The notes under the pieces were generated by a model. The model made no database searches. It saw nothing but the letters and a program-made list of their open reading frames with translations, and was not told where the DNA came from. The position numbers and the translations under genes were made by a program. This document shows positions 1-64,000 of a stretch of DNA of 64,000 nucleotides, in pieces (positions within the stretch are counted from its first letter, which is position 1; each line of letters opens with the position of its first letter). Source of the DNA: a virus; IMG/VR virus record IMGVR_UViG_3300049061_000067, positions 9-64,008 of that record. One strand, given 5' to 3'.

Positions 1-2016
1 TAGCGCCTGAATGCGGTTGCTCAAGTCACGCTGTTCCTCTAAGGTCAGGAAGCCAATGCGCTTCTGTTCTTCCAGTCCTTCGCGGCGTGCGTCAATCTTG
101 GCCCGCTCCAGTGCTTCGATAACCGTCAGTCCCTCAGACTCGACTAGCCCTTGCCGATCAATTGCTGCTTCAATCTCCTTGATTTGTCGGTCAAACTCAC
201 CGATCAACAGGTCGGTTTCGTTAGCTCGCTGGTTACGTATTGCATCGGCACGCTCCTTGGCAGCCTTGGCGCGAATAGCTGCCGCTGTAACTTCAAACTG
301 GTTCTCCTTGTCAAGCCGATCCTGCTGGAGTTTTTGTACTTCCTCGGTGGCCTTGCGCAGGTTGTCTTCGTATTGAGTATCGGCTTGGTTGAGTCCTTTA
401 ATCTCCGTCTCTCGCTGTTTTAGCCGCGCATCGATTTGAGCCAACTCGGCGTCAAGGATGCGCTTGTTATCCGCAATAACCTGTTGTGCTTGTTTCTCGC
501 GGTTGATGCGGCCCTGCTGAAACAGGGAATCAAGTGCCTGATTGCTACGAGTCGCGGCACGCTTAGCTGCCGCCACTGCCGCGTCCGCCAGTTGCGTCGC
601 CTCAGCCTCTACCTGCTCGGTGGTCTTTGCCCCCGGTAACGGCACCCTCAAGTCAGGCACCGTCAAGGCAGGAATGTTCTTGCGTTCCTCTAGTTCCTTG
701 AGTTGATCATTAAGTCCCTTGAAGTCGCCTGTAAGCGCTTGAACTGTGATTGAGAGTCCAAGGAAAAAGCTTTCCAACGAGCGGCCCGTAGCGCCCGCAA
801 TAGTGGTCGCAATGTTGATGAATGGCCTAGCTGCCGTGACGACTCTGCCAAAACTGCGAATGACCTCAGTGAGCGATGGAATTAATTCACGCACCAGCGC
901 AGCGCTGGCGGCACGTAGCTGAAAGTCAAGAATCGCTAGCTCGTCATTAAACCTGTCCGCTGCTCGCGCATCTTCTTCGCTGATAAGAATGCCGAGTCCA
1001 CGAAAGCGCTTAATTGCTCCGTCCAGATCGCCGTTAGTCTCTTTCAGGATGGCGAGGATTTGCTTGCCGCCACGAGCACCAAACAATTCAGCCGCTGCGT
1101 TGGTTTGCGTAAACCCTTCCGGCATGGCAGCCAGCGCGGTGAATGCTTGGCGCAGCGCTGATTCAGTGTCGTTGGTTTCAATGCGATATTTGCGCAACAA
1201 GTCAGCCGACTTACTGGTGAGGTCGCGCCCGTCTTCCAGTTTGCGCTGAAACAGGACCAGCGCCTGCGTCATGGTGCCAAGACTGCCGCCCGTAGTCTTA
1301 GCAAGGATCTCGAAGGCCGAAAGCGTCTTAACCCCAACGCCTGTTTGCTGCGACAGGTCCACCATCGCGCCCTGAAATTCAGCCGTGCGCTTAGAAAGGC
1401 CGAAAAGCTCGCGTGCTGCCAGCGCTGCTCCCGTAGCCAGTGCGGTGATAGCCACAACGGCAACGCCAACGGGTAACGCAATGCCACCAGCCGCTACGCC
1501 CGCGCCTTCCGTTGCCACCGCCAGTGACGCCATCTCAGTAGCGGCCTTTTCCGTAGCAGGAATAATCTTGGCGTTATTAGCCAGTACTTCAGCGCCAAAG
1601 AACTTGATTGCGGCAGCGTCCCGATTAGCCTGCCCCTCAATCTTGACAAACTGAGTAAGGAAGGAGGTCAGTTGCGGAATTGATTTACCTGTCGTAGACG
1701 CCAGTCCTGAGATTGAGTCAGCAACCTTCCTAAGCGTCGCTTCCTGCTTGTTGGTTTCTCTATTTAACCCGCTGATATTCTCAGTAACACGCAGGAACGC
1801 ACCACCAACTAAGGGAAGCCGCTGACTTACAAACACATTAAGATTGTCACCTAACTGGCTAAAAACTTTGTTGCTAGCCGAAACTGTTTGGGTGAGTTCA
1901 GGACCAAAGGAGTGGCGCAGTTGCGCTACCGCCGCACGGGTCTCCGCAACCGCCGCTTTACCACCGGAAGAATCACCGCGAATTCGTAGTAGCAGTGAGT
2001 TTTCGTTAGCCGCCAT
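1..2016 (-). CDS. Tail tape measure protein, 5' part; the ORF continues past the window start
   Basis: Minus-strand ORF from ATG at 2016 with no stop before position 1. Long alanine- and coiled-coil-rich protein immediately downstream of the tail chaperone pair. The ORF track misses it because it is incomplete. Confidence 0.6.
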   Translation of the reverse strand, partial: MAANENSLLLRIRGDSSGGKAAVAETRAAVAQLRHSFGPELTQTVSASNKVFSQLGDNLNVFVSQRLPLVGGAFLRVTENISGLNRETNKQEATLRKVADSISGLASTTGKSIPQLTSFLTQFVKIEGQANRDAAAIKFFGAEVLANNAKIIPATEKAATEMASLAVATEGAGVAAGGIALPVGVAVVAITALATGAALAARELFGLSKRTAEFQGAMVDLSQQTGVGVKTLSAFEILAKTTGGSLGTMTQALVLFQRKLEDGRDLTSKSADLLRKYRIETNDTESALRQAFTALAAMPEGFTQTNAAAELFGARGGKQILAILKETNGDLDGAIKRFRGLGILISEEDARAADRFNDELAILDFQLRAASAALVRELIPSLTEVIRSFGRVVTAARPFINIATTIAGATGRSLESFFLGLSITVQALTGDFKGLNDQLKELEERKNIPALTVPDLRVPLPGAKTTEQVEAEATQLADAAVAAAKRAATRSNQALDSLFQQGRINREKQAQQVIADNKRILDAELAQIDARLKQRETEIKGLNQADTQYEDNLRKATEEVQKLQQDRLDKENQFEVTAAAIRAKAAKERADAIRNQRANETDLLIGEFDRQIKEIEAAIDRQGLVESEGLTVIEALERAKIDARREGLEEQKRIGFLTLEEQRDLSNRIQAL

Positions 2017-2066
2017 AAACTACAAAAGCCCGACTCAATTAAGAATCGGGCCTGCGTGAAGCCGCT

Positions 2067-2288
2067 TTAGAACGTCCAGCCGTCAGTAGGTGGGCGGGAC
2101 TGTCGATACATTTCAAAGGCGATCATTCGCAGATGATCGATGGTTAATGCGTTATGGTGAATCTTACTGCCATGCTTATTTTGAAACCTCGCCTGCCCTT
2201 CAACGATTTCCAGGAATGGTTTCTGACAATGGTTGCAAATCAATACTGAGCACGTTTCGCGTTGTTCAATAATCAGCCGATGGGCCAT
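2067..2288 (-). CDS. Small hypothetical protein with a CxxC...CxxC motif (73 aa)
   Basis: ORF track. Lies between the chaperone pair and the tape measure gene. Confidence 0.3.
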   Translation of the reverse strand: MAHRLIIEQRETCSVLICNHCQKPFLEIVEGQARFQNKHGSKIHHNALTIDHLRMIAFEMYRQSRPPTDGWTF

Positions 2289-2542
2289 TAAAAACTTTGC
2301 TCGCTGAATTTCTTTGTTTCAGGTTTAGGCGCAGTCCCTGAAATTCCGCCCGTTGCTAATGCGAGTAGTTGGGTTGCCAACCTGTCGTTTTCACGCTCCT
2401 GCTGGAATTTATCCCAGGCAATTGCGCATTCCATGTTGAGAGCCTGTGCTATTGCCTCATCAGCTATTCCCAGTTCATCCGCCGGGCTCCTATTGGACAG
2501 TTTCGCTGTCGCCACGAGTATCAACGTCTGATTCTCGTCCAT
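2288..2542 (-). CDS. Putative tail assembly chaperone, second ORF (gpT-like)
   Basis: Overlaps the 3' end of the upstream chaperone ORF in another frame. The position between major tail and tape measure genes is typical of the G/GT chaperone pair. Confidence 0.35.
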   Translation of the reverse strand: MDENQTLILVATAKLSNRSPADELGIADEAIAQALNMECAIAWDKFQQERENDRLATQLLALATGGISGTAPKPETKKFSEQSF

Positions 2543-2960
2543 CAGGAAAGTTACTGACGGCCTCCACGGTCGTCTCGCCCTCCTTCAACTTAACAGGCAG
2601 CGTTGGGCCGCCATTCATGGCCCAAGTGTGGATATACCAGAAGTCATTAAGCGGCACATCATCAGGGCTAAGCTGGCCCTCTCTAGGGTTGAGATACAGC
2701 GGCGGATTAACTACCACGTCTGCCAGCACCACACGCGCAAAGGCCATGAGTTGCTCAAGTTCCTTGTCAGGCAATTGCTCAATCGCGGCTAACTGCTCAT
2801 CGGGCGTGGCCTTGCCATTCTTGCCGCTTACTTTTTGCAGCACCCGAGCAAACTTTCCCGCCTTAACAGCAAGGTCCGGACCAGTGCGTCGCACTATAAC
2901 CTCGTTGCCTGACGGGCAGGATAGCAACGTGGTCTGTCGCTTTTGCCATTGGTTGTTCAT
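2490..2960 (-). CDS. Putative tail assembly chaperone (gpG-like)
   Basis: Position between major tail protein and tape measure gene. Acidic 156-aa protein. Confidence 0.4.
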   Translation of the reverse strand: MNNQWQKRQTTLLSCPSGNEVIVRRTGPDLAVKAGKFARVLQKVSGKNGKATPDEQLAAIEQLPDKELEQLMAFARVVLADVVVNPPLYLNPREGQLSPDDVPLNDFWYIHTWAMNGGPTLPVKLKEGETTVEAVSNFPDGRESDVDTRGDSETVQ

Positions 2961-3620
2961 TTACGACTGTGCTCCGGCGTTCTGAGTAAAGAAACGTCCG
3001 ACCCGATCAGCCGCCGCACGCGTAGACACTGCCAATCCACGAAACGCCACCGGCGACTTGCTGATGTCTTTGCTGGTGATATTGCCTGCCAGTCCTGCAT
3101 CGTTGAATGCCTTGTACAGATGCACGACGCCAAAGCGTGTGGGATCATCCTCAAACGGCCAGATCAGAGCAATCGACGTGTACTGTGGCTCAGCGTTGCC
3201 AATAGTGACACCTTGCGAGCCCATGACGTCGCTGCGGGTCAGTGTGGGATTCAGCACTTCCGCCAAGTCCATGTCCATGACTTGAAGCAGCGAGCCTGAG
3301 ACTAGCGCCTCCTGCGCTGTGACGCGTGAGATAATTGGATCAGGAGATTCATCGGCGCTGAAGTTGGTGAAGGTAGGCTTGACTGAAAAGGTCCAGCCTG
3401 CATCGGTCCAGCCGACATGGCGAGCGTTGGGGTTCTGTGCGGAGTCCGGTGAGCCGTCAGTGTAAAGAATTAGACGGACGTCGGCAGCGCCGTCCCAAGC
3501 ACCTGAGCCACCACCAAGGTCAATGTACAACTTGCCCGGTCCAATGCCTACGTCTAACGTGTTGAAATTGTCAGCTGTGCCTGCCAAGGTATCACCTCCT
3601 AAAAAGCAAAAAGCCGCCAC
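2961..3620 (-). CDS. Putative major tail protein
   Basis: 219-aa ORF immediately upstream of the chaperone/tape-measure block. Synteny only. Confidence 0.45.
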   Translation of the reverse strand: MAAFCFLGGDTLAGTADNFNTLDVGIGPGKLYIDLGGGSGAWDGAADVRLILYTDGSPDSAQNPNARHVGWTDAGWTFSVKPTFTNFSADESPDPIISRVTAQEALVSGSLLQVMDMDLAEVLNPTLTRSDVMGSQGVTIGNAEPQYTSIALIWPFEDDPTRFGVVHLYKAFNDAGLAGNITSKDISKSPVAFRGLAVSTRAAADRVGRFFTQNAGAQS

Positions 3621-3693
3621 TTCCCAGTTAAAGGAAGGGCAGCCAGGTAAACGTCAAATTGCGTTTCTTAGACCGCTAGATAGTTGTCAACGC

Positions 3694-4215
3694 TCACTGT
3701 TCGCTGAACGTCAGCGTAACTTGCATCAGGGCGTCGCGGTAGTAAATAGACTCCCGCTCCCTGATTGAACCGTAAACGTGCTCCGACTCCAAAACAATGC
3801 CGAAGATTATAGCAGACATGTTGCGTTTCCAATCGGCTTTTTTTGCCGAGCGTAATACGGCGTCCAGTGTGCCCATATAACGCATGATCTTGGTGGTGAC
3901 GTTTGCGGCTGAGTCGGCGGTTACGCCAACGTAAATATCGAACCTCACTGCCTGTTTAAGACGATCGCGGGCGTCGGACTCGGACGCAGCGTTGCGGTTC
4001 GGGCCAATTGCCAGCGTCGGAAACACTAACTTCTGAATCTGCCCTAGCGAATGCTCCTGAAAGTCTTCAAGGTACTGCGGGTCATCAGGCGAGAGTGCTG
4101 CCTCAATCGTGTAGAACGTATCCAGCGCCTCTTTGAAGTCGCGAGTGATGATGAAGAGGGCATTGTCGATAATCCCCTCTTCCTGTACCGCGAAGTAGCG
4201 AGGCGTCCATGCCAT
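3694..4215 (-). CDS. Putative tail terminator or neck protein
   Basis: Synteny between the virion morphogenesis gene and the major tail gene. Confidence 0.3.
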   Translation of the reverse strand: MAWTPRYFAVQEEGIIDNALFIITRDFKEALDTFYTIEAALSPDDPQYLEDFQEHSLGQIQKLVFPTLAIGPNRNAASESDARDRLKQAVRFDIYVGVTADSAANVTTKIMRYMGTLDAVLRSAKKADWKRNMSAIIFGIVLESEHVYGSIRERESIYYRDALMQVTLTFSEQ

Positions 4216-4731
4216 TTACGCCGCCTTCTCCTCCGTCGCAAACCCACTAGCGCGAGTAAACTCAACCAGCCGTTGCTGAATACTCTTGACCAATCGCCGC
4301 TTGCTTTCTTCATTCAGCGAGATGATCGGACGTGTCTTCTGGTGAATTGGCGCGTAAGGTAGTGCTGAGCCAATTGCCAGTTCATCGCGTTCAGGGCGCA
4401 CAATGGAATCCAGTGCGTCAGGCCCGGTCATTGATTCGTATAGCGCATCCTCGCGTCGCAGTATGGTCTTGCCGGGAAACTCGCGCTCCTTGAATAGCTT
4501 GTACGCCGGACTCAGCGGCGTCCACTTGCCTGACGCGCCGCTTGCTCCCTCAGTGTGAAACTGCTGCGTCTCAATGTCATAAAAGGTAGCAATCACTCCC
4601 GGCCAAAAGTTGCGGAAGTCGCTGATTTCCTGATCCACGCGATTGAGGGCGCGGTCAAGCACCTCTACGCCCTGAATGCTGGCAGTGAAGCGAATCATGT
4701 AAACGCTGGTCCTGCCACTTTCGCCCGCCAC
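4216..4731 (-). CDS. Phage virion morphogenesis / tail completion protein (Mu G / P2 S-like)
   Basis: Motif ...GKWTPLSPAYKLFKEREFPGKTILRREDALYESMTG... resembles the conserved core of the Phage_tail_S family. Confidence 0.45.
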   Translation of the reverse strand: MAGESGRTSVYMIRFTASIQGVEVLDRALNRVDQEISDFRNFWPGVIATFYDIETQQFHTEGASGASGKWTPLSPAYKLFKEREFPGKTILRREDALYESMTGPDALDSIVRPERDELAIGSALPYAPIHQKTRPIISLNEESKRRLVKSIQQRLVEFTRASGFATEEKAA

Positions 4732-5591
4732 TTGCGTGCGACGGCTTTGACGCGTGGTGGAATGGCTTCACGTAATGGTTGACCTTCCAGACCTACCAGT
4801 TTAACCGATGCGGGGTCAGTTTCACGCCACAGGTTCAGCACCCACTCGATTACCGCTGCTTTGACGTCTGCCGGAGTCTCACACCAGCCCCAAATTGCCG
4901 AAATAGTGATCGGCACGCCTATCCACCAGCCCGGCCATGACGAGTAGTTGTAGAAATTGCTGAATGGAGCCAGCATGCCATTGCTGGACGTCAGCACCAG
5001 ATAGCCATCCTGCTCGGCAAAGGTGGGCACCGTGTAGCCCTCTGGCAATGTAAGCGCTGTGTCAAGTGAGCCTGCAACATACGGCGGCAAGTGTAAGTAG
5101 TTTGTGCCGTCGCTATAGAAGGTGCGTGTTGTAGCAATAGGTATCGGCGCGGGGTTAAAGTAACCTTCGGGCACTCCGCACTCAAGGTCAAACATGCGAC
5201 TGGCTTGCTCGATGAGTGCGTCCAACTCGGCAGGCGTAAATACTGTGACGGTTGCTGAGCCACCTGAGCCCGCTCCGCCCTGCGCTCGGCGTCGCACTTC
5301 AGTTGATGAGCAATAGGCAACGGAACGCTGAATACGAATCAGGATTGAGCGATTTTCCGTCTGCGTGTTGCTGGCGTCATCAACCGCGACAATCGTGTTG
5401 ACTAACTCATAAACTTCGCCCCACGTTCCGCCACTCAGCTTTACCTGCGTCGCGGTATCCGTGAACGCATCCGCTACAATGGTGATTCCCGCTGGACCGA
5501 CCCACGAAGACGATTGAATGGTGAGACCACCTAACCAGTCGACCCAGCCGATTTCAAAATCAAGTGTTTCAGTCGGTTCTTTAGTGAACAC
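4695..5591 (-). CDS. Head-tail connector (gp6-like C-terminal half) with an extra N-terminal domain
   Basis: C-terminal half (FTPAELDALIEQASRMFDLECG...IEWVLNLWRE) resembles gp6-type head-tail connectors. About 100 extra N-terminal residues. Confidence 0.4.
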   Translation of the reverse strand: MFTKEPTETLDFEIGWVDWLGGLTIQSSSWVGPAGITIVADAFTDTATQVKLSGGTWGEVYELVNTIVAVDDASNTQTENRSILIRIQRSVAYCSSTEVRRRAQGGAGSGGSATVTVFTPAELDALIEQASRMFDLECGVPEGYFNPAPIPIATTRTFYSDGTNYLHLPPYVAGSLDTALTLPEGYTVPTFAEQDGYLVLTSSNGMLAPFSNFYNYSSWPGWWIGVPITISAIWGWCETPADVKAAVIEWVLNLWRETDPASVKLVGLEGQPLREAIPPRVKAVARKWRAKVAGPAFT

Positions 5592-7211
5592 TTAGAGAAC
5601 CTCCGATTGAATTTCAGAGTCTATTTCTCTGATACGTATTTCGCTACCAGCTTTTGACCTACGCGATTCGGCGCCTATGACCAATGTTTGCCTCGGTGTA
5701 AAAGTGGCTGTCTGAATTATAGTACCAGAAGTTGCTATCACTACAGTGCAATTCGTTAGAGATAAGCGTTCGTGTGGCGGTGCTAAAGCCAGACCAGACA
5801 ATTCAATAGATCCCTCGGCAATGAATAAACCGCCCGCTTCGGAGATTGAAAGGAAGTCACTGGATGAAGCGATATCGCAACCCGCGCTCAGCGATGCTGC
5901 TCGTAGCAGTTCTTGATGTCCAGCCGAGTCAATGCTGGTGGTAACGGAGACAGTGATCGACATTTCAACCGTAGTAAAGAAGACGGCTGAAACCGCAATA
6001 CCAGAAGTCGAATCAATTCCCGTAGCGCGTTCAAGAATAGCCAGTCCGCCAGAGGCAATCTCGCCTGTTGTAGTAATAGACGCCGAACGCTCGATATCCC
6101 CTGCGCCTGCCTGAACTTGACCGGCACTTTCGATCACCGCATTGATGCTAGTCGTTGATGTACTTTGTATGATTGAGAAGAAGATTCCGACTGCCCCGAT
6201 ACTCCCGATGACCTCTGTGAGGGACCCACGTTCAAGAACAGATACGAATTCGCTTGATACAGTGAGATCACTGACTCCGTCAATAAGTACGCTTGCTGTA
6301 AATAAAGAGAACGACTCACCAGCCGCAGCAATGGTCATATTAGCGGTAATCCCCGCAGCCCCATTGAGCACGGAGAAAAAGGTTGACGTGCCAGTAATGC
6401 CGACAGACGCATTAAATTCCGCTGATCTTTGGAGTGCCCGCTGGCCCGAAGTTGATACAACGCCAGCACCGTCTACCAACGCCGTTCTCTCGAACACGGA
6501 AAGGAATGTAGCCGCAGAAGCGATTGCTCCCGCCCCGCCGATCAATGCTGACCCGGCAAGTAGGGCACTCCCATCCAACTCCATTGCGTGAGAGCAAAAG
6601 ACAGTGCTTGAAGCTGCGCCAAAAGTGATTGTCGTTCCGGTGAATCCTGAAGCCCGAGAAGCGGACTCCAATGCCACCGTGTCGTTAGATTGGCTGGTAT
6701 CTAAAACCTCCGTCCAGTTCGTCGGTGCGGTCGTTGTGGTGTCGGCGCTGCCTTGGACAACGAGTGTACCGTTACCAGTAAGGGCTGATTGATTAAGAGC
6801 GGGAGCCGCAGTGGCTGCTGCTTGGTTATTTTGGGAGCCCTTGCTGCGAACCGCATTAGCACCTGTTCTGCTAATTCCAGTGATCGGAATCACGTGAATC
6901 GTGCCGCTGCTGTTACTGCCTGTTGCAACGGTTATGACTGTCGATGTTGTATTAACCATCAACGCAGTTCGGATAAACACCGACATGCGATAGTTCACCG
7001 ACGAGATGGTGAAGTTCATCACATCAATGAGATCGTAAGTTCCGCTACCGTTGTTATCTGAACAAGTTGGGGTATCGTTGGTATTCGCCGCGACGCAGCA
7101 ATAGACAACCACTAAGTCACCCACTGCGGGGGTGAAAGTAGCCGTGCGGTTTCCAGTTCCCGAAGAAGCACCGCCCGACGCTACGCCTGCCGTACGAACC
7201 GCGAAGGCCAT
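5592..7211 (-). CDS. Large virion-associated repeat protein B (539 aa): N-terminal globular domain plus ~22-aa tandem repeats
   Basis: ORF track. Periodic F(F/L)SVxER...G...S repeats through the C-terminal two thirds. Paralogue of 7212-9362. Confidence 0.6.
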   Translation of the reverse strand: MAFAVRTAGVASGGASSGTGNRTATFTPAVGDLVVVYCCVAANTNDTPTCSDNNGSGTYDLIDVMNFTISSVNYRMSVFIRTALMVNTTSTVITVATGSNSSGTIHVIPITGISRTGANAVRSKGSQNNQAAATAAPALNQSALTGNGTLVVQGSADTTTTAPTNWTEVLDTSQSNDTVALESASRASGFTGTTITFGAASSTVFCSHAMELDGSALLAGSALIGGAGAIASAATFLSVFERTALVDGAGVVSTSGQRALQRSAEFNASVGITGTSTFFSVLNGAAGITANMTIAAAGESFSLFTASVLIDGVSDLTVSSEFVSVLERGSLTEVIGSIGAVGIFFSIIQSTSTTSINAVIESAGQVQAGAGDIERSASITTTGEIASGGLAILERATGIDSTSGIAVSAVFFTTVEMSITVSVTTSIDSAGHQELLRAASLSAGCDIASSSDFLSISEAGGLFIAEGSIELSGLALAPPHERLSLTNCTVVIATSGTIIQTATFTPRQTLVIGAESRRSKAGSEIRIREIDSEIQSEVL

Positions 7212-9362
7212 CTAAAGCGTTCTGTTCTCCTTTCCAATGGGTTGAACACGATATTCCGCATTAACTGTTGCGCGTCGCGTTGGGTGAAAGCCAACTGTCG
7301 GAACACCACCTGAACTCGTTATGGTCGCCGTGCAGTTGAATGACACCAGCCGGATATTATCCCTTTGCCCAATAGTTGAGACATCAGATTGCGCGGCAAC
7401 GGTTCCTGCGCCTTCAAGAACTGAGAAGAATGACGATGAGGCGGAAATGGCCCCGCTTGTAACAACCAATACAGCCCGTTCATGGGTTGCGCTCCCTGGC
7501 TGAATTTCGCCAGTACTTGTGATCAACGCAGAGACGTTAAAATCAGCAATGGATTGAACTTGTGAAAAGAATATGGACGAGGTGTCGATCCTGCCCGCGC
7601 AATCAAGCACCACCGAACGCTCAAATACGGAAAAGAACTGCGTGGAAACGCCTACACTAGCTGTAGCATCGATCTGAACCGTAGATTCAGAAACGGAAAA
7701 GAACAGGGCCGATGACTCAATCTCGGCTGTCGCGTTGATCAATGCAGTAGATTGAAGAATTGAGAAAAACGAAGCCGCGCTCTCTACGCTTCCGGCAACG
7801 CCTAAATCTGAGGTTCGCTCCAGTACCGAGAAGGAGAGCGCGGAGGTCCCAATTACACCTGAACAATCAACCGACGCCGACCGCTCAAATGTTGCTGCGG
7901 GGCTTGAAATGGTTCCCGCAGTCGTGATGCTACCGATGGCCGAGAGAACAGTAGCGCGGGAGAGTTGTCGCACGCCTGAAGCCGTGATGGCTGCGACCGT
8001 ATCAAACGAACCAGCTAGGTTGAAGACCGAAAAGAAAACCGCAGAAGCCGTGACCGCGCCAATCCCGTCGAGTAACACTGATCGGGCATGCTCGGTAACA
8101 CTCGAGAGCCCGATAATTTCCACTAAACCCACCGCGGTGGGGCTTGCTGTCGATAGAGTAAACGAGGCTGAAGCCGTAGAGCCGGCAGCATTAAAGACCT
8201 GATCGGCGCTGGAAATACCTAATCCGTCTATACGCTCAATCCAGCCTGACGCTACGGTAAATGTGGGAACCGCATCCGCAATACAGGTTGCCTGAAAGAT
8301 ACATTTCGTAGCAGTGCGCGTGAGCGCGTCCCATGTGCTGGTGGTTGAGGACGCATTCTGGCGTACGTTAACCGCGCCGATTGGACTTGTCTGATTGCAG
8401 TTGTAGTAAGTGCAAAGTTGTACGGAGATTTCGCCTGAGCCTGTACGGTTGAACCGCACATCTAACGACCCATCATAGACCGCCATGTACTTCCTGATCG
8501 TTGTAGCTCCGCCCGAGGTCGTAGTGGACCACGTGGCTATTTCAACCCAATCTGCCGGTGTGTTCGGGCTAGGTGCGGTACCCGCCGCTTCTACCGTGGC
8601 GATTACCAGATCTTTATTGCCATTCACGTCAGTGGCGGTTGTTCCCGCTGGCAAGGTTGGGGTGACGCTAGTTCCGGTCGCTGTGGCCTGTGAGGCTGAG
8701 CGGTAGTATGGATAATCGGCTGATGGCACTGCGATGATTCCGGCAAACCACCTAACGCCACTTGTAGGCGAAGCGTCTTGATTGCTGAGCGTGGTGTTCT
8801 GATCGGCAATTACACGCTCTGCCAAGTTTCCTGCCAACGTTCCACTGATTACCACTTCTTCGTCTTGAACGTAACCGGATGGGTCAGGCGCACTTGTTGC
8901 AGAGCGGCTAAAGTAGAAATGCAGTACATGCATTTCAGGCGCTAATGTAGTAATAGTCGACGGTCGGACGGGGTTGGCCGTACCGGTAGTGAAAGCATTA
9001 GCTGACCACGCAGGAAGGGAGAATACACCCTCTTCGCTGGCACCATCTTCGGACCAAGCAAAAGCAATCCTGCTTACAGTCGCACCAAGTGTGAAGGTAG
9101 GATTAGCAAGAGGAAGAGTGTCGGTTGAGAGTACGCGGCGATAGAAAAGCGAGCCGACAACACCATTAGCTGCCGTACCGACTATGTTCTGCGTTCGCCG
9201 GGACCAGCCAGCAGGGTTGCCTAACCATGCGACGTTACCAGTGTTCCCAATGGCAATCTTAATGATGTCGCCTGCGGCGTGTGTGGGTAAGGTGACAGCA
9301 ATAGTTGTTCCAGTGCCGCCGGGGTTAGAGGGTGTTGAGTCTCGAATCGTTGCGTTAGACAC
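7212..9362 (-). CDS. Large virion-associated repeat protein A (716 aa): N-terminal ~430-aa domain plus ~22-aa FFSVxER tandem repeats
   Basis: ORF track. Repeats FFSVLERTSDLGVAGSVESAAS / FFSILQSTALINATAEIESSAL / FFSVSESTVQIDATASVGVSTQ and so on. Confidence 0.6.
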   Translation of the reverse strand: MSNATIRDSTPSNPGGTGTTIAVTLPTHAAGDIIKIAIGNTGNVAWLGNPAGWSRRTQNIVGTAANGVVGSLFYRRVLSTDTLPLANPTFTLGATVSRIAFAWSEDGASEEGVFSLPAWSANAFTTGTANPVRPSTITTLAPEMHVLHFYFSRSATSAPDPSGYVQDEEVVISGTLAGNLAERVIADQNTTLSNQDASPTSGVRWFAGIIAVPSADYPYYRSASQATATGTSVTPTLPAGTTATDVNGNKDLVIATVEAAGTAPSPNTPADWVEIATWSTTTSGGATTIRKYMAVYDGSLDVRFNRTGSGEISVQLCTYYNCNQTSPIGAVNVRQNASSTTSTWDALTRTATKCIFQATCIADAVPTFTVASGWIERIDGLGISSADQVFNAAGSTASASFTLSTASPTAVGLVEIIGLSSVTEHARSVLLDGIGAVTASAVFFSVFNLAGSFDTVAAITASGVRQLSRATVLSAIGSITTAGTISSPAATFERSASVDCSGVIGTSALSFSVLERTSDLGVAGSVESAASFFSILQSTALINATAEIESSALFFSVSESTVQIDATASVGVSTQFFSVFERSVVLDCAGRIDTSSIFFSQVQSIADFNVSALITSTGEIQPGSATHERAVLVVTSGAISASSSFFSVLEGAGTVAAQSDVSTIGQRDNIRLVSFNCTATITSSGGVPTVGFHPTRRATVNAEYRVQPIGKENRTL

Positions 9363-9368
9363 ATGCGT

Positions 9369-9734
9369 TTAGTCGCCAAGTCGCCCAACAATAGAGAAGA
9401 GCTGTCCGTCGAAGACCGTGACTCGCACAGTGATGAAGCGTGCTGTCGGGACTACTGCCTGAGCATAAATCGCGTCTCCCTGCGTGAACTGCAATTGCGG
9501 TATTTCCCCTTCATTGTTATGGGTAAAAATCCTGGTTTCCATAAAAGGGTCGCCTGTCAGTCCCTCGCTGGCCTGTCTGATAAAGACACTATAAAAACTT
9601 TCATCAGTCGATAACTCCAGTTGAGCTTCGTATTCTCCACCAGTACGCAACTGAAACGGAAAGAAGGTGTGCAAGTTGTTGGTGAGGGTTCCGCCAAAAG
9701 GAAAGACGGCATATGCTGCTGTACCGTAACTCAT
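9369..9734 (-). CDS. Hypothetical structural protein
   Basis: ORF track. Sits in the structural operon. Confidence 0.4.
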   Translation of the reverse strand: MSYGTAAYAVFPFGGTLTNNLHTFFPFQLRTGGEYEAQLELSTDESFYSVFIRQASEGLTGDPFMETRIFTHNNEGEIPQLQFTQGDAIYAQAVVPTARFITVRVTVFDGQLFSIVGRLGD

Positions 9735-10372
9735 CCCGCGCTCCTCTTCACGATTCCAGTGATCGAATCATAATAAAGCGCATTTGCAATAGACGGGTCG
9801 GCATTTGGTATGTTATCCAGCACCACTTGCCCCGCTAAGTGGACTTGCCCAGTGCTGTCATCAGCCCGGACCGCCACGCCAGTGTTATTACCATCCAAGT
9901 CGCCGATCCCAGCCACGTTGCTATCAAGTCTCAGTAATAATCCGCCTGATAACTGCACCATAACGGCGAACATTTGCAGGACATCATCGACACTGAGGGT
10001 GAAATCACTTGCTGCTACAAAGTACTCAGTGCCAACCTTGGATACGTCAAGTAAATGGTTGTTAACCAGATCCGCGGTTAGACCAGCGACGATCTGGTAA
10101 GTCTTTCCGTCAATATGATGATCTACGGCTGCTGTGCCTTCCTGACCCCGTTCAATGGTATCGAATGTATCATCAGTAATCGCGGTGACGCGGATAACCT
10201 CGACATCAGGATCGTCCGAGGGATCTGGGAAATCAGTGGAGTTCCAGATCGTTGCGTTAAAAGGAGGGGATGGGAATCGCGCGCCATTATTGGCGCTGAG
10301 ATCCAAAGAGGTATCGGTGTCAAGAATGCCTACTGCCAGTGTTCCTTTAGCAAAGTTCTTAGCTAAATCCAT
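9731..10372 (-). CDS. Hypothetical structural protein (213 aa)
   Basis: ORF track. Start overlaps the stop of the upstream ORF by 4 nt. Confidence 0.45.
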   Translation of the reverse strand: MDLAKNFAKGTLAVGILDTDTSLDLSANNGARFPSPPFNATIWNSTDFPDPSDDPDVEVIRVTAITDDTFDTIERGQEGTAAVDHHIDGKTYQIVAGLTADLVNNHLLDVSKVGTEYFVAASDFTLSVDDVLQMFAVMVQLSGGLLLRLDSNVAGIGDLDGNNTGVAVRADDSTGQVHLAGQVVLDNIPNADPSIANALYYDSITGIVKRSAG

Positions 10373-10381
10373 TTATTACTC

Positions 10382-10828
10382 CTAGTCTGCGGCAGATACA
10401 CTGAGCGAAAGAAAACCAATCTCGTGATTGCCGCTCATGTTGACGCTTCCGCCCGCTTCTGTGCAGGTATCAAGCTCGCTAGCAGCAAACAGTGCTGCCC
10501 TAGAGGTCTGCCCGGTGAGTGACAGGCTTCGTAGATGCGCGGCTAAACTTCCCGGAGAAAGACGTGGTGGCAGGTTGGTCTTGTTTAAGTGCCATGAGCT
10601 TTCAGATCGTTTCATACCCATAACAATTGAAAGATAGTTATCAGTTCCCACGCGGCTCCCGCTCATATTGATGGCACACTGGTCCTGATTACCCGCTTCC
10701 AGTTCGGCCACAACAAATGCAACTGCTCTCTGCCGCTGTTCGTTATCAGAAGCATTACTCAGCGGTTTGAGACGGCTTAACTCATCGATCATAGTCTCGC
10801 GATCACTTTGTTTGATAATTGACCACAC
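10382..10828 (-). CDS. Hypothetical structural protein (148 aa)
   Basis: ORF track. Confidence 0.4.
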   Translation of the reverse strand: MWSIIKQSDRETMIDELSRLKPLSNASDNEQRQRAVAFVVAELEAGNQDQCAINMSGSRVGTDNYLSIVMGMKRSESSWHLNKTNLPPRLSPGSLAAHLRSLSLTGQTSRAALFAASELDTCTEAGGSVNMSGNHEIGFLSLSVSAAD

Positions 10829-10851
10829 TGGTTTGCGCTCACCTTTCTAAA

Positions 10852-11229
10852 TTATGTAAACGTCAGATCGAGATCACCAGTCGGAATCCGAAATGTATCC
10901 CCCGCTGTTACTGGTGCCGATGAAGAAAGATCGTCACGCCCAAGGAAGTTTCCGCCAGATGAGGCATCCCACAAACTGATCCATGTGTAAGTCTCAGTTG
11001 TGCTGACATTCAGCCACTCCAAAGCAGCGGTATTCGCGATGGCCCTGCTGGCGGCGCCCGCCCCAAAGGTACCTTGCTGGCGGGTTGTTTCTGTTGCCGC
11101 ATTCGATGTACCCGCCGATCCCGGATCACCCAAATGAAGTTTTGCGAATAACCCAGCCTCACTATAGGCAACCGCGCGCGCAACCGCATCAAGAAAACTG
11201 TTGGCTACCAGATCGCTCCATGTTCCCAT
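10852..11229 (-). CDS. Hypothetical structural protein (125 aa)
   Basis: ORF track. Confidence 0.4.
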   Translation of the reverse strand: MGTWSDLVANSFLDAVARAVAYSEAGLFAKLHLGDPGSAGTSNAATETTRQQGTFGAGAASRAIANTAALEWLNVSTTETYTWISLWDASSGGNFLGRDDLSSSAPVTAGDTFRIPTGDLDLTFT

Positions 11230-11242
11230 TGATTAAACTCCT

Positions 11243-12553
11243 TTACGCAGCTTTCGTGCGGCCTCGTTTCTTGTTTTCATCTGGTGCGGCAATCATCTTG
11301 TTCTCAGATGGGGCTTCAATTGCCTTGGTCTCACTGTCAGCCCCAATCCATCCGTGTTGCAGTGCTACGGCCGCGGGGATTGATGTGCCCCTACCCGCAT
11401 ACAATGTTACTGCGTCGCTTGGTATGCGCTGATCATTCGTCGCCTTAAAGTTCCCGTCCCGCAATTTCCAGATCCACTTGTCGCAGGTCCACACCTTCAT
11501 ATTGAAATCCTTCCCTCGATAGCGCTCGACTGTTTCAGTAAACGCCTGCCCCAGTCGCTCAAACTCACGCTCCGGTTCAATGGACCGCGCCAGTTCAAGT
11601 ACAATCTGCGAGCGCTCGTGATAGTAGAAGTCGTCAGTTATCAGGCGCACAACTTCATTGAACCATGCTGCTACGTCGTTGCGGTTGATGAAGATACCTG
11701 CTGTGGGGCCAAATGCTTCCTGTAGTCCCAGCGTCGGATGCGCGACTGTTGGAATGCCCGCGCAAGCAGCTTCAATGCCTACACGCCCGTAGGACTCATA
11801 CTCTGACGGCATCAGCAGCACCTTAGTCTTGCGAAAGACATGGCGAATATCAGGTGTGTGTGCCATCCACTCAATGTTACCACTGGCAGGTATTGCGCCG
11901 CCTTTACGCAAGGCGTCAGGCGCAAGAATCATCTGCTCGCCATAGCCGCCCTCAACTGCAAGGAATTCCCTGTCAGGCATCAATCTCGCCAGCGCCTTGA
12001 ATGTTTCAACTCCTTTGCCCGGTGTCGGGTTTACTAGCGTGATCTTCGTGCCGCGCTCGCATTCATAGTGCTCGCGTTCAACCACAGGATGGACTACCAC
12101 TGACGGCGCAAGCCACTCGGCAGGCATGGTCAACCCATTGTACGAGCTTGGGCTTGCCGCCAGCCAGTGCGAGTTGTACACCGTCAACGCGTTCTTGTAT
12201 GGCACACGCGCATCCACGCGCCAGCACATCATCTGCGCGTCGTTGTGGACAAAGTGGACTAGGGGAATCTTGGTTGACATTGCCAGCATCATTGCCTGAT
12301 TGGTGAGATCAAGGTGCGTGACGAGTAAATCCGAACCCGCAACGTAATACTCCAGCCATGACTGCTGACCACGACGAGGCGGGCGAACTACGCTAATGCC
12401 GTCGATTTCGTAAGGGGCGGTCCTGCTGTTCGCGCAGATCACGCGCACCTGATGGCCGCGCTTGACCATTGCGCGCAGGGCTGCGTGCAACGTGGTTTCA
12501 GAACCGGCGCAGTGCTCAGGCGGGAAAAGGTGGATTAGGGCTGTTAGCTTCAT
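11243..12553 (-). CDS. GT4-family glycosyltransferase (retaining, GT-B fold)
   Basis: C-terminal EYESYGRVGIEAACAGIPTVA matches the GT4 E-x7-E/GxP motif. N-terminus MKLTALIHLFPPEHCAGSET matches the GT4 N-terminal pattern. Start chosen at the second Met; the ORF track start is 12592. Confidence 0.65.
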   Translation of the reverse strand: MKLTALIHLFPPEHCAGSETTLHAALRAMVKRGHQVRVICANSRTAPYEIDGISVVRPPRRGQQSWLEYYVAGSDLLVTHLDLTNQAMMLAMSTKIPLVHFVHNDAQMMCWRVDARVPYKNALTVYNSHWLAASPSSYNGLTMPAEWLAPSVVVHPVVEREHYECERGTKITLVNPTPGKGVETFKALARLMPDREFLAVEGGYGEQMILAPDALRKGGAIPASGNIEWMAHTPDIRHVFRKTKVLLMPSEYESYGRVGIEAACAGIPTVAHPTLGLQEAFGPTAGIFINRNDVAAWFNEVVRLITDDFYYHERSQIVLELARSIEPEREFERLGQAFTETVERYRGKDFNMKVWTCDKWIWKLRDGNFKATNDQRIPSDAVTLYAGRGTSIPAAVALQHGWIGADSETKAIEAPSENKMIAAPDENKKRGRTKAA

Positions 12554-12611
12554 TAGCAAGATGGCGGGCGGCTGGCCTTCCGAGGAAAGCAATTAACCGC
12601 CCCTTGCGCCG

Positions 12612-13946
12612 TTACGAATTCGTGCCCGCAAAAAGGTCTATTTTAACTACGGCGGGGGGTCTTAAAACCCCGAACGCCCATCGGCCTTCATACAGGATGT
12701 CAATAATGTTGCGCTCGAAGTGATCGCGGTTTGAGTCGGTGATGTACACCGTTGGATCTTGTCGGTCCCAGACCACCAACTGTTTCAGGTCGCCGGAGTA
12801 GCCGGTGCCTTGCGGAATGACTTCAGACTCGATTACGGGCAGGCCCCAGAGCATCTTTGTGCCCATCTGCATGGGACCGCCAAAGTAGAACTGGCCCTGA
12901 GCGCCACGCGCAAGGTCAATGGTTTCCCAGTCGTAGGGGTTGAGCAGAAAGCCGGTTGAGCGCGCGCGGCCCTGGACCATTGCGGCAGTGCGTGCTTTGC
13001 GGGTCGTTGTTAGCAAGCCGCCGGTAGTGTCCTCGCTGTCGGCAACAAACGGCTGCGGGGTCAGGTTTGGCGTGTTCTCAAGTCCTGTGAAATGGTTCGC
13101 GCCCCCGGGACCGGCAATGATCTCTTCTTCCAGTTCAAGGTCAATGTCTAGCCGCATAAAGTTCGTCATCATCGATTGCAGTTGCGGCGCGTCACTGAGG
13201 ATCGTGCGCGTGGCCTGCATAATGACGGCAATGGTCTTGACACCTGTTTGCACTACTTCCAGCGCCATGCTTGCCTTGGGCTTGAGTGCCAGATCGTCGG
13301 TTGCCGATGTCGCCTCTGGAACAATCTTCGCAGCACGTGTCAGGGAATTAACCCTCACGTACTCGATCAGGTTCGAGCCTGTTTGCAGGATGGTGATCAC
13401 ATCGCGAATTGAAGGCTGACGCAACGGCAGTTCAACAGGCCATGGGCCATAATCGCGGCGCACTAAGCCGCCGCCTGCGGTCACGGGTACCGACATTACC
13501 AGATCCTTGAACGACAGGTCGCCCAGACCAACATCTTTCAGCGCGATGGTAGGCGAGCGACCAAACCTGACCGACGCGTTCATCTCCTTGCCTTCGGGGG
13601 CAATTGACTCGCGCCACGTCTTGAACTCAGGCGCGTTGATAATCGCCTCGCCCATCGTCTTGATTTCAGGCTGCCCGTTGCCGTTGCCATTGCCGTTGCC
13701 AAAGTCAGGGCGGTCCACAGGCTGCGCGAGAAAGGTTTCAATTGCTTTCAGGCGTTTGCTGCGGTCGGCAAACTTGTTCTCTTCGTCAACCTTGGCGCTC
13801 AGTTCCTCAATCGACTTCCAGCGCGTGTCAAGCTCGGCTTGCTGCTCAGTAGTAGGCGTCTCTGCACCCTGCTTGTCCCAGAACGCTTTCTCGGCCTCTA
13901 CCAGCGCCTTAAGCTCCCGTGCTGCTGTTTTCTTCTCTTCCGGCAT
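12612..13946 (-). CDS. Major capsid protein, HK97 fold, with an N-terminal delta/scaffold-like coiled coil
   Basis: 444 aa. The N-terminal ~100 aa are coiled coil and end in a GNGNGNGNG linker, followed by a capsid-like domain. Lies directly downstream of the prohead protease gene with no separate scaffold gene. Confidence 0.65.
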   Translation of the reverse strand: MPEEKKTAARELKALVEAEKAFWDKQGAETPTTEQQAELDTRWKSIEELSAKVDEENKFADRSKRLKAIETFLAQPVDRPDFGNGNGNGNGQPEIKTMGEAIINAPEFKTWRESIAPEGKEMNASVRFGRSPTIALKDVGLGDLSFKDLVMSVPVTAGGGLVRRDYGPWPVELPLRQPSIRDVITILQTGSNLIEYVRVNSLTRAAKIVPEATSATDDLALKPKASMALEVVQTGVKTIAVIMQATRTILSDAPQLQSMMTNFMRLDIDLELEEEIIAGPGGANHFTGLENTPNLTPQPFVADSEDTTGGLLTTTRKARTAAMVQGRARSTGFLLNPYDWETIDLARGAQGQFYFGGPMQMGTKMLWGLPVIESEVIPQGTGYSGDLKQLVVWDRQDPTVYITDSNRDHFERNIIDILYEGRWAFGVLRPPAVVKIDLFAGTNS

Positions 13947-13971
13947 CGTTGTTGCTCCTCGCGTGTTAAGG

Positions 13972-15132
13972 CTACGCCAGCGCTCGAATGGCGAGGCTTT
14001 GCATGCGTAGCGATTGAGTCCTTAGCGCAGCCACGTCGATTGACTTCTCTTTCGGCTTGGGTTCGGAAGCGGCAAGTAACTCGTCAAGTGCGTCTCTTGC
14101 CGCCAGCACCTTTTTCCGATTTGAAGCAGAGAGCATCCGGCCTTCCTTGACCCGGTTCTCATGGTTGCGCTGCATATTGCTGGTGTGCTTCGCCAATGCG
14201 GATACCACATCGTCAAAGGACTCAAAGGAGTCGGATACCGGCTGACCTTTGAGGTAAAACTCGTCGTCAGAACTGTTCAAAAACTCTTCAATCTGCGCCG
14301 TGACCAGCGGAATCATTGTCGGCGGGTACTCGTTAAAGGCTTCGGCTACCTTCGCCTTCCAGTCCATGACTACGCCGGTTACATCGGAGTCTTTAGCTGT
14401 CTCGGCAATCTTGCGAACTACGCGGCGCAATGCAGACTCAACCTCCCATGTAGAGGGAGTCGTTTGGGCCATCTCCTCAGCGAGCATGCCTTTTAGTTCA
14501 CCGTCGACAATTGACATCTTCACGCCAGTCGCCATAGCCAGCTTCTGCATAGGTGAAGTCACCAGTGAATCCTCAATCGTTTCGCCTTTAAGCAAGATTC
14601 GGATACGAGAGAACTCCTGAGCCTTTAACAGGTTCGCGGCAAGTCGCTCGGGTTTGACAAACTGTGGCAACTGCTCTTTGTAGTCCTTAGCCTCGATATA
14701 CTGTTTCTGCTTGACGGAGTAACCAAAGGAGAAGCCCATCGTCTTGCCTGCTTCCATACGCTCGCGAGCCTTAGTGCGAATGTTTTGGGAGTCTGGCGTG
14801 GAGTGGAATTGAGACTTTACAAAGAAGCCGTAGTCGTCTTCTTTGGCGTCGACGGGGAACCCTACCGCCTCGGAGAACGACCAATCATGTGAGTGCGCGG
14901 TGAACCCGCTTTGAAGGTAATCTGAGATTCCATCCGCAAAGAAGCCCTTGACAACAATGTCGCCGCCTTCGTCAATCTCGCCAAAGACGCTACGGTATCC
15001 CTCAATCGTTCCTGACCCTTCGTCAGAAACTTTTAATGCTTTCAAGTCGATGAATTTGCGCTCTATCGGCATAAGCAAAAAGCCCGTCGCGGCCTCCATT
15101 GCTGGAAACCACGGCGGGCAGGTCGTCATCAC
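13972..15132 (-). CDS. Prohead protease (HK97/U35-like) with a C-terminal coiled-coil extension
   Basis: N-terminal ~170 aa resemble a Caudovirus prohead protease. Position immediately upstream of the capsid gene. Confidence 0.6.
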   Translation of the reverse strand: MMTTCPPWFPAMEAATGFLLMPIERKFIDLKALKVSDEGSGTIEGYRSVFGEIDEGGDIVVKGFFADGISDYLQSGFTAHSHDWSFSEAVGFPVDAKEDDYGFFVKSQFHSTPDSQNIRTKARERMEAGKTMGFSFGYSVKQKQYIEAKDYKEQLPQFVKPERLAANLLKAQEFSRIRILLKGETIEDSLVTSPMQKLAMATGVKMSIVDGELKGMLAEEMAQTTPSTWEVESALRRVVRKIAETAKDSDVTGVVMDWKAKVAEAFNEYPPTMIPLVTAQIEEFLNSSDDEFYLKGQPVSDSFESFDDVVSALAKHTSNMQRNHENRVKEGRMLSASNRKKVLAARDALDELLAASEPKPKEKSIDVAALRTQSLRMQSLAIRALA

Positions 15133-15161
15133 GGGCTGACGCTTAACTCGCTAGGTTGTTG

Positions 15162-15332
15162 TCAAGTCGCAGTCTTCTGTCGCAAGCCTTTCACGCGGTC
15201 GATCAGACTGTACAGCTGCCGCTCAATCTTTTGTAGCTCTTGCTTCGTGTCCTGGCGCACATCTGGTTTGACTAAAGGAGCACTCTGCGAATTCAGCAGT
15301 GTTGGTTCGGGCTTAGGGGATTGCTGGCTCAT
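15162..15332 (-). CDS. Small coiled-coil protein (56 aa), translationally coupled
   Basis: ATGA overlap with the stop of 15329-15619. Below the ORF-track size cutoff. MSQQSPKPEPTLL...ELQKIERQLYSLIDRVKGLRQ. Confidence 0.3.
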   Translation of the reverse strand: MSQQSPKPEPTLLNSQSAPLVKPDVRQDTKQELQKIERQLYSLIDRVKGLRQKTAT

Positions 15333-15619
15333 TGAATAGTGTCAGGCCAAACCTCAGCAACCGTAACAGGGCTAAACCCGTCTGGTACTTCCGCTGAAAG
15401 TCTTAGAGGCTGTAACGGCCGATTGAACGTCAAGACTTCAAGGTAAATATAGCCCTGTTTAAGAATCTGCCGCTTCTCTTCCTCACTTAAAACCCAACGC
15501 GTCAGTACCGTGCCGTCCTCAAGCTTTACAGCCGGAAGAGGCAGATACTCAGGCTGGTCTTTGGCATAAGTAACCTCAGATACATCAGCGTTAGGAATAA
15601 CCGGACTTACAGGCTGCAT
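15329..15619 (-). CDS. Hypothetical protein
   Basis: ORF track. Confidence 0.4.
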   Translation of the reverse strand: MQPVSPVIPNADVSEVTYAKDQPEYLPLPAVKLEDGTVLTRWVLSEEEKRQILKQGYIYLEVLTFNRPLQPLRLSAEVPDGFSPVTVAEVWPDTIQ

Positions 15620-15709
15620 TTCATTCTCCTAAGTCGCGGGCCTTTCAGCCATCACGCCACACTTTAACACAACCATACGGTCAGAATGCAACAAAAGTTA
15701 TTTCGCTAG

Positions 15710-15988
15710 TCAGTAAATCGGCTTAATTTCGTTCAGAGGTAACTTCTCGTTAAAGACTATTTCAACACCCCACAACGTAGAGCAGGGCTCCGTGCGTGGC
15801 AGTAAAGCGAACCTACTTTCAATCTCCCAGAGGGTCACGTGACTCATCTCAAATCGATTGGGAGTGACTTCCTCCTTGCGCTTCGTATCTTGAAGCAAAG
15901 CGAATAGTTTCCGCAAGTCTGGCAAGCCGTTATCAGGATCGTCGGGATTACTTGATGTGTACGTTACGTCCAATTGATAACCTTCCAT
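15710..15988 (-). CDS. Hypothetical protein
   Basis: ORF track. Confidence 0.4.
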   Translation of the reverse strand: MEGYQLDVTYTSSNPDDPDNGLPDLRKLFALLQDTKRKEEVTPNRFEMSHVTLWEIESRFALLPRTEPCSTLWGVEIVFNEKLPLNEIKPIY

Positions 15989-15989
15989 C

Positions 15990-16400
15990 CTATTCCTTTG
16001 GTATTTCCGGCGATGGCATCCAGTAGCGCACGTCTACCCCTCTGCGCATCCCCTCTCGGGCGTCAACGTACACAAATCCCGCGTCGTCAAAGTACTCTCC
16101 GCTGATAGCCGCATCGGAGTAATTGAGATCATATTCAGCAAGCAATACACGTTGCGCATTCTCTGGCAACTTTTCCTTAACGCTAATAAAGTCAGACGCT
16201 AGCCATGCAGCCTCAATGCTCTGCTTGTCAAACTGACACTGATAACAGCCTTCTTCTTTCCAGCGGAGCTGAAACTGGCAAGGACACAACATCACACGTT
16301 GATACAGCCGGCGTAGCGCTTGGGCAACGGGATCAACACGGTCTCCCGCAGACCCACTAAAGTTTTCGATCTGCCGCTCAATTTCAGGCCTCATAATCAA
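15990..16400 (-). CDS. Hypothetical Cys-containing protein
   Basis: ORF track. Adjacent to the fucosyltransferase gene. Confidence 0.4.
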   Translation of the reverse strand: MIMRPEIERQIENFSGSAGDRVDPVAQALRRLYQRVMLCPCQFQLRWKEEGCYQCQFDKQSIEAAWLASDFISVKEKLPENAQRVLLAEYDLNYSDAAISGEYFDDAGFVYVDAREGMRRGVDVRYWMPSPEIPKE

Positions 16401-17169
16401 TTATCTGCCAGCCTTCGCTGTAGATATCCTCGCCAGTGATCGGCGTATATCGCGGTCCAAACCACGGGCGTGGTGCAATCACGCGCTTGTTTGATGCCTC
16501 ACCCAGAATCGCTGCCATTGCGCTGTAGGCTGAGTTGGCTATGATGAACGATGCGCATCTTTTAAGTAACCGGAAATCATCAAGGTAGTTGCGTCCCTCG
16601 CTGTAATCAACGTCACTACCAAACATTCGCTTGCACTCGGCAATATCGTCGCTGAAGACAAGAAACCGAGGCTTAGGTCTTCCAAACATGGTTGCGTCGT
16701 AATAGAACCGTTGCATTGCTGCCCGGTAGTAACTCTCAGGCACACGCGGGTGATAGCCGCCAGTGTAATCGCCGCGCCTGACATGAATGCCGACGTAATC
16801 GCTTTGTGCAGGCTCGTCAGTCATGCGCAGCCACCAGCAAACCTCGTCAAGACAGTGGACGAAATAGCGCACACTTTGCAGGTGCCCGCTGAGGCTGACA
16901 CTCTCCGTTAGGCGTACGTCGTGATAGCCCCAGTCAATGAAACGGTCAGGCAGTGTTGGACCATCGTAGACAGGCAGTGGGTTAACAAAGTGACGATATA
17001 CGTCGCAGTCCTCAGTTGAGCCAAAGCGTTGTTGATGGTCATGATTGATCCAGCGCGGAAAGGCGAAGTCAAAGCCGTTGCGACGAGCAATCCCTATCGT
17101 CGACGCCACCTGAAACAGACCGTTCGCGAATCGGCCGTAGCTGCCTAGGGCAGAAAATGTCACTATCAC
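16384..17169 (-). CDS. GT11-like alpha-1,2-fucosyltransferase
   Basis: N-terminal GRFANGLFQVAS resembles the GxGNQmFQyA motif. HVRRGDY matches the HxRRxD motif of fucosyltransferases. Also VFSDD and ANSAYSAMAA motifs. Confidence 0.6.
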   Translation of the reverse strand: MIVTFSALGSYGRFANGLFQVASTIGIARRNGFDFAFPRWINHDHQQRFGSTEDCDVYRHFVNPLPVYDGPTLPDRFIDWGYHDVRLTESVSLSGHLQSVRYFVHCLDEVCWWLRMTDEPAQSDYVGIHVRRGDYTGGYHPRVPESYYRAAMQRFYYDATMFGRPKPRFLVFSDDIAECKRMFGSDVDYSEGRNYLDDFRLLKRCASFIIANSAYSAMAAILGEASNKRVIAPRPWFGPRYTPITGEDIYSEGWQIIDYEA

Positions 17170-18119
17170 GACTGCTCACCCCACACTTGATGCACCATGC
17201 CTCCCCCTGATCCAGCATCTCCCACTCGTGCGCGATACCAGTCGAAGGTTGAGCAGAGTCCGTCATACAGGCTGATTTTAGCATGCCAGCCAAGCGCAGC
17301 GAGGCGCGTGCTGTCCAGTAGCTTGCGTGGCGGACCATCGGGCTTGCTGGCATCAAACTTTATCTCGCCACGATAGCCGACAACCTCAGCAATCATGTGG
17401 GCCAGTTCACTGATGGTGACTTCCTGCCCGGAACCTACGTTGATTGGCTCGCTGTCATTGTATTCAGCCATCAGGATTATCAGTGCATCAGCAAGATCGT
17501 CAACGTGAAGGAATTCGCGCAGCGCCTTACCAGTGCCCCAAAGCGTGATTGAGCGATCCTCGTTGCATGCTGCCCGGTACAGCCGCGACATTAGCGACGG
17601 GATCACATGCGCGTCGATGGAGTCAAAGTGATCGTTAGGGCCGTAGAGGTTGGTAGGCATGGCGCAGATGGCGTTAAAGCCGTATTGCTTGCGGTAAGCC
17701 TGGCACATCTTCAGTCCCGCAATCTTGGCAATTGCGTACCACTGGTTTGTCGGCTCAAGTGGGCCGGTGAGTAGTGCGTCTTCACTGATTGGCTGTTGTG
17801 CGGCACGCGGGTAGATGCAGGATGAGCCGAGGAACAGAAGTTTCCCGCAATCGTTTAGCCGGGCAGCGTTAATAACATTGCACTGGATTAGAAGATTGTC
17901 GCGGATGAAGTCAGCGGGACAGGTGGAGTTCGCGTGAATGCCGCCGACCTTGGCCGCCGCGAGATAGACATGCTGGATCTTATTACCCCAAAAGAAACCG
18001 TAGGTGTCTGCCTGGCTTCTTAGGTCAAGTTGCGCGTGGGTATGTGTAACAGCATCAGGTATACGCCGCAGCAATGCACTACCAACAAGTCCAGTGTGAC
18101 CTGCAATGTAAACGCTCAC
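17166..18119 (-). CDS. fcl: GDP-L-fucose synthase (GDP-4-keto-6-deoxy-D-mannose 3,5-epimerase/4-reductase)
   Basis: MSVYIAGHTGLVGSALLRRI (Rossmann GxxGxxG) resembles the E. coli Fcl N-terminus. Size and pattern of a short-chain NAD(P)-dependent epimerase/reductase (YxxxK region present). Confidence 0.75.
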   Translation of the reverse strand: MSVYIAGHTGLVGSALLRRIPDAVTHTHAQLDLRSQADTYGFFWGNKIQHVYLAAAKVGGIHANSTCPADFIRDNLLIQCNVINAARLNDCGKLLFLGSSCIYPRAAQQPISEDALLTGPLEPTNQWYAIAKIAGLKMCQAYRKQYGFNAICAMPTNLYGPNDHFDSIDAHVIPSLMSRLYRAACNEDRSITLWGTGKALREFLHVDDLADALIILMAEYNDSEPINVGSGQEVTISELAHMIAEVVGYRGEIKFDASKPDGPPRKLLDSTRLAALGWHAKISLYDGLCSTFDWYRARVGDAGSGGGMVHQVWGEQS

Positions 18120-18575
18120 TTATAGTGCTCCGTACTCATGCAGATGAATTACCGCCGGTCGATGGCCGTGTGGCCGCTGGCCTGCTTGAAACGCACGCCA
18201 CTCGAATTGCTGGTCCAACTTGCTCCAGTGCTTGTCCATGCCCTGCCAGATGTCGGGTAGCAGGTTCATTAGTTCGCCGGAGAACCTGACGCATCCAAAG
18301 CTATGAAAGATGCCAATGCCATGTTGATCGTACGAGTACGCACACCACGACGCAGGGCAAGCGGCTAACTCTTCCAATGCGCCCGGCCACGGCAGGATGT
18401 CGTGCTCGACTAGGACAACTGCTTCGCGTTGCCGCCATAGCTCCGTGAGTAGGGTCCAGTAAGCATCATCACTGGCACTGACGTCCACATAGCACGGATT
18501 GTAACGCCTGAGTAGCCATTGTTGCTCCAGCCGCAACCTCGTGTAGGGAACAACAACCTTCATGCCCGTAGCCAA
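18120..18575 (-). CDS. Hypothetical protein (151 aa)
   Basis: ORF track. Start abuts the stop of the upstream gene. Confidence 0.4.
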   Translation of the reverse strand: MATGMKVVVPYTRLRLEQQWLLRRYNPCYVDVSASDDAYWTLLTELWRQREAVVLVEHDILPWPGALEELAACPASWCAYSYDQHGIGIFHSFGCVRFSGELMNLLPDIWQGMDKHWSKLDQQFEWRAFQAGQRPHGHRPAVIHLHEYGAL

Positions 18576-18584
18576 GCCAGTCCG

Positions 18585-18815
18585 CTAATCATCATTACAC
18601 TGTTTCAGCGCTGGGGTATCACGAGAACACTGGTCCACGGCCTTGCGAGCTACGGCGTCACCGGCACGTTCCAGTGACTTGCCAGCGCTGCGGGCTACGG
18701 GACAGGGGGCTTGGCGCAGTGCAGCACCGGCTAATCCTGCCGCGTGGCCAGCGGTTACGGCCCCTGTGCGCATTGTGTTGGTGTAGTGGTCGGTTAGTGT
18801 TTTCTTCTTGCTCAT
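18585..18815 (-). CDS. Hypothetical small protein
   Basis: ORF track. Confidence 0.3.
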   Translation of the reverse strand: MSKKKTLTDHYTNTMRTGAVTAGHAAGLAGAALRQAPCPVARSAGKSLERAGDAVARKAVDQCSRDTPALKQCNDD

Positions 18816-18833
18816 ATGGCTTGCTTCCTTTGT

Positions 18834-19466
18834 CTATTTGCTCAACCAGGATCGATTAAAGTACAGCTCCCACTCCAGCAACGGATGCGGCTCACACTCG
18901 GGGAAAAGATGCCCGTAATCCTGCCTGACGAGGATCAGGTTACCTGTGTGACACAAGACGAAGTAGCCATGCTCCAGCGCTGCCACCGTCATGGTCCAAT
19001 AACCCACGCCGCCGTCGCTGTTGATTCGCTCGTCAGGCGGTTCGATGCTGGAGTCAATTTCGACTATCACGATCTTGGGGCGGGCTTGCATGCCGCAGAA
19101 GATTGCATAGTCGCCGCCATCAGTGTCCAAACTAAGCAGGTCGCAGCGATCACCAACAAAGGCGTTGACGTTGCAGGCGTCTACGCGGGAGCACTGGCAA
19201 CGGACAAGCGGATTATCTCGCCAGTTCTCCTTGCACTTGAGGTAGAGATTGTAGTCGGATTCAACGAACAGGCCGGACCGGCCAGCGTTTTCCAATAGCA
19301 GCGCCGTGTTTGAGCAGAACAACCCGTCTGAGCCGCCAATCTCGACACAGTAGCCCTGGTTCTGGTTTAGACGCACAAGCGCTTCCAGTAGCACGCCTTC
19401 TTCGCCGTTCTGCGAAAACTTATAGTTGCGGGCATATTGGCGTAGGAAGCTAAGCATGGCCCACAC
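18834..19466 (-). CDS. FkbM-family methyltransferase (putative sugar O-methyltransferase)
   Basis: CVEIGGSDGLFCSNT...LFVESD pattern resembles the SAM-binding core of the Methyltransf_21/FkbM family. Confidence 0.5.
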   Translation of the reverse strand: MWAMLSFLRQYARNYKFSQNGEEGVLLEALVRLNQNQGYCVEIGGSDGLFCSNTALLLENAGRSGLFVESDYNLYLKCKENWRDNPLVRCQCSRVDACNVNAFVGDRCDLLSLDTDGGDYAIFCGMQARPKIVIVEIDSSIEPPDERINSDGGVGYWTMTVAALEHGYFVLCHTGNLILVRQDYGHLFPECEPHPLLEWELYFNRSWLSK

Positions 19467-19908
19467 TCAGATTCCATCCCAACTTACGTCCGTTCAAAAC
19501 AAAGCCCCTGATATTTAGGTTTTTAGAAATCTCAAGATGTAGTAAAAGCTCCGCCTGTCTTCCGTACTCGTCATGGAAACTCGCATGCTCGTTATTAGTT
19601 AGATTCCTGCGAACATAATTCCAATCCGGATGTTCAGCACCTTTGGGTAGGGAGACTTCGCAGCCGCAGCAACCGTAAAACGTAAACACCAGTGGACAGG
19701 TACGAGTACGGATTAAATCCTGTTTCCACTCCCCCGTCTCATCCATAAGTTGACGGGCAGTCGCATCAAGGAACAATTGACAGAATTCTCTTGCGCAAAG
19801 TGGCTCCCGTGTAAAGGGATTTCCAGCGATTGCCCTTCCCTCTACACAGGCTATTGCTATCAGACCCGCGCTCTTCGCTATTAGATCTCGCCTAGTTATA
19901 TCAGCCAT
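19450..19908 (-). CDS. Hypothetical Cys-rich protein with a Tat-like N-terminus (TRRDLIAKSAGLIAIA)
   Basis: Twin-arginine-like motif followed by a hydrophobic stretch. CCGC cluster. Confidence 0.35.
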   Translation of the reverse strand: MADITRRDLIAKSAGLIAIACVEGRAIAGNPFTREPLCAREFCQLFLDATARQLMDETGEWKQDLIRTRTCPLVFTFYGCCGCEVSLPKGAEHPDWNYVRRNLTNNEHASFHDEYGRQAELLLHLEISKNLNIRGFVLNGRKLGWNLSVGHA

Positions 19909-20188
19909 TGAGCTTTAACCTTTCTTTCAACACCGCCGCCTTTGCCGGACAAACCCGCCGTGGCATCAGATTACCACAGTACTCGCAGAGCATCAGGCTG
20001 TAACTGATATTGAATCCCCTGCCGCTCTGGAATCCGCGCCCATCGTCAGGATGTCTGCCACGCCCGCTTGCACGCTGGCGAGTCATGTAGCATTCCAGTT
20101 GCGAGGCGTCTAACCCGTTGGCGCGAACCAGATCAAGTAGCGCGCGCTCTTCAGATGCAAGCAGAGGTTGCAGGGCTTGGTTCGTCAA
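19901..20188 (-). CDS. Hypothetical protein
   Basis: ORF track. Overlapping, coupled start. Confidence 0.35.
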   Translation of the reverse strand: MTNQALQPLLASEERALLDLVRANGLDASQLECYMTRQRASGRGRHPDDGRGFQSGRGFNISYSLMLCEYCGNLMPRRVCPAKAAVLKERLKLNG

Positions 20189-20502
20189 AGGTTCCGATCT
20201 TCTCTAAAGTTTTTCAGCACACCCGTACGGTATCTCTCCTGATTTCGCTGCTCGGTAATTACCGGACATATTGCTTCACCTACGGCGGGACTCTTAACCA
20301 CTTCTTCACCAAACTCTGTAACTTCGTAGAGATGCTCACGGAAAAGGTGAATACCGGGAACATCGTAGTCCGTGTTTAACTCTGCCCGCATTAATTCAGG
20401 TGACGGGTAGTAAAGCAGCGTGTTATCCGACTTGCGTAACCATACGTTACATTGCGCACAGTATCCGCCGTAATACCTTAGCTTCACGCTATTTCCTTCC
20501 AT
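20185..20502 (-). CDS. Hypothetical protein
   Basis: ORF track. Confidence 0.35.
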   Translation of the reverse strand: MEGNSVKLRYYGGYCAQCNVWLRKSDNTLLYYPSPELMRAELNTDYDVPGIHLFREHLYEVTEFGEEVVKSPAVGEAICPVITEQRNQERYRTGVLKNFREDRNL

Positions 20503-21260
20503 TCATGATTGCGGCGTCGATGGTGGCTGAACAGGATTGGATAACTGTCAGACGCATACTCCGGCAGCTTCTCGTAAACAAACGCACCATTGTTGTACGA
20601 AGCGGGCCAATAATGCAAAGTTAGACCATTGCGATACGCCATTGTTGTCAGGATTGCCTGATCATGCCGATGCTCGCGGAACTCAGGATGGTTAGGCGCA
20701 CGGCTTGGCGAGTCGTCTATCAGTCTACCACCCTCAAACAGGCACCACTTGAGCCATTCCTTTACAAACGCACGAGAGTAGTCAGAGACACGGAAGAAGA
20801 TCACGCTGGCTTGGCATTGCTTGCCGAAGCGCTCCCAGCTTAATTCATTGCCGTCGACGTCGCGCGCGTTGGTCCACGGCCAGATCGCGTCAATAACATC
20901 CCGCTTGCACCAGTGTGCGTGCTTCCAGTTGTTACCGAACAGGAAGATGTCCTGGTCCATGCGGTTGATGATGTGAGAGACAGGAGCGATGAACTCGATA
21001 CCAGCGTCGGCGTAGACAACAACGTCGTTAGATTTGGCGTATTGAAGTGTGTAGCCTATCAACTCAGCCTTCCACGCCCAATAGCCAAATCCTCTCGGCT
21101 TGTCGAACAGAACCTTGTTTTCGTAGTAGCACTTCAGCCTTTTGAATGATTCCCACGTCCACACGGCACGACGGTCAATCCCCTGAGCGACTGCGCTTAA
21201 GGCGCACACCTCCCGTGCGCGACTCATGCCGTCGTCTGACATGGTAACGATCCATTTCAT
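20484..21260 (-). CDS. Putative glycosyltransferase (GT32 / Caps_synth-like, DxD type)
   Basis: VVVYADAGIEF motif and overall resemblance to sugar-binding glycosyltransferases of capsule-synthesis type. Confidence 0.45.
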   Translation of the reverse strand: MKWIVTMSDDGMSRAREVCALSAVAQGIDRRAVWTWESFKRLKCYYENKVLFDKPRGFGYWAWKAELIGYTLQYAKSNDVVVYADAGIEFIAPVSHIINRMDQDIFLFGNNWKHAHWCKRDVIDAIWPWTNARDVDGNELSWERFGKQCQASVIFFRVSDYSRAFVKEWLKWCLFEGGRLIDDSPSRAPNHPEFREHRHDQAILTTMAYRNGLTLHYWPASYNNGAFVYEKLPEYASDSYPILFSHHRRRNHEWKEIA

Positions 21261-21418
21261 CTCAATCTCCCATCACGTCCGCGTAGCGGCGGTGCGCACT
21301 TAGTACACAATGGGCAATGCCGCTGATCGCATTTAGAATTGTGGCAACTCATACAGCCGTGCGGTCTAACTATTTCTCGTCTAACTCTTTCTCGCTTCTC
21401 ATGTTTTGGCTGTCTCAT
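21257..21418 (-). CDS. Micro-ORF, 53 aa, 6-Cys peptide (C-x2-C-x4-C ... C-x2-C-x2-C)
   Basis: ATGA overlap at both ends: the upstream TM ORF stop and the downstream GT start. Below the ORF-track cutoff. Confidence 0.35.
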   Translation of the reverse strand: MRQPKHEKRERVRREIVRPHGCMSCHNSKCDQRHCPLCTKCAPPLRGRDGRLR

Positions 21419-21597
21419 GATCTCAGCCTCGCGTCTGACGCCTCAATCTCTGCGTACCATCGCCTGTATTCCTCGCGTGCAATCAGTGTCGCGTCAACCT
21501 CGCGCTGCTCTTTGCGACGAAGAACTGGTCCCACGACTAGGGCAATCAGGCCATAACAAGCCATTACGAATAGCGCTATCTGTGTTCCCGCTGTCAT
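21415..21597 (-). CDS. Small single-TM membrane protein (60 aa)
   Basis: ORF track. ATGA overlap with the GT25 gene stop. Confidence 0.4.
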   Translation of the reverse strand: MTAGTQIALFVMACYGLIALVVGPVLRRKEQREVDATLIAREEYRRWYAEIEASDARLRS

Positions 21598-22208
21598 CTC
21601 AGCCTTGCCTCCGACAACTCGAATATTTCCGTGTAATCATCAACCTCGTTACGTTGCCAGAGACTACTAACACGCGGCCTCTGCCACGCTACCATTGGTG
21701 CTACCACGAAAGCATTCAACTCAGGCAGCAGGTCACTCAGCGCGTTATCAAACATCTGTGCGCTAAATTCCGGCTGGTGCTCCAGTATACGTCTGACACA
21801 TGACTTGTGATAAGCAATTGCATGCGTGGTCCATGCGGCGCGTACTCGCCACAGGTGGTTGCTGAAACGCTCCGGGGCGGGCTCGCCATTGTTCCAGCAG
21901 ACCAGGTTTGCACCCAAGTAGAGGATATCCCAGTCGGCAGGGAGTTCGCTGATTGCTTGCGGCAGGTGGTTTAAGTCACGAAATACAACATCATCTTCAA
22001 GATGCAGCAGGCGATTATCGTCGGAGAACAGGAAGTCAAGCAGAATGTTGCGCTCGCTGTGGTTGAATGATTGATGTGGACCGATCTCTTTCACGGCATT
22101 GTACTTTTCCACGGTTAGGCCCACACGCTGGAATTCGGCGCATGCCTTGAGCCACTCGCCAGGGTTGGCAGTGAGACAGACACGGCGCTGGAAGAATGAC
22201 CAGTTCAC
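21594..22208 (-). CDS. GT25-family glycosyltransferase (LPS/LOS beta-1,4-galactosyltransferase-like)
   Basis: Resemblance to the GT25 (Lic2B-like) N-terminal region ...HLEDDVVF...DILYLG. Confidence 0.5.
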   Translation of the reverse strand: MNWSFFQRRVCLTANPGEWLKACAEFQRVGLTVEKYNAVKEIGPHQSFNHSERNILLDFLFSDDNRLLHLEDDVVFRDLNHLPQAISELPADWDILYLGANLVCWNNGEPAPERFSNHLWRVRAAWTTHAIAYHKSCVRRILEHQPEFSAQMFDNALSDLLPELNAFVVAPMVAWQRPRVSSLWQRNEVDDYTEIFELSEARLR

Positions 22209-22338
22209 TTACCACCTGCTTGTTCCTTGGACCACCCGCTGCTTCACGCTCAGCCACGGGTATTGCTGAGACGCAAAGCTGTAATGGTCCAAGGTGGCCA
22301 AAAGTTAGACCGCTAGTCCCACGCCTCCCCTGACGCAA

Positions 22339-22563
22339 TCATGCGCAAGGTTCGCTATTTCCCTTCATCGCTTCATTAATAACGTTAGTAGTTAATTTAT
22401 CAAGCAGAAATTGAAACCGACCGGAGCTACCCGTAGTTAACAGCACAACAGCCTCACAGGTTTTAAGTTCATCACCGGCCTCAATACACATAATTAATTC
22501 AGGGATCTCCGCTTCTAACCTTCGTAGATCACGTATTAAGGCTTGGCGTCTCTCCAGTCGCAT
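22339..22563 (-). CDS. Hypothetical protein
   Basis: ORF track. Confidence 0.35.
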   Translation of the reverse strand: MRLERRQALIRDLRRLEAEIPELIMCIEAGDELKTCEAVVLLTTGSSGRFQFLLDKLTTNVINEAMKGNSEPCA

Positions 22564-22832
22564 CCATACTCTCCGATCTTACGTTCTAGCAGGATTATTT
22601 GTCGCAGCCATGTCCGACTAGCTACAGGCCCGGGTCCACAAAAATCATCTCTGGGCCTGCGTGCTACGACGCTTTTCAGCGTCGGCTGCGAGCTTGGGCA
22701 ACTACTGAGTCATGTACTTGGCGTCCCTTTCCATGCTTGTTCGCGGCCCAAGCCCCTCAACGCAGCACCCTAGTTCAAGAGGGCCTTCACTACCCCTGCC
22801 GCCGAATGCGGCGAGCGCTGCGCTGATCCACA

Positions 22833-23066
22833 CTACTTGTTACAACTGCCGCCGTGACACATGATCAGGCAGCATTCATACTCGGACTGACAGATAGACA
22901 AGCATTCAGCGTTGCCGTTGCACGCTGCCTGACAGGCGTTGCGGTCCGTGATGCAGTGGGCACAGCCTGCCGGAGCGGCTTCCGTGTTGCTGGTGGTCCA
23001 TGCTTGGGTTGGAGTCAGTAACATGACTACAGCAAGCAGCATTAAAGCAAGGGTTCGTTTCATCAT
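22833..23066 (-). CDS. Secreted cysteine-rich peptide (signal peptide plus ~55-aa mature part with 10 Cys)
   Basis: MMKRTLALMLLAVVMLLTPTQAWT signal peptide. Strong RBS AAGGAAAC upstream. Start set at MMKR rather than the ORF-track start. Confidence 0.5.
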   Translation of the reverse strand: MMKRTLALMLLAVVMLLTPTQAWTTSNTEAAPAGCAHCITDRNACQAACNGNAECLSICQSEYECCLIMCHGGSCNK

Positions 23067-23388
23067 TTGAGTTTCCTTTTGGTTTGAGGTTGCGTAACTG
23101 TTACCACTTTTATCAAAGATTAAAGTTGCGGAGCAGGCGTGTGCCAACGCCTCGTTCTTAAGTCCCCACTCCGGCGTTATTTCGCGACCTTGGCTAATGT
23201 CCGTCGCACCTTTCGGAACGGGTTTTCCCCAGCGGCAACCTGTGGAGACCTCCGCAAACTTGTCAAAGATTGAATTGCGCGGGCGCGGTAGTCGAGTGGC
23301 ACTAAGAGGCTAGCATCACGGGAGCCTGCCTACCGTTCCTATCCCGCTGTTTAGTCGCATTGCTGCCGCCCGCGCAAACTTAAAATTG

Positions 23389-23811
23389 TCAATCGCTGCC
23401 AAGACTCTCAACAGCAGCTAACGCAGCGCGACAGATTGCTTCGGGTAGCAACTCGCTTGAATGGCTACCCTCGCATACGTCCAAGTCCACTTGCCAAAAC
23501 TCGACATTCCATAATTGAGCAGCCCAAAGACGCGGCATGAGATCTCGCTCACGCATCCTCTCAACCACCTGCATTGCGGCCGCAATGGATTCACTGTATT
23601 CAGGCACGCATCGCGTTTCTACGGGCTCAATGCCACCTTGCTGACGATAACGCATCTGCTTCCATTCCAGCATCTCTTCGCCGCAGTTCTCGCAAAACCC
23701 TTCACCGTTGTCTGCATGGGCCATATGAGCCATTGCCCGTTCAGCAACAGCCACATCAAGTTCGCGTCCACTCAGTTTTTTCACTGGTTCAATAGTCTTT
23801 TGTCTGTTCAT
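23389..23811 (-). CDS. Hypothetical protein (140 aa)
   Basis: ORF track. Confidence 0.4.
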   Translation of the reverse strand: MNRQKTIEPVKKLSGRELDVAVAERAMAHMAHADNGEGFCENCGEEMLEWKQMRYRQQGGIEPVETRCVPEYSESIAAAMQVVERMRERDLMPRLWAAQLWNVEFWQVDLDVCEGSHSSELLPEAICRAALAAVESLGSD

Positions 23812-23960
23812 TACTGCCTGCCCTCAAGCACCGCAACACGGCGCTGGAGGTCGCGGATTTCTGAATCTTTTATGGAAAACAATATGCTAGTCACTATTGC
23901 TATCATAAAAAGTAGTACCAGCAAAAACCTGATGTCGCCACCATATCCTCGCTCGCTCAT
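23811..23960 (-). CDS. Micro-membrane protein, 49 aa (single TM plus coiled tail)
   Basis: TAATG overlap with the downstream gene. Below the ORF-track cutoff. Confidence 0.3.
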   Translation of the reverse strand: MSERGYGGDIRFLLVLLFMIAIVTSILFSIKDSEIRDLQRRVAVLEGRQ

Positions 23961-24105
23961 TGCTCAAGTTTCCCTTCGCGGACAGTCCGTTTCTTCCGAC
24001 GATGCCTTTCCTGTGTAGCAATCCAGTAACCGAATGCGCCAGCCGCGAAGAAAAGTATAAAGTCAAAGTATGAGGTCAGTAACAATGTCCGTCACTTGTC
24101 GCCTT

Positions 24106-24270
24106 TCAACCGCGCCGAAGGTTTTTCCGCACTCGCTCTCGTTGCTCATCAAAATCGCGCTCCATACGGCGAAATCTTCGATAGGCAAGTACGCCGCCAA
24201 CGAGATTCGCGGCTACGAGCAAGATAACTACGCCCGCTATTAGATACCAGATCCATGTTGGCACGCTCAT
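24106..24270 (-). CDS. Micro-membrane protein, 54 aa (single TM plus basic tail)
   Basis: MSVPTWIWYLIAGVVILLVAANLVGGVLAYRRFRRMERDFDEQRERVRKNLRRG. Below the ORF-track cutoff. Confidence 0.3.
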   Translation of the reverse strand: MSVPTWIWYLIAGVVILLVAANLVGGVLAYRRFRRMERDFDEQRERVRKNLRRG

Positions 24271-24497
24271 CACCCGCCCTTTCCCTGCACGCCCGGCCTA
24301 CCTATTATTAACAATATGAACATGGGCCAAGTTACAAATTTCTGTCTTAAGCGGCGTCGGTGGATCGCTATGGGGAAAATCTTTACAGATCTTACAGCGC
24401 TCGCATTCCCACTTGTCCCATGCGTAAGTCGGGTAATGCTCAATCAGCACTCGCCAACGATGGTTACAGGTCTTTACTGTGCCACCTAATTTTCTGA

Positions 24498-24794
24498 TTA
24501 ACCACTGCTTAAATGCCGCCACCTTTCTGGCCCCTTCCCCTGCGTGCTGTTGAGGTACGATGATTCCAATTCCGCCATTGTCCGCTTGTGGTCCAAGTCC
24601 ATTTGTAAGCGCCACGCTTTCATAACCGCAGATCGACCTGCGTAATTACCAAAGTAAGCACCAACTGCCATGCCTGCGAGGATTCCTATGGCACTGTGCC
24701 AGACTATTGTAAGGGCGAATAGTAACAGGATAGCTATAGACCATTTCAGCGGATGCGGGACTACGTTCAAGCAGAGCTCGGACCTTTTCATCAA
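24498..24794 (-). CDS. Membrane protein (98 aa, 2 TM)
   Basis: ORF track. Hydrophobic segments WSIAILLLFALTIVW and AIGILAGMAVGAYFG. Confidence 0.4.
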   Translation of the reverse strand: MMKRSELCLNVVPHPLKWSIAILLLFALTIVWHSAIGILAGMAVGAYFGNYAGRSAVMKAWRLQMDLDHKRTMAELESSYLNSTQGKGPERWRHLSSG

Positions 24795-24853
24795 ATCCCA
24801 CGTGGCTGTTTACGGTAAAAGCGCTCATTTTTGCCCTCGCGTGCTGTTGGTGG

Positions 24854-25045
24854 TCACATCAATTCTTCATCAGACGCCGATATAGCACAAGAAACAGATC
24901 TGGCTCGCTCCTGTTTAACGTACCGTTCTACCGCAATTACTATCTCCGCGCTCACTGTACGCCGATTTGTTTCCGCCAGTTTCTTAATGCCGTTGAGCAC
25001 CTTGACGGGGAAATAGATGTGCATGTCCTTGATCTCTCGCTTCAT
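24854..25045 (-). CDS. Ribbon-helix-helix (Arc/MetJ/CopG-like) DNA-binding protein
   Basis: MKREIKDMHIYFPVKVLNGIKKLAETNRRTVSAEIVIAVERYV is a typical RHH beta-strand plus two helices. Confidence 0.55.
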   Translation of the reverse strand: MKREIKDMHIYFPVKVLNGIKKLAETNRRTVSAEIVIAVERYVKQERARSVSCAISASDEELM

Positions 25046-25109
25046 GGGATGAGAATGTAGTACAGAGGGATTGACATGTCAAGTAGTTGTCAAGTAGGAT
25101 TTATAACCA
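25046..25109. promoter_or_regulatory. Divergent promoter/operator region. Contains the 12-bp perfect palindrome TTGACATGTCAA, a tandem TGTCAAGTAG repeat and an 18-bp spacer to TAGGAT.
   Basis: Seen directly. Both -35 hexamers are halves of the palindrome. Confidence 0.45.
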
Positions 25110-25423
25110 TGAGAGCATTACACGCTATTGAAGAGTGCGCTTTTGAGCCTGAGTCGGCGGAAATCCGCTGCGTGGACTGTGGTAAACCAACAGGCGAGAT
25201 GGGCACCTGTCAGGATGTCGGGTTCTGCGCCAAGTGTCGAACTGTTTACGTGTCGGAGCCAAGCATTGGGGAAGCTGGGTTCAGCGAGATGTTGATCGCT
25301 ATGATTGAAGGTCGTAGATATAACAGCAGATACAAGCCCCGTCGTGTGCTTCATCTTTCTGTTAACGGTAGTCCAGTGTGCAGTGTTAAGGGTGGACCCA
25401 CATCCAATGACGACAAACAATAG
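25109..25423 (+). CDS. Hypothetical Zn-binding-like protein (C-x2-C ... C-x2-C)
   Basis: ORF track frame. Start set at the ATG after the TAGGAT -10 element. Confidence 0.4.
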   Translation: MRALHAIEECAFEPESAEIRCVDCGKPTGEMGTCQDVGFCAKCRTVYVSEPSIGEAGFSEMLIAMIEGRRYNSRYKPRRVLHLSVNGSPVCSVKGGPTSNDDKQ

Positions 25424-25432
25424 CGAGGCCAA

Positions 25433-25750
25433 TTGCAAACGATGCTTAACCAGAGGAGCCGCACACCAATGAAATACGTATTACGCAAGGGCACCAAAAG
25501 TAGATACATTGAAGCACCGTTTAATATCGTAGGCGGGCGATATGAGCTTAGAGAGTTAGCGCAACAAATTCTCACACAGACCGAATCTGAGAACTTTTGT
25601 TATGGCACTCTCTATATCGTTAACCTTGAACTACAAGGCTCACCAAACACTAAACCCACAGAATGGGAAGAATGGGAGGCACGCACCAATGAACACCACT
25701 GCCGCGTTTTACTATTCACTGCGCAAGTCATGGTATCGCAGGATTATTGA
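25433..25750 (+). CDS. Hypothetical protein
   Basis: ORF track. Confidence 0.4.
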   Translation: MQTMLNQRSRTPMKYVLRKGTKSRYIEAPFNIVGGRYELRELAQQILTQTESENFCYGTLYIVNLELQGSPNTKPTEWEEWEARTNEHHCRVLLFTAQVMVSQDY

Positions 25751-25954
25751 TTGGCTGGTGAGATGACGCACAGGGTTACATTCATCGCCAAGCGAGGACC
25801 AGATCACAGCAGAGATGGTCAGTACGGCTGGACTGTTACAGTAGATGGCACAGTCGTTTGCGAAGTCGATAGCGACGAAATGGACATGGCGGACAATGCG
25901 CTTAACCCACTTTGGCAAGCGTTAGGCGTTAGTGTTGAGTTTGATTACGACTAG
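25751..25954 (+). CDS. Hypothetical acidic protein
   Basis: ORF track. Confidence 0.35.
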   Translation: MAGEMTHRVTFIAKRGPDHSRDGQYGWTVTVDGTVVCEVDSDEMDMADNALNPLWQALGVSVEFDYD

Positions 25955-26190
25955 CGACTACCACTCACTGCGCAACAATCATTGGTTGATGTAGACGTGG
26001 GATTAGATTCTTTACCTCTGTTGTCAATCAGCGCCAACGTTCTGATAAACTCCTGCTTTTCTTTTTCGCTAAACCGAGCAGGGAATCCACCGCCCGCAAA
26101 TCGATGGGCGTTTACCGCGTCAACGTGGGCGTACCACGCCCGCTCATACTCAGCGTACTTCCTTACATAGTTCGGCTGTTGTTGGCTCAT
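25951..26190 (-). CDS. Hypothetical protein
   Basis: ORF track. Confidence 0.35.
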   Translation of the reverse strand: MSQQQPNYVRKYAEYERAWYAHVDAVNAHRFAGGGFPARFSEKEKQEFIRTLALIDNRGKESNPTSTSTNDCCAVSGSR

Positions 26191-26225
26191 TTCACAACCT
26201 CACTTCTAAACTTCTAAGATCATCT

Positions 26226-27113
26226 CTATTGATTTATCCAAACGTGAAAGCACCTGCACCAGTCGCCCCCGGCGCACTCGGGATTTGGCGCAGGTTGTAG
26301 ATCGTCTTCGTTAGTCGCCGTCTTGCCATCTTCATCTGCGCATGGCTGACAAACGTTCTGGTCTAACAGCGCACTGTACTCCACGCGCTCCCACTCATCA
26401 CGGCGGTTTTCGGCTTCGTCGCTGCGACCAATGCTGATAACACGATTAGCCAGCCCTGTAGCCGCACGGTCGATATAGCCGACTGAGCCGGTAGCAATCT
26501 CGCTGGTGACAGCAGCAATCAGCGCTGCGCCTGTCAGACCCAACAGCGAGTGACGCGCGGCGGCGGCGATAATGCGTGATTGCACGTCGTTGGTAACGCG
26601 GCTGGTGGTGAGATCGGTGAGCAGGTCAAGCTCGTCAAAGTCGTCTGCGTCAGGCGCGTCAGCCTTCTGGCCCAACTCGGCAGCCACCAGCATGCGTCCC
26701 TGTCGATGCACCGCCACAAGCTGCTTGCTTAGGTCCGTGCGCATCGCGTCAGGCACCTGCAACACCAACTCGTGATAGTCAGCAGGCTTCACTTTCCTGA
26801 TGCGTTTCAACCCGTTCGTGACTAGCTCGCTGCGCAGGTCCAGCAGCACTTTGCCAATGGACTCTTTGGCTGACTCCTGTGCCTGAGCAACGCCCTTGAC
26901 GGCAATCTTCTCGTGCTCTTTAGGCTCACGGCTAAGCGTTAGACCGTCGTAGTCGAAGGACTTGCGCTCGAGGTGGTTCAAGCCAAGGTGAGTGTAGAAG
27001 GCGGTGGCTTTAGCTTCGCCGTGTGTGTCGATAGCCTGCTGCCAGCCATGTGCCAAGCGCAAGGCAGTTGCCGCTTCAAGTTTGAGTTGTAGTACTTTAG
27101 CTTGCAGGCTCAC
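26226..27113 (-). CDS. Head morphogenesis protein (Mu gpF / SPP1 gp7 family)
   Basis: Position downstream of the portal gene. ~295 aa with a conserved C-terminal Cys cluster (CQPCADEDG...CAGGDWCRC), typical of the family. Confidence 0.6.
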   Translation of the reverse strand: MSLQAKVLQLKLEAATALRLAHGWQQAIDTHGEAKATAFYTHLGLNHLERKSFDYDGLTLSREPKEHEKIAVKGVAQAQESAKESIGKVLLDLRSELVTNGLKRIRKVKPADYHELVLQVPDAMRTDLSKQLVAVHRQGRMLVAAELGQKADAPDADDFDELDLLTDLTTSRVTNDVQSRIIAAAARHSLLGLTGAALIAAVTSEIATGSVGYIDRAATGLANRVISIGRSDEAENRRDEWERVEYSALLDQNVCQPCADEDGKTATNEDDLQPAPNPECAGGDWCRCFHVWINQ

Positions 27114-28654
27114 GATTTCATAAACTCTCGCATCTGCTCTTCCATCGACTGCATCATTCGATCCACGTCAGCAAACTTTGCCAGCGAGGCAGGGTCAGTG
27201 GGCGTCACTGGTTTTGGCTCCTGTGAACCGTCACCCATTGCAATAACCTGCTCGGGGCTGGTAGGAGTGCTAAGCGATGGAATAATTCTGTACTCGCCAA
27301 GTGGTTTGCCTACCGGCTTAAGCCCGCATGCTGATAGCGCTTGGTCGTAGGTAATTAATCCGGCATTGAATTGCTGCACGGTACGCTTAACCACCGCATC
27401 CTTGTCCTCTTCCAACACGCGCACGTTGGACGTGTCAAACCAGAATTCAGCATCGTCAAGGTCGTCAAACTCAGGCTTCAATTGCCAGTTGATCTCCTCG
27501 GCCCAAGTGGTTTGCAGTGGGATGATTACTTCCTCGTAGCCTTGCTGGCGGGCCTGCTCACTGGAAGCGTAGCTGGTGCCGTTCTGCAAACCGACCAACA
27601 GGCCCAGCGTCGTAGCCGGGATCTGGAGGACCGCCGCCACACGTGATTCAGGGATTAAGCGCAGTGCTGACAGGTCCAACTCCTGCGGACTAAACCCCAC
27701 CTTCTCGAAGTCAATTGGCTCACTGAACACAACAGGCTCGCCAGCGTGATCGCCGGTGGTTTTGCGCAGCCAGCCTTCCTTCATGGCGGCAGCCTTAGTG
27801 GCGTCAACCCTGACTTCCTTGTCCTTGGGCGAGATCACCGGCACCTGAATGCCCATATTGCGCATGATGGCGGCAGTGAACTGGGCCATCTTATCGTCGC
27901 CGTAGAGTTCCTTAACAAGGGGCTCAAGCGGACTGCGCGTGCGCCGGTTTTCCATCAGTGGCCCACGTTTCAGGTGCAGCACGTCGGCGGCAGGCCATAG
28001 CTCAGGTGCCTTGCCGGGCACGTCAAACTGGTAGTGGCTGATGAAGGGGTCAAGGTTGGCTTCCTGGGGCACGGGAGGCGAACCATTGTCGCCGGGCCAG
28101 CGTGGACGTATCAGGTAGTGGGGAATGTGCCAGAGTTCGACTACCTGACTGGTCACACTGCGCACCTTTTTGAAGCGCACGCCACCGTCAACCCACCAGT
28201 CGACTGATGCAGCATGCGAGTAGTTGGCCCAGACGTGATGCTTGTTGGGGCGACGGATGAGTTGAGCGAGAGGATGCAGCGGGTCGATTGCAACGTCACC
28301 GGCTTTGTTGGTGCGGCGGATTACGGGCTGGGCTTCAGGCAGCCGCGTGCCGGTGTAGTTGAACACGCAGGCAACCAGCGAGTGGCCGTCGAGTGCGCCT
28401 ACTTCGCGGCGATAGTCAATAGCCGACGTTGGGCCTCGATGCCGAAAGCGATAGTCAATGAAGTTGTCGTACGTGGCGGCTGCGGATGAGAAGTCAGGTG
28501 GTGCGGTAGCAGCGGCTTTCTGCTCGCGAGGCAACAGTGCGCGATAGGCGGTTGTGACACGCTTGATTAGACTGAATTCAGCCATTGAGGCCTCACTTCT
28601 TTCTGTCCAGATGGCGGTCAAACCAATAATAGAAGGCAACCAGACTTCCGACAA
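27110..28654 (-). CDS. Portal protein
   Basis: 514 aa, immediately downstream of TerL. Composition is typical of a portal protein. Confidence 0.65.
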   Translation of the reverse strand: MSEVWLPSIIGLTAIWTERSEASMAEFSLIKRVTTAYRALLPREQKAAATAPPDFSSAAATYDNFIDYRFRHRGPTSAIDYRREVGALDGHSLVACVFNYTGTRLPEAQPVIRRTNKAGDVAIDPLHPLAQLIRRPNKHHVWANYSHAASVDWWVDGGVRFKKVRSVTSQVVELWHIPHYLIRPRWPGDNGSPPVPQEANLDPFISHYQFDVPGKAPELWPAADVLHLKRGPLMENRRTRSPLEPLVKELYGDDKMAQFTAAIMRNMGIQVPVISPKDKEVRVDATKAAAMKEGWLRKTTGDHAGEPVVFSEPIDFEKVGFSPQELDLSALRLIPESRVAAVLQIPATTLGLLVGLQNGTSYASSEQARQQGYEEVIIPLQTTWAEEINWQLKPEFDDLDDAEFWFDTSNVRVLEEDKDAVVKRTVQQFNAGLITYDQALSACGLKPVGKPLGEYRIIPSLSTPTSPEQVIAMGDGSQEPKPVTPTDPASLAKFADVDRMMQSMEEQMREFMKS

Positions 28655-28706
28655 TTATAGCGAGTCCAATAGCAGTGAGAACGATGTTCCCGACAATCAT
28701 AGCCAC

Positions 28707-30044
28707 TTAGTACATCTCCAGTTCACGTGATGCTTGCGCCAGTCCCAGTTCTGTCATGGCCCACACCATTGCATCCATGCGGTTTGGGCTGGCATCTCCC
28801 GGCGTCCACAGGCACATCTCGTCTTCCAGTTGCGCAAAGTTCCTGCCTACATGATGTGCGCGTCCATGCTCGTACACGCTGGCAATAGGTTCTGCTCGCG
28901 TTTGCTTGCCGCGCGAGGCGTGCACTAATTTAACACGAATGCTTGGGTCAACCGTAGAAATTGTCAGGGAAACCATTTCACCGCCATTGTTCGCTTCGGC
29001 AACAATGCAATTGGCTTGGTGGTGGTGATAAGCCTTGACTGCTGCTGTAGCCCAGGTCTTGGGCGAACCTTGCACGGAGTTGTCAGCAATAACGTAGCCA
29101 ATATTCGCCGTCTTGCCTGCGGTGATAATGCCTGCTTCGTCGCCGGTTGAACTGGCGCTTGGATCGATAGCAACCACAATGCGATCCAGGTCCGGCGCTT
29201 CGTCAACTCGCAGGGACTCGATCAACTCACGCTTCCACAGTGCTCCCGGCGCTTCGTCAACGTCTTCGGCCTCAATCTCCATGCGATAAGCCAGCGCCGT
29301 CATATCGTCGCTGATTTCACTAAGCGCTTCCTTGCTGAGATACGGGTTGTCGTGCGAGGTGAAGTGAAAAGCTGCGTAGCGCACGCTGGTTAACGCCTCA
29401 CGCTGATATTTCTTGAATAGCTTGCCTGCATGTTGCGGGTCATTGGCTTTGCTAACGGAGCGTGAATGCAAGCTCGGCGGCGTGTAGATGAACACTGCAT
29501 CACCGTCGTTATCAAGCAGCATTGGAGCGCCGACCAGACCCCATGCATCCTCATTCATCAACTGCCATTCGTCAAGGTACAAGTCGTCAGCATAGTCGCC
29601 GCGCAATGAGTCGGCGTTCCATGCGGTCTTAGCGCGAATGCGCTGCTCGGTGCCGGGAATCTCCAGCGTGTGGTAGGTTTCGTTTTTAACCACCTGACCC
29701 GCGTCGATGGCCGGTTGCAGTGCGCGCACCACCGTCACCCAATAGCGATGGATCTGTTCTTGTGTTGGTGCTGCGTAAAGCTGCCTGCGCCCTTTGAGGA
29801 AGCGCTTGACCGAGCGAATTGCAACGCCAACTGTCTTGCCGCCACGACGTCCGGCACGGACCACAATGCGCTTGGCGGTGGAGTCGACGAAGGCTTGTTG
29901 TTTAGGGTGATCGGCGGTAGCGGGAAGGTTGACAAGGAGTTCAGTTGATCGCTTTGCTCTCAGCACTCGGAGAAATATCGGCTTCTCTTCCGGCGTCAAG
30001 GTTTGCCATCTCTGCCTCAAATTGTCGGTCAAGTTCTGAGACAT
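28707..30044 (-). CDS. Terminase large subunit
   Basis: Walker A VRAGRRGGKT. ATPase plus C-terminal nuclease-like half. 445 aa. Confidence 0.8.
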   Translation of the reverse strand: MSQNLTDNLRQRWQTLTPEEKPIFLRVLRAKRSTELLVNLPATADHPKQQAFVDSTAKRIVVRAGRRGGKTVGVAIRSVKRFLKGRRQLYAAPTQEQIHRYWVTVVRALQPAIDAGQVVKNETYHTLEIPGTEQRIRAKTAWNADSLRGDYADDLYLDEWQLMNEDAWGLVGAPMLLDNDGDAVFIYTPPSLHSRSVSKANDPQHAGKLFKKYQREALTSVRYAAFHFTSHDNPYLSKEALSEISDDMTALAYRMEIEAEDVDEAPGALWKRELIESLRVDEAPDLDRIVVAIDPSASSTGDEAGIITAGKTANIGYVIADNSVQGSPKTWATAAVKAYHHHQANCIVAEANNGGEMVSLTISTVDPSIRVKLVHASRGKQTRAEPIASVYEHGRAHHVGRNFAQLEDEMCLWTPGDASPNRMDAMVWAMTELGLAQASRELEMY

Positions 30045-30348
30045 CTATTGGCAGTCTATCACGACGAGCAAAGTCCTGTGGAAAACGACGTTCCAGTTTC
30101 CATGCAGCGGCTTGCCAGTTGCCATTGTTGGCGGCTGTCTCAATAACCGTAAGCCAGTTTTGTACACCTTGACCTTCAGCTTCTTTTACGGCTTCGGCAA
30201 ATTCGGAATAGCGCTTACGCCACTCAATGAAGGTGTCAACATGGATTCCTGCTGCATTGCAAGCCTGATTAAACGGCGCACCGAGACGAATGGCGTCAAG
30301 GATCTTCTGCGTGATTTCAGGTGTGTACTTGGTCGGTCTGCCGCTCAT
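29941..30348 (-). CDS. Terminase small subunit
   Basis: N-terminal HTH (KYTPEITQKILDAIRLGAPFNQACNAAGIHVDTFIEWRKRY) is typical of TerS. Overlaps the TerL start. Confidence 0.55.
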   Translation of the reverse strand: MSGRPTKYTPEITQKILDAIRLGAPFNQACNAAGIHVDTFIEWRKRYSEFAEAVKEAEGQGVQNWLTVIETAANNGNWQAAAWKLERRFPQDFARRDRLPIDVSELDRQFEAEMANLDAGREADISPSAESKAIN

Positions 30349-30353
30349 CTCTG

Positions 30354-30560
30354 CTATCCTACTGACTTACGCGGCTTCCGGCCCGCTCGCTGCATGTTGG
30401 GATTAGGCTCGAACTTCGCCAGATCACCCAACCGAATGCGTACCGCACTGACTCGCGTGTTGACTGTCTTTAACTTACCCGCGTCAATTGCCGCGTAGAT
30501 CGCCTGCCGTGAGACGCCCTTGAGCTCCGCTGCCTCGGTGATTGTAACCAACTCGCCCAT
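30354..30560 (-). CDS. HTH_17 / excisionase-AlpA-like DNA-binding protein
   Basis: ITEAAELKGVSRQAIYAAIDAGKL is an HTH. Paralogue at 33321-33557. Confidence 0.5.
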   Translation of the reverse strand: MGELVTITEAAELKGVSRQAIYAAIDAGKLKTVNTRVSAVRIRLGDLAKFEPNPNMQRAGRKPRKSVG

Positions 30561-30662
30561 TGATGAACCATGCTAGCGCCTGAGAAGAAAATAGTCAAGG
30601 GTAAATTATTTGCTGAATAAACGCTTGACACGCGTAAATAATTAGCGTAGGATGGCTTCACT
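30561..30662. promoter_or_regulatory. Divergent sigma70-type promoters: rightward TTGACA-17-TAGGAT (30625-30653) and leftward TTGACT-17-TAGCAT (30598-30570), with an AT-rich near-palindrome between them
   Basis: Seen directly. Consensus hexamers with ideal 17-bp spacers. Confidence 0.45.
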
Positions 30663-30851
30663 ATGACGCATGTGAATATAACAACTGATGTAGCTTCTGA
30701 GCGCTTACCAGAGTGCCCACCTGATTGCTTAAACACAAAGACAGGCAACTGTCCACGTTGTTACGAGTTTACAGGTGACGGTTGTGCGCATGGTCCAGTT
30801 TGCGAGAACTGTCAAGACGATTTGAAGGGTCGAGATGATGGCAAAGGTTGA
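30663..30851 (+). CDS. Cys-rich small protein (62 aa)
   Basis: ORF track. Immediately downstream of the rightward promoter. Confidence 0.4.
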   Translation: MTHVNITTDVASERLPECPPDCLNTKTGNCPRCYEFTGDGCAHGPVCENCQDDLKGRDDGKG

Positions 30852-31050
30852 AATCACTTATGAATTAGCAATGGCTGCCGGACGCGATGCAGGCAATCGT
30901 TCCATGCGCGAGGGACGGCGAACCAAGTGGGCGGTCAAGGACTGGAATACGGCCTGTGAGACGTTTGAGCGGCTGTATGGCAAGCCTAAGCCGCGTCAGC
31001 GCCGTAAAAACGCCACTGAGCGCGATTCTGCGAGCGTGGCGGGTATCTGA
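30835..31050 (+). CDS. Hypothetical basic protein
   Basis: ORF track. Confidence 0.35.
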   Translation: MMAKVEITYELAMAAGRDAGNRSMREGRRTKWAVKDWNTACETFERLYGKPKPRQRRKNATERDSASVAGI

Positions 31051-31072
31051 GGACTGGAGTCAGGGAGGCAAA

Positions 31073-31297
31073 ATGACAACAAGCGATATAGTTAGCAGTA
31101 TCATCAACCTGCTCCGTGAAGGCTCAGACGGCATTGGCGGCGACTGGGGATGCGATGAAGCCGTGGAAGCGGTGCAAAAGCTGGTAGCAGCATCAGAACG
31201 TCGCCGCTACTGCCCCCGCTGCGGCTGCTCGCTTACCAGCACGGATTATGAGGCTGGGAGATGTACGCAGTGCGGGCACAAGTTGGCGCGGTCATAG
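31073..31297 (+). CDS. Zn-ribbon protein (C-P-R-C-G-C ... C-T-Q-C-G-H)
   Basis: RBS CAGGGAGGCAAAATG. Start refined from the ORF track. Confidence 0.4.
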   Translation: MTTSDIVSSIINLLREGSDGIGGDWGCDEAVEAVQKLVAASERRRYCPRCGCSLTSTDYEAGRCTQCGHKLARS

Positions 31298-31741
31298 GTG
31301 AAAGCCTTTGCGCGTAAAAGTTAGACTTAAAACCGCGCTTGGAAAGTAAAACGACGGATAAGTGTCAATTGATACCTGCAAATCGTGCGTATTACAAAAC
31401 TCCAACGTCTCACCTAAACCATCAAGGCTCAGTCCATATGGTTGCGACAGAATAGCAACGGTCTTCCCGCCCAACTTCCATTCGCTCAAGTGATCGCCAT
31501 ATGGAATACTCGGGCAATCCATGCCGTAACCAGAACATCGTTTACCCTTGAGACGGTTGACGCAAACATGACCGCCTACAGATCGCTGTTGCAAATTGCG
31601 GGTCTTTTTGAAGCTTTCCAAGAGACGTGTACAAGTGGCTTCCGCATAGGCCGGTTCGGTTTCATTGAGCGGAAGGGCCTGTAATGCTCTCACTGCTGCC
31701 CGATATTCCACCGATTGAGTGCTATTAAACCGTGAAATCAT
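31292..31741 (-). CDS. Hypothetical protein (149 aa)
   Basis: ORF track. Confidence 0.4.
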   Translation of the reverse strand: MISRFNSTQSVEYRAAVRALQALPLNETEPAYAEATCTRLLESFKKTRNLQQRSVGGHVCVNRLKGKRCSGYGMDCPSIPYGDHLSEWKLGGKTVAILSQPYGLSLDGLGETLEFCNTHDLQVSIDTYPSFYFPSAVLSLTFTRKGFHL

Positions 31742-32003
31742 AGGCCAAAACCCTCTCTCGGACAGTTTTCACTAAAATACTGTCCGCCGTAAACCTAATA
31801 GTCACATGCAAATACCTTGGGTCGGACAGAATAGGGGTAGGGTCAAATCGCTCCTCCATGCGCATGCGCGCGCGTATGAGAACTTTCATATTACCTGTCC
31901 AATCTGTCCGAGAAGTGTATTAACCAATGAAAACGGGCCTTTGAACCGGACACTTTGCCAAAAACAACTGTCCGGCAACTGTCCGAACTGTCCGTTGAAC
32001 ACG
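31742..32003. repeat. Iteron-like cluster: at least 8 copies of ACTGTCCG/CGGACAGT, including a perfect 8-bp inverted repeat CGGACAGT-N12-ACTGTCCG, plus the alternating-GC tract CATGCGCATGCGCGCGCGTATG
   Basis: Seen directly in the intergenic region next to the primase gene. Confidence 0.5.
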
Positions 32004-33308
32004 TTAAAGAGGTTTGAATCCTTCATACCATGAGCCGTCTGAGCGGCGATAGCGGAAGCCAAGGCGCTCAAGTTCATCCTTAAGCTTCCTTGTGGTTAGC
32101 GTGTAACGGTAGCCGTTTGCCGAGCACCAGCTAAAGTAGGCGCCGTGGACTTCGGCGGTTTGTTCACGGTGCTCGACGGCTTTTTGGTAACGATCCTCAA
32201 GGAACAACGCAACATGGTCGTTATCTTTGTGAAACTCCTGCGATGCGATGCGTACGGAGAGTGGCACGTCAAAATGACCGCGCTCGCGTAAACGTCGCAG
32301 CCCTGTCAAAAATACGTTAACCATTGCTTGCCCGTTGGCAATTATTTCCTGTTTGATTTGCGGCTGAATCTCCACGTCCAAGGGCGGCAGTTTTACGATG
32401 TCAGTGCGGCGGAATATCCCATTGTCGGCATCGTGGATGTAGGGTAGGTGATTCATTGCGCACAGCAACTTGCAACGTGGCGTCAGGTCATATCCGGGTT
32501 GCCCTTTTTGCTCAACCCGTACTGCTTCGCCGCTAATGATACGATTGATAACTGTGGTACAATAGGCATTCTTGACAGGCGGGGCTTCTGAGGCGATAGC
32601 AAGCGTTTTGCCTGCCAGATTCACTAGACCAAAGCGATTGCTGATGTCTGCCGGCGACAGCGTTACCCATCGCTGCGGACCTAGGGCTGCCTGTACTGCT
32701 TCGATAAACGTGCCCTTGCCACAGTTCGGAGGCCCAACCAGCCAGACGGACTTTTCAAACCTTGTGTCCGTGGTCAGGCATAAACCGCCAAACTCTTCGG
32801 TAAACATGCGCACTTCGGCGTCAATGCGTTCGCCCCATTTAGCCCATGCGTCTGACTTAGCCGCAGGGTCGTAATTGAACGGGAGCTTGCTGGTTGCGTA
32901 ATACTTTGGCGAATGCGGCAGGCGTTGAAACGTGTTCAGGTCCAATACACAGTCGTTAAACAGCAGCACGTCCGGGTTGTTGTCAAACTGTTCGTCAGGC
33001 ACCGCACGATAGTCACGCACGAGATCTGAAACACTGGCAATGGCTGCCGACGTCACCTGAAAGTGCTTGTCATCTTCCGCCAGCGATGCTATCTCTTTGC
33101 GGATTCGCAACCCCGGCACCTCGAGGAACACGCCGTCTTTATAGCGAAAGAAACGACCCTGCCCGTAAATTACCGTCTTATGTGCCTGTAGATAGCGGTT
33201 GCGCATCCACAAGTGCGGTGAGAACGCCTTGATCTCCGAGGACGCATCAGCGGCAGGCGGGGTGTTGCCAGCCTTGCCCTTACCGGGTTTAGGGGATTTT
33301 CCTGCCAT
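32004..33308 (-). CDS. DNA primase/helicase, P4/D5 family (SF3 NTPase)
   Basis: Walker A LVGPPNCGKGTF. ~430 aa. An N-terminal D5_N-like region precedes the NTPase. Confidence 0.65.
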   Translation of the reverse strand: MAGKSPKPGKGKAGNTPPAADASSEIKAFSPHLWMRNRYLQAHKTVIYGQGRFFRYKDGVFLEVPGLRIRKEIASLAEDDKHFQVTSAAIASVSDLVRDYRAVPDEQFDNNPDVLLFNDCVLDLNTFQRLPHSPKYYATSKLPFNYDPAAKSDAWAKWGERIDAEVRMFTEEFGGLCLTTDTRFEKSVWLVGPPNCGKGTFIEAVQAALGPQRWVTLSPADISNRFGLVNLAGKTLAIASEAPPVKNAYCTTVINRIISGEAVRVEQKGQPGYDLTPRCKLLCAMNHLPYIHDADNGIFRRTDIVKLPPLDVEIQPQIKQEIIANGQAMVNVFLTGLRRLRERGHFDVPLSVRIASQEFHKDNDHVALFLEDRYQKAVEHREQTAEVHGAYFSWCSANGYRYTLTTRKLKDELERLGFRYRRSDGSWYEGFKPL

Positions 33309-33320
33309 GTGTGGCGAGTG

Positions 33321-33557
33321 TTACTTGTGACCGTTGCCGTTGGACTGCGCTGGTTTAGGTGAAAGCCTTTGTCTGCGACGTGGCGGGTAAAGCTCCCTGC
33401 GCCGCAAAACCTCAGACTCCGGGATAATAAGGGTTGGGCCGATTTTCTTCCAGTTCTTGAGCAGATCCCCGCCGGTAAGCTGGCGCACACGCTGATGCGA
33501 CACGCCAAGCACTTTAGCGGCCTCTTTTACAGTCAGGTATCCCGGAATGATGTTCAC
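33321..33557 (-). CDS. HTH_17 / excisionase-AlpA-like DNA-binding protein
   Basis: LTVKEAAKVLGVSHQRVRQLTGGDLL is an HTH. Directly upstream of the primase gene. Confidence 0.5.
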   Translation of the reverse strand: MNIIPGYLTVKEAAKVLGVSHQRVRQLTGGDLLKNWKKIGPTLIIPESEVLRRRELYPPRRRQRLSPKPAQSNGNGHK

Positions 33558-33622
33558 GGCTTGGCAGTTTACTCTTGTTTATAGCAAAACCGCAAGAGCT
33601 AAAATTTATTTCATCAAACCCC

Positions 33623-33651
33623 TTGACAGACTCTTGCAGACGCGCTAGACT
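33623..33651 (+). promoter_or_regulatory. Consensus sigma70 promoter TTGACA-17-TAGACT, early rightward
   Basis: Seen directly, about 30 bp upstream of 33684. The inverted repeat ACTCTTG...CAAGAG lies in the same intergenic region. Confidence 0.5.
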
Positions 33652-33683
33652 GCGCTCAACTTGAAACGAGGGAGAGAGACGCG

Positions 33684-33914
33684 ATGGCAACGATAACTTT
33701 CAACGAAGTCGCGATTCACGGTATGAAGTTGGTTAAGTGCGTTGGCGGTTGCGGTCGGACGCTGAAGCGTTCGCGCAAGTTCTGGCAGACGCTTAGTCCC
33801 TTCAATAAGAAAGCGTCCGGCGAACTGAAAAGCAGGGACGAGATTTACGAGGAACTGACGGCAGAGCGTAAGGCGTGGATCGCGGAGTCTGAAACGTGTA
33901 AACATTGCGGCTGA
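33684..33914 (+). CDS. Zn-ribbon protein (76 aa)
   Basis: CVGGCGRT...CKHCG. Confidence 0.45.
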   Translation: MATITFNEVAIHGMKLVKCVGGCGRTLKRSRKFWQTLSPFNKKASGELKSRDEIYEELTAERKAWIAESETCKHCG

Positions 33915-34415
33915 GGGAGAGAGAACAATCGGTCGCATGTATCTGACCATCACATAACCTTGAAACGGGAGGGATGGGAGCGATGAATCGTAACGCAACA
34001 ATTCGACTTACAGCAAAAGATAAGGCGGCTGCAAGGGCAGCAACGTTAGGCACTCACGGCACGATTCAGCGTGACGGCACTCTTTGAATCATTATGACCG
34101 TGGTGCGGTCGCACTACAATGGAAAACCGGCAACGCGAGAGAGGATTTATGCCACTGGAAACGCTATCGCAGAGTGGGTCGGACTGGACAGTTGGATCGA
34201 CATCCCGCTGATGCAATACCCAGAGCGTGTAGCCGAGTTTCACCAAATGATTCAGAGCGCTGATTAATTCTTGTGCTCACAAGGAAAAAAACAATGGCTG
34301 ACAACGACAACAAAGTTCAATGCGCCGACTGCTGGCAATGGATTAAGCGCGACGAGAACCATACGTGCAAGCAGCAGATGCGGCGCAATCAGAGGCAGGC
34401 AAAGGAGCAGAAACA

Positions 34416-34793
34416 ATGTTGACTGATAATGAGAAAATCGTGCTGCTCAACGCCGTAATTGACCGCGCTCGCGCCGACCTGAACGACGGCAAGCCGTTGA
34501 CGGAGATGGCGCACGATGCTGGCGTTGAGCAGCGTATCCTGACTGCTATCAAACAGGACCAGCGTCTTGCATCGTTGACGGTGGTACGAGCAGCGATTGC
34601 CGACGTGCTGGATGTGGGGCCTCCCTCTATTTATGGTCGCAAGTGCTATTGGTTATTTGACCATGAAGATGAAGGAGAATGTGAGTCAAAGACCCGTGCT
34701 CAGTTTATTGACGCCATCTGCCAACGCATCACCCAACTCCAGCAGCCACCACACAACATGGATGGCGAGCGATCGACAAAGGAGCGGTTGTGA
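34416..34793 (+). CDS. Hypothetical protein
   Basis: Start refined to ATG 34416, which overlaps the stop of a 42-aa Cys/Trp micro-ORF (34294-34422). Confidence 0.4.
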   Translation: MLTDNEKIVLLNAVIDRARADLNDGKPLTEMAHDAGVEQRILTAIKQDQRLASLTVVRAAIADVLDVGPPSIYGRKCYWLFDHEDEGECESKTRAQFIDAICQRITQLQQPPHNMDGERSTKERL

Positions 34794-35032
34794 TGAGCGA
34801 CAACGATAGACCTGACCCGCTTTGCGTCGGCTGCGGCAAGACGCCAAGCGAATTGAGAGAGTACGTCGATGCTGCCAGCGAAGAGGCAAGCGGCGTGGTT
34901 GATATGACACCTGACGACTATGTTTGGCAGGAGGAAGGTACGTTGAATCGCGAGAACGGCCACTTCCTTTGCACGCCCTGTTACATCAAGGCAGGCATGC
35001 CGTCGTCACCGAGAGGGTGGGTTGCGCCGTGA
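34790..35032 (+). CDS. Zn-binding small protein
   Basis: CVGCGK...CTPC. Confidence 0.4.
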   Translation: MMSDNDRPDPLCVGCGKTPSELREYVDAASEEASGVVDMTPDDYVWQEEGTLNRENGHFLCTPCYIKAGMPSSPRGWVAP

Positions 35033-35412
35033 CAACTAAGATGGACCAAGAATGGAAAGAGAAGTGGGTTGCCGCGCTGCGGTCCGGCGAATTCACGCAG
35101 GAATTTGGCGTACTAAAAGCAGGGGATTCATGCGGTTGCTGCTTATACGTGCTAACAGAACTTGTAAGACAGGAACATCCTGACGTTGGCAGGTGGGGCG
35201 AAGGCTCCTACGAGGACACGGGAGACTTCTTGTACGAACGCGAAGACGGGCATGAAAAAGCGGCAGACGGCGAACTGGCCCCGGCTATTCAAACCGTAGT
35301 TGGTCTCTGTGACGGTGATCCGCTAATCGGAGACATGACTGCTATCACTTTGAACGACACGTACAAAGCATCCTTCGCGGAGATTGCTGACAGAATTGAG
35401 AGGTATCTATGA
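35029..35412 (+). CDS. Hypothetical protein
   Basis: GTG start overlaps the upstream stop. SD sequence GAGAGGGTGGG. Confidence 0.4.
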   Translation: MTTKMDQEWKEKWVAALRSGEFTQEFGVLKAGDSCGCCLYVLTELVRQEHPDVGRWGEGSYEDTGDFLYEREDGHEKAADGELAPAIQTVVGLCDGDPLIGDMTAITLNDTYKASFAEIADRIERYL

Positions 35413-35571
35413 CCATCACCCGCAACACCGTTGCGTATGATTCAATTGACTACGAAGCAGAAGCTGAGCGCCTGTATCGTGATCTTACCAAGCTGGTGAC
35501 TGACGAATACGAACTGGCTGACATTGAGGCTGCACTACTGTATGAGACGGAGGCCAGCGGTGATAACTGAA
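35410..35571 (+). CDS. Small acidic protein (53 aa)
   Basis: ATGA overlap and GAGAGG Shine-Dalgarno sequence. Confidence 0.3.
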
Positions 35572-35961
35572 ACTGTTGCGCATGATTCAGCGACTTGCAC
35601 GTTAGGCGCTGATGGCGGGCACTGTGAGATGTGCGTGTGGGCTACCTCTCTGATTACTAACGCGATTAACGAACACGACGCTGAGCGAAGGCTTGTCGAG
35701 CAATCCGCCACCGCCATTCACGCTCGCCGCCGCGCACTGCTGGAACGCGCTGCACCTAACGCTCCCACTGACGGCGCTGTGGCCTTGGCCCATGCTTACC
35801 TTGCTGACGAAGCTTGGTTTCAGCGGTTGCCGGACAACGCGGCGGAGGATCGGTTCGTAGAGTTACTGGCCCGACAAGTCGATACCACAATTGAGTACTG
35901 GCTACAAGTGGTTCGCTGTGCTGACGAGCGCGAGCAACGCAGACTGCGGGAGGATGGATGA
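35542..35961 (+). CDS. Hypothetical protein
   Basis: ORF track frame. Exact start uncertain. Confidence 0.35.
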   Translation: MRRRPAVITETVAHDSATCTLGADGGHCEMCVWATSLITNAINEHDAERRLVEQSATAIHARRRALLERAAPNAPTDGAVALAHAYLADEAWFQRLPDNAAEDRFVELLARQVDTTIEYWLQVVRCADEREQRRLREDG

Positions 35962-36182
35962 TGGGCTTCAAGAGTGTGATTCTGACACTGACCGATGAAC
36001 AGCTTGCAACTATTGAGACAGCGGTAGACGACGATGTTCCCTTTGCCTTGATTGCACAACCGCAGATTCGCGGACTGTTTAGTGGTCAGCTTAGTGTCTA
36101 TGTTTGTACCAAAGAACAGTACGGCGTGCTAGATCCAGCAATCAAAATAGCGCGAGAGTATCCATCTTACGGAGGCGGTTAA
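35958..36182 (+). CDS. Hypothetical protein
   Basis: ORF track. Confidence 0.35.
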   Translation: MMGFKSVILTLTDEQLATIETAVDDDVPFALIAQPQIRGLFSGQLSVYVCTKEQYGVLDPAIKIAREYPSYGGG

Positions 36183-36308
36183 TGCGCCACTTCCCCGACT
36201 GGATTACCTACTGCCCGCGTCCCAGGCGTCGTCCATTATGGCGACGGGTATGGCGTGCGATTCAACGACGATTATGGTGGTAGGTGCAGCGACTGAGAAG
36301 CAAGAGAG

Positions 36309-36587
36309 TTGAGGCTGGCAATGGTGAAAGATAAGCAGTTCACGTTGTTCTGGAAGACAGGCGAGCGGCAAATCGTGAATGGCCGCAATGTAGCAGAGGC
36401 TATGACGCTTGCAGGTTATAGCGCGGGCGCACTTGGCGCTCTCGACTTCCACGCCGAAGGCGATTGCGATCGCTACGCATGGGATGCCGGTAAGCATTCG
36501 TGGGAGATTACGCCAGCGCATCCTGACTACGCCGCGTTTCAACTTGCCCGTGTTCAAATGGAAGCGCACAACCAGCATCACGAATGA
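36309..36587 (+). CDS. Hypothetical protein
   Basis: ORF track. Confidence 0.4.
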   Translation: MRLAMVKDKQFTLFWKTGERQIVNGRNVAEAMTLAGYSAGALGALDFHAEGDCDRYAWDAGKHSWEITPAHPDYAAFQLARVQMEAHNQHHE

Positions 36588-36847
36588 AATGGAGGCTACC
36601 AATGGCTGAGCAGGTGAAGATAACCACAGGCTACGTGGTCAAGGTCGAACCTGTCGAGAACGATTATAACTACCGCAATCGATTGATTATCACGGACAGC
36701 TCAGGCGAGCGTGATTACTGGGACGGCGGTGAACCGGAAGATAATAGTTTCATCCGTGACTGGTCATGGGTTGCTGACGAATTACGAAACGCCTACCTAC
36801 AGGGACGCGCAGACGCCGCAATTGCCGCCAGAGAAGGGACGGAATAG
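36584..36847 (+). CDS. Hypothetical protein
   Basis: ORF track. Confidence 0.4.
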   Translation: MKWRLPMAEQVKITTGYVVKVEPVENDYNYRNRLIITDSSGERDYWDGGEPEDNSFIRDWSWVADELRNAYLQGRADAAIAAREGTE

Positions 36848-37117
36848 GTGGCGATTCTGATTTGGTTCGTAGCGGCTGCGATTTGGATGGCCGCAACCGT
36901 AGCGCTCTATCGCGCCTGTCGGCCAACTAACGACAGTTCGGCACTCACGGATGCAGTGTGTAGTTTTATTTTCTGGCCGCTGATTCTTCCCTTCTGGTCA
37001 GTCAGTACCGCGTGGAAGGCTGGCCAAATCTACGGAGCGCGGATCGTGGCGTGGAACGATCATCGAAGACAACCTAAAGCTCTTCGCGCCGGTTCGGACA
37101 ACGGATTATATGACTAA
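36848..37117 (+). CDS. Small membrane protein (2 TM)
   Basis: ILIWFVAAAIWMAATVALY and FIFWPLILPFW. Confidence 0.4.
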   Translation: MAILIWFVAAAIWMAATVALYRACRPTNDSSALTDAVCSFIFWPLILPFWSVSTAWKAGQIYGARIVAWNDHRRQPKALRAGSDNGLYD

Positions 37118-37460
37118 AAGAGCAACCGCAATGACCCGGACGAAGGCGACAGTCTGGACGCAAGCGGACGCGAACGGATTCTACTGGTGGCGCTACGACA
37201 AAGACGCCACGCCGGAACCGGTCGAAGTGCGAGACGGAGTGTTTTACTGCATCGCGGATACCGATCCAACAAGCATGTCGCTTGGAGAGTTTCTTGGTCC
37301 TATCACGCCAGAGTTATGCAGCGAGCGCAATGCGCTACTTCGTGAAGTAGCCCAACTGCGAGAGGCGCTTGACAACGTACTGCAATGCTTCCGCAACGGC
37401 GCAATGCCTGATCGCTCAATAGTTGGCGCGGCGGAGGCGGTGCTAGCAAAGGAAAGGTAA
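37110..37460 (+). CDS. Hypothetical protein
   Basis: ORF track. Confidence 0.4.
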   Translation: MTKRATAMTRTKATVWTQADANGFYWWRYDKDATPEPVEVRDGVFYCIADTDPTSMSLGEFLGPITPELCSERNALLREVAQLREALDNVLQCFRNGAMPDRSIVGAAEAVLAKER

Positions 37461-37545
37461 CGAGTGATGGCAAGTGAATTAGCGCTACAGGTTGCTAAGC
37501 GACATCTCGAAACGACAAGAACCGTTGGGGCAAAGGAGAGAACTG

Positions 37546-37800
37546 ATGCCGAAGTTTAGAAAGAAACCCGTAGTAATTGAAGCGGTTCGCAACACGCGGA
37601 CCTTACAACCCGCAGACTTGCATGCGTTTCTTGGTTCATTTGATGGTGTTCGAATCGAAGGTGAGGAATTGGTAATCTCAACACTTGAAGGCGAAATGCG
37701 GGCTAATCGCGGCGACTGGATCATTAAGGGAGTGAAAGGTGAATTTTATCCGTGTAAGCCCGACATCTTTGAAGCGACCTACGAAGCAGTGGAAGGTTAG
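37546..37800 (+). CDS. Hypothetical protein
   Basis: Start refined to the ATG after AAGGAGAG. Confidence 0.4.
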   Translation: MPKFRKKPVVIEAVRNTRTLQPADLHAFLGSFDGVRIEGEELVISTLEGEMRANRGDWIIKGVKGEFYPCKPDIFEATYEAVEG

Positions 37801-37803
37801 ACC

Positions 37804-37989
37804 GTGAGCACAACTAGAGAAGCAGAGATAGCATTCGAGAAGTGGTGGGCGCGTAACCATCCGTTTGACTGGTGGGCCAAGGAACGAAAAGGCCAACCAC
37901 TTGATCACGGCGACCGCCTACGAGTCTGGGATGTATGCCGCCGTGCGTATATCGCCGCCGCTATCAGAGAAGGGAAGCCACAGGAATGA
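37804..37989 (+). CDS. Hypothetical protein
   Basis: ORF track. Confidence 0.35.
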   Translation: MSTTREAEIAFEKWWARNHPFDWWAKERKGQPLDHGDRLRVWDVCRRAYIAAAIREGKPQE

Positions 37990-38117
37990 GTGAGAAGGAG
38001 CAGGAGTCAATCGCTATCTACCTCAGTCGCGCTGATGCTAACCGCGTTGCCGATCTGTTGGCAGATTCCGGCGACAGGAAGACGAAAGCATTGCTGAAAA
38101 TATCCGTTATCAAGTGA
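37986..38117 (+). CDS. Small protein
   Basis: ATGA overlap. Confidence 0.3.
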   Translation: MSEKEQESIAIYLSRADANRVADLLADSGDRKTKALLKISVIK

Positions 38118-38142
38118 AGACGGAAAGTGAGAATGAACAATT

Positions 38143-38436
38143 ATGATTCGATGTATTCAGACCGAAGACACGCCAGCGTTTGAGCACGGGTTTGACAACC
38201 GAGAGCTTCACCGTGGACGCGTCTTTAGAACACAGCAAAACGGCATACCCATTGAGGCAACGATCTATCTAGGTAATCACGGGAAGCGTAAGAACGCCGA
38301 ACTGCTTCTAAGTGTCGGTAACCTTCACTTCCGTTTTATACAGGCAGACGTTGCGGAGGTCTTCGATGGCGAGCCAGATGAGAACTTTGGGGACAACCCC
38401 CAATACACATTGCGCTCGCATGGAGGCCCGCGATGA
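38143..38436 (+). CDS. Hypothetical protein
   Basis: ORF track. Confidence 0.4.
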   Translation: MIRCIQTEDTPAFEHGFDNRELHRGRVFRTQQNGIPIEATIYLGNHGKRKNAELLLSVGNLHFRFIQADVAEVFDGEPDENFGDNPQYTLRSHGGPR

Positions 38437-39008
38437 ATGGACCACCAGAGAGAATCTGGCTCTACGGCGGTCTTAAATACGGCAGGATGATTGCGTACAC
38501 GAATCCGGCGCGGTGGGTAGGCTCGTTACGGTCGACATCAAGCTACACGGAGTACGTGCGCGCTGACCTTCCCCGCGCTACAGCAGCTGACATTGAGCGC
38601 AAGCGAATCATCGCTATGGCAGATGCACTGGAATACGAGCTGCCCAACTATGAGCAGATGAAGGGCGTCGAGGCCTTACGAAAGAAGCTACAAGCAGAAC
38701 CTCCCCGCGCTACCGGAGAAACAACAGTTGAAGGATGTCTGGCTGAGTTGCGGGAGATATTTCCACGTCATTACTGTTCAGTCTCGCACGAGGGGCGACT
38801 GGTACTAGGTATGGGTTGGAAACTAGAGAAGATTGAAACAGTAGCAAGAATTCGTATTACGTCCGCGACCGTTAAGGACACAATGTTACCAATTGAGGCT
38901 GACGCGGACTCGCTCAACGAGGCAATGGCTCAGGTCCGCGAGTGGGCCAGCAAACAAGTTCGCGCCACCCGCACGCGAGAGCCAGAAGGAGCAAGCAGTG
39001 AAGATTGA
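38433..39008 (+). CDS. Hypothetical protein (191 aa)
   Basis: ORF track. Confidence 0.4.
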   Translation: MNGPPERIWLYGGLKYGRMIAYTNPARWVGSLRSTSSYTEYVRADLPRATAADIERKRIIAMADALEYELPNYEQMKGVEALRKKLQAEPPRATGETTVEGCLAELREIFPRHYCSVSHEGRLVLGMGWKLEKIETVARIRITSATVKDTMLPIEADADSLNEAMAQVREWASKQVRATRTREPEGASSED

Positions 39009-39336
39009 AATCAGCAGCGGGCAATTCCGCCGTACTTACACCGCACCGTCAGGTCACGATGCCGTGCGGAAATTCTTTGATGAGATTAGGGCAGGGAAGA
39101 TTGATCTAGGCGATCTTGGTCTTATCGGTGAGTGGGCCGACGCGAAAGAAGCCTATCCATTTCGGATCGTACCCGCACTTTGCAAAGCGGGATTTATTAC
39201 GTGGAGCCAAATGGAGAATCTTCACAAACTTGCGGGCGCGAATTTTACACAAGCCGAACTAACGGAAATGGTCAACACGGACTCGTGGATGGTGCGCACC
39301 AGTGCGGACGTGGAAGAAATAACAACGGTGCAGTAA
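38998..39336 (+). CDS. Hypothetical protein
   Basis: GTG start after the conserved leader ACCCGCACGCGAG...GAAGGAG. Confidence 0.4.
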   Translation: MKIEISSGQFRRTYTAPSGHDAVRKFFDEIRAGKIDLGDLGLIGEWADAKEAYPFRIVPALCKAGFITWSQMENLHKLAGANFTQAELTEMVNTDSWMVRTSADVEEITTVQ

Positions 39337-39388
39337 GTCCCGCGCCGCCACCCGCACGGAAGTGAAACAGTAGAAGGAGAAAACACCA

Positions 39389-39721
39389 ATGGAGGAAAAA
39401 CCGATCACTGGGCTTTGGAGAAACGACCCAGCAACACCGGAAGGAAAGTATCTGGTAAAACGTCGCGACGGAAGCGTGGTCGAGTGGCCTAACTTCGTCA
39501 TTGGAGCTAAAGACCCTGCGGCCCCGGCAGCATTGCGGGCCTATGCGAAAGAAGCGGAGAGATTGGGCTTCTATAGCGGCTATGTCGCGGATTTGTACGA
39601 ACTGGCCGGTAAGTTTGAGCAATATCGAATCGTTCATGGCTCCGGCGATCCGGATCGTGGGAGACACAGGAAAGACGATGTAGCAACCATTGCCGAGATG
39701 CGCAGCGGTCAAGGAAGCTAA
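39389..39721 (+). CDS. Hypothetical protein
   Basis: Preceded by the same leader motif. Confidence 0.45.
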   Translation: MEEKPITGLWRNDPATPEGKYLVKRRDGSVVEWPNFVIGAKDPAAPAALRAYAKEAERLGFYSGYVADLYELAGKFEQYRIVHGSGDPDRGRHRKDDVATIAEMRSGQGS

Positions 39722-39751
39722 GACCCGCACGGAAGGGGAAGGAGAGAAACT

Positions 39752-39937
39752 GTGAAAGAGTTAGTCTGGTTCAACGTCTCAGTTCTGTATTCGGCGATCT
39801 GCGCGGCGTTCGCCGTTGAGTCTGCGGCTGGTACTAAACGACTCGTGTTGGTGTTTCTTGCGGTTCACGGTGCGTTGTGGGCGGTTTACCGCGCGGGCGA
39901 TCTCCTGAGAAAGCGAGCGCGAAGTGAAAGGCGGTAG
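39752..39937 (+). CDS. Small membrane protein
   Basis: Preceded by the same leader motif. Confidence 0.4.
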   Translation: MKELVWFNVSVLYSAICAAFAVESAAGTKRLVLVFLAVHGALWAVYRAGDLLRKRARSERR

Positions 39938-40135
39938 CTGAAGCGATGGGTGAGTCGTATCGAATGAGTCAGAAGCTCCGCGAGGAACTGGAATACATTG
40001 CTGGACTCTGCAATAATGGCGAGTCGCACGTAGCGGGCGATCGGCGACACGCTTGGCTACTCGTGCCCGAACTGTAAAGATTGTCCCGCAAGCACTATCA
40101 CTCCCAATAAGGCAGGGCCAGCCAGGGTAATTCGC

Positions 40136-40474
40136 ATGTCAATGGAAGAGCTACACGACTCAATTGGAATGGAAGATGGTGATGGTCCGCTAACCCAACG
40201 CGAATTAGACTTTCTCTGGGAGCAACTGGAAACCGCTGGACCAGTGTTCAGGAAACGGGTTATAGACGCTCTCACGGTCCCATCCGCTAAGGCGCTTATA
40301 CAAGGTATCGCTAGAGAGGTTCGAGCGACGGCCCGCACCAACACCATCAGCGAGTGCATTGAGAAGCTGAATGCTCTATCTATCCTGCCGTTCGACGCCG
40401 TACCCTATATACGCCGGGATGACGCGGTGGCGGCACTGGAAGCGCTGGTTGAAAGTAAGCAAGAAAGTTGTTGA
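40136..40474 (+). CDS. Hypothetical protein
   Basis: ORF track. Confidence 0.4.
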   Translation: MSMEELHDSIGMEDGDGPLTQRELDFLWEQLETAGPVFRKRVIDALTVPSAKALIQGIAREVRATARTNTISECIEKLNALSILPFDAVPYIRRDDAVAALEALVESKQESC

Positions 40475-40507
40475 CAGTGATAGCGGACAATGCTACTTTA
40501 GCCGCCG

Positions 40508-40744
40508 ATGCGAACACGAAAAGGCTACAGAGCGTGTCCAACGTGTGGCGGCAATGGTCAGGTGATTGATCAAGTCGAGCAAGGTCGACGGTTGCGTGCG
40601 CTGCGCAAGGCTGCAAATAAGGGGCTACGTGAAGTAGCGGCAATTATCGGTTACTCGCCTGCGTATCTCAGTGACCTTGAACTTGGACGCCGTCAGTGGA
40701 ATGAATACCTCATTGAGCGATTTAAGCAAGCGGTACGTGCGTGA
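40508..40744 (+). CDS. XRE-type HTH regulator with an N-terminal CxxCxGxG zinc knuckle
   Basis: CPTCGGNGQV, then LRALRKAANKGLREVAAIIGYSPAYLSDLELGRR (HTH_XRE-like). Confidence 0.5.
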   Translation: MRTRKGYRACPTCGGNGQVIDQVEQGRRLRALRKAANKGLREVAAIIGYSPAYLSDLELGRRQWNEYLIERFKQAVRA

Positions 40745-41778
40745 CCAACTACTCTAACAGCTATCTGCAACGCTTTCGTGAGTGCCCGCTGGCTTGCTAC
40801 TACCACAACGAGCTTTGCCTGCGAAGGCGTGAGGATGGCGGCGAGTCGCATCACATGGTTTACTCTCGGGCCTTCCATGAGGGACTGCGCTTAATTCACC
40901 TTGGTGAACCACTGCGAACGGCACAAGAGGCGTTTCTTGCTAGTTACCCGCGCCAATTAGATGAAAGCGATCTCGCTAAAACGCGGCAAAACGGCGTCAC
41001 GGCATTGGCGCAATATGTGAGCCGCTGGCGTGAGGAAGACAAGCGATACAAGGTGCTCAGCGTTGAGACGCTGGACAAGCAAGAGGACGGCTTTGTGGTC
41101 AAGCTGGACCTCGTGATTGAAGATATTGCTACGGGCCAGATCTACGGCATGGACCACAAAACCACAAAGAAATACTTGAACTACGATTACTGGGCAGGCT
41201 TTGAACCAAACTCTCAGATCGTTGAATACGTGCGCTACATCAAGGAGCGATGGGGCTTTTGTGACGGTTTCATCATTGACGCCATTAGCTTTCGCTGGCT
41301 TGCAGAGAAAGACAAGCGTGGAGGCTTCAACGGGCAATGGTTAGACATCGACAACGCCGAGCAGTACGGCTACTCACACGGTGAGCGCCGCTTCTCGAAG
41401 TACCATAAGCGCGAGATGCTTGCGTGTTGGGGACTGCGTACCTCGTTTGAGCGCCAGACGTTCAACGTCAATGGGCGGCAGATGGAAGCGGACCTTGATT
41501 CGCGTCACTACTGGGTGGACCGAGTTGAGCACGCGAAAGCAACAGGTGTCTGGGGCATGAATACCTCGCAGTGTAAGTTCTGCGAATACCGTGATCTTTG
41601 CAAGGCTGGCTGGTTCTATCCTGATGATGCGGAGTTGATTGAGCTTAACTATCGACGCATTTGCGGGCGTTGGTTTGGTGAACCACTTGCGCCGTGTCAA
41701 CTTGACCGCGAACATGAGGGCGAGCATGCGCTACAATCGCCGGAGTTTGCGCCCACTGAGATCACTATAGAGGTTTAA
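40741..41778 (+). CDS. PD-(D/E)XK nuclease of the Cas4/RecB family with a C-terminal Fe-S Cys cluster
   Basis: DLVIEDIATGQIYGMDHKTTKK (motifs II/III). N-terminal C-P-L-A-C plus C-terminal CKFCEYRDLC, the 4-Cys pattern of Cas4-like exonucleases. Confidence 0.55.
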   Translation: MTNYSNSYLQRFRECPLACYYHNELCLRRREDGGESHHMVYSRAFHEGLRLIHLGEPLRTAQEAFLASYPRQLDESDLAKTRQNGVTALAQYVSRWREEDKRYKVLSVETLDKQEDGFVVKLDLVIEDIATGQIYGMDHKTTKKYLNYDYWAGFEPNSQIVEYVRYIKERWGFCDGFIIDAISFRWLAEKDKRGGFNGQWLDIDNAEQYGYSHGERRFSKYHKREMLACWGLRTSFERQTFNVNGRQMEADLDSRHYWVDRVEHAKATGVWGMNTSQCKFCEYRDLCKAGWFYPDDAELIELNYRRICGRWFGEPLAPCQLDREHEGEHALQSPEFAPTEITIEV

Positions 41779-41834
41779 CCCTCTAAACGCTACAAACGCC
41801 GATAGCATGTCGCTGCGGCCCTTTGAAAGGATGA

Positions 41835-42746
41835 TTGACAATGCCAGATCGCGCAACATTCCTTGAGCGCAAGCCCGCGCTCACGCTTAACATTTCAGGC
41901 TACTTCGGAAGTGGGAAGACGCTGCAATCGTTATCGTTCCCTAAGTGCTACGTTATTAGTTGCGACCCTGCCGGTCTTGAGACGGTGCGCCAACCCGCCA
42001 ACAAGCGTTTCCTTGACAACTTAGTGTGGTACGAGGAATTGCACATTGAGACAAAGGGTGAGTTAGTTGGCACCTTCAAGGAGAACGCTACCAGTGAGCA
42101 GCGTGAAAGCGTCTATGGATGCTTGACCCACGCAAGACAACTGGCAGCAGACGCCGCCATCGAGACGCTAGTAATTGACGGCTTCACCTACTTCGTGGAC
42201 ATGAAGTGGCGACAGATCAACGAATACGAGGTCGCCAAGTCAGCCACTACGGGCAACGTCGACTCACAAACAATGTATCGCAACCTCGGTCTGTACCTGC
42301 ATCGCTTTGTGGCTGCTGACTTGATGACAATGGCAACGCGCCACAAGCTAAACGTCGTGCTCACAACGCACCTCAAACGTGAGAGTGAAGAGGCAGTGCA
42401 AGGGAATGCGAACATTAAGAATCGCGCCAAGAAGGTGATGACCAACAGCGACATTGCGCCCATGATTGAGGGCGGCTTTCGTAACAAGCTCAGCGGACTT
42501 GTTGGCGCAGATCTTTATCTTGAGAAGTCATTGAAGGATGGCAAGGTACAGTATGAAGCAATCTGCGACATTGCACGAGGCTTGGGAACAATCGTCAACG
42601 CTAAAAACCGTTTCGGCTTGCCTGCACGCTTAGACCTGACGAACAAATCATTGTATGACGCAATCATGAATTCACTGCAAGTCAAAGCCGATGTGGCTAA
42701 GGCTACTGCGGCACCAACTACGATGCCCACAAAAACGGGCGCGTAA
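41835..42746 (+). CDS. RecA-like/AAA ATPase, Sak4-like recombination protein
   Basis: Walker A GYFGSGKT. Size and genomic context (nuclease-ATPase-SSB-RusA). Confidence 0.5.
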   Translation: MTMPDRATFLERKPALTLNISGYFGSGKTLQSLSFPKCYVISCDPAGLETVRQPANKRFLDNLVWYEELHIETKGELVGTFKENATSEQRESVYGCLTHARQLAADAAIETLVIDGFTYFVDMKWRQINEYEVAKSATTGNVDSQTMYRNLGLYLHRFVAADLMTMATRHKLNVVLTTHLKRESEEAVQGNANIKNRAKKVMTNSDIAPMIEGGFRNKLSGLVGADLYLEKSLKDGKVQYEAICDIARGLGTIVNAKNRFGLPARLDLTNKSLYDAIMNSLQVKADVAKATAAPTTMPTKTGA

Positions 42747-42781
42747 ATATCAACAATCAAACTTGAAGGAGCTAAATAACC

Positions 42782-43375
42782 ATGTCAGCCACAGAGGAAG
42801 CATTGAACTACGGCGACGAAACGGATGATACGCCCGATTGGGTCACGGAAGGCGACGAGGACATCAGCGTTGGCGATCTATCGCACGTACCAGACGACGA
42901 TACGACGCCTACCGCACGAAACGTAGTGTTTGAAATCCGCAAGGCCACACTTGATACGCAGGAGTACAAAACCGAAGGCGGTCCGAAAGTGTGGGCCAAG
43001 AAGAACCTACACCTAGAATTGAAAGTTGGTCCCGAGGGAGCAGGCGAACCCGGTGAGGACGGCAAGCCGCGTTATGTTGGCAAGGTATTCTTCGTCAACC
43101 TATTGCTGGCGCTCAATCGCGAAGACTTTCCCGATGCGTTCAAGTATGACAAGTACGCTCCTGACGGCAAGGCATGGCGTCCCACGAAACAGTTCTACAA
43201 AGCCATGGGCGGCGACGTCGCCAACATTCAGATTACGCGCCAGTTTCGTGAAGAACTTGTTGGCAAACTGGTCAAGGCTGACATTATCAAGCGCGCAAAG
43301 CGAGCGCAAGTTGAAGGCGTCTGGACGGATCAGGGCAGCGAGAATGTGATTGAAAACTATCGGAAAGTAGAGTAG
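42782..43375 (+). CDS. Putative ssDNA-binding protein (DUF669-like)
   Basis: Acidic N-terminus. Position directly after the Sak4-like gene, as in many Sak4 modules. Confidence 0.35.
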   Translation: MSATEEALNYGDETDDTPDWVTEGDEDISVGDLSHVPDDDTTPTARNVVFEIRKATLDTQEYKTEGGPKVWAKKNLHLELKVGPEGAGEPGEDGKPRYVGKVFFVNLLLALNREDFPDAFKYDKYAPDGKAWRPTKQFYKAMGGDVANIQITRQFREELVGKLVKADIIKRAKRAQVEGVWTDQGSENVIENYRKVE

Positions 43376-43380
43376 ACGCG

Positions 43381-43770
43381 ATGGGGGCCACAGAGGGCGG
43401 TGAGTACAGGTTTACGATTCCAGTCTTGCCGCCTTCTGTGAATGCTTTGCACAACATCATTTACTCGCAGCGCAAGGTAGAACTAAAACCAGAGGTTCGC
43501 AAGTGGAAGAACGACGCCACGGTGTTTGTGCCAAGGATTGTATTGCAATCGGAGAAGTCGATCATTCGCGTCGATACTGTCTTTTACTATCGCTTCTATT
43601 ATGCCAATGGCAACCTACGAGAGTTTGACACGCACAACGCGGTCAAGCCGTTGCTAGACCTGATTGCAGCAAAGGCAGGATTCAATGATAAGCGGGTCAA
43701 GTGCGGTTCATGGGATAGCATTGACGGCATTGATGAAAAAGTTGAAGTAACGCTAAGAGAACTCCACTGA
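43381..43770 (+). CDS. rusA: RusA-family Holliday junction resolvase
   Basis: LPPSVNALH near the N-terminus. ~130 aa with conserved acidic residues. Confidence 0.6.
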   Translation: MGATEGGEYRFTIPVLPPSVNALHNIIYSQRKVELKPEVRKWKNDATVFVPRIVLQSEKSIIRVDTVFYYRFYYANGNLREFDTHNAVKPLLDLIAAKAGFNDKRVKCGSWDSIDGIDEKVEVTLRELH

Positions 43771-43790
43771 CCAGCCAATGCCCATGCTGA

Positions 43791-43988
43791 ATGAAACGAT
43801 TGACGTTGGGGAGGATCGCTGATATGCGCGGTGATACTGGTTATGCTTACCTACCAGCCGGACAGGCTGAGGCTGAATTTGCTAAGTACGAAACGCGTAT
43901 CAAGGCGCTGGAACAGTTGAGCGCGTCACTGGCGGCGCAGGTTGATCGGATGCGCCCGCTGTGCGATGCCGCTGTCGCGTGGGCTTAA
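43791..43988 (+). CDS. Hypothetical coiled-coil protein
   Basis: ORF track. Confidence 0.35.
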   Translation: MKRLTLGRIADMRGDTGYAYLPAGQAEAEFAKYETRIKALEQLSASLAAQVDRMRPLCDAAVAWA

Positions 43989-44077
43989 TGACGATGAAAG
44001 CAAAGGTAACAGCGCAAACAATCTCTTAGATGCGGCTGATATCTACGAGCGGGTAATGGTTCAATTAAAGGTGATAG

Positions 44078-44299
44078 GTGATGGCGCTAAAAATTGTCGC
44101 AACGTATAGCCACGGCACTAATAAATTCTGGGTCTACGAACACAAAAGCGACGAAGGTATCTTCAAGTTCTGGGTGCCGCATAGCAAGCGCATTGAAGGC
44201 ACTAGCCGCTATCAGTCTCAACGACCACCAACAACAATGGACATTCACGTTGAGTTTGAGCGAGGCGAGCAGCAATTGGCCCAACAGGAAAGCGAGTAA
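44078..44299 (+). CDS. Hypothetical protein
   Basis: ORF track. Confidence 0.35.
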   Translation: MMALKIVATYSHGTNKFWVYEHKSDEGIFKFWVPHSKRIEGTSRYQSQRPPTTMDIHVEFERGEQQLAQQESE

Positions 44300-44300
44300 C

Positions 44301-44423
44301 ATGACCTACCACTGCCACTGCTGCGGCAATCAGCTTTGTGAATGTTCGCAATACCAATGCGACAATTGTGGCGCGTGCTCGACGTGTTGTGAGTGTGGGG
44401 AGGGTGAGCGCCCTGGTTCATAG
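44301..44423 (+). CDS. Metallothionein-like micro-protein (40 aa, 13 Cys)
   Basis: MTYHCHCCGNQLCECSQYQCDNCGACSTCCECGEGERPGS. RBS AGGAAAG. Below the ORF-track cutoff. Confidence 0.4.
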   Translation: MTYHCHCCGNQLCECSQYQCDNCGACSTCCECGEGERPGS

Positions 44424-44521
44424 TCGGCTGCTAGCGCCGCTGATTTAAGTTACGACGCGAATGCGCGGGTTTAAGTATCGTCCAAAGGGGCGCTCAGGGT
44501 AAACAGGAGGACAATCAGACA

Positions 44522-44752
44522 ATGGATGCAAACCAACTACGGGAACTGACAGCAAGCGAGGACGCTAGATTGGCGCGAGAAGCAGCGGCTGACATCTACG
44601 GAGAGCACGGCATATCGTACGTGCGAGACGTGTTTACTGATGGCCGGGACGCCGCAATGACGTATATCGGATCATCCCGTCACCGAGCAGTACACAGTGA
44701 AGAGGAAAACGGTTACCCGTCTTTCCGTGATAGCGGAATGCCACTAGGGTAA
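44522..44752 (+). CDS. Hypothetical protein
   Basis: ORF track. Confidence 0.35.
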   Translation: MDANQLRELTASEDARLAREAAADIYGEHGISYVRDVFTDGRDAAMTYIGSSRHRAVHSEEENGYPSFRDSGMPLG

Positions 44753-44771
44753 CACGAAAGGGTTAGACATA

Positions 44772-45029
44772 ATGGACGCCGAACAATTACAAACACTGGT
44801 AACCAACGCACTACTGGACCACTGGCCGCCGCATCTGGGCGTGAAGACTGGGGCGGAGAAAATCGCCTATCTGGCTGAGCGGTTGCGAGAGTCAGTAGAT
44901 GTCCAGGCACGCAACGACGAATTGATAGAAGAGAATCGTGATCTGACCGAAAGGGTTGGCGACTTGGAGTCTGACGTTGAGGACCTTGAAGAAGAGATCG
45001 AGGAGTTGAAAGCTAAGGTCAAGCAATGA
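44772..45029 (+). CDS. Acidic coiled-coil protein
   Basis: ORF track. Confidence 0.35.
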   Translation: MDAEQLQTLVTNALLDHWPPHLGVKTGAEKIAYLAERLRESVDVQARNDELIEENRDLTERVGDLESDVEDLEEEIEELKAKVKQ

Positions 45030-46108
45030 TCACCCTCCCCCGCGCCCAACTTGCCGCTGAGCTTGCATTGCTTACTGTTACAGCTGAGCGCAAAACTACG
45101 ATCCCTATACTCAGCACTGTGAGGTTTGAGTTCACCGGCAACACGCTTACGTTTACCAGCACCGACATTGACACTACTATCATCACTGAGATTGAGGCGT
45201 CAGGTGAGCTGTGGTCAGGATGTGTACCGTCAAAGCAGTTACAGGAGTTGGTGCGGCTGTTCAATGGCGACACAGTTGAGTTCACGCCTAAGCCAAACGA
45301 ACGCATTCAGGTCAAGTGTGGTAAGTCAAGTCACAAGTTGCCTGCGTTCCCAGTGGCAAGCTTCCCTGAAACGCAGCAGGCACAAGTGGAGATGGCGGCC
45401 TTGGACGGCGCTCAACTTAAGACGGCAATCGTCCGCGCGCTGAGATGTACCTCCCCTGACGCCGTTGAGGCATGGATGCATGGTATATCGTTGCGGTCGC
45501 GCGATGGAGTACTCACTGTGGCAGGCACCAACAGCCGTCACTTTGCGGTGACAGAGATTGCCACGACGCTGGATGTTGACGTCCTGCTGCATGTTCGTGC
45601 TGCAACTGCGCTAACCAAGTTTCTTGACGGTGAAGTGGAAGTCGGCGCAAACAGTAATCAGGCAGTCTTTCGCCAAGGGTCTAAAGTGTTTGCTACTCGA
45701 CTGCTTGACGCCAAGTTTCCTGACTGGCGACCACTGGTGCCAACTAGCTTCAAACATTCGTTTGTGCTGGACAGTGCGGCCACGGCACTGGCATTCAAGC
45801 TGGCAGCAGTGACCGCCAAAGAGTCGGCGCTGATTCCAGTCCCTTTGCGTCTCAGCCTGTCGCAAACGGAGCTGACCATTGAGACAAAGGAAAGCGAGAT
45901 GGGCCATTCCGTTGAGACTCTGCCGATTGACTGTCCCACGCTAAACGGCGACAAGCTGACTATTGGCGTCAACGGGCAACACTTTATCTCGTTTGTCGAT
46001 CTGGAAAGTAATCCGGTCATGGCTTTCAACGATGACCTGCGATTGTTTCAGTTGGGCGTTGAAGGTGAACCAGGCTATCGCTATATCACCATGACGTTGA
46101 AAGCATAA
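45026..46108 (+). CDS. DNA polymerase III beta sliding clamp homologue
   Basis: 360 aa. TIPILSTVRFEFTGNTLTFTSTDIDTTI resembles E. coli DnaN TLPILGNLLLQVADGTLSLTGTDLEMEM. HKLPAFPVASFPE resembles FSLSTLPAADFPN. Confidence 0.6.
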   Translation: MITLPRAQLAAELALLTVTAERKTTIPILSTVRFEFTGNTLTFTSTDIDTTIITEIEASGELWSGCVPSKQLQELVRLFNGDTVEFTPKPNERIQVKCGKSSHKLPAFPVASFPETQQAQVEMAALDGAQLKTAIVRALRCTSPDAVEAWMHGISLRSRDGVLTVAGTNSRHFAVTEIATTLDVDVLLHVRAATALTKFLDGEVEVGANSNQAVFRQGSKVFATRLLDAKFPDWRPLVPTSFKHSFVLDSAATALAFKLAAVTAKESALIPVPLRLSLSQTELTIETKESEMGHSVETLPIDCPTLNGDKLTIGVNGQHFISFVDLESNPVMAFNDDLRLFQLGVEGEPGYRYITMTLKA

Positions 46109-46383
46109 TGGTAAAACGACTAGAACAGCCTGAATGGGGCTTTATGACACCCGCTGAATTGCAGCGCCGTCTGCTTTTAGAGTGTGACGCAGGCGAGCAT
46201 AAGCATGGCAAACTGCAATCAGCCCATGAGGTTTTCGCGGTTATCCTTGGTGAGCTACAGGGGTTCTGGGACAGCGTGCGCGACCACGACCCTGACCCGC
46301 AGGAGTTGTTGCAAATCGCAGCCGTCGCGCGACGCGGCATACTTGACCTGACTGAGGCGGCACGTAATGGCGTCATACGCTGA
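46108..46383 (+). CDS. Hypothetical protein
   Basis: ORF track. Confidence 0.35.
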   Translation: MVKRLEQPEWGFMTPAELQRRLLLECDAGEHKHGKLQSAHEVFAVILGELQGFWDSVRDHDPDPQELLQIAAVARRGILDLTEAARNGVIR

Positions 46384-46558
46384 GCTAAAGTTCAAGCCTA
46401 CAGGCAAGCGTCGTTACTGCCCGCATTGTCGTGCCACACGGTTGACGAAGATCTCCACAACTACCATTGAGTGGGACTGCTACGTCGAGGCATGTAAGCG
46501 CTGCGGTAACTGGCTCATTAAGTGGCCCAAGAAGACTTATGACGACTACATACGCTGA
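46367..46558 (+). CDS. Zn-ribbon protein
   Basis: CPHCR...CKRCGN. Confidence 0.4.
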   Translation: MASYAELKFKPTGKRRYCPHCRATRLTKISTTTIEWDCYVEACKRCGNWLIKWPKKTYDDYIR

Positions 46559-48869
46559 TTTTCTGGACAGCAAACGCATCACGGTTGCGCCGAGCGGGTT
46601 CACACCTGAGAGTCTGAGTTCGCATTCATTTGACTTTCAGCGTGACATTACCTGTTGGGCGTTAGAACGCGGCAAGGCGGCAATTTTCTCCGATTGTGGA
46701 ACAGGGAAAAGTTTAATGGAGTTAGACTGGGCTGAGCGTATAGTCCAAAAGCTCAATAAGTCAGTGCTAATCCTCGCACCATTGGCGGTGTCTAGGCAAA
46801 CAGTACGGGAAGGTGCAAAGTTTGGGATCGGGGCGCGTCTTGCTGTCCAGCAGTCGGACATAACAAAGCCCGCGATCTATGTCACCAACTATGAAAAGCT
46901 GCATCATTTCGATCCGTCTACGCTCGTCGGCGTGGTGCTGGATGAGTCGTCAATCCTGAAGTCCTACTCTGGCGCTACTCGTAATCTACTGGTTGAGCAA
47001 TTCGCCAACACGCCAATGAAGCTTTGCGCTACGGCTACGCCCGCACCCAACGACTACATGGAACTTGGCAATCACAGTGAATTCCTTGGTGTGCTAACGC
47101 GCACTGAGATGCTATCAACCTTCTTTGTTCATGATGGCGGTGACACAAGCAAGTGGCGGCTTAAGGGCCATGCTGAGGAAGAATACTGGAAGTGGGTATG
47201 CCAGTGGGCCGTGATGCTGCGTCAGCCTGCCGACTTAGGCTACGACAACAATGGCTTTGTGTTGCCGCCACTAAGCTATCACCATCACGTAGTCAAGTCA
47301 GCACGCAATCTTGACGGGTTCCTGTTTCCAGTGGAAGCGCAAACACTGCTCGAACGACGCGGGGCACGTAGGAACAGCCTAAGCGAGCGTGTTGAACTAT
47401 GCGCGTCGCTGGTCAACGAGTCAACTGAGCCATGGCTGGTCTGGTGCGACCTGAACGCTGAGGGTGACGCGCTGGCAAGATTGATCCCTGATGCCGTGCA
47501 GGTAGCAGGGCGTGACAGCGACGAAGCCAAGGAAGATCGACTGCTTGGGTTTGCCGAAGGACGCTATCGTGTGCTGGTGAGCAAGCCGAGCATTGCGGGG
47601 CACGGTCTAAACCTGCAAATCTGCTCTAACCTTGCCTTCGTTGGTCTAAGCGACTCATGGGAACAGTGGTATCAGGCAGTGCGACGTTGCTGGCGCTTCG
47701 GGCAAACTCGAGAAGTCAACTGCCACGTTATTACCAGTGAGGCTGAGGGCGCCGTGGTACGCAACATCCAACGCAAGGAAGCTGACGCCGCGCGCATGGC
47801 AAAGGAGATGGTGAAGCATATGTCGGTTTACAACACTGAGGCAGTGCATACGGGCACGGTCAGAACCGCTGACACTTACAAGACTGACGTGAAGCGCGGC
47901 GAGCGTTGGGAGATGCGGTTGGGTGATTGTGTTGAGCTGATCAAAGACGTGGCAAGCGATAGCGTTCACTATTCGATATTTAGCCCGCCGTTTGTATCGC
48001 TTTACACGTACAGTTCGTCTGAGCGCGATATGGGTAACGCGCGGGGCGACATGGAGTTCTATGCGCATTTTCAGTTTCTCGTTAAAGAGCTATACCGCGT
48101 GCTGTTACCCGGCCGCTTGCTGTCGTTTCACTGCATGGACATTCCGGCAATGAAAGAGCGTGACGGCTATATCGGCTTGAAAGATTTCCCTGGCGATCTT
48201 ATCCGCATATTTCAGTCAGCGGGGTTTATCTACCACTCACGAGCGTCGATCTGGAAAGATCCGTTGATTGAGGCAACACGCACCAAGGCGCTTGGACTGA
48301 TGCATAAACAAGTAGTCAAAGACAGCGCGATGTGTCGGCAGGGACTACCGGATTATCTGATTACCATGCGCAAGCCCGAAACGAACAGTGAGCCGATCGC
48401 GCGGCCCAACGGGTTTACGGAATTTATTGGCGAGGATGAACCGAAAGCGCGAAAAGGCGAAGCGGTTATTCGAGCTAGGGACATAGCCAATTATGCGGGC
48501 ATGACCAGCGATGATCCGGTTTACAGCCATCAAGTCTGGCGACGCTATGCCTCCCCTGTCTGGATGGACATCAGCCAGTCTGACACGCTACAACGTGAAT
48601 CTGCGCGAGAAGAGGCCGACGAGCGACATGTGTGCCCTTTACAGCTGCAAGTGATTGAGCGCGGACTGGAACTATGGACCAATGTGGGCGATGTGGTCCT
48701 AGATCCTTTTTCAGGCATTGGCAGCACTGGTTACGTAGCCGTGCAACGTGGGCGACGCTTCATCGGGTTTGAACTTAAGGCCAGCTACCACCAGCAAGCC
48801 TGCGCGAACCTGCGCAACGCAGAATCAGCAATAGAACAGACGACGCTGTTTAGCGAGGCCGCAGGATGA
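46539..48869 (+). CDS. SF2 helicase fused to a beta-class DNA methyltransferase (N4C/N6A; the SPPF motif suggests N4-cytosine)
   Basis: Walker A DCGTGKS, DExx VLDESS, motif III ATATPAPN. C-terminal half has IFSPPF (motif IV) before DPFSGIGSTG (motif I), the beta-class circular permutation. Confidence 0.6.
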   Translation: MTTTYADFLDSKRITVAPSGFTPESLSSHSFDFQRDITCWALERGKAAIFSDCGTGKSLMELDWAERIVQKLNKSVLILAPLAVSRQTVREGAKFGIGARLAVQQSDITKPAIYVTNYEKLHHFDPSTLVGVVLDESSILKSYSGATRNLLVEQFANTPMKLCATATPAPNDYMELGNHSEFLGVLTRTEMLSTFFVHDGGDTSKWRLKGHAEEEYWKWVCQWAVMLRQPADLGYDNNGFVLPPLSYHHHVVKSARNLDGFLFPVEAQTLLERRGARRNSLSERVELCASLVNESTEPWLVWCDLNAEGDALARLIPDAVQVAGRDSDEAKEDRLLGFAEGRYRVLVSKPSIAGHGLNLQICSNLAFVGLSDSWEQWYQAVRRCWRFGQTREVNCHVITSEAEGAVVRNIQRKEADAARMAKEMVKHMSVYNTEAVHTGTVRTADTYKTDVKRGERWEMRLGDCVELIKDVASDSVHYSIFSPPFVSLYTYSSSERDMGNARGDMEFYAHFQFLVKELYRVLLPGRLLSFHCMDIPAMKERDGYIGLKDFPGDLIRIFQSAGFIYHSRASIWKDPLIEATRTKALGLMHKQVVKDSAMCRQGLPDYLITMRKPETNSEPIARPNGFTEFIGEDEPKARKGEAVIRARDIANYAGMTSDDPVYSHQVWRRYASPVWMDISQSDTLQRESAREEADERHVCPLQLQVIERGLELWTNVGDVVLDPFSGIGSTGYVAVQRGRRFIGFELKASYHQQACANLRNAESAIEQTTLFSEAAG

Positions 48870-49177
48870 GCGACGTTCATGGCTCACGCGCCGCCGAGGC
48901 TGGTTGCTGTGCGTTGTTGCTGCTGGCAGGCATGGTGCTTGGCGTGGGGCTGAGCGTACTGATGGTTTGGTGGATTGCGGTGAGAGGTTAGCTATGAACA
49001 CAAAAGCAGACAACGACATCCTTATGGTAGCAATGATGAACATGCTCTTGCTGCTAATGGACATTTATATCACGGAAGAGATACCAAAGCGGGAACAGTT
49101 GACGGAGAGATTGCGCTAAAACAAGTTCCTCTTCTGGTTGCGTAAACGACACTTGCAGATGACGAAAGGTAAGACTA

Positions 49178-49621
49178 ATGAGAAGCCCAGTCACACAACT
49201 AATCGAACTGTTTCACGGTCTAACAGTGGACCAACAGGCATTGTTCCTCGATCAGGTTGACCCGCAGCCTGATGAGGTGGGGAAACCTGCTAAGAAGGCA
49301 CGTAAGGCGACGATAGTTCGTAAAGGATGCGCTGCCTGTGACTACTTTAAGTCAGCACCAATTCATCACGATCCTAACTTGGCAGAGTACCATGTCTATC
49401 AGCTTGCTAAGTCGAAGCGGGCGTCAGGGATGGCGGCAGCGATCAACAAGAGTCTGCAACGGCAGCATCAGTCGGCGGAACTTTGTACCCGTGTCAGCGA
49501 AGACGGCGACGATCCTGCTACCTGCGGGGAACCTGAGGGTAGCGGTATTCACGATCCGGCAATGGGTTATCGCAATTACCATCCATTCGCCGCATCTGCT
49601 CAGCGCGCGGCGGGAGATTGA
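49178..49621 (+). CDS. Hypothetical protein
   Basis: ORF track. Confidence 0.4.
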   Translation: MRSPVTQLIELFHGLTVDQQALFLDQVDPQPDEVGKPAKKARKATIVRKGCAACDYFKSAPIHHDPNLAEYHVYQLAKSKRASGMAAAINKSLQRQHQSAELCTRVSEDGDDPATCGEPEGSGIHDPAMGYRNYHPFAASAQRAAGD

Positions 49622-49622
49622 G

Positions 49623-49820
49623 ATGGCGTCTAACATCAATGCGACCGACCCCTACGCCAATCCCTTCGAGTGGTCCAACGCCTATCCGTATGAAGCACCG
49701 GAGGATCGGCTATTCGGCTTGCTGCCATGCCCGTGGCAATGTGAGCAGGGACTGCTCCCGCTTGTCAGTGGTGGCTACATTGCCTGTCCGTCGTGTGGCA
49801 GCGAGGAACGAGCAGGCTAA
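49623..49820 (+). CDS. Zn-binding small protein
   Basis: CPWQC...CPSCG. Start refined. Confidence 0.35.
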   Translation: MASNINATDPYANPFEWSNAYPYEAPEDRLFGLLPCPWQCEQGLLPLVSGGYIACPSCGSEERAG

Positions 49821-50020
49821 TGACCCAATGCCTCTCCTGCGGCTACGTCACGCTTGAAGACGCCCCTGCCTGCTGGCATTGCGAGGACGCACATCAGCGG
49901 TTGCTGGAGCGCCTGACTGATGGCGACGATGGCGCGTTGACGTGGCCCGAGCTGGCAGCATGGGCGCAGAGTGATGTGGCGCCAAGGGGGCAGGTGGCAC
50001 GAGTCTGGAAGATTGGCTAA
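49820..50020 (+). CDS. Zn-binding small protein
   Basis: CLSCG...CWHC. TAATG overlap. Confidence 0.35.
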   Translation: MTQCLSCGYVTLEDAPACWHCEDAHQRLLERLTDGDDGALTWPELAAWAQSDVAPRGQVARVWKIG

Positions 50021-50027
50021 ACCCGCA

Positions 50028-50252
50028 ATGGAATGCTCAAACTGCAATGGCAGGACTTACGTAGTCGACTCGCGCCAGGACGAGAACACGCGACGGCGGC
50101 GTTACTGCTGTCGCTCATGTAAGGTCAGGTTCACTACCTGCGAGATCACTGTCGCCGAGTACGAGAGATTGCAGTCCGTGCGTATCAACATGGCAGCAAT
50201 CAACGCGGCTATTGATACATTGAACGCGGTTAAGAAAGCGGTGCGTGGCTGA
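50028..50252 (+). CDS. Zn-ribbon protein
   Basis: CSNCNG...CCRSC. Start refined. Confidence 0.35.
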   Translation: MECSNCNGRTYVVDSRQDENTRRRRYCCRSCKVRFTTCEITVAEYERLQSVRINMAAINAAIDTLNAVKKAVRG

Positions 50253-50348
50253 TGGACTTACCATTACAAGGCGTCAGGGCTCAGCGGCGTCTCGTTTGCC
50301 GTGTAAATAATCATTGACATCTAACCCGCTCGGATTATGATTCAGATT

Positions 50349-50462
50349 ATGAGGAAATGCCAACGCTGCAAGTACGAATGGAAGCCGAAAACGGCTAATC
50401 CAAAGGAATGCCCAAACTGTAAATCAAGAAAGTGGGAGAAAGATGCTAAACGTACACGTTAA
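50349..50462 (+). CDS. Mini zinc-ribbon protein (37 aa), paralogue of 57518-57658
   Basis: MRKCQRCKYEWKPKTANPKECPNCKSRKWEK. Promoter TTGACA-16-TATGAT at 50296-50323. Confidence 0.35.
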   Translation: MRKCQRCKYEWKPKTANPKECPNCKSRKWEKDAKRTR

Positions 50463-51108
50463 GATAACAGGATTAACACCGCTATTGATGCACGCGGACA
50501 ACATTGAATGGTCTGACGCGATGGATGAGTGGCGCAAAGATCCGAGTAATAAGGCGATGTCTAAAGCTGGCGATGATCGTACCCCGCCTTGGCGCTGGAT
50601 TGGCTCATTGAACACTGACGGAAAGATTATCACGATTCCCAGCGAGTACATCATGGGTTGTATGATGGCGGGCGGTGCCCAAGTGCCAACAGGATCGGGC
50701 AAGAAGACGTTCAAAGCACAATCGCAAAGCGGTCTACTGTGCCCTGAGTTTCACTGGCCGCTACACGTCAACGGCTCAGGTGCCACGGTATCAATGGCTG
50801 ATATCAACGCGCTAAAAGATGGCAAGCTCAAGTTCTCTCAACACTCAGATAGGACGCGAGAGTTGGGATTCGCGTTGTTCGTAAAGCGTGCAAAGGTTGG
50901 GCAGTCTAAGCATGTTCGTGTACGTCCGCGATTTGACCAGTGGTCCACAGAGGGGCGTGTGGCTATTATTGATGAAGCTATCACCCCAAAGGTACTACAG
51001 CAAATCCTTGATATTGCCGGACGATACAAGGGGCTGGGCGACTGGCGACCGGGCGGGAAGACGCCGGGACAGTTTGGGATGTTTGAGGCGGTGGTTACAG
51101 AGGATTGA
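50443..51108 (+). CDS. Hypothetical protein (221 aa)
   Basis: ORF track. Confidence 0.45.
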   Translation: MLNVHVKITGLTPLLMHADNIEWSDAMDEWRKDPSNKAMSKAGDDRTPPWRWIGSLNTDGKIITIPSEYIMGCMMAGGAQVPTGSGKKTFKAQSQSGLLCPEFHWPLHVNGSGATVSMADINALKDGKLKFSQHSDRTRELGFALFVKRAKVGQSKHVRVRPRFDQWSTEGRVAIIDEAITPKVLQQILDIAGRYKGLGDWRPGGKTPGQFGMFEAVVTED

Positions 51109-51539
51109 GATTGGTGTGGTTCGGTGGGGTTCGGTATTGGTGCGGTACGGTCAGGTGTGGCCAGGCACGGTTCGGTCCGGCAAGGTAGGGGCGTCAATGG
51201 CGCAGCAATCATCATTTTGGTTCGGTCTGGCTTGGCTAGGCAAGGCTCGGTACGGCGTGGACCGGCATGGTAAGGCGAGGCTAGGGCATCAATGGTGCAA
51301 TTTGCTGTTTTATGGTTTTTGGTGTGGCGAGGTATCGGCGAGGCGAGGCACGGCTAGGTATGGTGGGGCGGGGTCTGGTCCGGTCGGGTTAGGCAAGGGA
51401 GCCAATGGCTCACGCAATGCTAAACCTATCTATCTGTGGCTGGGCGCGGTATGGCTTGGCTAGGTCTGGTGGGGTCAGGTTCGGCTGGGTGTAGGTTAGG
51501 CGTGGTTTGGTGAGGACGCCAATGGCGTGAAAGGGAAAC
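51109..51539. repeat. Non-coding G+T-rich degenerate tandem repeat array (about 4 units of ~93-117 bp, each ending in (G)CCAATGG(C/T)G; internal GGTTCGGT sub-repeats)
   Basis: Seen directly. The CAATGG anchors at 51185, 51280, 51393 and 51510 fall in different reading frames, so the repeat is at the DNA level. Confidence 0.5.
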
Positions 51540-51749
51540 GTGGCCGAAATAATCCAATGTCCCGATTGTAACGGATCGGGTCGCGTTACAGACTGGACGG
51601 CAATGATTATGCCGCCGACATTTATAATACTTTGGGTTTTTGACAAGTTAGATAGAGATTGTCCTGTTAAGTATACGAGTCAACGCTGCAAGCGATGTAA
51701 GGGCAAGGGGCAACTCAGGGTTGAGCCTGACTCACTATCTGAGGCGTAA
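51540..51749 (+). CDS. DnaJ-type zinc-finger protein (two CxxCxGxG repeats)
   Basis: CPDCNGSGRV and CKRCKGKGQL. Confidence 0.45.
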   Translation: MAEIIQCPDCNGSGRVTDWTAMIMPPTFIILWVFDKLDRDCPVKYTSQRCKRCKGKGQLRVEPDSLSEA

Positions 51750-51759
51750 AGATAAATCC

Positions 51760-52251
51760 ATGAAACCTCCACAATTAGTCAACGGTATCCCCTACGGTCC
51801 TGACGTGCGTAAGTTAGAAGAGGCATTTCCATTGCCTGATGAAGATCAAGTCATCCGACATACGGAGTTTGAGGCACTACTAAAAATCCCAGCTAAAACG
51901 CAACGCTATTATGGCGTTATCAATACTTGGCGCAAACGATTGCGCAATGAGCGAAACATTGACAGTGAGTGGATTCATGGCGTCGGGTTGAAGATCCTTA
52001 ACCCGGCTGATCGGCTAAAGGAATCGGAGCGCAATGTTAAGCAGGGCATCCGACATACCGGACGTGCATTTAGACGGCTTGCGATTGTACCGCGAGATCG
52101 TCTTGATGCTATCGGTCAAGCTCGATATGATCATGCAATAGGTATAGCAGCAAAGTTGACACAGGCCGGGCGGGACGCAAAACGGGAGTTAGCAATTGAC
52201 CTTGCTCCAATAAAGTCGCTGCCTAAGCCAAAGCTTGTTAGTAACGGATAG
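51760..52251 (+). CDS. Hypothetical protein
   Basis: ORF track frame. Start refined to MKPPQL. Confidence 0.4.
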   Translation: MKPPQLVNGIPYGPDVRKLEEAFPLPDEDQVIRHTEFEALLKIPAKTQRYYGVINTWRKRLRNERNIDSEWIHGVGLKILNPADRLKESERNVKQGIRHTGRAFRRLAIVPRDRLDAIGQARYDHAIGIAAKLTQAGRDAKRELAIDLAPIKSLPKPKLVSNG

Positions 52252-52409
52252 GCACGTTTGAACCTGTAAAGCTAGTAGTGCGGGGCGGGAGGCTATGAAA
52301 GCTCAGGGCTGCGGGTAGGCATTGGGCTTATGTCCGTTGAAAACGATGAATTGAGCTGAGCCGTTTAACCGTAGTAGCGCGTAAATTAGCAACCTTCAAG
52401 GGAGTGCCG

Positions 52410-52820
52410 CTAATCAGACGAACGCGGCTTATCAATCTCGCTATAGCTTATCCCATGTGCGTCCAGCAAGCCTTTGAGCCGTTTCATCTGATACTCATGC
52501 AGCGTCAGGCGGGTAGCTTGCTGAGCACTTAGTCTGCGTTCGTCTTCAAGGTCCAACATCGCATCCGTGGCTTTGCGCTCCCAATGCTCACGCTCACTGC
52601 GTAGCCTCTCAGCTCCGGCAATTGCTTGTGTAGCGGCTTGGATGAGTGACACGTCGGTGCTTACGCTAACCTGTCTTGTTTCAGCATTGAGTTTGGCGAT
52701 TTCAGCAGGTTCTCGGCGTCGCCGTGTGAGCCAGCCACCTATCCATCCAAGGGATGATGCAAGCACAAGCCACAACACTTGTAGCAGGCTGTGAGGAATG
52801 GCAGGGGATTCGAGTTGCAT
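52410..52820 (-). CDS. N-terminal TM plus coiled-coil protein (i-spanin/holin-like)
   Basis: LLQVLWLVLASSLGWIGGWL is a TM segment followed by a long charged coiled coil. Start chosen at the internal Met after the upstream stop. Confidence 0.35.
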   Translation of the reverse strand: MQLESPAIPHSLLQVLWLVLASSLGWIGGWLTRRRREPAEIAKLNAETRQVSVSTDVSLIQAATQAIAGAERLRSEREHWERKATDAMLDLEDERRLSAQQATRLTLHEYQMKRLKGLLDAHGISYSEIDKPRSSD

Positions 52821-52827
52821 GGGCGGA

Positions 52828-53304
52828 TCATCGAAGTACCTGGTTGAGTTGCTGTAGCGCCTGGGCCAGCGTCTGGTCCTTCTGCTCGTCTTGCTTGCGG
52901 TCCTTGATGACGAGATTAAACGTAGGAGTCTTGCGGTGCTGGCGCGGGTTCTTCTGGCGTGGGAACACAAGCGAACTATACTGCGCCGACTCAAGTGGGA
53001 AGGCTCGATCCAGCGGCACATCTTTGTAACCCATCCAGTCACTCACGCAGGCAATGTCTGCTTGATCTTCTGACGAGAAGAAGCCGCCGTTTTCAAACCA
53101 GAACACTGTTACCTTTTTGCCGTTGACCTCTACGCCCTTGGGACACGGGACCTTCATCACATTCCATGAGAAGTGAATAAACGGGCGAAAGATATACCTG
53201 AAGAACGCCTTGCGATACCACGGGGTAGCAGGGTCAAGCTCCCACTTCCAGTGAGCCACCATCCAGATCCTGTCCGAAGATTCTGTGACTCGCTCTGGAA
53301 CCAC
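52828..53304 (-). CDS. Hypothetical protein (158 aa; possibly lysis-associated)
   Basis: ORF track. Confidence 0.35.
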   Translation of the reverse strand: MVPERVTESSDRIWMVAHWKWELDPATPWYRKAFFRYIFRPFIHFSWNVMKVPCPKGVEVNGKKVTVFWFENGGFFSSEDQADIACVSDWMGYKDVPLDRAFPLESAQYSSLVFPRQKNPRQHRKTPTFNLVIKDRKQDEQKDQTLAQALQQLNQVLR

Positions 53305-53306
53305 TG

Positions 53307-53477
53307 CTAGCCGCCCCCCTGTCCCTTGCCGGGGTTATCAATGTCGCCTTGCGGCTCCGGCTTCGGTGTCGGTGCGGGAGCGGGCTGCGGCTGCTTAGGC
53401 TGCGTCGGCTTAGTTGGCTGCGTCGGCTGATTCCGTTGTCTCTCCCTGTCCTTGTCCATCTCGTCTTCTGTGTGCAT
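53307..53477 (-). CDS. Pro/Gln-rich small protein (56 aa)
   Basis: MHTEDEMDKDRERQRNQPTQPTKPTQPKQPQPAPAPTPKPEPQGDIDNPGKGQGGG. Below the ORF-track cutoff. Confidence 0.3.
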   Translation of the reverse strand: MHTEDEMDKDRERQRNQPTQPTKPTQPKQPQPAPAPTPKPEPQGDIDNPGKGQGGG

Positions 53478-53521
53478 GGTTGCTTGTCACCTTTCTCGGG
53501 TTATGAAACTGTAAACTAACT

Positions 53522-53956
53522 CTACGCCTCTTTGCTGAGGCGTACCACATTTGCCAGACACAGTTTGCGCTTGCGAAACACGCGCGGGAACAGTCCGATC
53601 TCCACTGGAAACGTCTGGCCGCTGCGCTCTCTCCCGTAGAGCACCGTATCGCGTCGGCCCATGCTGCGAGTCTGCATTGCCTGTCCGAAGCTTTGAACGT
53701 AGCCTACGTGCCCGTGACGATAGTTTTCCGGCACCAGCTCGATCAGATCCAGCCCAGCCATCTCGTCAGTCACGTAGCCAAAGATCGCTTCGGCACCCGG
53801 CGTAGCGTAGATTACCTTCTGCGTCTCGATGTCCACCAGCACGAAGCCTGCTTTGTCTGCGCCCCAGATCTTGATAGCGTCAATGTCGCTTTGAGTGAGC
53901 ACGGACGGATCGATGTCGTCTACCACGGCTACCAGTTTGTCTAGTTCTGAGCTCAT
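53522..53956 (-). CDS. Standalone FixL-like heme-PAS domain protein
   Basis: AEAIFGYVTDEMAGLDLIELVPENYRHGHVGYVQSF...GRRDTVLYGRERSGQTFPVEIGLF aligns with the Bradyrhizobium FixL heme-PAS [36 protein letters not shown]...GRIVTGKRRDGTTFPMHLSIGEM, including the proximal His. Confidence 0.55.
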   Translation of the reverse strand: MSSELDKLVAVVDDIDPSVLTQSDIDAIKIWGADKAGFVLVDIETQKVIYATPGAEAIFGYVTDEMAGLDLIELVPENYRHGHVGYVQSFGQAMQTRSMGRRDTVLYGRERSGQTFPVEIGLFPRVFRKRKLCLANVVRLSKEA

Positions 53957-54300
53957 TGTTTCAGGCTAATTCGCAGAAAGTTGAACACGAAGCCAAGCAG
54001 CAGCATTATTACACTGGCAACCAACCCTTTGATCCACTTGCCGTTTTCAATTGCTTTGGCCTTGGTTTCCTTGGCCGCTTCTTCCAGCATGTGGATGCGC
54101 TGGTTGATAACACTGATTTGCGCCGTCGCCATGTCCGACTCAAGCTTACCAAGCGTCTTGTTTAGCTGGACCAGTTGAAACTCGACGCCAACCATCTTCT
54201 CGGATAGTTGCGAGACTCGCCCCTCGCGCTCGCGTAACTGCTCCTGTATGCCAGCCAGTCCGCGCGTAACAAGTTCGACAAGCTTCTGTTCATCGGTCAT
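53953..54300 (-). CDS. Coiled-coil protein with a C-terminal TM anchor (holin/spanin-like)
   Basis: C-terminal GLVASVIMLLLGFVFNFL. Confidence 0.35.
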   Translation of the reverse strand: MTDEQKLVELVTRGLAGIQEQLREREGRVSQLSEKMVGVEFQLVQLNKTLGKLESDMATAQISVINQRIHMLEEAAKETKAKAIENGKWIKGLVASVIMLLLGFVFNFLRISLKQ

Positions 54301-54498
54301 TTAGTCGGGGGAGGTAGCGTTCATTGACATTGGGCTATAACAGCGCCTCGGCTCCCCGCAGAGTCTGGAGCATGTCCCTTCACGCCGTAAACCCTCGCAT
54401 TACCGAGACGCTGCCACTCATTGCCGCCCCTCAGTAGCCCCTCCAACACGTGCGACGAATGTACGCGTTGCATTTCACCAAAAGGCGGCAATCTTGCG

Positions 54499-54744
54499 TT
54501 AGACTGGTGGCTCAGCGGGCGCTGGCGTCGCTGGCGTGTTCTCGCTTACTGCGCCAGCAAGATTGTCGCTTGAGGCGTCCAATTCTGTCACCAGCGCGTT
54601 GATGTTTGTCGCGTCTGCGATATCGTCTGCTGCGATGGCATCCTTGATGCGCTGCGAGATGCCGCGAATCAGCACTACTGCCGAGGTATCAACCGAGGTA
54701 TTGCGGGCTACTGCCGCCTGAAGTCCACTTAGATCAACTGCCAT
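54499..54744 (-). CDS. Hypothetical protein
   Basis: ORF track. Confidence 0.35.
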   Translation of the reverse strand: MAVDLSGLQAAVARNTSVDTSAVVLIRGISQRIKDAIAADDIADATNINALVTELDASSDNLAGAVSENTPATPAPAEPPV

Positions 54745-54746
54745 TG

Positions 54747-55085
54747 TTAGTCTCCTTTTGACTGTTCATTAATTGCGGCTTCCTCCGCGTCGGACGAAGC
54801 GTTAAGCTCCTTAACTGCTGCGTCAATTTTAGCTTGGATGCCACCTTCCAGCAGTTCCAGAATCAGGTCCAACTTTGCATTGATAAACCCAACATCAGGC
54901 AACTGCACGCCTCGCACTGCTTCAAGGATCTCGTCAAGCTTGGTGCTAACGTCGCCACCTGTTCCCTTTGCCAGCACATCAGTCCGACGATTGTAAGCAC
55001 CGATAAACGCATTAAGCAGGAAGTAGACATTGCCCTGCTTCTCAATTTCCTGCACCAACTTGTCTGTACGTCGAAATGGGAACAT
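54747..55085 (-). CDS. Hypothetical protein
   Basis: ORF track. Confidence 0.35.
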   Translation of the reverse strand: MFPFRRTDKLVQEIEKQGNVYFLLNAFIGAYNRRTDVLAKGTGGDVSTKLDEILEAVRGVQLPDVGFINAKLDLILELLEGGIQAKIDAAVKELNASSDAEEAAINEQSKGD

Positions 55086-55499
55086 TCACTCCTGCTTTCC
55101 ATACCAAGGTTGACAATCGTCAGGCAAGGTATAGAGCGTGTTCGGTACGATCTCACCTGCTTTGAACATTCGCCAAGCTTTTATGTTGCGCCACACGCGA
55201 ACCTCGCACGACGTGACTGCTTTGAACCAGCGATCCGTGATGATTGCTTTTACCTTGTCGCCTGATTGGATGTCGCTGGTTGAGAGTGAAGCATCGGGGT
55301 TGACTCTTCCGTCTCGCATGGGAGCAACCAGTCGCCACTGCGCAAAGATTTCCCTAGCTTCTGTGGGATCGGTGAAGGTGAACAGGACCATCTTGCCGTC
55401 TTCGAGGCAGGCAACTGACTTATCAGGTTCCTTGACTGTGCAAGTGACAACCTTGGGCTCTTGGACCATGAACGCGAGCAGGAGTAACAGGCTGATCAT
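55086..55499 (-). CDS. Secreted or periplasmic protein (signal peptide MISLLLLLAFMV)
   Basis: Start refined to the Met with the ATGA overlap. Confidence 0.4.
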   Translation of the reverse strand: MISLLLLLAFMVQEPKVVTCTVKEPDKSVACLEDGKMVLFTFTDPTEAREIFAQWRLVAPMRDGRVNPDASLSTSDIQSGDKVKAIITDRWFKAVTSCEVRVWRNIKAWRMFKAGEIVPNTLYTLPDDCQPWYGKQE

Positions 55500-55690
55500 T
55501 CCATCTCTCCAACGAGCGATGTTTCGCCAATCCTTACCGCAACCGTCTTCCAATAGACCAGCCGCTTGCGAAGGACTGGAGCGCAATACGTTACCTTCCC
55601 ACGCTCAACTACAAACCCGGCACAGAGGTACGCCGTTGTCACTCTGTACAGTCCGTCTCTCAATTGCAATCTCCCTGCTTCAGCCGCCAA
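55496..55690 (-). CDS. Hypothetical small protein
   Basis: ORF track. ATGA coupling to the downstream gene. Confidence 0.3.
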   Translation of the reverse strand: MAAEAGRLQLRDGLYRVTTAYLCAGFVVERGKVTYCAPVLRKRLVYWKTVAVRIGETSLVGEME

Positions 55691-55781
55691 TCAAGCCACT
55701 CCTCAAACGAGTGGTCTTTGGCAAAGTTGCGCGCTGGTAATTGGCGTTCAAGTTCGTAGATGTAGTGGGCTTCGGTGTAGG

Positions 55782-56315
55782 TCACGGTTGCAACGCTGCC
55801 TCCAGTCGGTTGACTTGAACCTTGAGCTTGCGCTCGAGTTCTTTTTCATCACGCGCAATCACCGTAGCGCTGCGCGCCTCGGCGCTGGTCCCAGTGCCGG
55901 AATAGAACACCACCAGCGATGCAAGTATTCCCTCGGCAATGTTCGCGGCTTGCTGAATACGCGGATGGGCAGCAAAGTTCTGACGGTTGATGATGACCCT
56001 GAAACATTGTAACGCGCTAAGGGATGCCTGAAACTTCCGCGCCCTCTTCTCAGCGGCTGAAAGTTCCGAGGGAATGGCGTTGAATGCATCCTGCAAGGTT
56101 AGCGCGCATCCGGCACCATCGTTAAAGTCGGTGATAATTGCGGTAGCCTTGGCTTGCGGAATAGCACCAGCACTGACAAGTGAGTTAACCAGCGGGCCGG
56201 ACGCCGCAAGTGCTAGTCGAAACGATTTGATTGCAGTGCTGCCGCCGCAGCCGTATTCAAGGACCACGGTTAATAGCAGTGCAGCAATAAGCTTGCTTCG
56301 TGAGAATAGCTTCAT
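55782..56315 (-). CDS. Putative lipoprotein (177 aa)
   Basis: MKLFSRSKLIAALLLTVVLEYGC is a signal peptide plus Cys. Strong RBS AAAGGAGAT. Confidence 0.45.
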   Translation of the reverse strand: MKLFSRSKLIAALLLTVVLEYGCGGSTAIKSFRLALAASGPLVNSLVSAGAIPQAKATAIITDFNDGAGCALTLQDAFNAIPSELSAAEKRARKFQASLSALQCFRVIINRQNFAAHPRIQQAANIAEGILASLVVFYSGTGTSAEARSATVIARDEKELERKLKVQVNRLEAALQP

Positions 56316-56477
56316 AAAGGGATCTCCTTTAGGGATCGTCCAAGATGCGCCAGCAGTGTACCATTTTCAAGTAGTCTACGGCGAAAAAGTTACGGAGCTA
56401 AGTTGAGCTTGACTTGTAATACTGATTTATAGTAAGTTGCCGTCGCTTGAAAGTTTAGTGAGTTGAAAGGTAAATAA

Positions 56478-57284
56478 ATGAGATACTTGTCAATGTTAAT
56501 TCTCGTGGTGCTAGCCGCTCTAACAAGTGGCTGTAACTACGCCGAGGAACAAGGAACCGTCGCGGTGGAGACTAGTTACGGCAAGATTGTAAAAGTTCAC
56601 GAACCGGGAGAATCGTTTAGCTGCTTCTCGTACGGTTGCGACTCTTACGAAGTTGACTTGCGCGATCACATGGACGGGGTAGACTGTGCGGGTGTAACCA
56701 GCGACAATATTCCTTTCTACATGAAGGTAGACGTGGTTCACAAGCCTATCAAAGATCGCGTTGCGGAGTATATTTCGTTATTCGGGGCGGAACCTGATGG
56801 GCGTAGTCAAAAGCGTTGGGCCGTATTAAAGCAGCATGTGGGAAACGCCTGCCGCAATGCTACGTCGGGTCGCTATAACGCTTATGATTTGCGTTCTAAG
56901 CAAGCCGAAGTATTAGCAGCAATTCAAGCTGAGCTTGCTCCAAAACTGAGCGCGGAAATGGCCTTGAGCCTTTCAAGTGTTGGCATGGAGATTCAGCCAC
57001 AGTTTTCAGACCCACGTATTGACGAAGCAGCAAACGCTGTCGTGGCAGCACAGAAGCAAAAGGAAGCTGAGGGCGCGTTAAAGGCCGCTGCTGATATTCG
57101 CGCAGAACGTCAACAGGTAGAAGCGCGGATTTACGCAAACCCGCTGGCTTATAAAATTGAAGAACTGAAACTCCTTAAGGAAATTGAGCAAGTACGCGCC
57201 GAAGGGATTGCACGACACCAAGGAACGCTCATTCTTGGTCAAACGGGCATCACGCCACAACTGCAAATAGGAGGGCAAAAGTGA
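56478..57284 (+). CDS. SPFH/Band-7 (prohibitin/HflKC-like) domain lipoprotein
   Basis: Lipoprotein signal MRYLSMLILVVLAALTSGC. C-terminal coiled-coil region ...RIYANPLAYKIEELKLLKEIEQVRAEGIARH is typical of the SPFH family. Confidence 0.55.
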   Translation: MRYLSMLILVVLAALTSGCNYAEEQGTVAVETSYGKIVKVHEPGESFSCFSYGCDSYEVDLRDHMDGVDCAGVTSDNIPFYMKVDVVHKPIKDRVAEYISLFGAEPDGRSQKRWAVLKQHVGNACRNATSGRYNAYDLRSKQAEVLAAIQAELAPKLSAEMALSLSSVGMEIQPQFSDPRIDEAANAVVAAQKQKEAEGALKAAADIRAERQQVEARIYANPLAYKIEELKLLKEIEQVRAEGIARHQGTLILGQTGITPQLQIGGQK

Positions 57285-57511
57285 AGCTCATAGGAATAGT
57301 TGTTGGCATCCTTTTAGCAATTAGTTTTCTGACAGCGCTATACTTAATCGTGCGTAGTTTCCATCATCAGTGGAAATGGCAAAATAAAGTAAATGAAAAC
57401 CGGATGCGTAGAGCTGTGATGGAAGAGTTTGATATTCAGTACGAGGTTGACGAGAAAGGTTTTGTTGCTCCCGTTAAGCGTAGCGGCAGAGGACATAGAT
57501 CGCCAATGTAG
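57281..57511 (+). CDS. Small single-TM protein (76 aa), co-operonic with the SPFH gene
   Basis: LIGIVVGILLAISFLTALYLIV. ATGA overlap. Confidence 0.45.
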   Translation: MKLIGIVVGILLAISFLTALYLIVRSFHHQWKWQNKVNENRMRRAVMEEFDIQYEVDEKGFVAPVKRSGRGHRSPM

Positions 57512-57517
57512 ACCTTA

Positions 57518-57658
57518 ATGAAAAAGAAAATCACTAAGGAGCAGTACCATTGTAAATGTGAGCGTTGCGGACATGAGTGGGTCAGTCGTAAAGGCGTTCC
57601 AATGGTCTGCCCGAGTAAACGCTGTCATAACCCACGCTGGAATGAAAAGGTCAGTTAG
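57518..57658 (+). CDS. Mini zinc-ribbon protein (46 aa)
   Basis: CKCERCGHEW...CPSKRCHNPRW. Paralogue of 50349-50462. Confidence 0.35.
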   Translation: MKKKITKEQYHCKCERCGHEWVSRKGVPMVCPSKRCHNPRWNEKVS

Positions 57659-57665
57659 AACGCCA

Positions 57666-59555
57666 CTAGACCACATTCACCCGCACTGCCACCACGCCAC
57701 ACGTCGACTGAAACGTGATTGTGCGACTTTGCCGCTTGACCTTGACGCTAAACTGTTTAACCGTGCTGGTTGGACCGGCGCTCCAGACCAGCGGCGACAC
57801 TGTTACCTGCCCGTCGCTGCCGGTGACTCGCACTTCTGTTGGACCGCTTAAATCTTGCAGCGTCACAGCAATTGTTCCAGTGCTGTTTCTGCGGATCGAC
57901 ACTGATGCTGGTGCTGAGATGGTGCAGGGAACTGTTGGCGGTGGTTGCGGCTCAGGCTCCGGTGCTGGCGCAGGCGCTGTGCCGGGCTCAGTCTGCGTCT
58001 GCTGCACCCACGCGCTACCTGTCCACTTGTACCAGAAGTTATCAGTACCCAACACGTAGACGGTCTGTGCCAGATACTTGTACACCGAACCCTCGCCGCC
58101 GCCTGCCTGTACGCCGTCACGAAGCGTCTGTCGCGCGCTGCCAATGGTCCATGTTGCATGGGCAGCGTCAACGATGGTCGTTGCCTTGGTACCATCAGGG
58201 CTAGGCTCAGGCAGCGGACTGGGTGAAGGCATTGGCGTTGGTGCCGGAATCGGCGTGCCACCTGTCCACGCCAGATACGACGGCACTCGCCGTGCATGCT
58301 GGTTGTAGTTCTTCGGCGTGCCGTCCATCATGGCGCGCACTCCATCGCTGCCACCGTAAGCCGCGTCCCACAGCTCGTCACCTGCTGTCTTGAAGAATGG
58401 ATCGCCTGATAGTTGAAACGCCTTGCCGAACGCAGGCAGGATGGTGGAGATCGCCTGTCGCGTGCTTGGCAGCCACCATGCTTCCAACGCTGTCCACGGG
58501 AATGCAATGTCACCCTTCTCGTAGCGTGTCGGATTGACTGACGTACCACCGTGGTAAAAGTAGTGGAAGCCGCGTATGCGCTTGCCTGAGACTTGCTCGA
58601 TCTGGTCCTTGATGTACGGACCGTTGCTGTACAGGTGCCGACAACCGCGCGTGATCTGGCTCTTGACGTTCTCTTTAACTGTCGCATTGCCGGTTAACTC
58701 ATACACGTCACACAACGCAGCCAGCAGCAGCCCCACCATAAACGGCTGCATCACGCCGACCAGCGAACCGCCATCATCGTCAAGCCAATCGTCATTCCAA
58801 ACCCATGCGCCGTCTGCACGTTGCGTACGCCCGAAGTATTGGACTGCGGCTGACTCGACGTCTGCAAGGTACTGCGCTCGCAATTGTGCGCCATTGGTTG
58901 CCGTGCCGCCTGCTGTTAGCGGAAACGAGTCAGGCAACACCTTCGCCAGCCATGTTGCATAGTGCAGCGTGAATGCACCCTCACGCAGGTCGTACAGTGC
59001 CGAGTTCAAGCGTCGCAGCACGTAAATGTCAAAGAAGTAGCGGGTGTAGGAGTTGATCCAGTCCCATAGCTCGGGCCTGCCGTCTTCCGCCCGAAGGGTT
59101 AGTCCGGCTATGCCTGCATGGCGTGGTGGAGGGGCCGCGTTGTCTTCACCTTGTGGCGGCGGTAGCCATGCGCGAATCCTGCCTTCGCCAATCCACGCGC
59201 CGTTTTTCCACCACTCGTCTGCGGCCGTGCGATGCAATTGCATCATGTAGTCGTTTCCCGATCTTGCGTAAGCAATACGCAGACTTTGAGGCAGGTCATA
59301 GTAATGATGGTTTACGTAAACATCGAATGGACCGTTAGCCCAATTGCTAACAGCCTGTTTCCATGCATCCTCAGACTCAAACTGCTCACGCAGCGGTTTA
59401 GGCGGGGATAATACATGCGGTGACTCCCCATGCTCCCGCGCCTTGGCAACCTGCGTCTGGTCGAACCAGCTGTTGCCGATTGGGGTAAGTGGGCCAGTGA
59501 TGAATTCTGCTGCTGACATGGCTGAGTGCTCCTTGAATGGATATAAGAAAGACAC
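57666..59555 (-). CDS. Large multi-domain enzyme: putative (alpha/alpha)-barrel polysaccharide hydrolase/lyase, Pro-rich linkers, small Trp-rich domain and C-terminal Ig-like domain. Tail-associated depolymerase or lysin.
   Basis: 629 aa. Linkers PIPAPTPMPSPSPLPEPSP and PAPAPEPEPQPPP. Position at the end of the tail-fibre operon. Confidence 0.4.
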   Translation of the reverse strand: MSFLYPFKEHSAMSAAEFITGPLTPIGNSWFDQTQVAKAREHGESPHVLSPPKPLREQFESEDAWKQAVSNWANGPFDVYVNHHYYDLPQSLRIAYARSGNDYMMQLHRTAADEWWKNGAWIGEGRIRAWLPPPQGEDNAAPPPRHAGIAGLTLRAEDGRPELWDWINSYTRYFFDIYVLRRLNSALYDLREGAFTLHYATWLAKVLPDSFPLTAGGTATNGAQLRAQYLADVESAAVQYFGRTQRADGAWVWNDDWLDDDGGSLVGVMQPFMVGLLLAALCDVYELTGNATVKENVKSQITRGCRHLYSNGPYIKDQIEQVSGKRIRGFHYFYHGGTSVNPTRYEKGDIAFPWTALEAWWLPSTRQAISTILPAFGKAFQLSGDPFFKTAGDELWDAAYGGSDGVRAMMDGTPKNYNQHARRVPSYLAWTGGTPIPAPTPMPSPSPLPEPSPDGTKATTIVDAAHATWTIGSARQTLRDGVQAGGGEGSVYKYLAQTVYVLGTDNFWYKWTGSAWVQQTQTEPGTAPAPAPEPEPQPPPTVPCTISAPASVSIRRNSTGTIAVTLQDLSGPTEVRVTGSDGQVTVSPLVWSAGPTSTVKQFSVKVKRQSRTITFQSTCGVVAVRVNVV

Positions 59556-59624
59556 GGTTAGATCCGCCGCCTGTGGTCGTTGCGCTCCTGATGTGTAGCT
59601 CGTGCCTGGAAGTTCTTTTTCTCG

Positions 59625-60362
59625 CTAAACTCCCCACTTACCTCTTAGATAAGATGTCCATGCGTCCCTTGCCGTTGATCCAAGTGCGGATTTGAATAAA
59701 ACAATTTCGTGAAGCGTGGCTTTTAGTACATTTTGTGACCCATTACCAAAAGCACCAATCATTAGATCTTTGGTCGTTGCCGTACCCGTCACAAGCGACT
59801 GGACTCCGTCAGATGCTCCGTTGCGATAATACGAGACTGTGCTACCAGAGATAATCGCTGCAATTAGACTCGTTCCCGCGGTATTATTAGCCTTAGTCCC
59901 TGCCGCGATAAATGGTCTGTCTATATTGGGAAATCCACCTGCGATCGTCGTCAGATAGTAAAGATACGCCCCCGCGCTCGCATTGTTATCCTTCGATATA
60001 ATCGACATCACATTCGAATCCATAAAGGCTCCTTGTATGACGACGAAAATAGAACTATCCGCGTTCAAGGCTAGATCCGCATTATTGGCGACAGTCATAA
60101 ACTTTGAATCAAAGGCAATGCCTGGCAGGCCGTTTAGGCTGCCGGTATTGAAGGCGGGGCGGCTGCCAGAAGTGGCTTGTGAGGCATGGTATGAATTGCC
60201 GCTAAAGTCATTCCATTGCTGTACCGTTTGTCCGTTAGTCGCGAGAGTTGTTCCGGCATCGTTATAGACACCCTCATCAGCTTTAAGCCACAAAACGAGA
60301 TCAGTCGTTGGGGGTGCGCCGCCCGCTGCTCTTGATGCTGGAAATCCTACTATATGGCCCAT
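59625..60362 (-). CDS. Tail fibre / receptor-binding protein with a ConA-like lectin (LamG) fold
   Basis: 245 aa. Sequence pattern compatible with the Laminin_G_3 family. Position in the tail-fibre operon. Confidence 0.4.
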   Translation of the reverse strand: MGHIVGFPASRAAGGAPPTTDLVLWLKADEGVYNDAGTTLATNGQTVQQWNDFSGNSYHASQATSGSRPAFNTGSLNGLPGIAFDSKFMTVANNADLALNADSSIFVVIQGAFMDSNVMSIISKDNNASAGAYLYYLTTIAGGFPNIDRPFIAAGTKANNTAGTSLIAAIISGSTVSYYRNGASDGVQSLVTGTATTKDLMIGAFGNGSQNVLKATLHEIVLFKSALGSTARDAWTSYLRGKWGV

Positions 60363-61267
60363 TACGTTAATGTCACTTTCAGGCTGATAGTAAGCCGTTG
60401 AATTGAAGTCACAGAATCGACGTTAAAGCGAACAATGTCACCCGCCGATATTGAGGTAGTCCATCCTGTCAAGGTGGCATCTTGTGACTTAGCGGCAGAC
60501 GAGATTGCTGGCACGGCGGCCGCTGTTATTGAATCCGCGTCCGTTGGGGGAAAGTTTGCGTAAGTGTCCTTCCAAATGTCGACAACGATTGAGCCGGATT
60601 GATCTGCAAGCATCGTTATAGCGTTGACGGCACAGGCGAAATCTATTGGCCCAAGGTCGCCTTTTATTCCTGTTGTGATTGTTGAGCCGCCGCCATCGAT
60701 AACAAAGGTCAGCGTTGTTGTTTTTAGGTTTGTCTTAACTGTTGGATTTGGGTAAGTGCCAGCAAGATCCCCGCCCGCTGATCCGCTGGGAGCCGCACTG
60801 GAAACGGTATTTCCCAGCAGGCTCTGCATCTGCATGTTGGTCCCGTCATAGACCAGATCAACCCACTGGCCTGCGCGAATGTCGTTGTCAGCAAGGTCGG
60901 TAGTAATCCCACCAGCAGCTTTCTTGATTGTCTTGGCACCCAGACCGTTGAAGTTGACCGTGCAGGCGCCTGTGTTTGCGGTATTGGCCTTGAATCGATA
61001 GTGCTGACCTGTCTCGTAGGCAACTGGTGCGGGAAACAATGTGGCAACATAGGTATCAGTCGATCCCGCATCGGCGGCAAAACGCGAGCTAAACAGATGC
61101 TTGATGATATTCAGCCAACTTATGCGTTTGGTTGTTCCTGTGGTCGCGTCAGTTAGATCGTCCTTATCGACAATTGCGCTAAAGTCGTCACCTGCTGGTG
61201 CCGTTGTAAGCTCCGTAAACTGACTCCATTGTTCATTAGGCATGTTCTTTCTCCATGAGTACGCCAC
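60362..61267 (-). CDS. Tail fibre protein
   Basis: 301 aa, Gly/Thr/Ser-rich. Position. Confidence 0.45.
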   Translation of the reverse strand: MAYSWRKNMPNEQWSQFTELTTAPAGDDFSAIVDKDDLTDATTGTTKRISWLNIIKHLFSSRFAADAGSTDTYVATLFPAPVAYETGQHYRFKANTANTGACTVNFNGLGAKTIKKAAGGITTDLADNDIRAGQWVDLVYDGTNMQMQSLLGNTVSSAAPSGSAGGDLAGTYPNPTVKTNLKTTTLTFVIDGGGSTITTGIKGDLGPIDFACAVNAITMLADQSGSIVVDIWKDTYANFPPTDADSITAAAVPAISSAAKSQDATLTGWTTSISAGDIVRFNVDSVTSIQRLTISLKVTLT

Positions 61268-63989
61268 CTTCCTTTGCCATCAATATGCCGCCTTCCTTCG
61301 CCATTGCAAACAATGACCCAAAGCCGATGACTATTGAAGCCGTCACCGCCGTCGAGCAGCCCCATTGGTTACACGCAACAGCCTCCACCGTGTACAACCC
61401 GTCAACGCTTGCCAGCAACTCAAACACGCCCTTGTTGTCTTCGTTGGGCGGCAATGCAGAGTTGATTGATTCATCGACTGCTACACCGCCACGCAGGATC
61501 AGCCTGATCTTCGCATACATTCCCGCTCGATAGATTGTTTCTCCGAAAATGACGCCGCCACGGATTGAAGTAATTCCTGCCGCCCCATCAGTGGCTTGCG
61601 TCAGTCCATCAGGTGGAAATCCAGCCTCGTCAAACGCGATGTTTGGCGGCGGGGATTCAAAGTTGGTTAGCCCGGACGGAATCAGCAAACCCGCAGGCTC
61701 AGCCACCAGATCGCTGAGTTGCAGCCGTGAGTACTTACGCGCCACAAACGACACTGTAAATTCGCCGGTAATCTCAATGTCTTCCAGCCGGACCAACTGG
61801 TTTCTGAATGGCCCTGAATCATCCGAGACACAGCATACGTCGCCTTCGTCAAGCAAGAGCGCGTCGCCTGCCGAGCCCCACTCGAAGAAGTGATCGCCGT
61901 CACGCAGCTTGTTTAGCAGGCCGTTGGACAGGCGTGCCGATTGATTGTAGTTGTCTACTGACGCATGGTCGACCTCAAACGTGTTCACCTTGCGCGTCTT
62001 GCGCTGATGGTTGAAGTCATTGACCGTGATTGGCTGCTTGCCAAAGTCCCTGACCGACTCGCGATACTCTGCCTTGATCTGGTTAACCAGCGATTGCCGC
62101 GAAGCATCCGGCCAGCCAAAGGTACCGTCAAGAATGTTAGCGCGCGTGGTATCAGCATAAGCCAGCGCCTTCCCGGCAAACGACTTCATGACCCGCGTGA
62201 TTTCAGTCTCCGCGTCGTGGGCCTCGTCAAGCGCTGAAGCAAGAGTCAGCACGCCAAGCTTGGCCTTAACTGTAACCACGTTGGTTACAGCATGCGCTTC
62301 CACGTAGGTGCTGATTTCGGGTGTCGCGTTAATCACGCAGGCCATGCGGTGCCCGATAGTTGCGCTGGTTTCATTGTCAAGCAGGGTCAGGACGCAATCA
62401 ACGCTGTCGATGGTTACAGTAATCGTTGCACCCTCGCTCAACGAGCCTGTGATTGTCACTGTAGCTGACGATTGAACCGTGGGTGAGCCCCCGACAAGCG
62501 TCGCGCTGGAAGCTACGGCCGTAGGCCCGCCTGACGCAGAAGCGGCTAGCGTGATACTGTCTCCCAAGTCGGAATAAGCTGCCGCCGTTACCGCGCGCAC
62601 TTCGGAGATCTCGCTGGCAATCTGCGTCCACGTTACAGGATCATCGTCAGTGAGTTGCCAAACAGTGTCGCTGTCACGTTGCAGGGCGTACTTGCCGACG
62701 TCTGCGGCAACCAAGTCCGTTGCGCCCTCACGCGTGATAGCAGTGTCATAGATGAAGGTAATGTGCCGGTCAAGATGCACCTTGCCTTCCAGCAAGTACG
62801 GCGAACCAAGCGTGTTCTTCCACGGCAACACGTCGTTGACTGTGAGTGTTGTTGTCCCGACAAGCGCTTCCACGCGCAGCTTTGTCCAGTCAGCCGGGCG
62901 CTCGCTGTCAATGATTGTCTGCCCCTTGATGTTCCAGCGGAGAAACCCGCGAAAGGTAGGGAAGATGCGGTCATACAGCGCGTCAACGGCCTTCTGCACT
63001 TCGGAGAACTCAATGTTACACGTGAAACGCTTGCGATAGACGGTGAGCGCGTCGAGTGACGTCGGCGGGGTCGCGGGATCAAAGAACTCGTAGTCGCACT
63101 CACGCGCGGGCACGCCTGCGGGTATCTGTGTGCGAGTAGATTCAAACGATGCAGGAGTCAGGAGTCCAGTAGAGTTGTAGCGCTTGTAATCAACGCCTGC
63201 TTTAGCCGTCTCGGTGTTAGGCAACAGGCAACGCTCAGCGTTGGATTCGTCTCGTATAGCACCGCAGTTGTACGCTGCTGCATAAGCGCTCAGATAATCG
63301 TCAATTGAATCAGGGTCATTGTTCATTAGCGCTGGCTCAGTGAGAATAAACCGCGCATGGTCAACGGGGTTGTCGGTCCAGTCCTGACCGGGGCAACCTG
63401 TTGGCGTGACGCGCATTGAGGCCCACAGGCGTGATACCTGCTCTGCCGTAGCGGCGACGCCGTTAAACAGCGCCAGTCGCGAGGCTCCCTGACTTTGCCA
63501 GACTGGCCCAAAGGCAAAGTTGGGTGTATAGCCAAATCGCCACGGTGAATTATTGAAGTCGGGAAAAACTATCTCGCCAGTGAAGGCTTGCGAGTCTCTG
63601 AGACAGCCCTGCACGTACAGGTAGATCGCGTTCCCATCGTAGACGAACACGATCAGGTAAGGCGTACCGTCTTCCACGATTGGTCCATACGACAACTGCC
63701 CTGTTCCGCCACCTATGGCGCCATTACCAAAGGACACGAAGATGGTGTCAGAGCCCAGCCCCAGTCCAAACGACAGCCCAAACGGCACACCGCCCGCCGT
63801 GTCCGTGCCCCGATTCAGGATGTATGACTGAGCCACATGTGAGGTCATACGGCCAATTGCAACCCAGGTTTGAACGCCACGCAGGTCTAACGAACCGCCA
63901 GATGGGGCAGGGAGAAACCCTATTGGACCACTAACGAAGCGAGATGCAGAATCGGTTTCAATTGGAACCTCAGGCGTGCTGATATCCAA
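61236..63989 (-). CDS. Host-specificity / central tail fibre protein (J-like) with an N-terminal LamG-like domain. The N-terminus may extend beyond the window.
   Basis: 917 aa, the largest tail ORF. C-terminal tandem MAKEGG(I/V)LM repeat. Confidence 0.5.
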   Translation of the reverse strand: MDISTPEVPIETDSASRFVSGPIGFLPAPSGGSLDLRGVQTWVAIGRMTSHVAQSYILNRGTDTAGGVPFGLSFGLGLGSDTIFVSFGNGAIGGGTGQLSYGPIVEDGTPYLIVFVYDGNAIYLYVQGCLRDSQAFTGEIVFPDFNNSPWRFGYTPNFAFGPVWQSQGASRLALFNGVAATAEQVSRLWASMRVTPTGCPGQDWTDNPVDHARFILTEPALMNNDPDSIDDYLSAYAAAYNCGAIRDESNAERCLLPNTETAKAGVDYKRYNSTGLLTPASFESTRTQIPAGVPARECDYEFFDPATPPTSLDALTVYRKRFTCNIEFSEVQKAVDALYDRIFPTFRGFLRWNIKGQTIIDSERPADWTKLRVEALVGTTTLTVNDVLPWKNTLGSPYLLEGKVHLDRHITFIYDTAITREGATDLVAADVGKYALQRDSDTVWQLTDDDPVTWTQIASEISEVRAVTAAAYSDLGDSITLAASASGGPTAVASSATLVGGSPTVQSSATVTITGSLSEGATITVTIDSVDCVLTLLDNETSATIGHRMACVINATPEISTYVEAHAVTNVVTVKAKLGVLTLASALDEAHDAETEITRVMKSFAGKALAYADTTRANILDGTFGWPDASRQSLVNQIKAEYRESVRDFGKQPITVNDFNHQRKTRKVNTFEVDHASVDNYNQSARLSNGLLNKLRDGDHFFEWGSAGDALLLDEGDVCCVSDDSGPFRNQLVRLEDIEITGEFTVSFVARKYSRLQLSDLVAEPAGLLIPSGLTNFESPPPNIAFDEAGFPPDGLTQATDGAAGITSIRGGVIFGETIYRAGMYAKIRLILRGGVAVDESINSALPPNEDNKGVFELLASVDGLYTVEAVACNQWGCSTAVTASIVIGFGSLFAMAKEGGILMAKEGGVLMEKEHA

Positions 63990-64000
63990 TACCGCAAAGC

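Follow-up and report, generated by a model that had tools for sequence, protein, structure and literature searches.

Two adjoining, probable neck-fibre proteins of a phage carry a 22-residue FFSVxER repeat that may thread gp80-like beads

The window analysed here is a 64,000-nucleotide stretch of a virus record (IMG/VR IMGVR_UViG_3300049061_000067, positions 9 to 64,008), and its interval 5592-9362 holds the two adjoining open reading frames, of 716 and 539 aa, that an initial annotation had described there. Both lie on the minus strand, flanked by capsid genes on one side and neck genes on the other, which agrees with the unusual position first assigned to them. The genes for these proteins, A and B, abut: the ATG of B directly follows the TAG of A, and an AAGGAG 14 nt upstream of that ATG supports the start codon of B. 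The features of the two proteins are as follows.

7212-9362, minus strand: protein A (716 aa), open reading frame with a GTG start; two-jelly-roll head, then about 12 FFSVxER repeats, then a C-terminal tail (AF2 model)
8106-9362, minus strand: head of A (aa 1-419), a pair of beta-sandwich (jelly-roll) domains in tandem; presumed distal adhesin
7308-8105, minus strand: repeat region of A (aa 420-685), roughly 12 copies of the 22-aa unit (tiling and repeat HMM)
7215-7307, minus strand: A C-terminal tail (aa 686-716), FHPTRRATVNAEYRVQPIGKENRTL, with two xExR mini-repeats; presumed collar anchor
5592-7211, minus strand: protein B (539 aa), open reading frame with an ATG start; one jelly-roll head, then about 13 repeats, then a C-terminal tail
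6573-7211, minus strand: B head (aa 1-213), a single jelly-roll domain; remote homologue of the second domain of A
5724-6572, minus strand: repeat region of B (aa 214-496), roughly 13 copies of the 22-aa unit; contains indels (tiling and repeat HMM)
5595-5723, minus strand: B C-terminal tail, FTPRQTLVIGAESRRSKAGSEIRIREIDSEIQSEVL, with three xExR-type mini-repeats

The repeat has the 22-residue consensus xFFSVFERsaaLDatGsIessG. Its location had been read correctly from the start; against the more than 12 copies then given for each protein, our counts are about 12 for A and about 13 for B, and roughly half of the units in the two proteins are well preserved. The lag-22 autocorrelation of A lies 8 SD above that of shuffled sequences (z = 8.0); the ungapped lag-22 signal of B is weak (z = 1.2) because of its indels, the 22-residue periodicity is clear in homologues of B, and the two repeat regions align with each other (BLASTP E = 2e-21). 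Among 116 distinct units, drawn from diverged homologues, F2, F3 and S4 are conserved at 100%, 87% and 86%, respectively. Both faces of the FFSVF strand are hydrophobic, as would befit a strand that is buried in a partner. A and B are the sole periodic proteins in the window.

Since the region is rich in Ser, Ala, Thr and Gly, and the ungapped periodicity of B is not significant, it might be argued that composition or chance alone produces the repeat in a Ser/Ala/Thr-rich sequence, or that the open reading frames are not genes. We regard this as extremely improbable, and indeed as refuted by four observations: the periodicity of A, the 86-100% conservation of the FFS motif, the existence in many contigs of relatives that are conserved over their full length at 50-64% identity, and a head model with a pLDDT of 94.5.

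The repetition is present at the protein level only and is absent from the DNA. The 66-nt DNA repeats that the initial annotation proposed are not seen: TRF finds none, identity between the units averages 44% and peaks at 58%, and the longest exact direct repeat is the 12 nt that encode FFSV. The associated idea of recombination hotspots fails with them, there being no DNA repeats able to serve as such. On the other hand, the impression that the repeat belongs to no described family was borne out in Pfam, PHROGs and the PDB. Neither A nor B has a match in Pfam or PHROGs at E up to 0.1, and PDB sequence searches with both returned chance-level matches only; across these three resources the repeats match no curated tail-fibre repeat model, and no known beta-helix family signature was found in Pfam or PHROGs, nor any meaningful match to one among PDB sequences. 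A match of B to LppM (E 0.006, below the cut-off) was dismissed as noise. Neither the region nor A found a counterpart in the INPHARED phage collection by DNA or tblastn search, and in a library of 1.84 billion proteins, which carries no names and no annotation, the repeat region matches only 52 cluster representatives.

AF2 models the head of A with a pLDDT >90, and the head may resemble TNF/C1q-like knobs such as the Tuc2009 RBP head and the PRD1 P5 knob. The related N-terminal domain that had been ascribed to both proteins survives in part: BLASTP detects no similarity between the N-terminal domains of A and B, but in a profile comparison the B domain (aa 31-173) matches the second domain of A (aa 250-381; hhalign E = 3e-6, probability 88%), which amounts to a remote and partial relation. 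The B head domain is kept in 44 proteins with varied C-termini.

The neighbouring genes provide the context in which these proteins may be understood.

10852-11229, minus strand: gp80-like protein of the bead/whisker type, 125 aa; matches PF23140 at E 2.7e-25 (above the cut-off) and chain a of PDB 8jou at E 4e-6
9731-10372, minus strand: 213-aa fibre protein (phrog_8469), N-terminus like the N-terminal domain of the GP4 tail fibres gp75 and gp76 (BLASTP E 4e-5 and 3e-4)
9369-9734, minus strand: 121-aa open reading frame that always precedes the A-type gene (synteny in loci L001, L003 and L020-L022)
4695-5591, minus strand: 298-aa protein; gp77-like Ig collar domain, followed through a Gly-rich linker by a C-terminal domain that is a presumed head-tail adaptor
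4216-4731: Neck1/tail-completion gene (phrog_26)

The gp77-like Ig domain (aa 1-91, nt 5319-5591) matches PF23148 (E 9e-16, aa 4-85) and, by profile, 8jou_D (E 1.7e-4). The domain begins at residue 1-4 of its protein, which thus has no built-in rope like that of the Bas63 collar; the C-terminal domain is presumed to be the adaptor from its position just upstream of the Neck1/tail-completion gene. The gp80-like protein has 1441 homologues, the best 120 of which are all at least 72% identical to it, and genes of this type are infrequent, found in about 1.4% of phage records. All FFSV-type loci with enough flanking sequence (the window, L001, L002, L012-14, L016, L018, L038, L040 and L042, a set that is partly phylogenetically dependent) have a gp80 gene only a few genes away, and four distinct gene orders are represented.

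The gp80-like gene and the gp77-like collar domain lend strong contextual backing to the earlier suggestion of neck or whisker-type fibres, and we place A and B among the fibres of the neck or collar, whichever fold (rope or shaft) applies to their repeats. They could alternatively be capsid decoration or head fibres, anchored to the capsid surface instead of the neck collar: their genes directly follow that for the major capsid protein, PHROGs names the gp80 family 'head protein', and the up-facing whiskers of Bas63 touch the capsid. We consider this improbable. The PHROGs name is an annotation, not a test, and in mycobacteriophages the family is found among minor tail genes; furthermore, the sole solved homologues attach to a gp77-type collar, and here the gp77 domain is encoded immediately downstream of A and B and is accompanied across loci by the conserved motif of their tails.

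That tail motif, (I/V)(S/G)xExR, is common to proteins with FFSV repeats, with a different type of 22-residue repeat (HxH) and with Ser/Pro linkers. The B tail, for example, nearly equals the tail of a protein from locus L027 (FSPRQMLSIGSEQR), in which it sits after HxH repeats. Head, rope and tail swap independently among these relatives; the architecture is modular. Common ancestry of the FFSV and HxH repeats, suspected from their shared period and hydrophobic spacing, was dropped when hhalign of triple units showed no similarity, and a PDB sequence search with an HxH-repeat protein gave chance-level matches only. The Ser/Pro-linker relatives have no gp80-like open reading frame within 10 kb, and in the HxH-repeat relatives a different, 122-aa open reading frame occupies the syntenic place of gp80. 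The latter is weakly gp80-like (hhalign probability 20%), and its membership of the family could not be shown.

A bead-and-rope fibre architecture is already known from two phages, GP4 and Bas63. According to papers that cite Zheng et al. 2023 (J Mol Biol 435:168258), Fiber I of the Ralstonia podophage GP4 (PDB 8JOU) consists of gp80 dimers on a 'rope' protein, for which gp77, an Ig-like fiber-tail adaptor, provides the anchor; the 8jou entry contains 10 gp80 chains. GP4 gp79, encoded beside gp80, has 10-11 repeats of about 20 aa and is presumably this rope, an assignment that finds no confirmation in the accessible literature or the PDB (a PDB sequence search with gp79 gave no match above chance). 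Our module shares with GP4 both the gp80-like and the gp77-like partner, each with significant Pfam and PDB matches, as well as the gp75/76-type fibre N-terminus; moreover, the repeats of gp79 are followed by an SRTLVVSS-type stretch, which is the repeats-plus-tail layout of A and B. The differences are several: GP4 is a podophage, whereas the virion here appears long-tailed (Neck1 gene, tape-measure-sized open reading frame); the collar domain is free in GP4 but here is fused to the presumed adaptor; the repeat chain here bears an N-terminal head of 210-420 aa; there are two paralogous chains; and the period is 22 aa rather than the 20 of gp79, with no sequence similarity. Our repeat HMM scores GP4 gp79, the Bas63 collar gp4 and the HxH protein of locus L003 no better than shuffles. 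The tail-motif HMM gives gp79 1.6 bits, a score reached by 2 of 1000 shuffles, but spurious open reading frames score higher, and we take it as no more than a weak hint.

In the Escherichia phage Bas63 (Felixounavirus), the collar carries at its N-terminus an extension that whisker dimers wrap 'like beads on a string' (PMC12609058; PDB 9MT4), and this rope completes the incomplete sandwich of each whisker monomer (PMC12609058). The collar protein gp4 (9mt4_G) has 166 aa; by our own estimate, which takes off about 90 aa for an Ig domain and is not a published figure, the rope would comprise about 75 aa for 4 monomers, or about 19 aa each. The gene module here matches Bas63 in polarity (rope N-terminal to the collar attachment) and in neck location, and a similar threading may apply. 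However, the Bas63 rope is a short extension of the collar protein without a distal domain, whereas the presumed rope here forms a protein of its own, 12-13 units long and topped by an adhesin-like head. On informal inspection, the Bas63 rope and the repeats of gp79 did not look alike to us.

A third system, the 'extra structural module' of Alishewanella phage LSH1 (gp34-gp36), comprises an adhesin, a gp80-like dimer and an Ig-fold protein (PMC13243795). AlphaFold models the C-terminal region of this adhesin as a poor-quality beta-helix, a region that its authors left unexplained and for which they proposed no rope (PMC13243795). From the published description, the combination of an adhesin with a poor beta-helix, a gp80-like protein and an Ig protein is as we find it here, except that the LSH1 adhesin is a lyase-like beta-helix and ours a jelly roll.

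We hypothesize that A and B are adhesin-rope fusions in which one repeat binds one bead, a proposal whose chances we judge to be evenly balanced. Each protein would be attached at the phage neck with its jelly-roll head facing outward, where it probably binds the host surface. The run of repeats would be an extended chain that does not fold by itself; each gp80-like subunit would receive, in its open beta-sandwich, the FFSVF strand of one 22-residue unit, so that about six gp80-like dimers would be strung along each A or B chain, and repeat number would set the length of the fibre. The xExR tail probably docks on the gp77-like Ig collar domain. Several lines of evidence argue for the rope: the module contains both of its defining partners and the gp75/76-like fibre N-terminus; A and B are the only periodic candidates beside a gp77 domain that lacks a rope of its own; FFSV repeats, wherever the flanking sequence suffices, lie near genes of so infrequent a family as gp80; relatives in which the repeat gives way to Ser/Pro linkers have no gp80-like open reading frame within 10 kb, and those with HxH units have an unlike open reading frame in its place; F2, F3 and S4 are highly conserved in a strand that is hydrophobic on both faces; and the monomer model of the repeats has low confidence, much as LSH1 has its poor beta-helix. 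Other evidence points away from it: the repeat profile has no sequence similarity to gp79, the Bas63 rope or the HxH repeats; the 122-aa open reading frame of the HxH relatives is weakly gp80-like; the adaptor role of the gp77-fusion protein derives from position alone; and gp79 is the GP4 rope by presumption.

The fold of the repeats bears directly on this question. The AF2 monomer of the A repeats has three short strands per unit at a pLDDT of 50-80, in contrast to the >90 of the head. The beta-solenoid that the initial annotation anticipated is reproduced by AlphaFold, but with low confidence, and the comparative evidence favours an extended rope covered by gp80-like beads. It is nonetheless possible, if on balance doubtful, that the repeats self-fold into a shaft, either as a monomeric right-handed beta-helix (one 22-residue coil per repeat) or as a trimeric intertwined structure with a phenylalanine core, which would hold the head off the neck while the gp80-like protein occupied another rope. 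Parallel beta-helices typically show a 22-residue period, and the HxH 22-aa repeats of the relatives recall metal-binding trimeric shafts of the T4 gp37 type; both points count for a shaft. TNF/C1q-like knobs are usually trimeric, which would favour its trimeric form, and a 975-aa protein of locus L027 carries repeats of this general kind between two globular domains, a more shaft-like arrangement that shows that the repeats can be internal to larger proteins. Against a shaft stand the low model confidence, the absence of any other rope candidate in the module, the tight adjacency of gp80 in four gene orders, and the Ser/Pro-linker relatives, from which the spacer need not be a rigid shaft; a monomeric helix, furthermore, would leave the Phe/Val ladder of FFSVF exposed to solvent. 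Compared with the shafts of tailspikes and secreted adhesins, which are right-handed parallel beta-helices, our repeats differ in four respects: their model confidence is low, they lack a Pfam beta-helix signature, their FFSVF strand is hydrophobic on both faces, and they are obligately adjacent to gp80-like genes.

The rope reading draws further support from other phages, since the genes adjacent to gp80 in seven other lineages encode 4-11 tandem units of about 20 aa. Examples are as follows.

Snenia gp22 and Godines gp33, gene beside the gp80-like gene: about 8 units of about 20 aa
Atu_ph08, unannotated open reading frame beside the gp80-like gene: 4-5 units of about 20 aa
Ochrobactrum phage OH, gene beside the gp80-like gene: 6 units of about 20 aa
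Sporosarcina phage Lietuvens, gene beside the gp80-like gene: about 5 units of about 20 aa

We tentatively suggest, at somewhat short of even chances, that repeats of about 20-22 residues beside gp80-family genes constitute a general 'rope code' of tailed phages, with one repeat per bead subunit and repeat number dictating fibre length. The rope would be fused to the collar (Bas63), free (GP4) or fused to an interchangeable adhesin head, A and B being the first recognised adhesin-rope fusions: two kinds of beaded fibres, of about six dimers each, on a collar, presumably 12-fold, that forms part of the presumed adaptor in a long-tailed phage. Such a code, if true, would also account for the poor beta-helices that AlphaFold 'hallucinates' for parts of these modules, and many 'hypothetical' or 'minor tail' proteins encoded beside gp80-family genes (in mycobacteriophages, GP4-like podophages and the LSH1 module) would gain a structural role. 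Neck accessory fibres are poorly understood, yet they affect adsorption and host range. The modular swapping of head, rope and tail suggests a natural scaffold by which binding domains could be displayed at fixed distances from the virion. Should the repeats be ropes, their count would predict both fibre length and bead stoichiometry; and this count does vary, as had been anticipated, from about 9 to about 30 units between relatives.

The window comprises the whole genome of a tailed phage, a 64,008-bp JGI contig encoding an identical protein, and the genes that bear on the two FFSVxER-repeat proteins, here called A and B, are as follows.

Genes of the window (coordinates, strand, product)
28707-30044, minus, large terminase
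27110-28654, minus, portal
13972-15132, minus, protease
12612-13946, minus, major capsid protein
11243-12592, minus, GT4 glycosyltransferase (phrog_26352, phrog_2170)
10852-11229, minus, gp80-like protein, 125 aa (PF23140; PDB 8jou chain a)
10382-10828, minus, 148-aa ORF
9731-10372, minus, 213-aa ORF, N-terminus like GP4 gp75/gp76
9369-9734, minus, 121-aa ORF
7212-9362, minus, A, 716 aa
5592-7211, minus, B, 539 aa
4695-5591, minus, 298-aa protein, PF23148 domain in its first 91 residues
4216-4731, minus, Neck1/tail-completion protein

The genes of A, B and the 298-aa protein abut one another, the TAG of A being followed by the ATG of B without a gap. The public JGI gene call gives B 510 aa, with a start 29 codons downstream of the ATG at 7211; we consider the 539-aa form likelier, since that ATG has a good Shine-Dalgarno sequence (AAGGAG, 14 nt upstream) and abuts the stop codon of A.

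The initial annotation's claim of a 22-aa repeat in two adjacent proteins was confirmed: 22-residue tiling and a repeat HMM place ~12 units at aa 420-685 of A and ~13 at aa 214-496 of B, the lag-22 autocorrelation in A lies 8 SD over shuffles, and the repeat regions of B and A align with E = 2e-21. The ungapped periodicity signal of B is weak because of indels; periodicity is clear in B homologues. The consensus, drawn from 116 distinct units pooled across homologues, is x-F(100%)-F(87%)-S(86%)-[VI]-[FL]-E-R-s-a-a-[LVI]-D-a-t-[AG]-s-[IV]-e-s-s-[GA]. This unit is previously undescribed, and among 1.84 billion proteins its family numbers just 52 cluster representatives. Repeats had also been proposed in the DNA itself, as recombination hotspots; TRF returned no DNA-level tandem repeats in the region, the DNA units have a mean identity of 44%, and no exact direct repeat is longer than 12 nt. 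With DNA-level repetition virtually absent, the hotspot idea fails for this genome; the anticipated copy-number difference between relatives is real (~9 to ~30 units).

We consider it very probable that A and B are fibre proteins attached to the collar or neck, in a system of the type described for the Ralstonia podophage GP4 and the Escherichia phage Bas63. The earlier suggestion of neck fibres or whiskers is well supported by gene context. The 125-aa protein can be assigned with confidence to PF23140 (‘GP4 fiber I protein gp80’, the bead or whisker family) and matches PDB 8jou chain a; residues 1-91 of the 298-aa protein form the PF23148 gp77 ‘fiber-tail adaptor’ domain; and the 213-aa protein opens with ~85 residues similar to the N-terminal domain found in the GP4 tail fibres gp75 and gp76, an indication that the same collar carries a third fibre of a different kind. 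In GP4, the adaptor is ringed by 15 Ig-like gp77 subunits that hold three fibre sets (PMC11445570), and Fiber I is a ‘rope’ protein bearing five gp80 dimers. In the myophage Bas63, an N-terminal extension of the collar protein (deposited as gp4) is wrapped by whisker dimers, ‘like beads on a string’, and this rope fills out each whisker monomer’s incomplete sandwich (PMC12609058); we estimate the extension at ~75 aa, carrying 4 monomers. The window phage differs from both in the proposed fusion of an adhesin to a rope made of undescribed 22-aa units, in its two paralogues, and in a collar fused to what is presumed, from its position, to be the adaptor; unlike GP4, it appears to be long-tailed.

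Beads and collar are encoded in the window, yet the gp77-like collar domain has no N-terminal extension, so a separate rope is needed. A and B, the sole periodic proteins in this genome, would supply it, and we give an even chance to their repeats being ropes for the gp80-like beads. Both faces of the FFSVF strand are hydrophobic, which we take to fit burial in a partner groove and to fit poorly the solvent-exposed face of a helix. An autonomous, self-folding shaft is in our view a somewhat doubtful alternative; the beta-helix that AF2 predicts for the repeats, at low confidence, speaks for it. The beta-solenoid of the initial annotation is possible, and less favoured than a rope. The paper on the Alishewanella phage LSH1 independently describes a module of an adhesin, a gp80-like dimer and an Ig protein, in which the adhesin runs into a ‘poor-quality beta-helix’ left unexplained there. 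As a point against the rope, the FFSV repeats showed no sequence similarity to gp79, to the Bas63 rope or to the HxH repeats described below.

Tandem units of ~20 aa occur in the gene adjoining the gp80-family gene in each of the seven comparison phages listed here.

Repeat units, or monomers bound, in comparison phages
GP4 gp79, 10-11 units (8jou contains 10 gp80 chains)
Mycobacteriophage Snenia gp22 (L010 5739-6956), ~8 tandem 20-aa units
Mycobacteriophage Godines gp33 (L011 5745-6950), ~8 tandem 20-aa units
Agrobacterium phage Atu_ph08 (L034, MF403009), ~6414-6923, plus, unannotated ORF, 4-5 units of 20 aa, PNRVMTVQPVRALVV tail
Ochrobactrum phage OH, 180-aa ORF, 6 units
Sporosarcina phage Lietuvens, N-terminus of a DUF2313 protein, ~5 units
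Bas63 (solved), collar N-terminal extension, 4 monomers bound

On this pattern gp79 is a candidate for the GP4 rope. The Atu_ph08 ORF lies between gp80-like and gp77-like genes, where GenBank has an antisense ORF instead (locus 6392-6703), probably a mis-annotation. Every FFSV-type locus with enough flank has gp80 a few genes away at most, in four gene orders; gp80-like genes occur in only ~1.4% of phage records. In Snenia gp22 and Godines gp33, both annotated as ‘minor tail proteins’, the repeats precede a Gly-rich domain, and the gene immediately downstream encodes the gp80-like ‘head protein’. Given this placement of the gp80 family among distal tail genes, its PHROG name misleads. A 260-aa protein of Caudoviricetes sp. 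MW202476 (L037 6001-6783), annotated ‘b-glycanase’, begins with a gp80-like domain and may be a naturally occurring fusion between the bead domain and a further one.

The supposed relationship of the N-terminal domains needed correcting: what holds is a remote homology between the single head of B and the second domain of A (hhalign E 3e-6). The head shows some resemblance to TNF-like knobs, which are usually trimeric; this would suit a self-folding shaft, as would the occurrence of repeats between two globular domains. After the repeats come the C-terminal tails of A (...FHPTRRATVNAEYRVQPIGKENRTL) and B (...FTPRQTLVIGAESRRSKAGSEIRIREIDSEIQSEVL), with 2-3 (I/V)(S/G)xExR-type mini-repeats apiece. 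The A head is present in >100 metagenomic proteins: alone (~440 aa), or followed by FFSV repeats, by an unrelated 22-aa HxH repeat (QVHxLxVxxAxHxHxA), or by extended SPSASP linkers together with further domains. All these architectures end in one of two tail types, F-x-P-R-Q...E-x-R or P-S-R-T-F-V-V-E-S, and in many loci a gp77 gene, fused or free, is directly next. FFSV-type repeats also follow other, unrelated ~220-aa heads. Across relatives, head, repeat and tail are three independent modules. A ~100-130-aa ORF always lies upstream of the A-type gene; the motif EGE(I/V)PQxQ of the 121-aa ORF recurs in a 97-aa ORF of L003 and at the C-terminus of a 975-aa protein of L027, and the 121-aa product may be a partner or a chaperone.

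The HxH repeat, likewise undescribed, takes the place of the FFSV repeat in up to ~20 copies (L003 12381-14240; L022 13794-15329; L024 5505-8255; L026; L027; L030 10001 onward), behind an A-type or LamG-like head, and had no match in Pfam, PHROG or PDB. Its motifs are reminiscent of metal-binding fibre shafts, and this resemblance to metal-stapled trimeric shafts is a further point for self-folding. At the syntenic position of gp80, these loci have a conserved, different 122-aa ORF that is only weakly gp80-like. In other relatives (L020 9989-14215; L021 2602-6672; L023; L025), A/B-head homologues continue into several hundred residues of SPSASP-type, Ser/Pro low-complexity linker that replaces the repeats, and a similar short C-terminal tail is kept; no gp80-like ORF was found within 10 kb.

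The GT4 gene lies within the structural module, flanked by the major capsid gene and the gp80-like gene, and is kept at an equivalent place in L001 and L027. Together with repeats rich in Ser/Thr and with the SPSASP linkers of relatives, its placement hints that capsid or fibres may be glycosylated. In L039, three GT2 genes follow a repeat protein.

Follow-up and report, generated by a model that had tools for sequence, protein, structure and literature searches.

A GT4 glycosyltransferase gene beside a phage major capsid gene points to virion glycosylation

To our knowledge, the only phages whose particles have been shown to be glycosylated are a few mycobacteriophages, in which the sugars alter antibody recognition. 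Virion glycosylation in these phages is reportedly the subject of work by Freeman et al. (2023, Cell Host Microbe 31:1216). According to four reports, the genes involved are gp108-110 in phage Che8 and gp35-38 in phage Corndog, and the glycans are O-linked and coat the capsid and the tail tube (PMC12363180, PMC12619734, PMC10877033, PMC13445384). One of them names Che8 gp110 and Corndog gp38 as essential if the capsid is to be glycosylated (PMC12363180), and in Che8-type phages the glycans are placed by two others on the C-terminal ends of the subunits that form the capsid and the tail tube (PMC12619734; PMC10877033). Both gp110 and gp38 belong to PF01755 (GT25), and Che8 gp108 is a fusion of a GT2 domain and a TylF methyltransferase.

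Other described systems resemble parts of this arrangement. The chlorovirus PBCV-1, a eukaryotic giant virus with a double-jelly-roll capsid, uses virus-encoded cytoplasmic glycosyltransferases and a sugar methyltransferase, and the N-linked glycans on its capsid include fucose as well as methylated sugars. In streptococci, the cytoplasmic GT4 system GtfA/GtfB places the first sugar onto Ser/Thr of folded or unfolded protein, which shows that the GT4 family is able to act directly on protein. Seroconverting phages (Gtr/O-antigen), which are temperate, encode membrane-bound LPS-type glycosyltransferases that lie beside the integration genes and that the prophage expresses.

The locus described here lies in a stretch of viral DNA of 64,000 nucleotides (IMGVR_UViG_3300049061_000067:9-64008), which was analysed as a whole and is called the window in what follows. 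Its GC content is 53%; it contains no tRNAs and no host-informative lysis or host-derived genes, and no DNA match to it was found among 50,697 phage records. All the capsid, GT4, island and tail genes discussed are on the minus strand, and the main features are the following:

2961..3620, minus strand: putative major tail (tube) protein, 219 aa, a purely positional assignment
11243..12592, minus strand: GT4 glycosyltransferase (GT-B fold, retaining-type), assigned with Pfam, phrog_26352 and AF2/Foldseek
12612..13946, minus strand: HK97-type major capsid protein with a delta domain, 444 aa (PF05065 1.2e-30, phrog_10 2e-43)
13972..15132, minus strand: prohead serine protease (S78; PF04586 1.4e-8, phrog_80 8.5e-18)
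16384..17169, minus strand: GT11-family protein, putative alpha-1,2-fucosyltransferase (PF01531 2.5e-14, phrog_2644 5.8e-35)
17166..18119, minus strand: GDP-L-fucose synthase, Fcl (NCBIfam NF047922 2e-135; PDB 1e6u 2e-98)
18834..19466, minus strand: FkbM-like methyltransferase, a weak assignment (PF05050 0.0031, 18.1 bits where the cut-off is 22.7)
20484..21260, minus strand: conserved 258-aa cassette protein, recognised by co-occurrence
21594..22208, minus strand: GT25-fold (GT-A) glycosyltransferase, 204 aa, with an EDD motif (AF2, BFVD Foldseek, hhalign)

As listed, the GT4 open reading frame (11243-12592) begins at a TTG codon and encodes 449 aa, but its homologues begin at the ATG at 12553, which is the likely start and would give a protein of 436 aa. 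Therefore, the gap between the capsid stop codon and the GT4 gene is 58 nt (ATG) or 19 nt (TTG), and the former value agrees with the distance of about 60 nt given in the original prediction. The assignment to GT4, made there from the motif EYESYGRVGIEAACAGIPTVA (aa 264-284; 11741-11803), is borne out by the EX7E signature ESYGRVGIE within it (11771-11797), by four Pfam GT4 models, all above their cut-offs (PF13692 46 bits, PF00534 44, PF13439 34 and PF13579 34), by a PHROGs match (phrog_26352, 1.6e-67) and by an AF2 model (pLDDT 82.7) with the two Rossmann domains of the GT-B fold. The catalytic motifs, EX7E among them, are invariant over 21 homologues with 55-85% identity, which argues for a selected function, and an NPTxxKG motif is likewise invariant. 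A Foldseek search of the PDB with this model returned MshA (1e-16), BshA, PimA and PglA with E-values of 1e-16 to 1e-11. The neighbours in the PDB and among viral structures are generic GT4/GT-B enzymes with 13-17% identity, offering no clue to donor or acceptor and including no protein O-glycosyltransferase; the fold search gave no specific similarity to GtfA/GtfB, and a GtfB-like partner is missing. Regarding the layout of the protein, the catalytic domain (aa 1-345) is followed by a small, family-specific domain of beta structure (about aa 354-400) and then by a basic tail of P-ENK repeats, which is disordered. This C-terminal domain was seen locally solely inside the GT4 family of the window, and a database search with it returned no candidates; that it docks onto the capsid is therefore just a guess.

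The capsid and GT4 genes plausibly form one operon. No promoter- or terminator-like site occurs between them, and such sites are no more frequent across the region than in shuffled sequence. The original prediction also singled out a linker of the capsid, GNGNGNGNG (aa 83-91; 13674-13700), as unusual. This turned out to be an unremarkable, variable 6-nt tandem repeat, complete in the window and two near relatives only, with the other capsids of the family shorter or different at this point; it adds nothing to the argument for glycosylation and was dropped as a feature of interest.

Relatives of the GT4 protein are encoded on 204 IMG/VR stretches, and their linkage to head genes is conserved. 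In 69 of the 85 loci examined, the GT4 gene is preceded on the same strand by the gene of a major capsid protein; many of these loci are mutually related, and the counts thus overstate the number of independent events. The gap is at most 100 nt in 30 of these 69, and about 30 more have a single gene of some 170-190 aa in between; half of the 16 loci with no capsid gene upstream have less than 0.8 kb of upstream DNA. The capsids beside GT4 belong to three Pfam families, namely PF05065 (two groups), PF03864 and PF17236, and across these groups GT4 remains 33-55% identical whereas BLASTP for the most part does not match the adjoining capsids to one another. Gene order varies around this pair. Two relatives (L033 and L072) have a contiguous series of capsid, GT25-like protein, 258-aa protein, methyltransferase, GT11, GT4 and head-tail genes, about 20 low-GC loci keep the order capsid, GT25-like and GT4, and in seven high-GC loci GT4 is the sole glycosyltransferase family among 107 ORFs. 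The full gene set accompanies every capsid at least 45% identical to that of the window. Moreover, among 185,579 species genomes of GTDB there are only five real GT4 relatives, including three actinobacterial copies with a capsid gene directly upstream and one on an alphaproteobacterial MAG contig with protease and capsid genes 1.2 kb upstream. Outside a few contigs that resemble prophages or look viral, the family is thus almost absent from these bacterial genomes.

Among cultured phages, a GT4 of this family is known from the Streptomyces phage TurkishDelight (NC_073473) only, of which the literature searched makes no mention. Its gp20 is 33-36% identical to the window protein over the whole GT4 domain and is encoded between the genes of the major capsid protein (gp17) and the major tail protein (gp21), which end in ...GSTS and ...CVAS, respectively. 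It differs in that it consists of two GT4 units fused in tandem (678 aa), in having two further genes between it and the capsid gene, and in that no GT25, GT11 or Fcl was seen nearby.

Glycosylation genes lie on both sides of the protease and capsid pair. In this regard, the original prediction proposed a fucosylation island, and both Fcl and GT11 were indeed matched by profile. The Fcl protein scores 451 bits against NF047922, just under the equivalog cut-off of 500, and matches E. coli GDP-fucose synthetase at 2e-98. A tblastn search found no Gmd in the window; one relative (L194) encodes it. The GT11 gene is directly upstream of GT4 in L033, L072 and L048-L050, and homologues of the FkbM-like protein occur in 17 loci, contiguous with GT11 and GT4 in the first two of these. 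The 258-aa protein had no match in profile searches of Pfam, PHROGs, NCBIfam and PDB, nor against Corndog gp36 and Che8 gp109 with hhalign, and accompanies the cassette in 19 other loci. A small hydrophobic ORF is also found within the island (21415-21597).

The GT25-like protein provides a link with the mycobacteriophages. Its AF2 model has a pLDDT of 90.5, its best BFVD Foldseek matches are GT25 proteins (to 2.6e-17), and its homologue in L033 scores 25.7 bits against PF01755. With hhalign it aligned to Che8 gp110 (E=0.0016) and Corndog gp38 (E=0.0017), in both cases with a low probability of 15-16%, over a span that includes the EDD, YLG and W-T-HA motifs. At the level of fold and family the protein groups with these two GT25 enzymes, and the alignments weakly suggest direct homology to them. 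Apart from this match, comparison of the window proteins with Corndog gp35-39 by BLASTP and HMM gave nothing significant, and the GT4 profile showed no similarity to Che8 gp108. The organisation has points in common. Che8 and Corndog have phage-encoded cytoplasmic transferases, including a GT25-family enzyme, as predicted for the window, together with a methyltransferase, for which the window has a weakly assigned candidate; in Corndog, the methyltransferase and three transferases sit between portal and capsid, the slot of the window island too. The differences are that the mycobacteriophages have no GT4, their other transferases being GT2-like, that their methyltransferase is of the TylF type and the candidate of the window FkbM-like, that they lack a fucose branch (Fcl and GT11), and that their capsid is unrelated. 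PBCV-1 likewise shares with the window its own glycosyltransferases and, as putative features of the latter, a methyltransferase and a fucose-containing glycan, with enzymes unrelated to those found here.

A second parallel concerns the ends of the structural proteins. The capsid and tube subunits of both mycobacteriophages have a C-terminal Ser near Gly (gp6 ...KTGS and gp11 ...SDGS in Che8; gp41 ...LVGS and gp49 ...KGDS in Corndog). In the window, the capsid finishes in ...LFAGTNS (12615-12629) and the putative tube in ...QNAGAQS (2964-2981), tails that look like acceptors at the sequence level, the tube being identified by position. The latter is encoded in the series Neck1 (phrog_26), a 173-aa ORF, the tube ORF, DUF7391 and the tape measure protein (phrog_8462); it has no family match and no meaningful PDB match, and its matches to eIF5A look like chance. 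The terminal Ser is conserved in the family, being present in 20 of 20 capsids, compared with 7.3% of other ORFs, and in all 16 full-length homologues of the putative tube. In eleven capsid relatives from phages lacking GT4 the protein ends about 5 residues sooner and none has the terminal Ser. Similar endings occur in the high-GC GT4 phages, with capsids in ...TAGS and tubes in ...HLS, ...GAS or ...NHS. The rule is broken, however, by all 30 capsids of the low-GC group and by PF03864 and SU10 capsids. We propose the ...AGTNS tail of the capsid as a candidate glycan acceptor and the ...NAGAQS tail of the putative tube as a second one.

Altogether, the reading advanced in the original prediction, glycosylation directed at the capsid, gains support from the conserved position of GT4, its distribution, the accompanying cassette, the GT25 link and the Ser tags. 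We estimate a probability of roughly 0.65 that GT4 belongs to a set of cytoplasmic enzymes which the phage encodes to glycosylate its virion, the cassette as a whole being most likely one for O-glycosylation and its target probably the capsid and the tail tube rather than the capsid alone. In such a system, the head operon would express the capsid together with GT4 late in infection, and the genes just upstream of the protease would provide the GT25-fold transferase, GT11, Fcl, a probable methyltransferase and the 258-aa protein. These enzymes would jointly assemble a short fucose-containing, probably methylated O-glycan and place it on the exposed C-terminal Ser tail of the capsid, probably also on that of the tail tube, the outcome being a sugar coat on the particle like those of Che8 and Corndog. 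The virion as acceptor, the modified residue, the order of the enzymes and any sugars other than fucose are what we infer from comparative data. Since GT4 is the sole transferase beside the capsid in several high-GC phages, it should be capable of initiating on protein, if the system acts on protein.

Against this reading stands the fact that GT4, GT11 and GT25 are classic enzyme families of LPS, EPS and cell-wall synthesis. The alternative that survives best, which we nevertheless consider unlikely, is that GT4 and the island alter the LPS, EPS or cell-wall glycans of the host during infection, whether for receptor masking, for superinfection exclusion or for keeping progeny off debris, the adjacency to the capsid gene reflecting late timing or a tolerated moron slot. 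Together with Fcl, these families are typical of O-antigen or colanic-acid-type pathways, the JGI source annotation of the GT4 homologues reads 'glycosyltransferase involved in cell wall biosynthesis', the nearest solved folds named above use small-molecule or lipid-linked acceptors, the window would rely on a Gmd of the host, and the small hydrophobic ORF of the island could be added to the list. Modification of the envelope leaves unexplained, however, why GT4 keeps its slot after capsids of three Pfam families while the capsid is swapped, and why the Ser termini are invariant and missing in relatives lacking GT4. The near-absence of the family from bacterial chromosomes, bar those few prophage-like or viral-looking contigs, also speaks against it. 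In contrast to those of the seroconverting phages, the enzymes of the window appear soluble, lie in the head operon and are linked to the capsid, and no Gtr-type enzyme, Wzx/Wzy, initiating transferase or integrase was found in the approximately 60 window ORFs scanned. No integrase-sized unexplained ORF was seen either, which makes classical lysogenic conversion unlikely. The computed evidence points to virion-directed glycosylation rather than to a stray host-surface enzyme.

A different possibility is that the virion is glycosylated on proteins other than the capsid. As anticipated in the original prediction, four small ORFs (125, 148, 213 and 121 aa) and two repeat proteins follow GT4. The latter are Ser/Thr-rich proteins of 716 and 539 aa, with about 25% Ser+Thr; they have in common, at the protein level only, a region of 33% identity and an FFSV period of 22 residues. 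In the family of the window these six genes directly after GT4 are fibre-like and include a homologue of Gp80 'fiber I', and they could encode the acceptors, or else the tail tube alone could be modified, as one locus with a terminal Ser on the tube and none on the capsid (L043) would suggest. We find this improbable, somewhat more so than modification of the host envelope: three relatives (L002-L004) and all the other groups are without the six genes and yet keep the capsid-GT4 pair, and what all groups have in common is the capsid gene rather than the fibre genes. The gp6-like connector predicted beyond these genes stood only in part. The gene in question (4695-5591) resembles Gp77, a GP4 fiber-tail adaptor of podophages, in the N-terminal domain of the latter, and in relatives its homologue adjoins GT4 downstream. 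The podophage affiliation that the Gp80 and Gp77 matches might imply was rejected because a tape measure protein crosses the left end of the window and the relatives have siphophage tail modules.

Glycosylation of DNA has also to be weighed. The alpha- and beta-glucosyltransferases of phage T4 glycosylate hydroxymethylated bases of phage DNA, and further enzymes of this kind are said to have been described by Pyle et al. GT4 could thus act on hydroxymethylated bases of the phage genome, given that phage GT-B enzymes act on DNA, that the T4 alpha-glucosyltransferase (1ya6) ranked 46 in the fold search and that one protein of the window is a fusion of a helicase with an N6/N4 methylase. We give this very little credence, as no hydroxymethylase, TET/5mYOX or C5-methyltransferase was found among the window ORFs scanned, GT4 lies in the head operon with the replication module on the opposite strand, and linkage to a fucose pathway and to the capsid is unexpected for a DNA transferase. 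Just as improbable is that GT4 serves in a conflict system or in anti-defence, or is a moron with no function, and modifies a defence component, a nucleotide signal or nothing relevant. Its match to PF20706 (GT4 in conflict systems) scores 32 bits, above the cut-off of 26, but is confined to 48 of the 385 positions of the profile, around the generic EX7E motif; the invariant catalytic motifs indicate selection and the linkage pattern indicates the head.

Returning to glycosylation of the virion, a wider and clearly more tentative proposal is that the capsid-adjacent GT4 forms a portable virion O-glycosylation module, widespread in uncultivated phages beyond the actinobacteriophages, which recognises short C-terminal Ser tags of capsid and tail-tube subunits and which would in this lineage produce the first fucosylated, methylated coat of a tailed phage. 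The GT4 family is present on more than 200 viral contigs and in about 400 protein clusters, with one cultured phage, and recognition of a short Ser tag would explain its moves between unrelated head modules. If this were true, sugar-coated virions would be far commoner among environmental phages than the handful of mycobacteriophages implies, and a capsid-adjacent GT4 together with a capsid and tube terminated by Ser would be a marker of such phages readable from sequence. A short C-terminal peptide and a set of soluble transferases may then form a compact, transferable tagging system, usable for the glyco-engineering of phages or capsid nanoparticles. Moreover, fucose would join the known surface chemistry of phages, where it could influence how the particle behaves towards mucus or soil polymers, biofilm matrices and lectin-like defences of the host.

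The capsid and GT4 glycosyltransferase genes of the window, together with all others relevant to the relationship between them, lie on the minus strand and are listed in transcription order, where the block between portal and protease is referred to as the island:

28707-30044, minus: large terminase (Terminase_6C/6N)
27110-28654, minus: portal (PF04860)
26226-27113, minus: MuF-like protein
15162-26190, minus: island, ~11 kb
21594-22208, minus: 204-aa protein (island)
20484-21260, minus: 258-aa protein (island)
18834-19466, minus: FkbM-like methyltransferase, weak assignment (island)
17166-18119, minus: GDP-L-fucose synthase (island)
16384-17169, minus: GT11 transferase (island)
13972-15132, minus: S78 prohead protease
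12612-13946, minus: HK97-type capsid (PF05065 at 1e-30)
11243-12553/12592, minus: GT4 glycosyltransferase

Downstream of a fibre-like block that follows GT4, the gene order (Gp77 adaptor N-domain protein, Neck1-type protein, 173-aa ORF, 219-aa ORF, DUF7391 protein and tape measure) identifies the phage as siphophage-like. The tape measure gene (1-2016) extends past the left end of the window, and the ORF of a Laminin_G_3 tail protein (61236-63989), ~10 bases from the right end, is shorter than its 1384-aa homologue in the compared locus L003. Genomes of relatives measure ~65-69 kb, and the window probably represents one of that size, circularly permuted or circularised, cut open and lacking ~2-3 kb. 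Elsewhere, a replication module (45026-48869, 32004-33308) encodes a DNA polymerase III beta-clamp homologue, a D5-type primase-helicase and an 800-aa helicase fused to an N6/N4 DNA methylase; no DNA polymerase gene was found among the window ORFs scanned. Accessory genes at 53522-53956, 56478-57284, 23389-23811 and 15990-16400 encode PAS-domain, SPFH/Band-7, Phage_ABA_S sandwich-domain and DUF551 proteins, the last two among the glycosylation genes of the island.

The assignment of the transferase to GT4 in the original prediction is sound, as the protein passes the thresholds of four Pfam GT4 models, keeps an invariant EX7E motif and has an AF2 model (pLDDT 82.7) with a GT-B fold, nearest to MshA, BshA, PimA and PglA. 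Residues 346-436 are an extension confined to the window's own family, in which a small beta domain is followed by a tail that is disordered, basic and marked by a P-ENK repeat. The gene was said to start about 60 nt after the capsid stop, and the distance is indeed 58 nt from the ATG used by homologues, or 19 nt if an upstream TTG is the start. No promoter- or terminator-like site occurs between them, and such sites are no more frequent in the region than in shuffled sequence; the proposed co-transcription with the capsid gene is therefore plausible.

Four small ORFs and two repeat proteins were originally noted past GT4, and six genes (5592-11229, minus) do separate it from a head-tail adaptor homologue; this homologue occupies the place of the predicted gp6-like connector, but its match is to the Gp77 adaptor N-domain. 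The first small ORF is a match to Gp80, the 'fiber I' protein of GP4, the second has 148 aa, the third carries a tail-fibre N-terminus and the fourth has 121 aa; the last two proteins (716 and 539 aa) are Ser/Thr-rich (25%) and have in common a 33%-identical segment with an FFSV periodicity of 22 residues. The whole block has the appearance of an insertion, a module of neck or head fibres, because it is absent from the relatives L002-L004, where GT4 is followed directly by the adaptor homologue.

The GT4 family comprises 396 clusters in the protein database, the best 120 being full-length and >50% identical, and 204 stretches of IMG/VR hold a match. Linkage was surveyed in the window and 84 fetched loci, 85 altogether, with capsids found by iterated profiles and representatives confirmed by Pfam and PHROGs. 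A major capsid gene precedes GT4 on the same strand in 69 of the 85; the gap is ≤100 nt in 30 of these 69, and a single intervening gene of ~170-190 aa is found in ~30 more. Among the other 16, upstream DNA is <0.8 kb in eight, three are truncated inside the glycosylation gene set, Streptomyces phage TurkishDelight (L001) has its annotated capsid gene two genes upstream of GT4, and the final four fall outside these classes. The adjoining capsids are of four kinds, namely PF05065 (two mutually distant groups), PF03864 (lambda gpE type) and PF17236 (SU10 type). Across these groups GT4 identity is 33-55%, with adjacent capsids mostly undetectable to each other by BLASTP; evidently the GT4 gene has passed from one head module to another and still kept its slot directly after the capsid gene. 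Bacteria and archaea (185,579 species, one genome each) yielded only five true relatives: a capsid gene lies immediately upstream of three actinobacterial copies, and protease and capsid genes lie 1.2 kb upstream on one alphaproteobacterial MAG contig.

Wider capsid-GT4 gaps in close relatives contain a fibre-like ORF or HNH-type homing endonuclease genes, the latter suggesting that mobile elements insert repeatedly at this junction:

L005:6081-6680, opposite strand: homing endonuclease
L017:9448-10002, opposite strand: homing endonuclease
L008:9202-9939: homing endonuclease

A second conserved family of ~168 aa adjoins GT4 (L076:9495-10004, L056:6803-7306, L030:7610-8143, L022:10755-11486 and ~20 others). 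Its members separate GT4 from the capsid gene in low-GC loci and come right behind GT4 in some high-GC ones. The family is probably one of Methyltransf_23-type methyltransferases, from matches in two members of the scanned set, which are known for that set and not per ORF.

By gene content and order, the island genes and GT4 make up one cassette. The whole set accompanies every capsid at least 45% identical to that of the window, in whose family it is split either side of the protease-capsid pair. Two loci (L033, L072) have a contiguous order of protease, capsid, 204-aa homologue, 258-aa homologue, methyltransferase, GT11, GT4 and head-tail genes, and ~20 low-GC loci have capsid, 204-aa homologue and GT4. 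The fucosylation island originally noted is present, with GDP-L-fucose synthase (Fcl, 17166-18119) and GT11 (16384-17169). In the relative L194 (5753-6727) a Gmd gene (GDP-mannose 4,6-dehydratase match, 4e-132) is present as well as Fcl, so that GDP-mannose can be taken all the way to GDP-fucose; only Fcl is carried by the window and most relatives, which implies dependence on host Gmd. Directly downstream of the 204-aa gene, a 60-aa ORF (21415-21597, minus) with a strongly hydrophobic N-terminal segment (…IALFVMACYGLIALVVGPVL…) possibly encodes a small membrane protein.

Freeman et al. 2023 showed virion glycosylation in three mycobacteriophages, Che8, Corndog and Myrna; as later papers summarise the work, O-linked glycans sit at the C-termini of capsid and tail tube, and capsid glycosylation requires Che8 gp110 and Corndog gp38 (PMC12363180, PMC12619734, PMC10877033, PMC13445384). 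Both are GT25 proteins (PF01755) of ~210 aa, a family to which the 204-aa protein appears connected in several ways. Its model (pLDDT 90.5) finds GT25 proteins as best viral structure matches, down to 2.6e-17; over the EDD, YLG and W-T-HA motifs, the profile of its family can be aligned to gp110 (E 0.0016, 125 columns) and to gp38 (E 0.0017); the L033 homologue passes the PF01755 threshold; and a PDB profile search weakly picks out procollagen galactosyltransferase by its GT25 domain (E 0.04). Corndog moreover places a methyltransferase and three transferases between portal and capsid, the slot of the island. Che8 and Corndog have no GT4 counterpart.

A candidate acceptor lies at the ends of the structural proteins.

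C-terminal ends of capsid and tail proteins
Window capsid: …LFAGTNS
Window putative tail tube, 219 aa: …QNAGAQS
Che8 capsid gp6: …FNKTGS
Che8 tail protein gp11: …QYSDGS
Corndog capsid gp41: …VPLVGS
Corndog tail-protein homologue gp49: …DIKGDS
TurkishDelight capsid: …SPGSTS
TurkishDelight tail protein: …EFCVAS

Ser is terminal in 20/20 family capsids and 16/16 full-length tube homologues, against only 7.3% of the 422 remaining ORFs of these loci. Capsids of eleven GT4-less loci (27-37% identical) end ~5 residues earlier (…KITLA, …KVTLP, …RVTGVT), none with terminal Ser, and that of L196, a further relative with an adjoining GT4-like gene, ends in …ESGS. High-GC GT4 phages have …QAATAGS capsid ends (terminal Ser in 15/18) and putative tail-tube ends …EEHLS, …WGAS and …VNHS, assigned by position, with a Phage_TTP_17 family in five loci. 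The rule fails for low-GC capsids (0/30) and likewise for PF03864 and SU10 capsids, and the window tail tube is assigned by gene order alone; for both reasons the C-terminal Ser is put forward not as a finding but as a hypothesis that is specific and can be tested. The GNGNGNGNG linker of the capsid delta domain (13675-13700), originally highlighted as unusual, is uninformative, being a CCGTTG hexanucleotide tandem repeat of 4.3 copies. Variation of its length from relative to relative makes the repeat probably prone to slippage, and it may lie near the maturation cleavage site.

The main alternative, modification of the host envelope by the cassette, fits the kinds of enzyme and the unspecific annotations in the source records, but leaves unexplained why the linkage spans capsid families, why the structural proteins end in Ser, why bacterial chromosomes almost entirely lack the GT4 family and why no membrane or export components were found in the ORFs scanned. 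Fibres are unlikely to be the sole targets, since relatives without fibre genes retain the capsid-GT4 pair. DNA glycosylation fits neither the gene location nor the ORFs scanned, in which no hydroxymethyl-base pathway was found, and a conflict-system role draws on a 'GT4-conflict' Pfam match that spans the generic catalytic motif only. Glycosylation directed at the virion, as originally predicted for the capsid and here probably including the tail tube, is favoured by capsid linkage, cassette and Ser termini, and we give it a probability of about 0.65 on the basis of sequences and models.

From the observed enzyme families, capsid linkage and Ser-terminated structural proteins, a pathway can be proposed in which soluble, late-expressed cassette enzymes would build a short O-glycan on exposed C-terminal tails of capsid and tail-tube subunits, with fucose transferred by GT11 from GDP-fucose supplied by phage Fcl and a sugar methylated by the FkbM-like protein. 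In seven high-GC loci GT4 is the sole transferase family detected among 107 ORFs, which implies that it can start on the acceptor itself, if these minimal systems work alike. Recognition of a short terminal peptide by GT4 would account for its function beside unrelated capsids.

That phages can encode the glycosylation of their own capsid and tail tube has been known in principle since 2023. The GT4 family appears new in this role: among 50,697 GenBank phage records its only carrier is TurkishDelight, of which no mention was found in the literature searched and whose uncharacterised gp20 (L001:7945-9981), the sole homologue from a cultured phage, joins two GT4 units in tandem within 678 aa. 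Some metagenomic high-GC loci (L023, L025) have two separate GT4 paralogues after the capsid gene instead. The position of GT4 directly after the capsid gene, for which no description was found in the literature searched, also appears new, as do the fucose branch in a virion glycosylation system and the setting, namely phages of ~50% GC with structural proteins matching families that take their names from proteobacterial phages such as Ralstonia phage GP4.

Follow-up and report, generated by a model that had tools for sequence, protein, structure and literature searches.

A fucose synthesis, transfer and methylation pathway among the head genes of an uncultured podophage: a candidate for virion glycosylation

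Genes for a pathway that would make GDP-L-fucose, transfer it and methylate a sugar lie among the head genes in the window, a stretch of 64,000 nucleotides of viral DNA. The pathway is best explained as a component of the head-gene array that is conserved within a clade of uncultured ∼58–69 kb podophages. We propose, with moderate confidence, that this phage-encoded pathway targets the virion and most likely the major capsid protein.

Organisation of the locus

All head and cassette genes are carried by the minus strand, in the order TerL, portal, MuF-like gene, block, protease and capsid protein (Table 1), which matches the predicted same-strand position between portal/gpF-like and protease/capsid genes. 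The MuF-like gene that bounds the block upstream has orthologues at the same position in relatives, as seen by synteny comparison. Start and stop codons of neighbouring genes overlap by 4–19 nt between 22208 and 15990, in keeping with the translational coupling that had been claimed, and from 22208 to 10852 all intergenic gaps are ≤29 nt except for one of 90 nt. Given the many 4-nt overlaps and short gaps, the glycan genes form one continuous series with the protease, capsid and fibre genes. The non-structural block extends from ∼15140 to 26200 and is thus roughly 11 kb long, not 6.5 kb as in the original prediction. 'Island' was also a misnomer, since the block is kept across the clade and its GC content is that of the remaining genome.

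Several micro-ORFs are present, as had been noted. The 152-aa protein, described earlier as Tat-like and Cys-rich, indeed carries an N-terminal twin-arginine signal (TRRDLI at aa 5–10), which its homologues share, and three invariant cysteines; it has no match in Pfam and its location varies between relatives. The 95-aa ORF occurs in almost all relatives, mostly just upstream of the protease region. Further upstream, the 63-aa ORF is preceded by a sigma-70-like site (25082–25054, TTGACA-17-TACATT), such sites being no more numerous than in shuffled sequence, and the two may serve the block as a regulator and a promoter of its own. A separate upstream promoter for the cassette, if present, would count against the virion as target.

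Table 1. Features of the head-gene array and the glycan cassette in the window
Feature	Coordinates	Strand	Evidence or remark
GT4 (GT-B) glycosyltransferase, right after capsid gene (19-nt gap)	11243..12592	-	Pfam
HK97-fold major capsid protein	12612..13946	-	Pfam PF05065, E 1.2e-30
Prohead serine protease (S78) with C-terminal extension	13972..15132	-	Pfam PF04586, E 1.4e-8
56-aa conserved ORF directly upstream of protease	15162..15332	-	present in most relatives
DUF551 protein, accessory	15990..16400	-	Pfam PF04448, 24.2 bits (cut-off 22)
GT11 family (alpha-1,2-fucosyltransferase-type) glycosyltransferase	16384..17169	-	Pfam PF01531, phrog_2644, HVRRGD
GDP-L-fucose synthase (Fcl/GMER)	17166..18119	-	NCBIfam NF047922, PDB matches, motifs
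151-aa protein adjoining Fcl (0-nt gap)	18120..18575	-	no family or PDB match; only 26 clusters
FkbM-family SAM-dependent methyltransferase, 210 aa	18834..19466	-	PF05050 via orthologues; VEIGGSDG at aa 41–48
152-aa twin-arginine (Tat-type) signal protein, variable accessory gene	19450..19908	-	alignment A9
95-aa conserved ORF, no assigned function	19901..20188	-	tblastn synteny
105-aa ORF, no assigned function	20185..20502	-	weak orthologues in L012, L015
258-aa protein, large uncharacterised family	20484..21260	-	present in every relative covering the region
53-aa Cys-rich micro-ORF	21257..21418	-	sequence; 4-nt overlaps
60-aa micro-ORF, one transmembrane segment, 4-nt overlaps with neighbours	21415..21597	-	KD19 2.43
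GT25-like GT-A glycosyltransferase, 204 aa	21594..22208	-	AlphaFold model and Foldseek; EDD at aa 71–73
Sec-signal Cys-rich peptide	22833–23147		sequence
63-aa ORF, ribbon-helix-helix-like by eye, candidate regulator	24854..25045	-	sequence; orthologues in L012, L015, L016, L028
MuF-like head morphogenesis gene, upstream block boundary	26226..27113	-	Pfam Phage_Mu_F, E 5.7e-4, below cut-off
Portal	27110–28654	-	
TerL	28707–30044	-	

Enzymes of the cassette

The Fcl assignment made earlier is firmly backed by NCBIfam (E 2e-135; 451 bits, under the equivalog cut-off of 500), by solved Fcl structures (PDB 7ll6, 5.8e-105; E. coli 1e6u, 2.3e-98) and by the motifs GSSCIYP, YAIAK and AHVIP. The enzyme would convert GDP-4-keto-6-deoxymannose to GDP-L-fucose. 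Family searches found no GMD among window ORFs of at least 245 aa, in line with its predicted absence, and for a genome without GMD the precursor must be supplied by the host. The neighbouring GT11 enzyme matches Pfam PF01531 (E 2.5e-14; 53.7 bits against a cut-off of 23.9) and, across its full length, phrog_2644 (5.8e-35), and the HxRRxD motif claimed for it is found as HVRRGD at aa 129–134. Its nearest homologues in cultured phages belong to cyanomyoviruses (29–35% identity). The 151-aa protein next to Fcl has homologues at 46–48% identity in nucleotide-metabolism modules of other phages and is therefore not specific to glycan pathways.

The FkbM methyltransferase holds at family level: the window protein alone scores 18.1 bits with PF05050, under the cut-off of 22.7, while 18/18 orthologues match this family (best 8.4e-8). 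For the enzyme named GT25 in the original prediction Pfam gives no match and none of its 329 homologous clusters is annotated; assignment as a GT25-like GT-A enzyme is supported by its AlphaFold model (pLDDT 90.3). With Foldseek the top match in PDB is COLGALT1/GLT25D1 (E 1e-10, TMq 0.64–0.73), in BFVD the top matches are viral GT25/COG3306 proteins, and hhalign to the Pfam-verified GT25 of a relative (L024) gives E 1.7e-4. Within its EDD, E71 and D73 are invariant in both alignments and D72 in alignment A3. A Bodo saltans virus (giant virus) protein of 494 aa, annotated as alpha-1,2-fucosyltransferase, contains a GT25-like domain that matches this model (BFVD). A fifth glycosyltransferase lies beyond the region first delimited (15990–22563): the GT4 enzyme, which matches Glyco_trans_1_4 (6.5e-12), Glycos_transf_1 (2.8e-11) and Glyco_transf_4 (4.7e-8) in Pfam. 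None of the cassette enzymes has a transmembrane segment (maximum KD19 <1.6) and all are predicted to be soluble.

The 258-aa protein had been read as a GT32-like DxD glycosyltransferase, and this reading was rejected: it has no match in Pfam, NCBIfam, PHROG or PDB, and D85 alone is invariant and lies in a YADAG motif, which is not DxD. The AlphaFold model is poor (pLDDT 55). Its family comprises 4968 representative clusters at E≤0.001, with neither a Pfam model nor a solved structure, and distant members carry a fused FkbM (P0302) or GT2 (P0347, P0354) domain. The protein is probably a glycan-pathway enzyme.

Conservation in relatives and the capsid tail

The cassette is found at the same place in >20 related metagenomic loci, whose capsid proteins are 45–99% identical to that of the window. 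The gene order of the clade is GT25-like, the 258-aa family, FkbM, (Fcl), GT11, protease, capsid protein, GT4. In all 18 loci that extend far enough, the GT4 gene comes after the capsid gene, another ORF intervening in three of them (L001, L008, L014). Extra FkbM copies are present in L004, L014 and L024, and extra GT25 genes also occur in relatives. One relative (L024) carries GMD (TIGR01472, 508 bits against a cut-off of 415) together with Fcl in the same slot, and in two others (L023, L025) Fcl is replaced by GDP-mannose 3,5-epimerase (PDB 2c59, 4.8e-108), which leads to GDP-L-galactose. Judged by these gene contents, the donor-sugar module in relatives is exchanged, not lost, and the predicted sequence of GDP-L-fucose synthesis, transfer and methylation is well supported.

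Capsid proteins of the clade end in G-x-N-S in 21/21 cases (G-T-N-S in the window, encoded at 12615–12626). Relatives without the cassette end in DLTA or AGS, and in the nearest of them the capsid proteins stop earlier. The tail is the candidate glycan acceptor, although its link to the cassette comes from a single clade and is not phylogenetically independent. In mycobacteriophages it is the C-terminal ends of the capsid and tail tube subunits that carry glycans, as summarised in PMC12619734, citing Freeman 2023.

Target of the pathway and known systems

If the virion is the target, the glycan genes would share the late expression of the protease and capsid genes, and one transferase would begin the glycan on the capsid protein, probably at the clade-specific C-terminal tail. 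GT4 is the candidate starter because it follows the capsid gene throughout the clade. The GT25-like enzyme might then add a hexose such as galactose, GT11 would cap it with alpha-linked L-fucose (or with L-galactose in the relatives with GDP-mannose 3,5-epimerase), and FkbM would O-methylate a sugar. The resulting methylated deoxyhexose coat would shield or stabilise the particle or alter its adherence. The solved structure that best matches the GT25-like enzyme, COLGALT1, belongs to a protein glycosyltransferase, which counts for virion glycosylation.

The original preference for the virion over O-antigen conversion is supported by the clade-wide position in the head module, GT4 after the capsid gene, soluble enzymes, the capsid tail and the lack of integrase and membrane glycan machinery. 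Among ORFs of at least 245 aa and further replication-region ORFs, all of at least 129 aa, no integrase, Gtr/Wzx/Wzy-like, thymidylate-synthase-like or TET-like gene was found. It should be noted, however, that the gap between the MuF and protease genes also houses unrelated accessory genes (for exported proteins and DUF551, joined in relatives by homing endonucleases), which makes position by itself a weaker argument than was assumed. The gap may be a permissive insertion site, which counts against virion glycosylation, as does the plus-strand insert at 25076–25954 upstream of the cassette.

A less probable but still appreciable alternative is that the cassette remodels a host envelope glycan in infection, so that LPS, capsule or EPS would receive methylated fucose or L-galactose. 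The substrates of the soluble transferases would be undecaprenyl-linked or lipid A-core intermediates on the cytoplasmic side of the membrane, and superinfection would be blocked or progeny kept from adsorbing to debris. Most GT11, GT25 and GT4 enzymes of bacteria serve the synthesis of LPS, O-antigen or exopolysaccharide, and Pfam's own name for GT25 is 'LPS biosynthesis protein'. The nearest cultured-phage GT11 homologues lie beside pstS and hli, outside structural modules, and cyanomyovirus clusters of epimerase, GT11 and GT25 genes in auxiliary-gene regions were read by their authors as cell-wall modification (PMC9602691; PMC12801897). The block also encodes Tat-/Sec-exported proteins and small membrane proteins, and since peripheral O-antigen transferases are likewise soluble, the absence of membrane segments does not decide between virion and envelope. 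Against envelope remodelling, the scanned ORFs include no integrase/lysogeny module, Gtr, Wzx, Wzy, WaaL or initiating phosphoglycosyltransferase, and five enzymes with donor synthesis are much machinery for altering an existing host glycan. Moreover, the gap-free position against the protease and capsid genes, with GT4 after the latter, is kept across deep divergence, which is unusual for host-conversion morons.

It is improbable that the cassette modifies some other product, such as the secreted Cys-rich peptide, in a glycocin-like manner, or a non-virion phage or host protein. The block does encode this Sec-signal peptide and the Tat-signal Cys-containing protein, but the exported proteins are patchily conserved and shift position among relatives while the enzymes are constant, and no glycocin-type S-glycosyltransferase or transporter was detected. 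Least probable of all is glycosylation of phage DNA (hypermodified bases) to evade restriction: fucosylated DNA is not known to occur, and the cassette lies within the head-gene array and not in the replication module. Phage glycosyltransferases are able to attach diverse glycans to DNA as hypermodifications (bioRxiv 10.1101/2023.12.21.572611), other phages have homologues of the 151-aa ORF alongside their genes for thymidylate synthase, dCMP deaminase and RNR, and a helicase–DNA methylase fusion is encoded in the genome; however, the scanned window ORFs include no thymidylate-synthase-like hydroxymethylase, 5mC dioxygenase (TET/JBP) or C5-methyltransferase, and thus there would be no hydroxylated base to glycosylate.

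Returning to virion glycosylation, the novelty claimed for fucose or methyl-fucose in this role has to be reduced, as it is not wholly unprecedented in view of PBCV-1 (PMC7019647) and cluster O mycobacteriophages (PMC11600133). In the latter the capsid and tail tube are modified by an O-methyltransferase and three glycosyltransferases. Among actinobacteriophages, Che8 together with Corndog and further cluster O phages (Freeman et al. 2023, summarised in PMC11600133 and PMC12619734) have, like the phage described here, soluble glycosyltransferases and an O-methyltransferase; there an HK97-type capsid protein and the tail tube are the targets and bear their glycans at subunit C-termini. The best cultured-phage matches of the capsid protein in the window are Gordonia and Mycobacterium phages (about 35% identity), and the gp80-like protein has homologues in 639 mycobacteriophage records. 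In contrast to those systems, here there is a dedicated nucleotide-sugar step (Fcl; GMD or GDP-mannose 3,5-epimerase in relatives) with GT11/GT25-type enzymes, and a GP4-like podophage carries the genes within its head operon.

The chlorovirus PBCV-1 encodes GMD, which the window lacks, as well as GMER and its own glycosyltransferases; it produces GDP-L-fucose itself, and fucose is present in its major capsid protein glycans (PMC7019647). Its multi-domain enzyme that joins galactosyl- and fucosyltransferase activities has a parallel in the GT25-like/GT11 pair of the window and in the Bodo saltans virus protein. However, PBCV-1 is a giant virus of eukaryotes whose capsid is of the double-jelly-roll type and whose glycans are N-linked and atypical, and it is evolutionarily unrelated to the head module described here. 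In cyanomyoviruses S-SM2, S-H68 and S-SCSM1 (PMC9602691) GT11 adjoins an SDR epimerase and GT25, and S-SCSM1 also has GMD and Fcl. These clusters differ in that they occupy auxiliary-gene regions, beside pstS and hli, instead of a structural operon; with about 25% identity to Fcl, their epimerases are not its orthologues, and the role assumed for them is host surface modification. The only cultured-phage homologue of the GT4 enzyme is gp20 of Streptomyces phage TurkishDelight, a tandem GT4 with 33% identity. TurkishDelight differs in being a siphophage without a fucose pathway and in having a single fused double-GT4 protein, which is uncharacterised, but its gene likewise lies in the structural operon, between the capsid and major tail genes.

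Enzymes of the glycan cassette

Between its MuF-like and prohead protease genes, and once more beyond the capsid gene, the phage carries a cassette of glycan genes on the minus strand (coordinates in the table below). Our data support GT11, Fcl, FkbM and GT25-like proteins there, i.e. four of the five enzymes of the original prediction, while the fifth, a GT32, was wrong. The GT11 protein scores well above the PF01531 cut-off (53.7 versus 23.9 bits, covering profile positions 162–297 of 298) and matches phrog_2644, 'glycosyltransferase', over its full length (5.8e-35). It has HVRRGD (aa 129–134), GRFANGLFQ (aa 12–20) and SAYSAMAA (aa 213–220), which correspond to the donor-binding HxRRxD, the N-terminal G-x-x-G-N-x-x-F-Q-like and the C-terminal S-x-F-S-x-x-A-A-like motifs of such enzymes; the expected GT11 family protein with HxRRxD is thereby borne out. 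In CAZy, GT11 enzymes use GDP-fucose to move L-fucose in alpha-1,2 linkage onto a galactose acceptor.

The Fcl protein is a near miss on the NCBIfam equivalog NF047922 (451 bits, under the cut-off of 500; E 2e-135) with no close competitor, the next-best NCBIfam family reaching only 88 bits. Over aa 3–300, its full length, it aligns with solved Fcl structures (7ll6, 5.8e-105; E. coli GMER 1e6u, 2.3e-98), and it keeps the motifs GSSCIYP, YAIAK and AHVIP, with the residues that in E. coli GMER form the Ser/Tyr/Lys triad of catalysis and the Cys/His pair of epimerisation. Fcl had been predicted correctly, and so had the absence of GMD, which was not found among window ORFs of 245 aa or more.

The window's FkbM-like protein alone stays below the PF05050 cut-off (18.1 versus 22.7 bits; TIGR01444, E 0.076), but all 18 of its 18 orthologues match PF05050 (best 8.4e-8) and it contains a SAM motif I-like VEIGGSDG, which makes the predicted family probable.

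For the GT25-like protein no match was obtained in NCBIfam, PHROG or Pfam, including GT25 itself (PF01755); the predicted family is nevertheless the nearest one by structure. Its confident AlphaFold model (pLDDT 90) finds the GT25 collagen galactosyltransferase COLGALT1 as best PDB fold match (E 1e-10) and mostly GT25/COG3306 proteins in BFVD, and hhalign relates its family to a Pfam-verified GT25 of a related metagenomic contig (L024:5915-6511; E 1.7e-4). In the EDD at aa 71–73, E71 and D73 are invariant in both alignments of the family and D72 in one of them (A3). On the model, this is a GT25-like enzyme of GT-A fold with an acidic D/E-x-D motif. A domain of the 494-aa Bodo saltans virus protein A0A2H4UUT1, annotated in BFVD as alpha-1,2-fucosyltransferase, also matches the model (TMq 0.83), and this protein would be a natural fusion of two activities co-encoded in the phage cassette.

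The 258-aa protein is the one taken for a 'GT32-like DxD' enzyme, an assignment that we reject. It has no match in Pfam, NCBIfam, PHROG or PDB, ten distant homologues have no Pfam match across the homologous region, and DxD is not conserved: the sole invariant acidic residue of the family is D85, within YADAG. Its AlphaFold model is poor (pLDDT 55), and hhalign showed no relationship to the GT25-like or the 151-aa family. The family is large (1405 clusters in one search, 4968 representatives in an exhaustive one), and its distant members include fusions with FkbM methyltransferase or GT2 domains, which link it with glycan metabolism in general rather than with a given reaction. When profiles of the 204-aa GT25-like, 258-aa, FkbM-like and 151-aa families were run against PDB sequences, all matches were spurious but for one hint, COLGALT1 at E 1.2.

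No family assignment was obtained for the 151-aa ORF that abuts Fcl. Homologues with 46–48% identity occur in other ~72 kb phages (L107, 8001-8450; L109, 8001-8486) next to genes for Thy1, thymidylate synthase, dCMP deaminase, RNR and DNA polymerase, and this neighbourhood suggests a role unrelated to glycans.

Position in the genome and conservation in the clade

The window is essentially a whole phage genome, which also encodes a D5-type primase-helicase and a PD-(D/E)XK nuclease; no tRNA genes were found in it. The non-structural stretch is longer than the 6.5 kb (15990-22563) delimited originally, amounting to about 11 kb. From 22208 to 10852 all intergenic gaps are of 29 nt or less, with a single exception of 90 nt, so the glycan genes run on directly into those for the protease, capsid and fibre proteins. 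Micro-ORFs in the block and start/stop overlaps of 4–19 nt, both noted before, are real, and the twin-arginine N-terminus of the Tat-like protein is common to its homologues. Upstream of 22208 spacing is looser, and small membrane ORFs, a Sec-signal Cys-rich peptide, a Phage_ABA_S protein, a plus-strand insert and an RHH-like ORF are found there. Site counts in a promoter and terminator scan did not exceed those in shuffled sequence, hence the operon boundaries are drawn solely from gene spacing.

Features of the window and their coordinates
Feature	Coordinates	Strand	Remark
Large terminase	28707-30044	-	
Portal	27110-28654	-	
MuF-like protein	26226-27113	-	
Non-structural ORFs	~26200 to 15140		about 11 kb, between MuF-like gene and protease
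Plus-strand insert	25076-25954	+	short set of ORFs
Sigma-70-like site	25071-25100	+	
Sigma-70-like site	25082-25054	-	divergent from the preceding site
RHH-like ORF	24854-25045	-	63 aa
Cys-rich peptide	22833-23147	-	
GT25-like enzyme	21594-22208	-	204 aa
258-aa protein	20484-21260	-	
Tat-like protein	19450-19908		
FkbM-like methyltransferase	18834-19466	-	
151-aa ORF	18120-18575	-	
Fcl	17166-18119	-	
GT11	16384-17169	-	
S78 prohead protease	13972-15132	-	
HK97-type major capsid protein	12612-13946	-	
GT4 glycosyltransferase	11243-12592	-	
Homologue of podophage GP4 fibre protein gp80 ('fibre I')	10852-11229	-	after GT4 in transcription direction
Homologue of podophage GP4 fibre protein gp77			after GT4 in transcription direction
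DNA polymerase III beta-clamp	45026-46108		
Helicase-DNA methylase fusion	46467-48869	+	800 aa
PAS-domain protein	53522-53956	-	
SPFH/Band-7 protein	56478-57284	+	

With the protease as probe, 27 related viral contigs were collected, 25 of them members of the clade of uncultured podophages to which the window belongs, the long ones being 58–69 kb. Wherever a contig spans the region, a tblastn synteny map shows a single gene order, placed between MuF and protease throughout: GT25-like, 258-aa family, FkbM, (151-aa ORF and Fcl), GT11, small conserved ORFs, protease, capsid protein, GT4. This order is kept even where capsid identity to the window is only 45–48%, and in GC content the block does not differ from the remainder of the genome. 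Both the synteny throughout the clade and the even GC contradict a recent horizontal island, and the original term 'island' does not fit the block.

No cultured phage of the INPHARED set was found to have the cassette, and megablast with the region produced no match among cultured phages. INPHARED searches returned one uncultured record for the 204-aa protein, cyanomyoviruses only (~30% identity) for GT11, and for GT4 only Streptomyces phage TurkishDelight, whose GT4 also lies in the structural operon; this protein, gp20 (7945-9981), consists of two GT4 units in tandem, and its gene lies between those for the major capsid and the major tail protein. Cyanophage cassettes were rejected as orthologues, GT11 alone being common to both. 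No close relative turned up among genome contigs, where the most similar capsid proteins, from Streptomyces prophages and Chloroflexota MAGs, are 36–44% identical; all of these sources are without the cassette.

While the transferase core is constant, the donor and tailoring modules around it are swapped, and this combination supports the fucose assignment. Fcl is missing from about a third of loci, in which GT11 is still present. In L024, GMD (7808-8782; Pfam 5.3e-134, TIGR01472 508 bits versus 415) lies directly upstream of Fcl, and the locus also has a Pfam GT25 of canonical type, another FkbM-like gene and one for a Methyltransf_11 protein. Two further related contigs have a GDP-mannose 3,5-epimerase in the Fcl slot (L023, 8219-9265; L025, 5893-6876; 4.8e-108 to Arabidopsis GME). 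This enzyme yields GDP-L-galactose, an analogue of GDP-L-fucose with a hydroxyl at position 6, and does not depend on GMD. The gene content thus implies that donors would differ among relatives, being GDP-L-galactose in some and GDP-L-fucose made wholly by the phage in others. Co-occurrence of GT11 with Fcl, GMD or the epimerase is circumstantial evidence that its donor may be GDP-L-Fuc or GDP-L-Gal. Extra FkbM copies occur in L004 and L014. By analogy, such module swapping resembles the diversification of exposed surface glycans.

The other ORFs confined to particular lineages encode homing endonucleases of HNH or GIY-YIG type (L017, 5497-6312; L008, 3276-4139 and 12566-13303; L003, 5409-5993), the HNH/NUMOD4 ones above the Pfam cut-off and the GIY-YIG-like ones weak and below it. 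In several relatives they interrupt the glycan cassette or separate GT4 from the capsid gene.

Proposed target of the glycan

The mechanism that we consider best, and to which we would give an even chance, is that a phage-made fucose-type glycan is placed on the capsid protein of the virion. The precursor would come from host GMD, or in relatives from phage GMD or GME, and Fcl would turn it into GDP-L-fucose. GT4 or another transferase would begin glycan assembly on the capsid protein, with the C-terminal tail as the probable site; the GT25-like and 258-aa enzymes would extend it, GT11 would add L-fucose, and FkbM would methylate one of the sugars. The enzymes are identified by the matches described, whereas the order of steps, linkages, acceptor and timing we infer.

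Several observations favour the virion as target. The position in the head array is conserved and gap-free, with GT4 following the capsid gene wherever sequence reaches. None of the six cassette enzymes has membrane segments (maximum KD19 <1.6), and the window ORFs that were scanned revealed neither an integrase nor Gtr, Wzx, Wzy or an initiating phosphoglycosyltransferase. Among solved structures, the one closest to the GT25-like enzyme belongs to a glycosyltransferase that acts on proteins. Finally, the capsid protein ends in G-T-N-S (window 12615-12626), and a G-x-N-S ending is present in all 21 of 21 clade capsid proteins, while the nearest cassette-less ones end in DLTA or AGS. Against this target, the MuF-protease gap tolerates unrelated cargo, and the tail correlation comes from one clade. 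The original interpretation is partly supported: its fucose enzymology stands up well, while virion glycosylation draws support from the conserved head-operon slot and from the failure to find an integrase in the scanned ORFs, and is weakened by the permissive gap and by GT families typical of LPS/O-antigen synthesis.

The latter point belongs to the main rival, that the cassette remodels a glycan of the host envelope. Its GT families are classic LPS/O-antigen enzymes, and cyanophage homologues lie in auxiliary-gene regions and have been read as host-surface modifiers (PMC9602691; PMC12801897). The soluble enzymes and the head-operon position recorded above speak for the virion instead, and we regard envelope remodelling as the less likely of the two targets. 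Lysogenic conversion in particular is rejected, since no integrase was found; nor does the cassette resemble Gtr/Oac-type O-antigen conversion, with no integrase or Gtr-like protein in the scanned ORFs and enzymes devoid of membrane segments. Glycosylation of hypermodified DNA bases is unlikely: homologues of the 151-aa ORF do sit in nucleotide-metabolism modules of other phages, but neither a TS-like hydroxymethylase nor a C5-MTase with TET was found among ORFs of at least 245 aa and replication-region ORFs, all of at least 129 aa.

If capsid glycosylation is extended to the whole clade, the cassette would be a self-sufficient modular protein-glycosylation pathway at the core of the head operon, putting a methylated L-fucose/L-galactose glycan on the G-x-N-S tail of the HK97-fold capsid protein and diversified by donor-module swaps (Fcl alone, GMD with Fcl, GDP-mannose 3,5-epimerase) and by GT25 and methyltransferase gains. 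We hold this wider proposal tentatively, as somewhat short of an even chance.

A GNGNGNGNG run is present at aa 83–91 of the capsid protein (13674-13700), near the likely boundary of delta domain and mature protein.

Relation to known systems and other features of the genome

To our knowledge, phage particles glycosylated by their own enzymes have so far been shown in a few actinobacteriophages only, where virion glycosylation blunts antibody recognition. Phage-encoded GTs and an O-methyltransferase linked to structural genes, the genomic criterion of this type of glycosylation, are present here as well. In the only phage systems known to have been studied by experiment, glycans are reported at the C-termini of capsid and tail-tube subunits (PMC12619734), and cluster O phages pair an O-methyltransferase with three GTs (PMC11600133). 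The virus PBCV-1 itself produces GDP-L-fucose for the glycans on its capsid (PMC7019647). We found no earlier description of a clade-wide, head-operon-embedded, donor-swapping fucose/L-galactose cassette or of the large uncharacterised 258-aa family that belongs to it.

If the virion is the target, the cassette would parallel, on the phage particle, the diversification of O-antigens. It would also be the first of its kind beyond the actinobacteriophages, carried clade-wide with its own sugar-nucleotide supply in the capsid operon of unrelated soil podophages. Virion glycosylation would then be widespread and ancient among tailed phages, and a C-terminal acceptor rule would be indicated. The 258-aa family, with its ~5000 cluster representatives, would gain a likely function, and GT4, GT25-like, GT11, FkbM and Fcl/GMD/GME would make up a compact soluble enzyme set with which protein nanoparticles could be given fucosylated or methylated glycans. 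Should the cassette act on the host surface instead, this would be a rare virulent phage with envelope-remodelling genes kept in its late structural operon.

Some other features of the genome deserve mention. The plus-strand insert has reversed GC skew and breaks the minus-strand array just past MuF; the RHH-like ORF adjoins it, with the two divergent sigma-70-like sites alongside. The Sec-type signal peptide of the Cys-rich protein is followed by a mature peptide of ~50 aa very rich in cysteine, which is 83% identical in two related contigs (L017/L029) and missing from most other relatives. In the 800-aa fusion, a helicase C-terminal domain is joined to an N6/N4 DNA methylase. The genome encodes a beta-clamp, and no DNA polymerase was detected there; PAS-domain and SPFH/Band-7 proteins are also encoded. 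The gp80-like protein has ~45% identical homologues in 639 mycobacteriophage records, some of them annotated 'head protein', which ties the structural module to actinobacteriophages.
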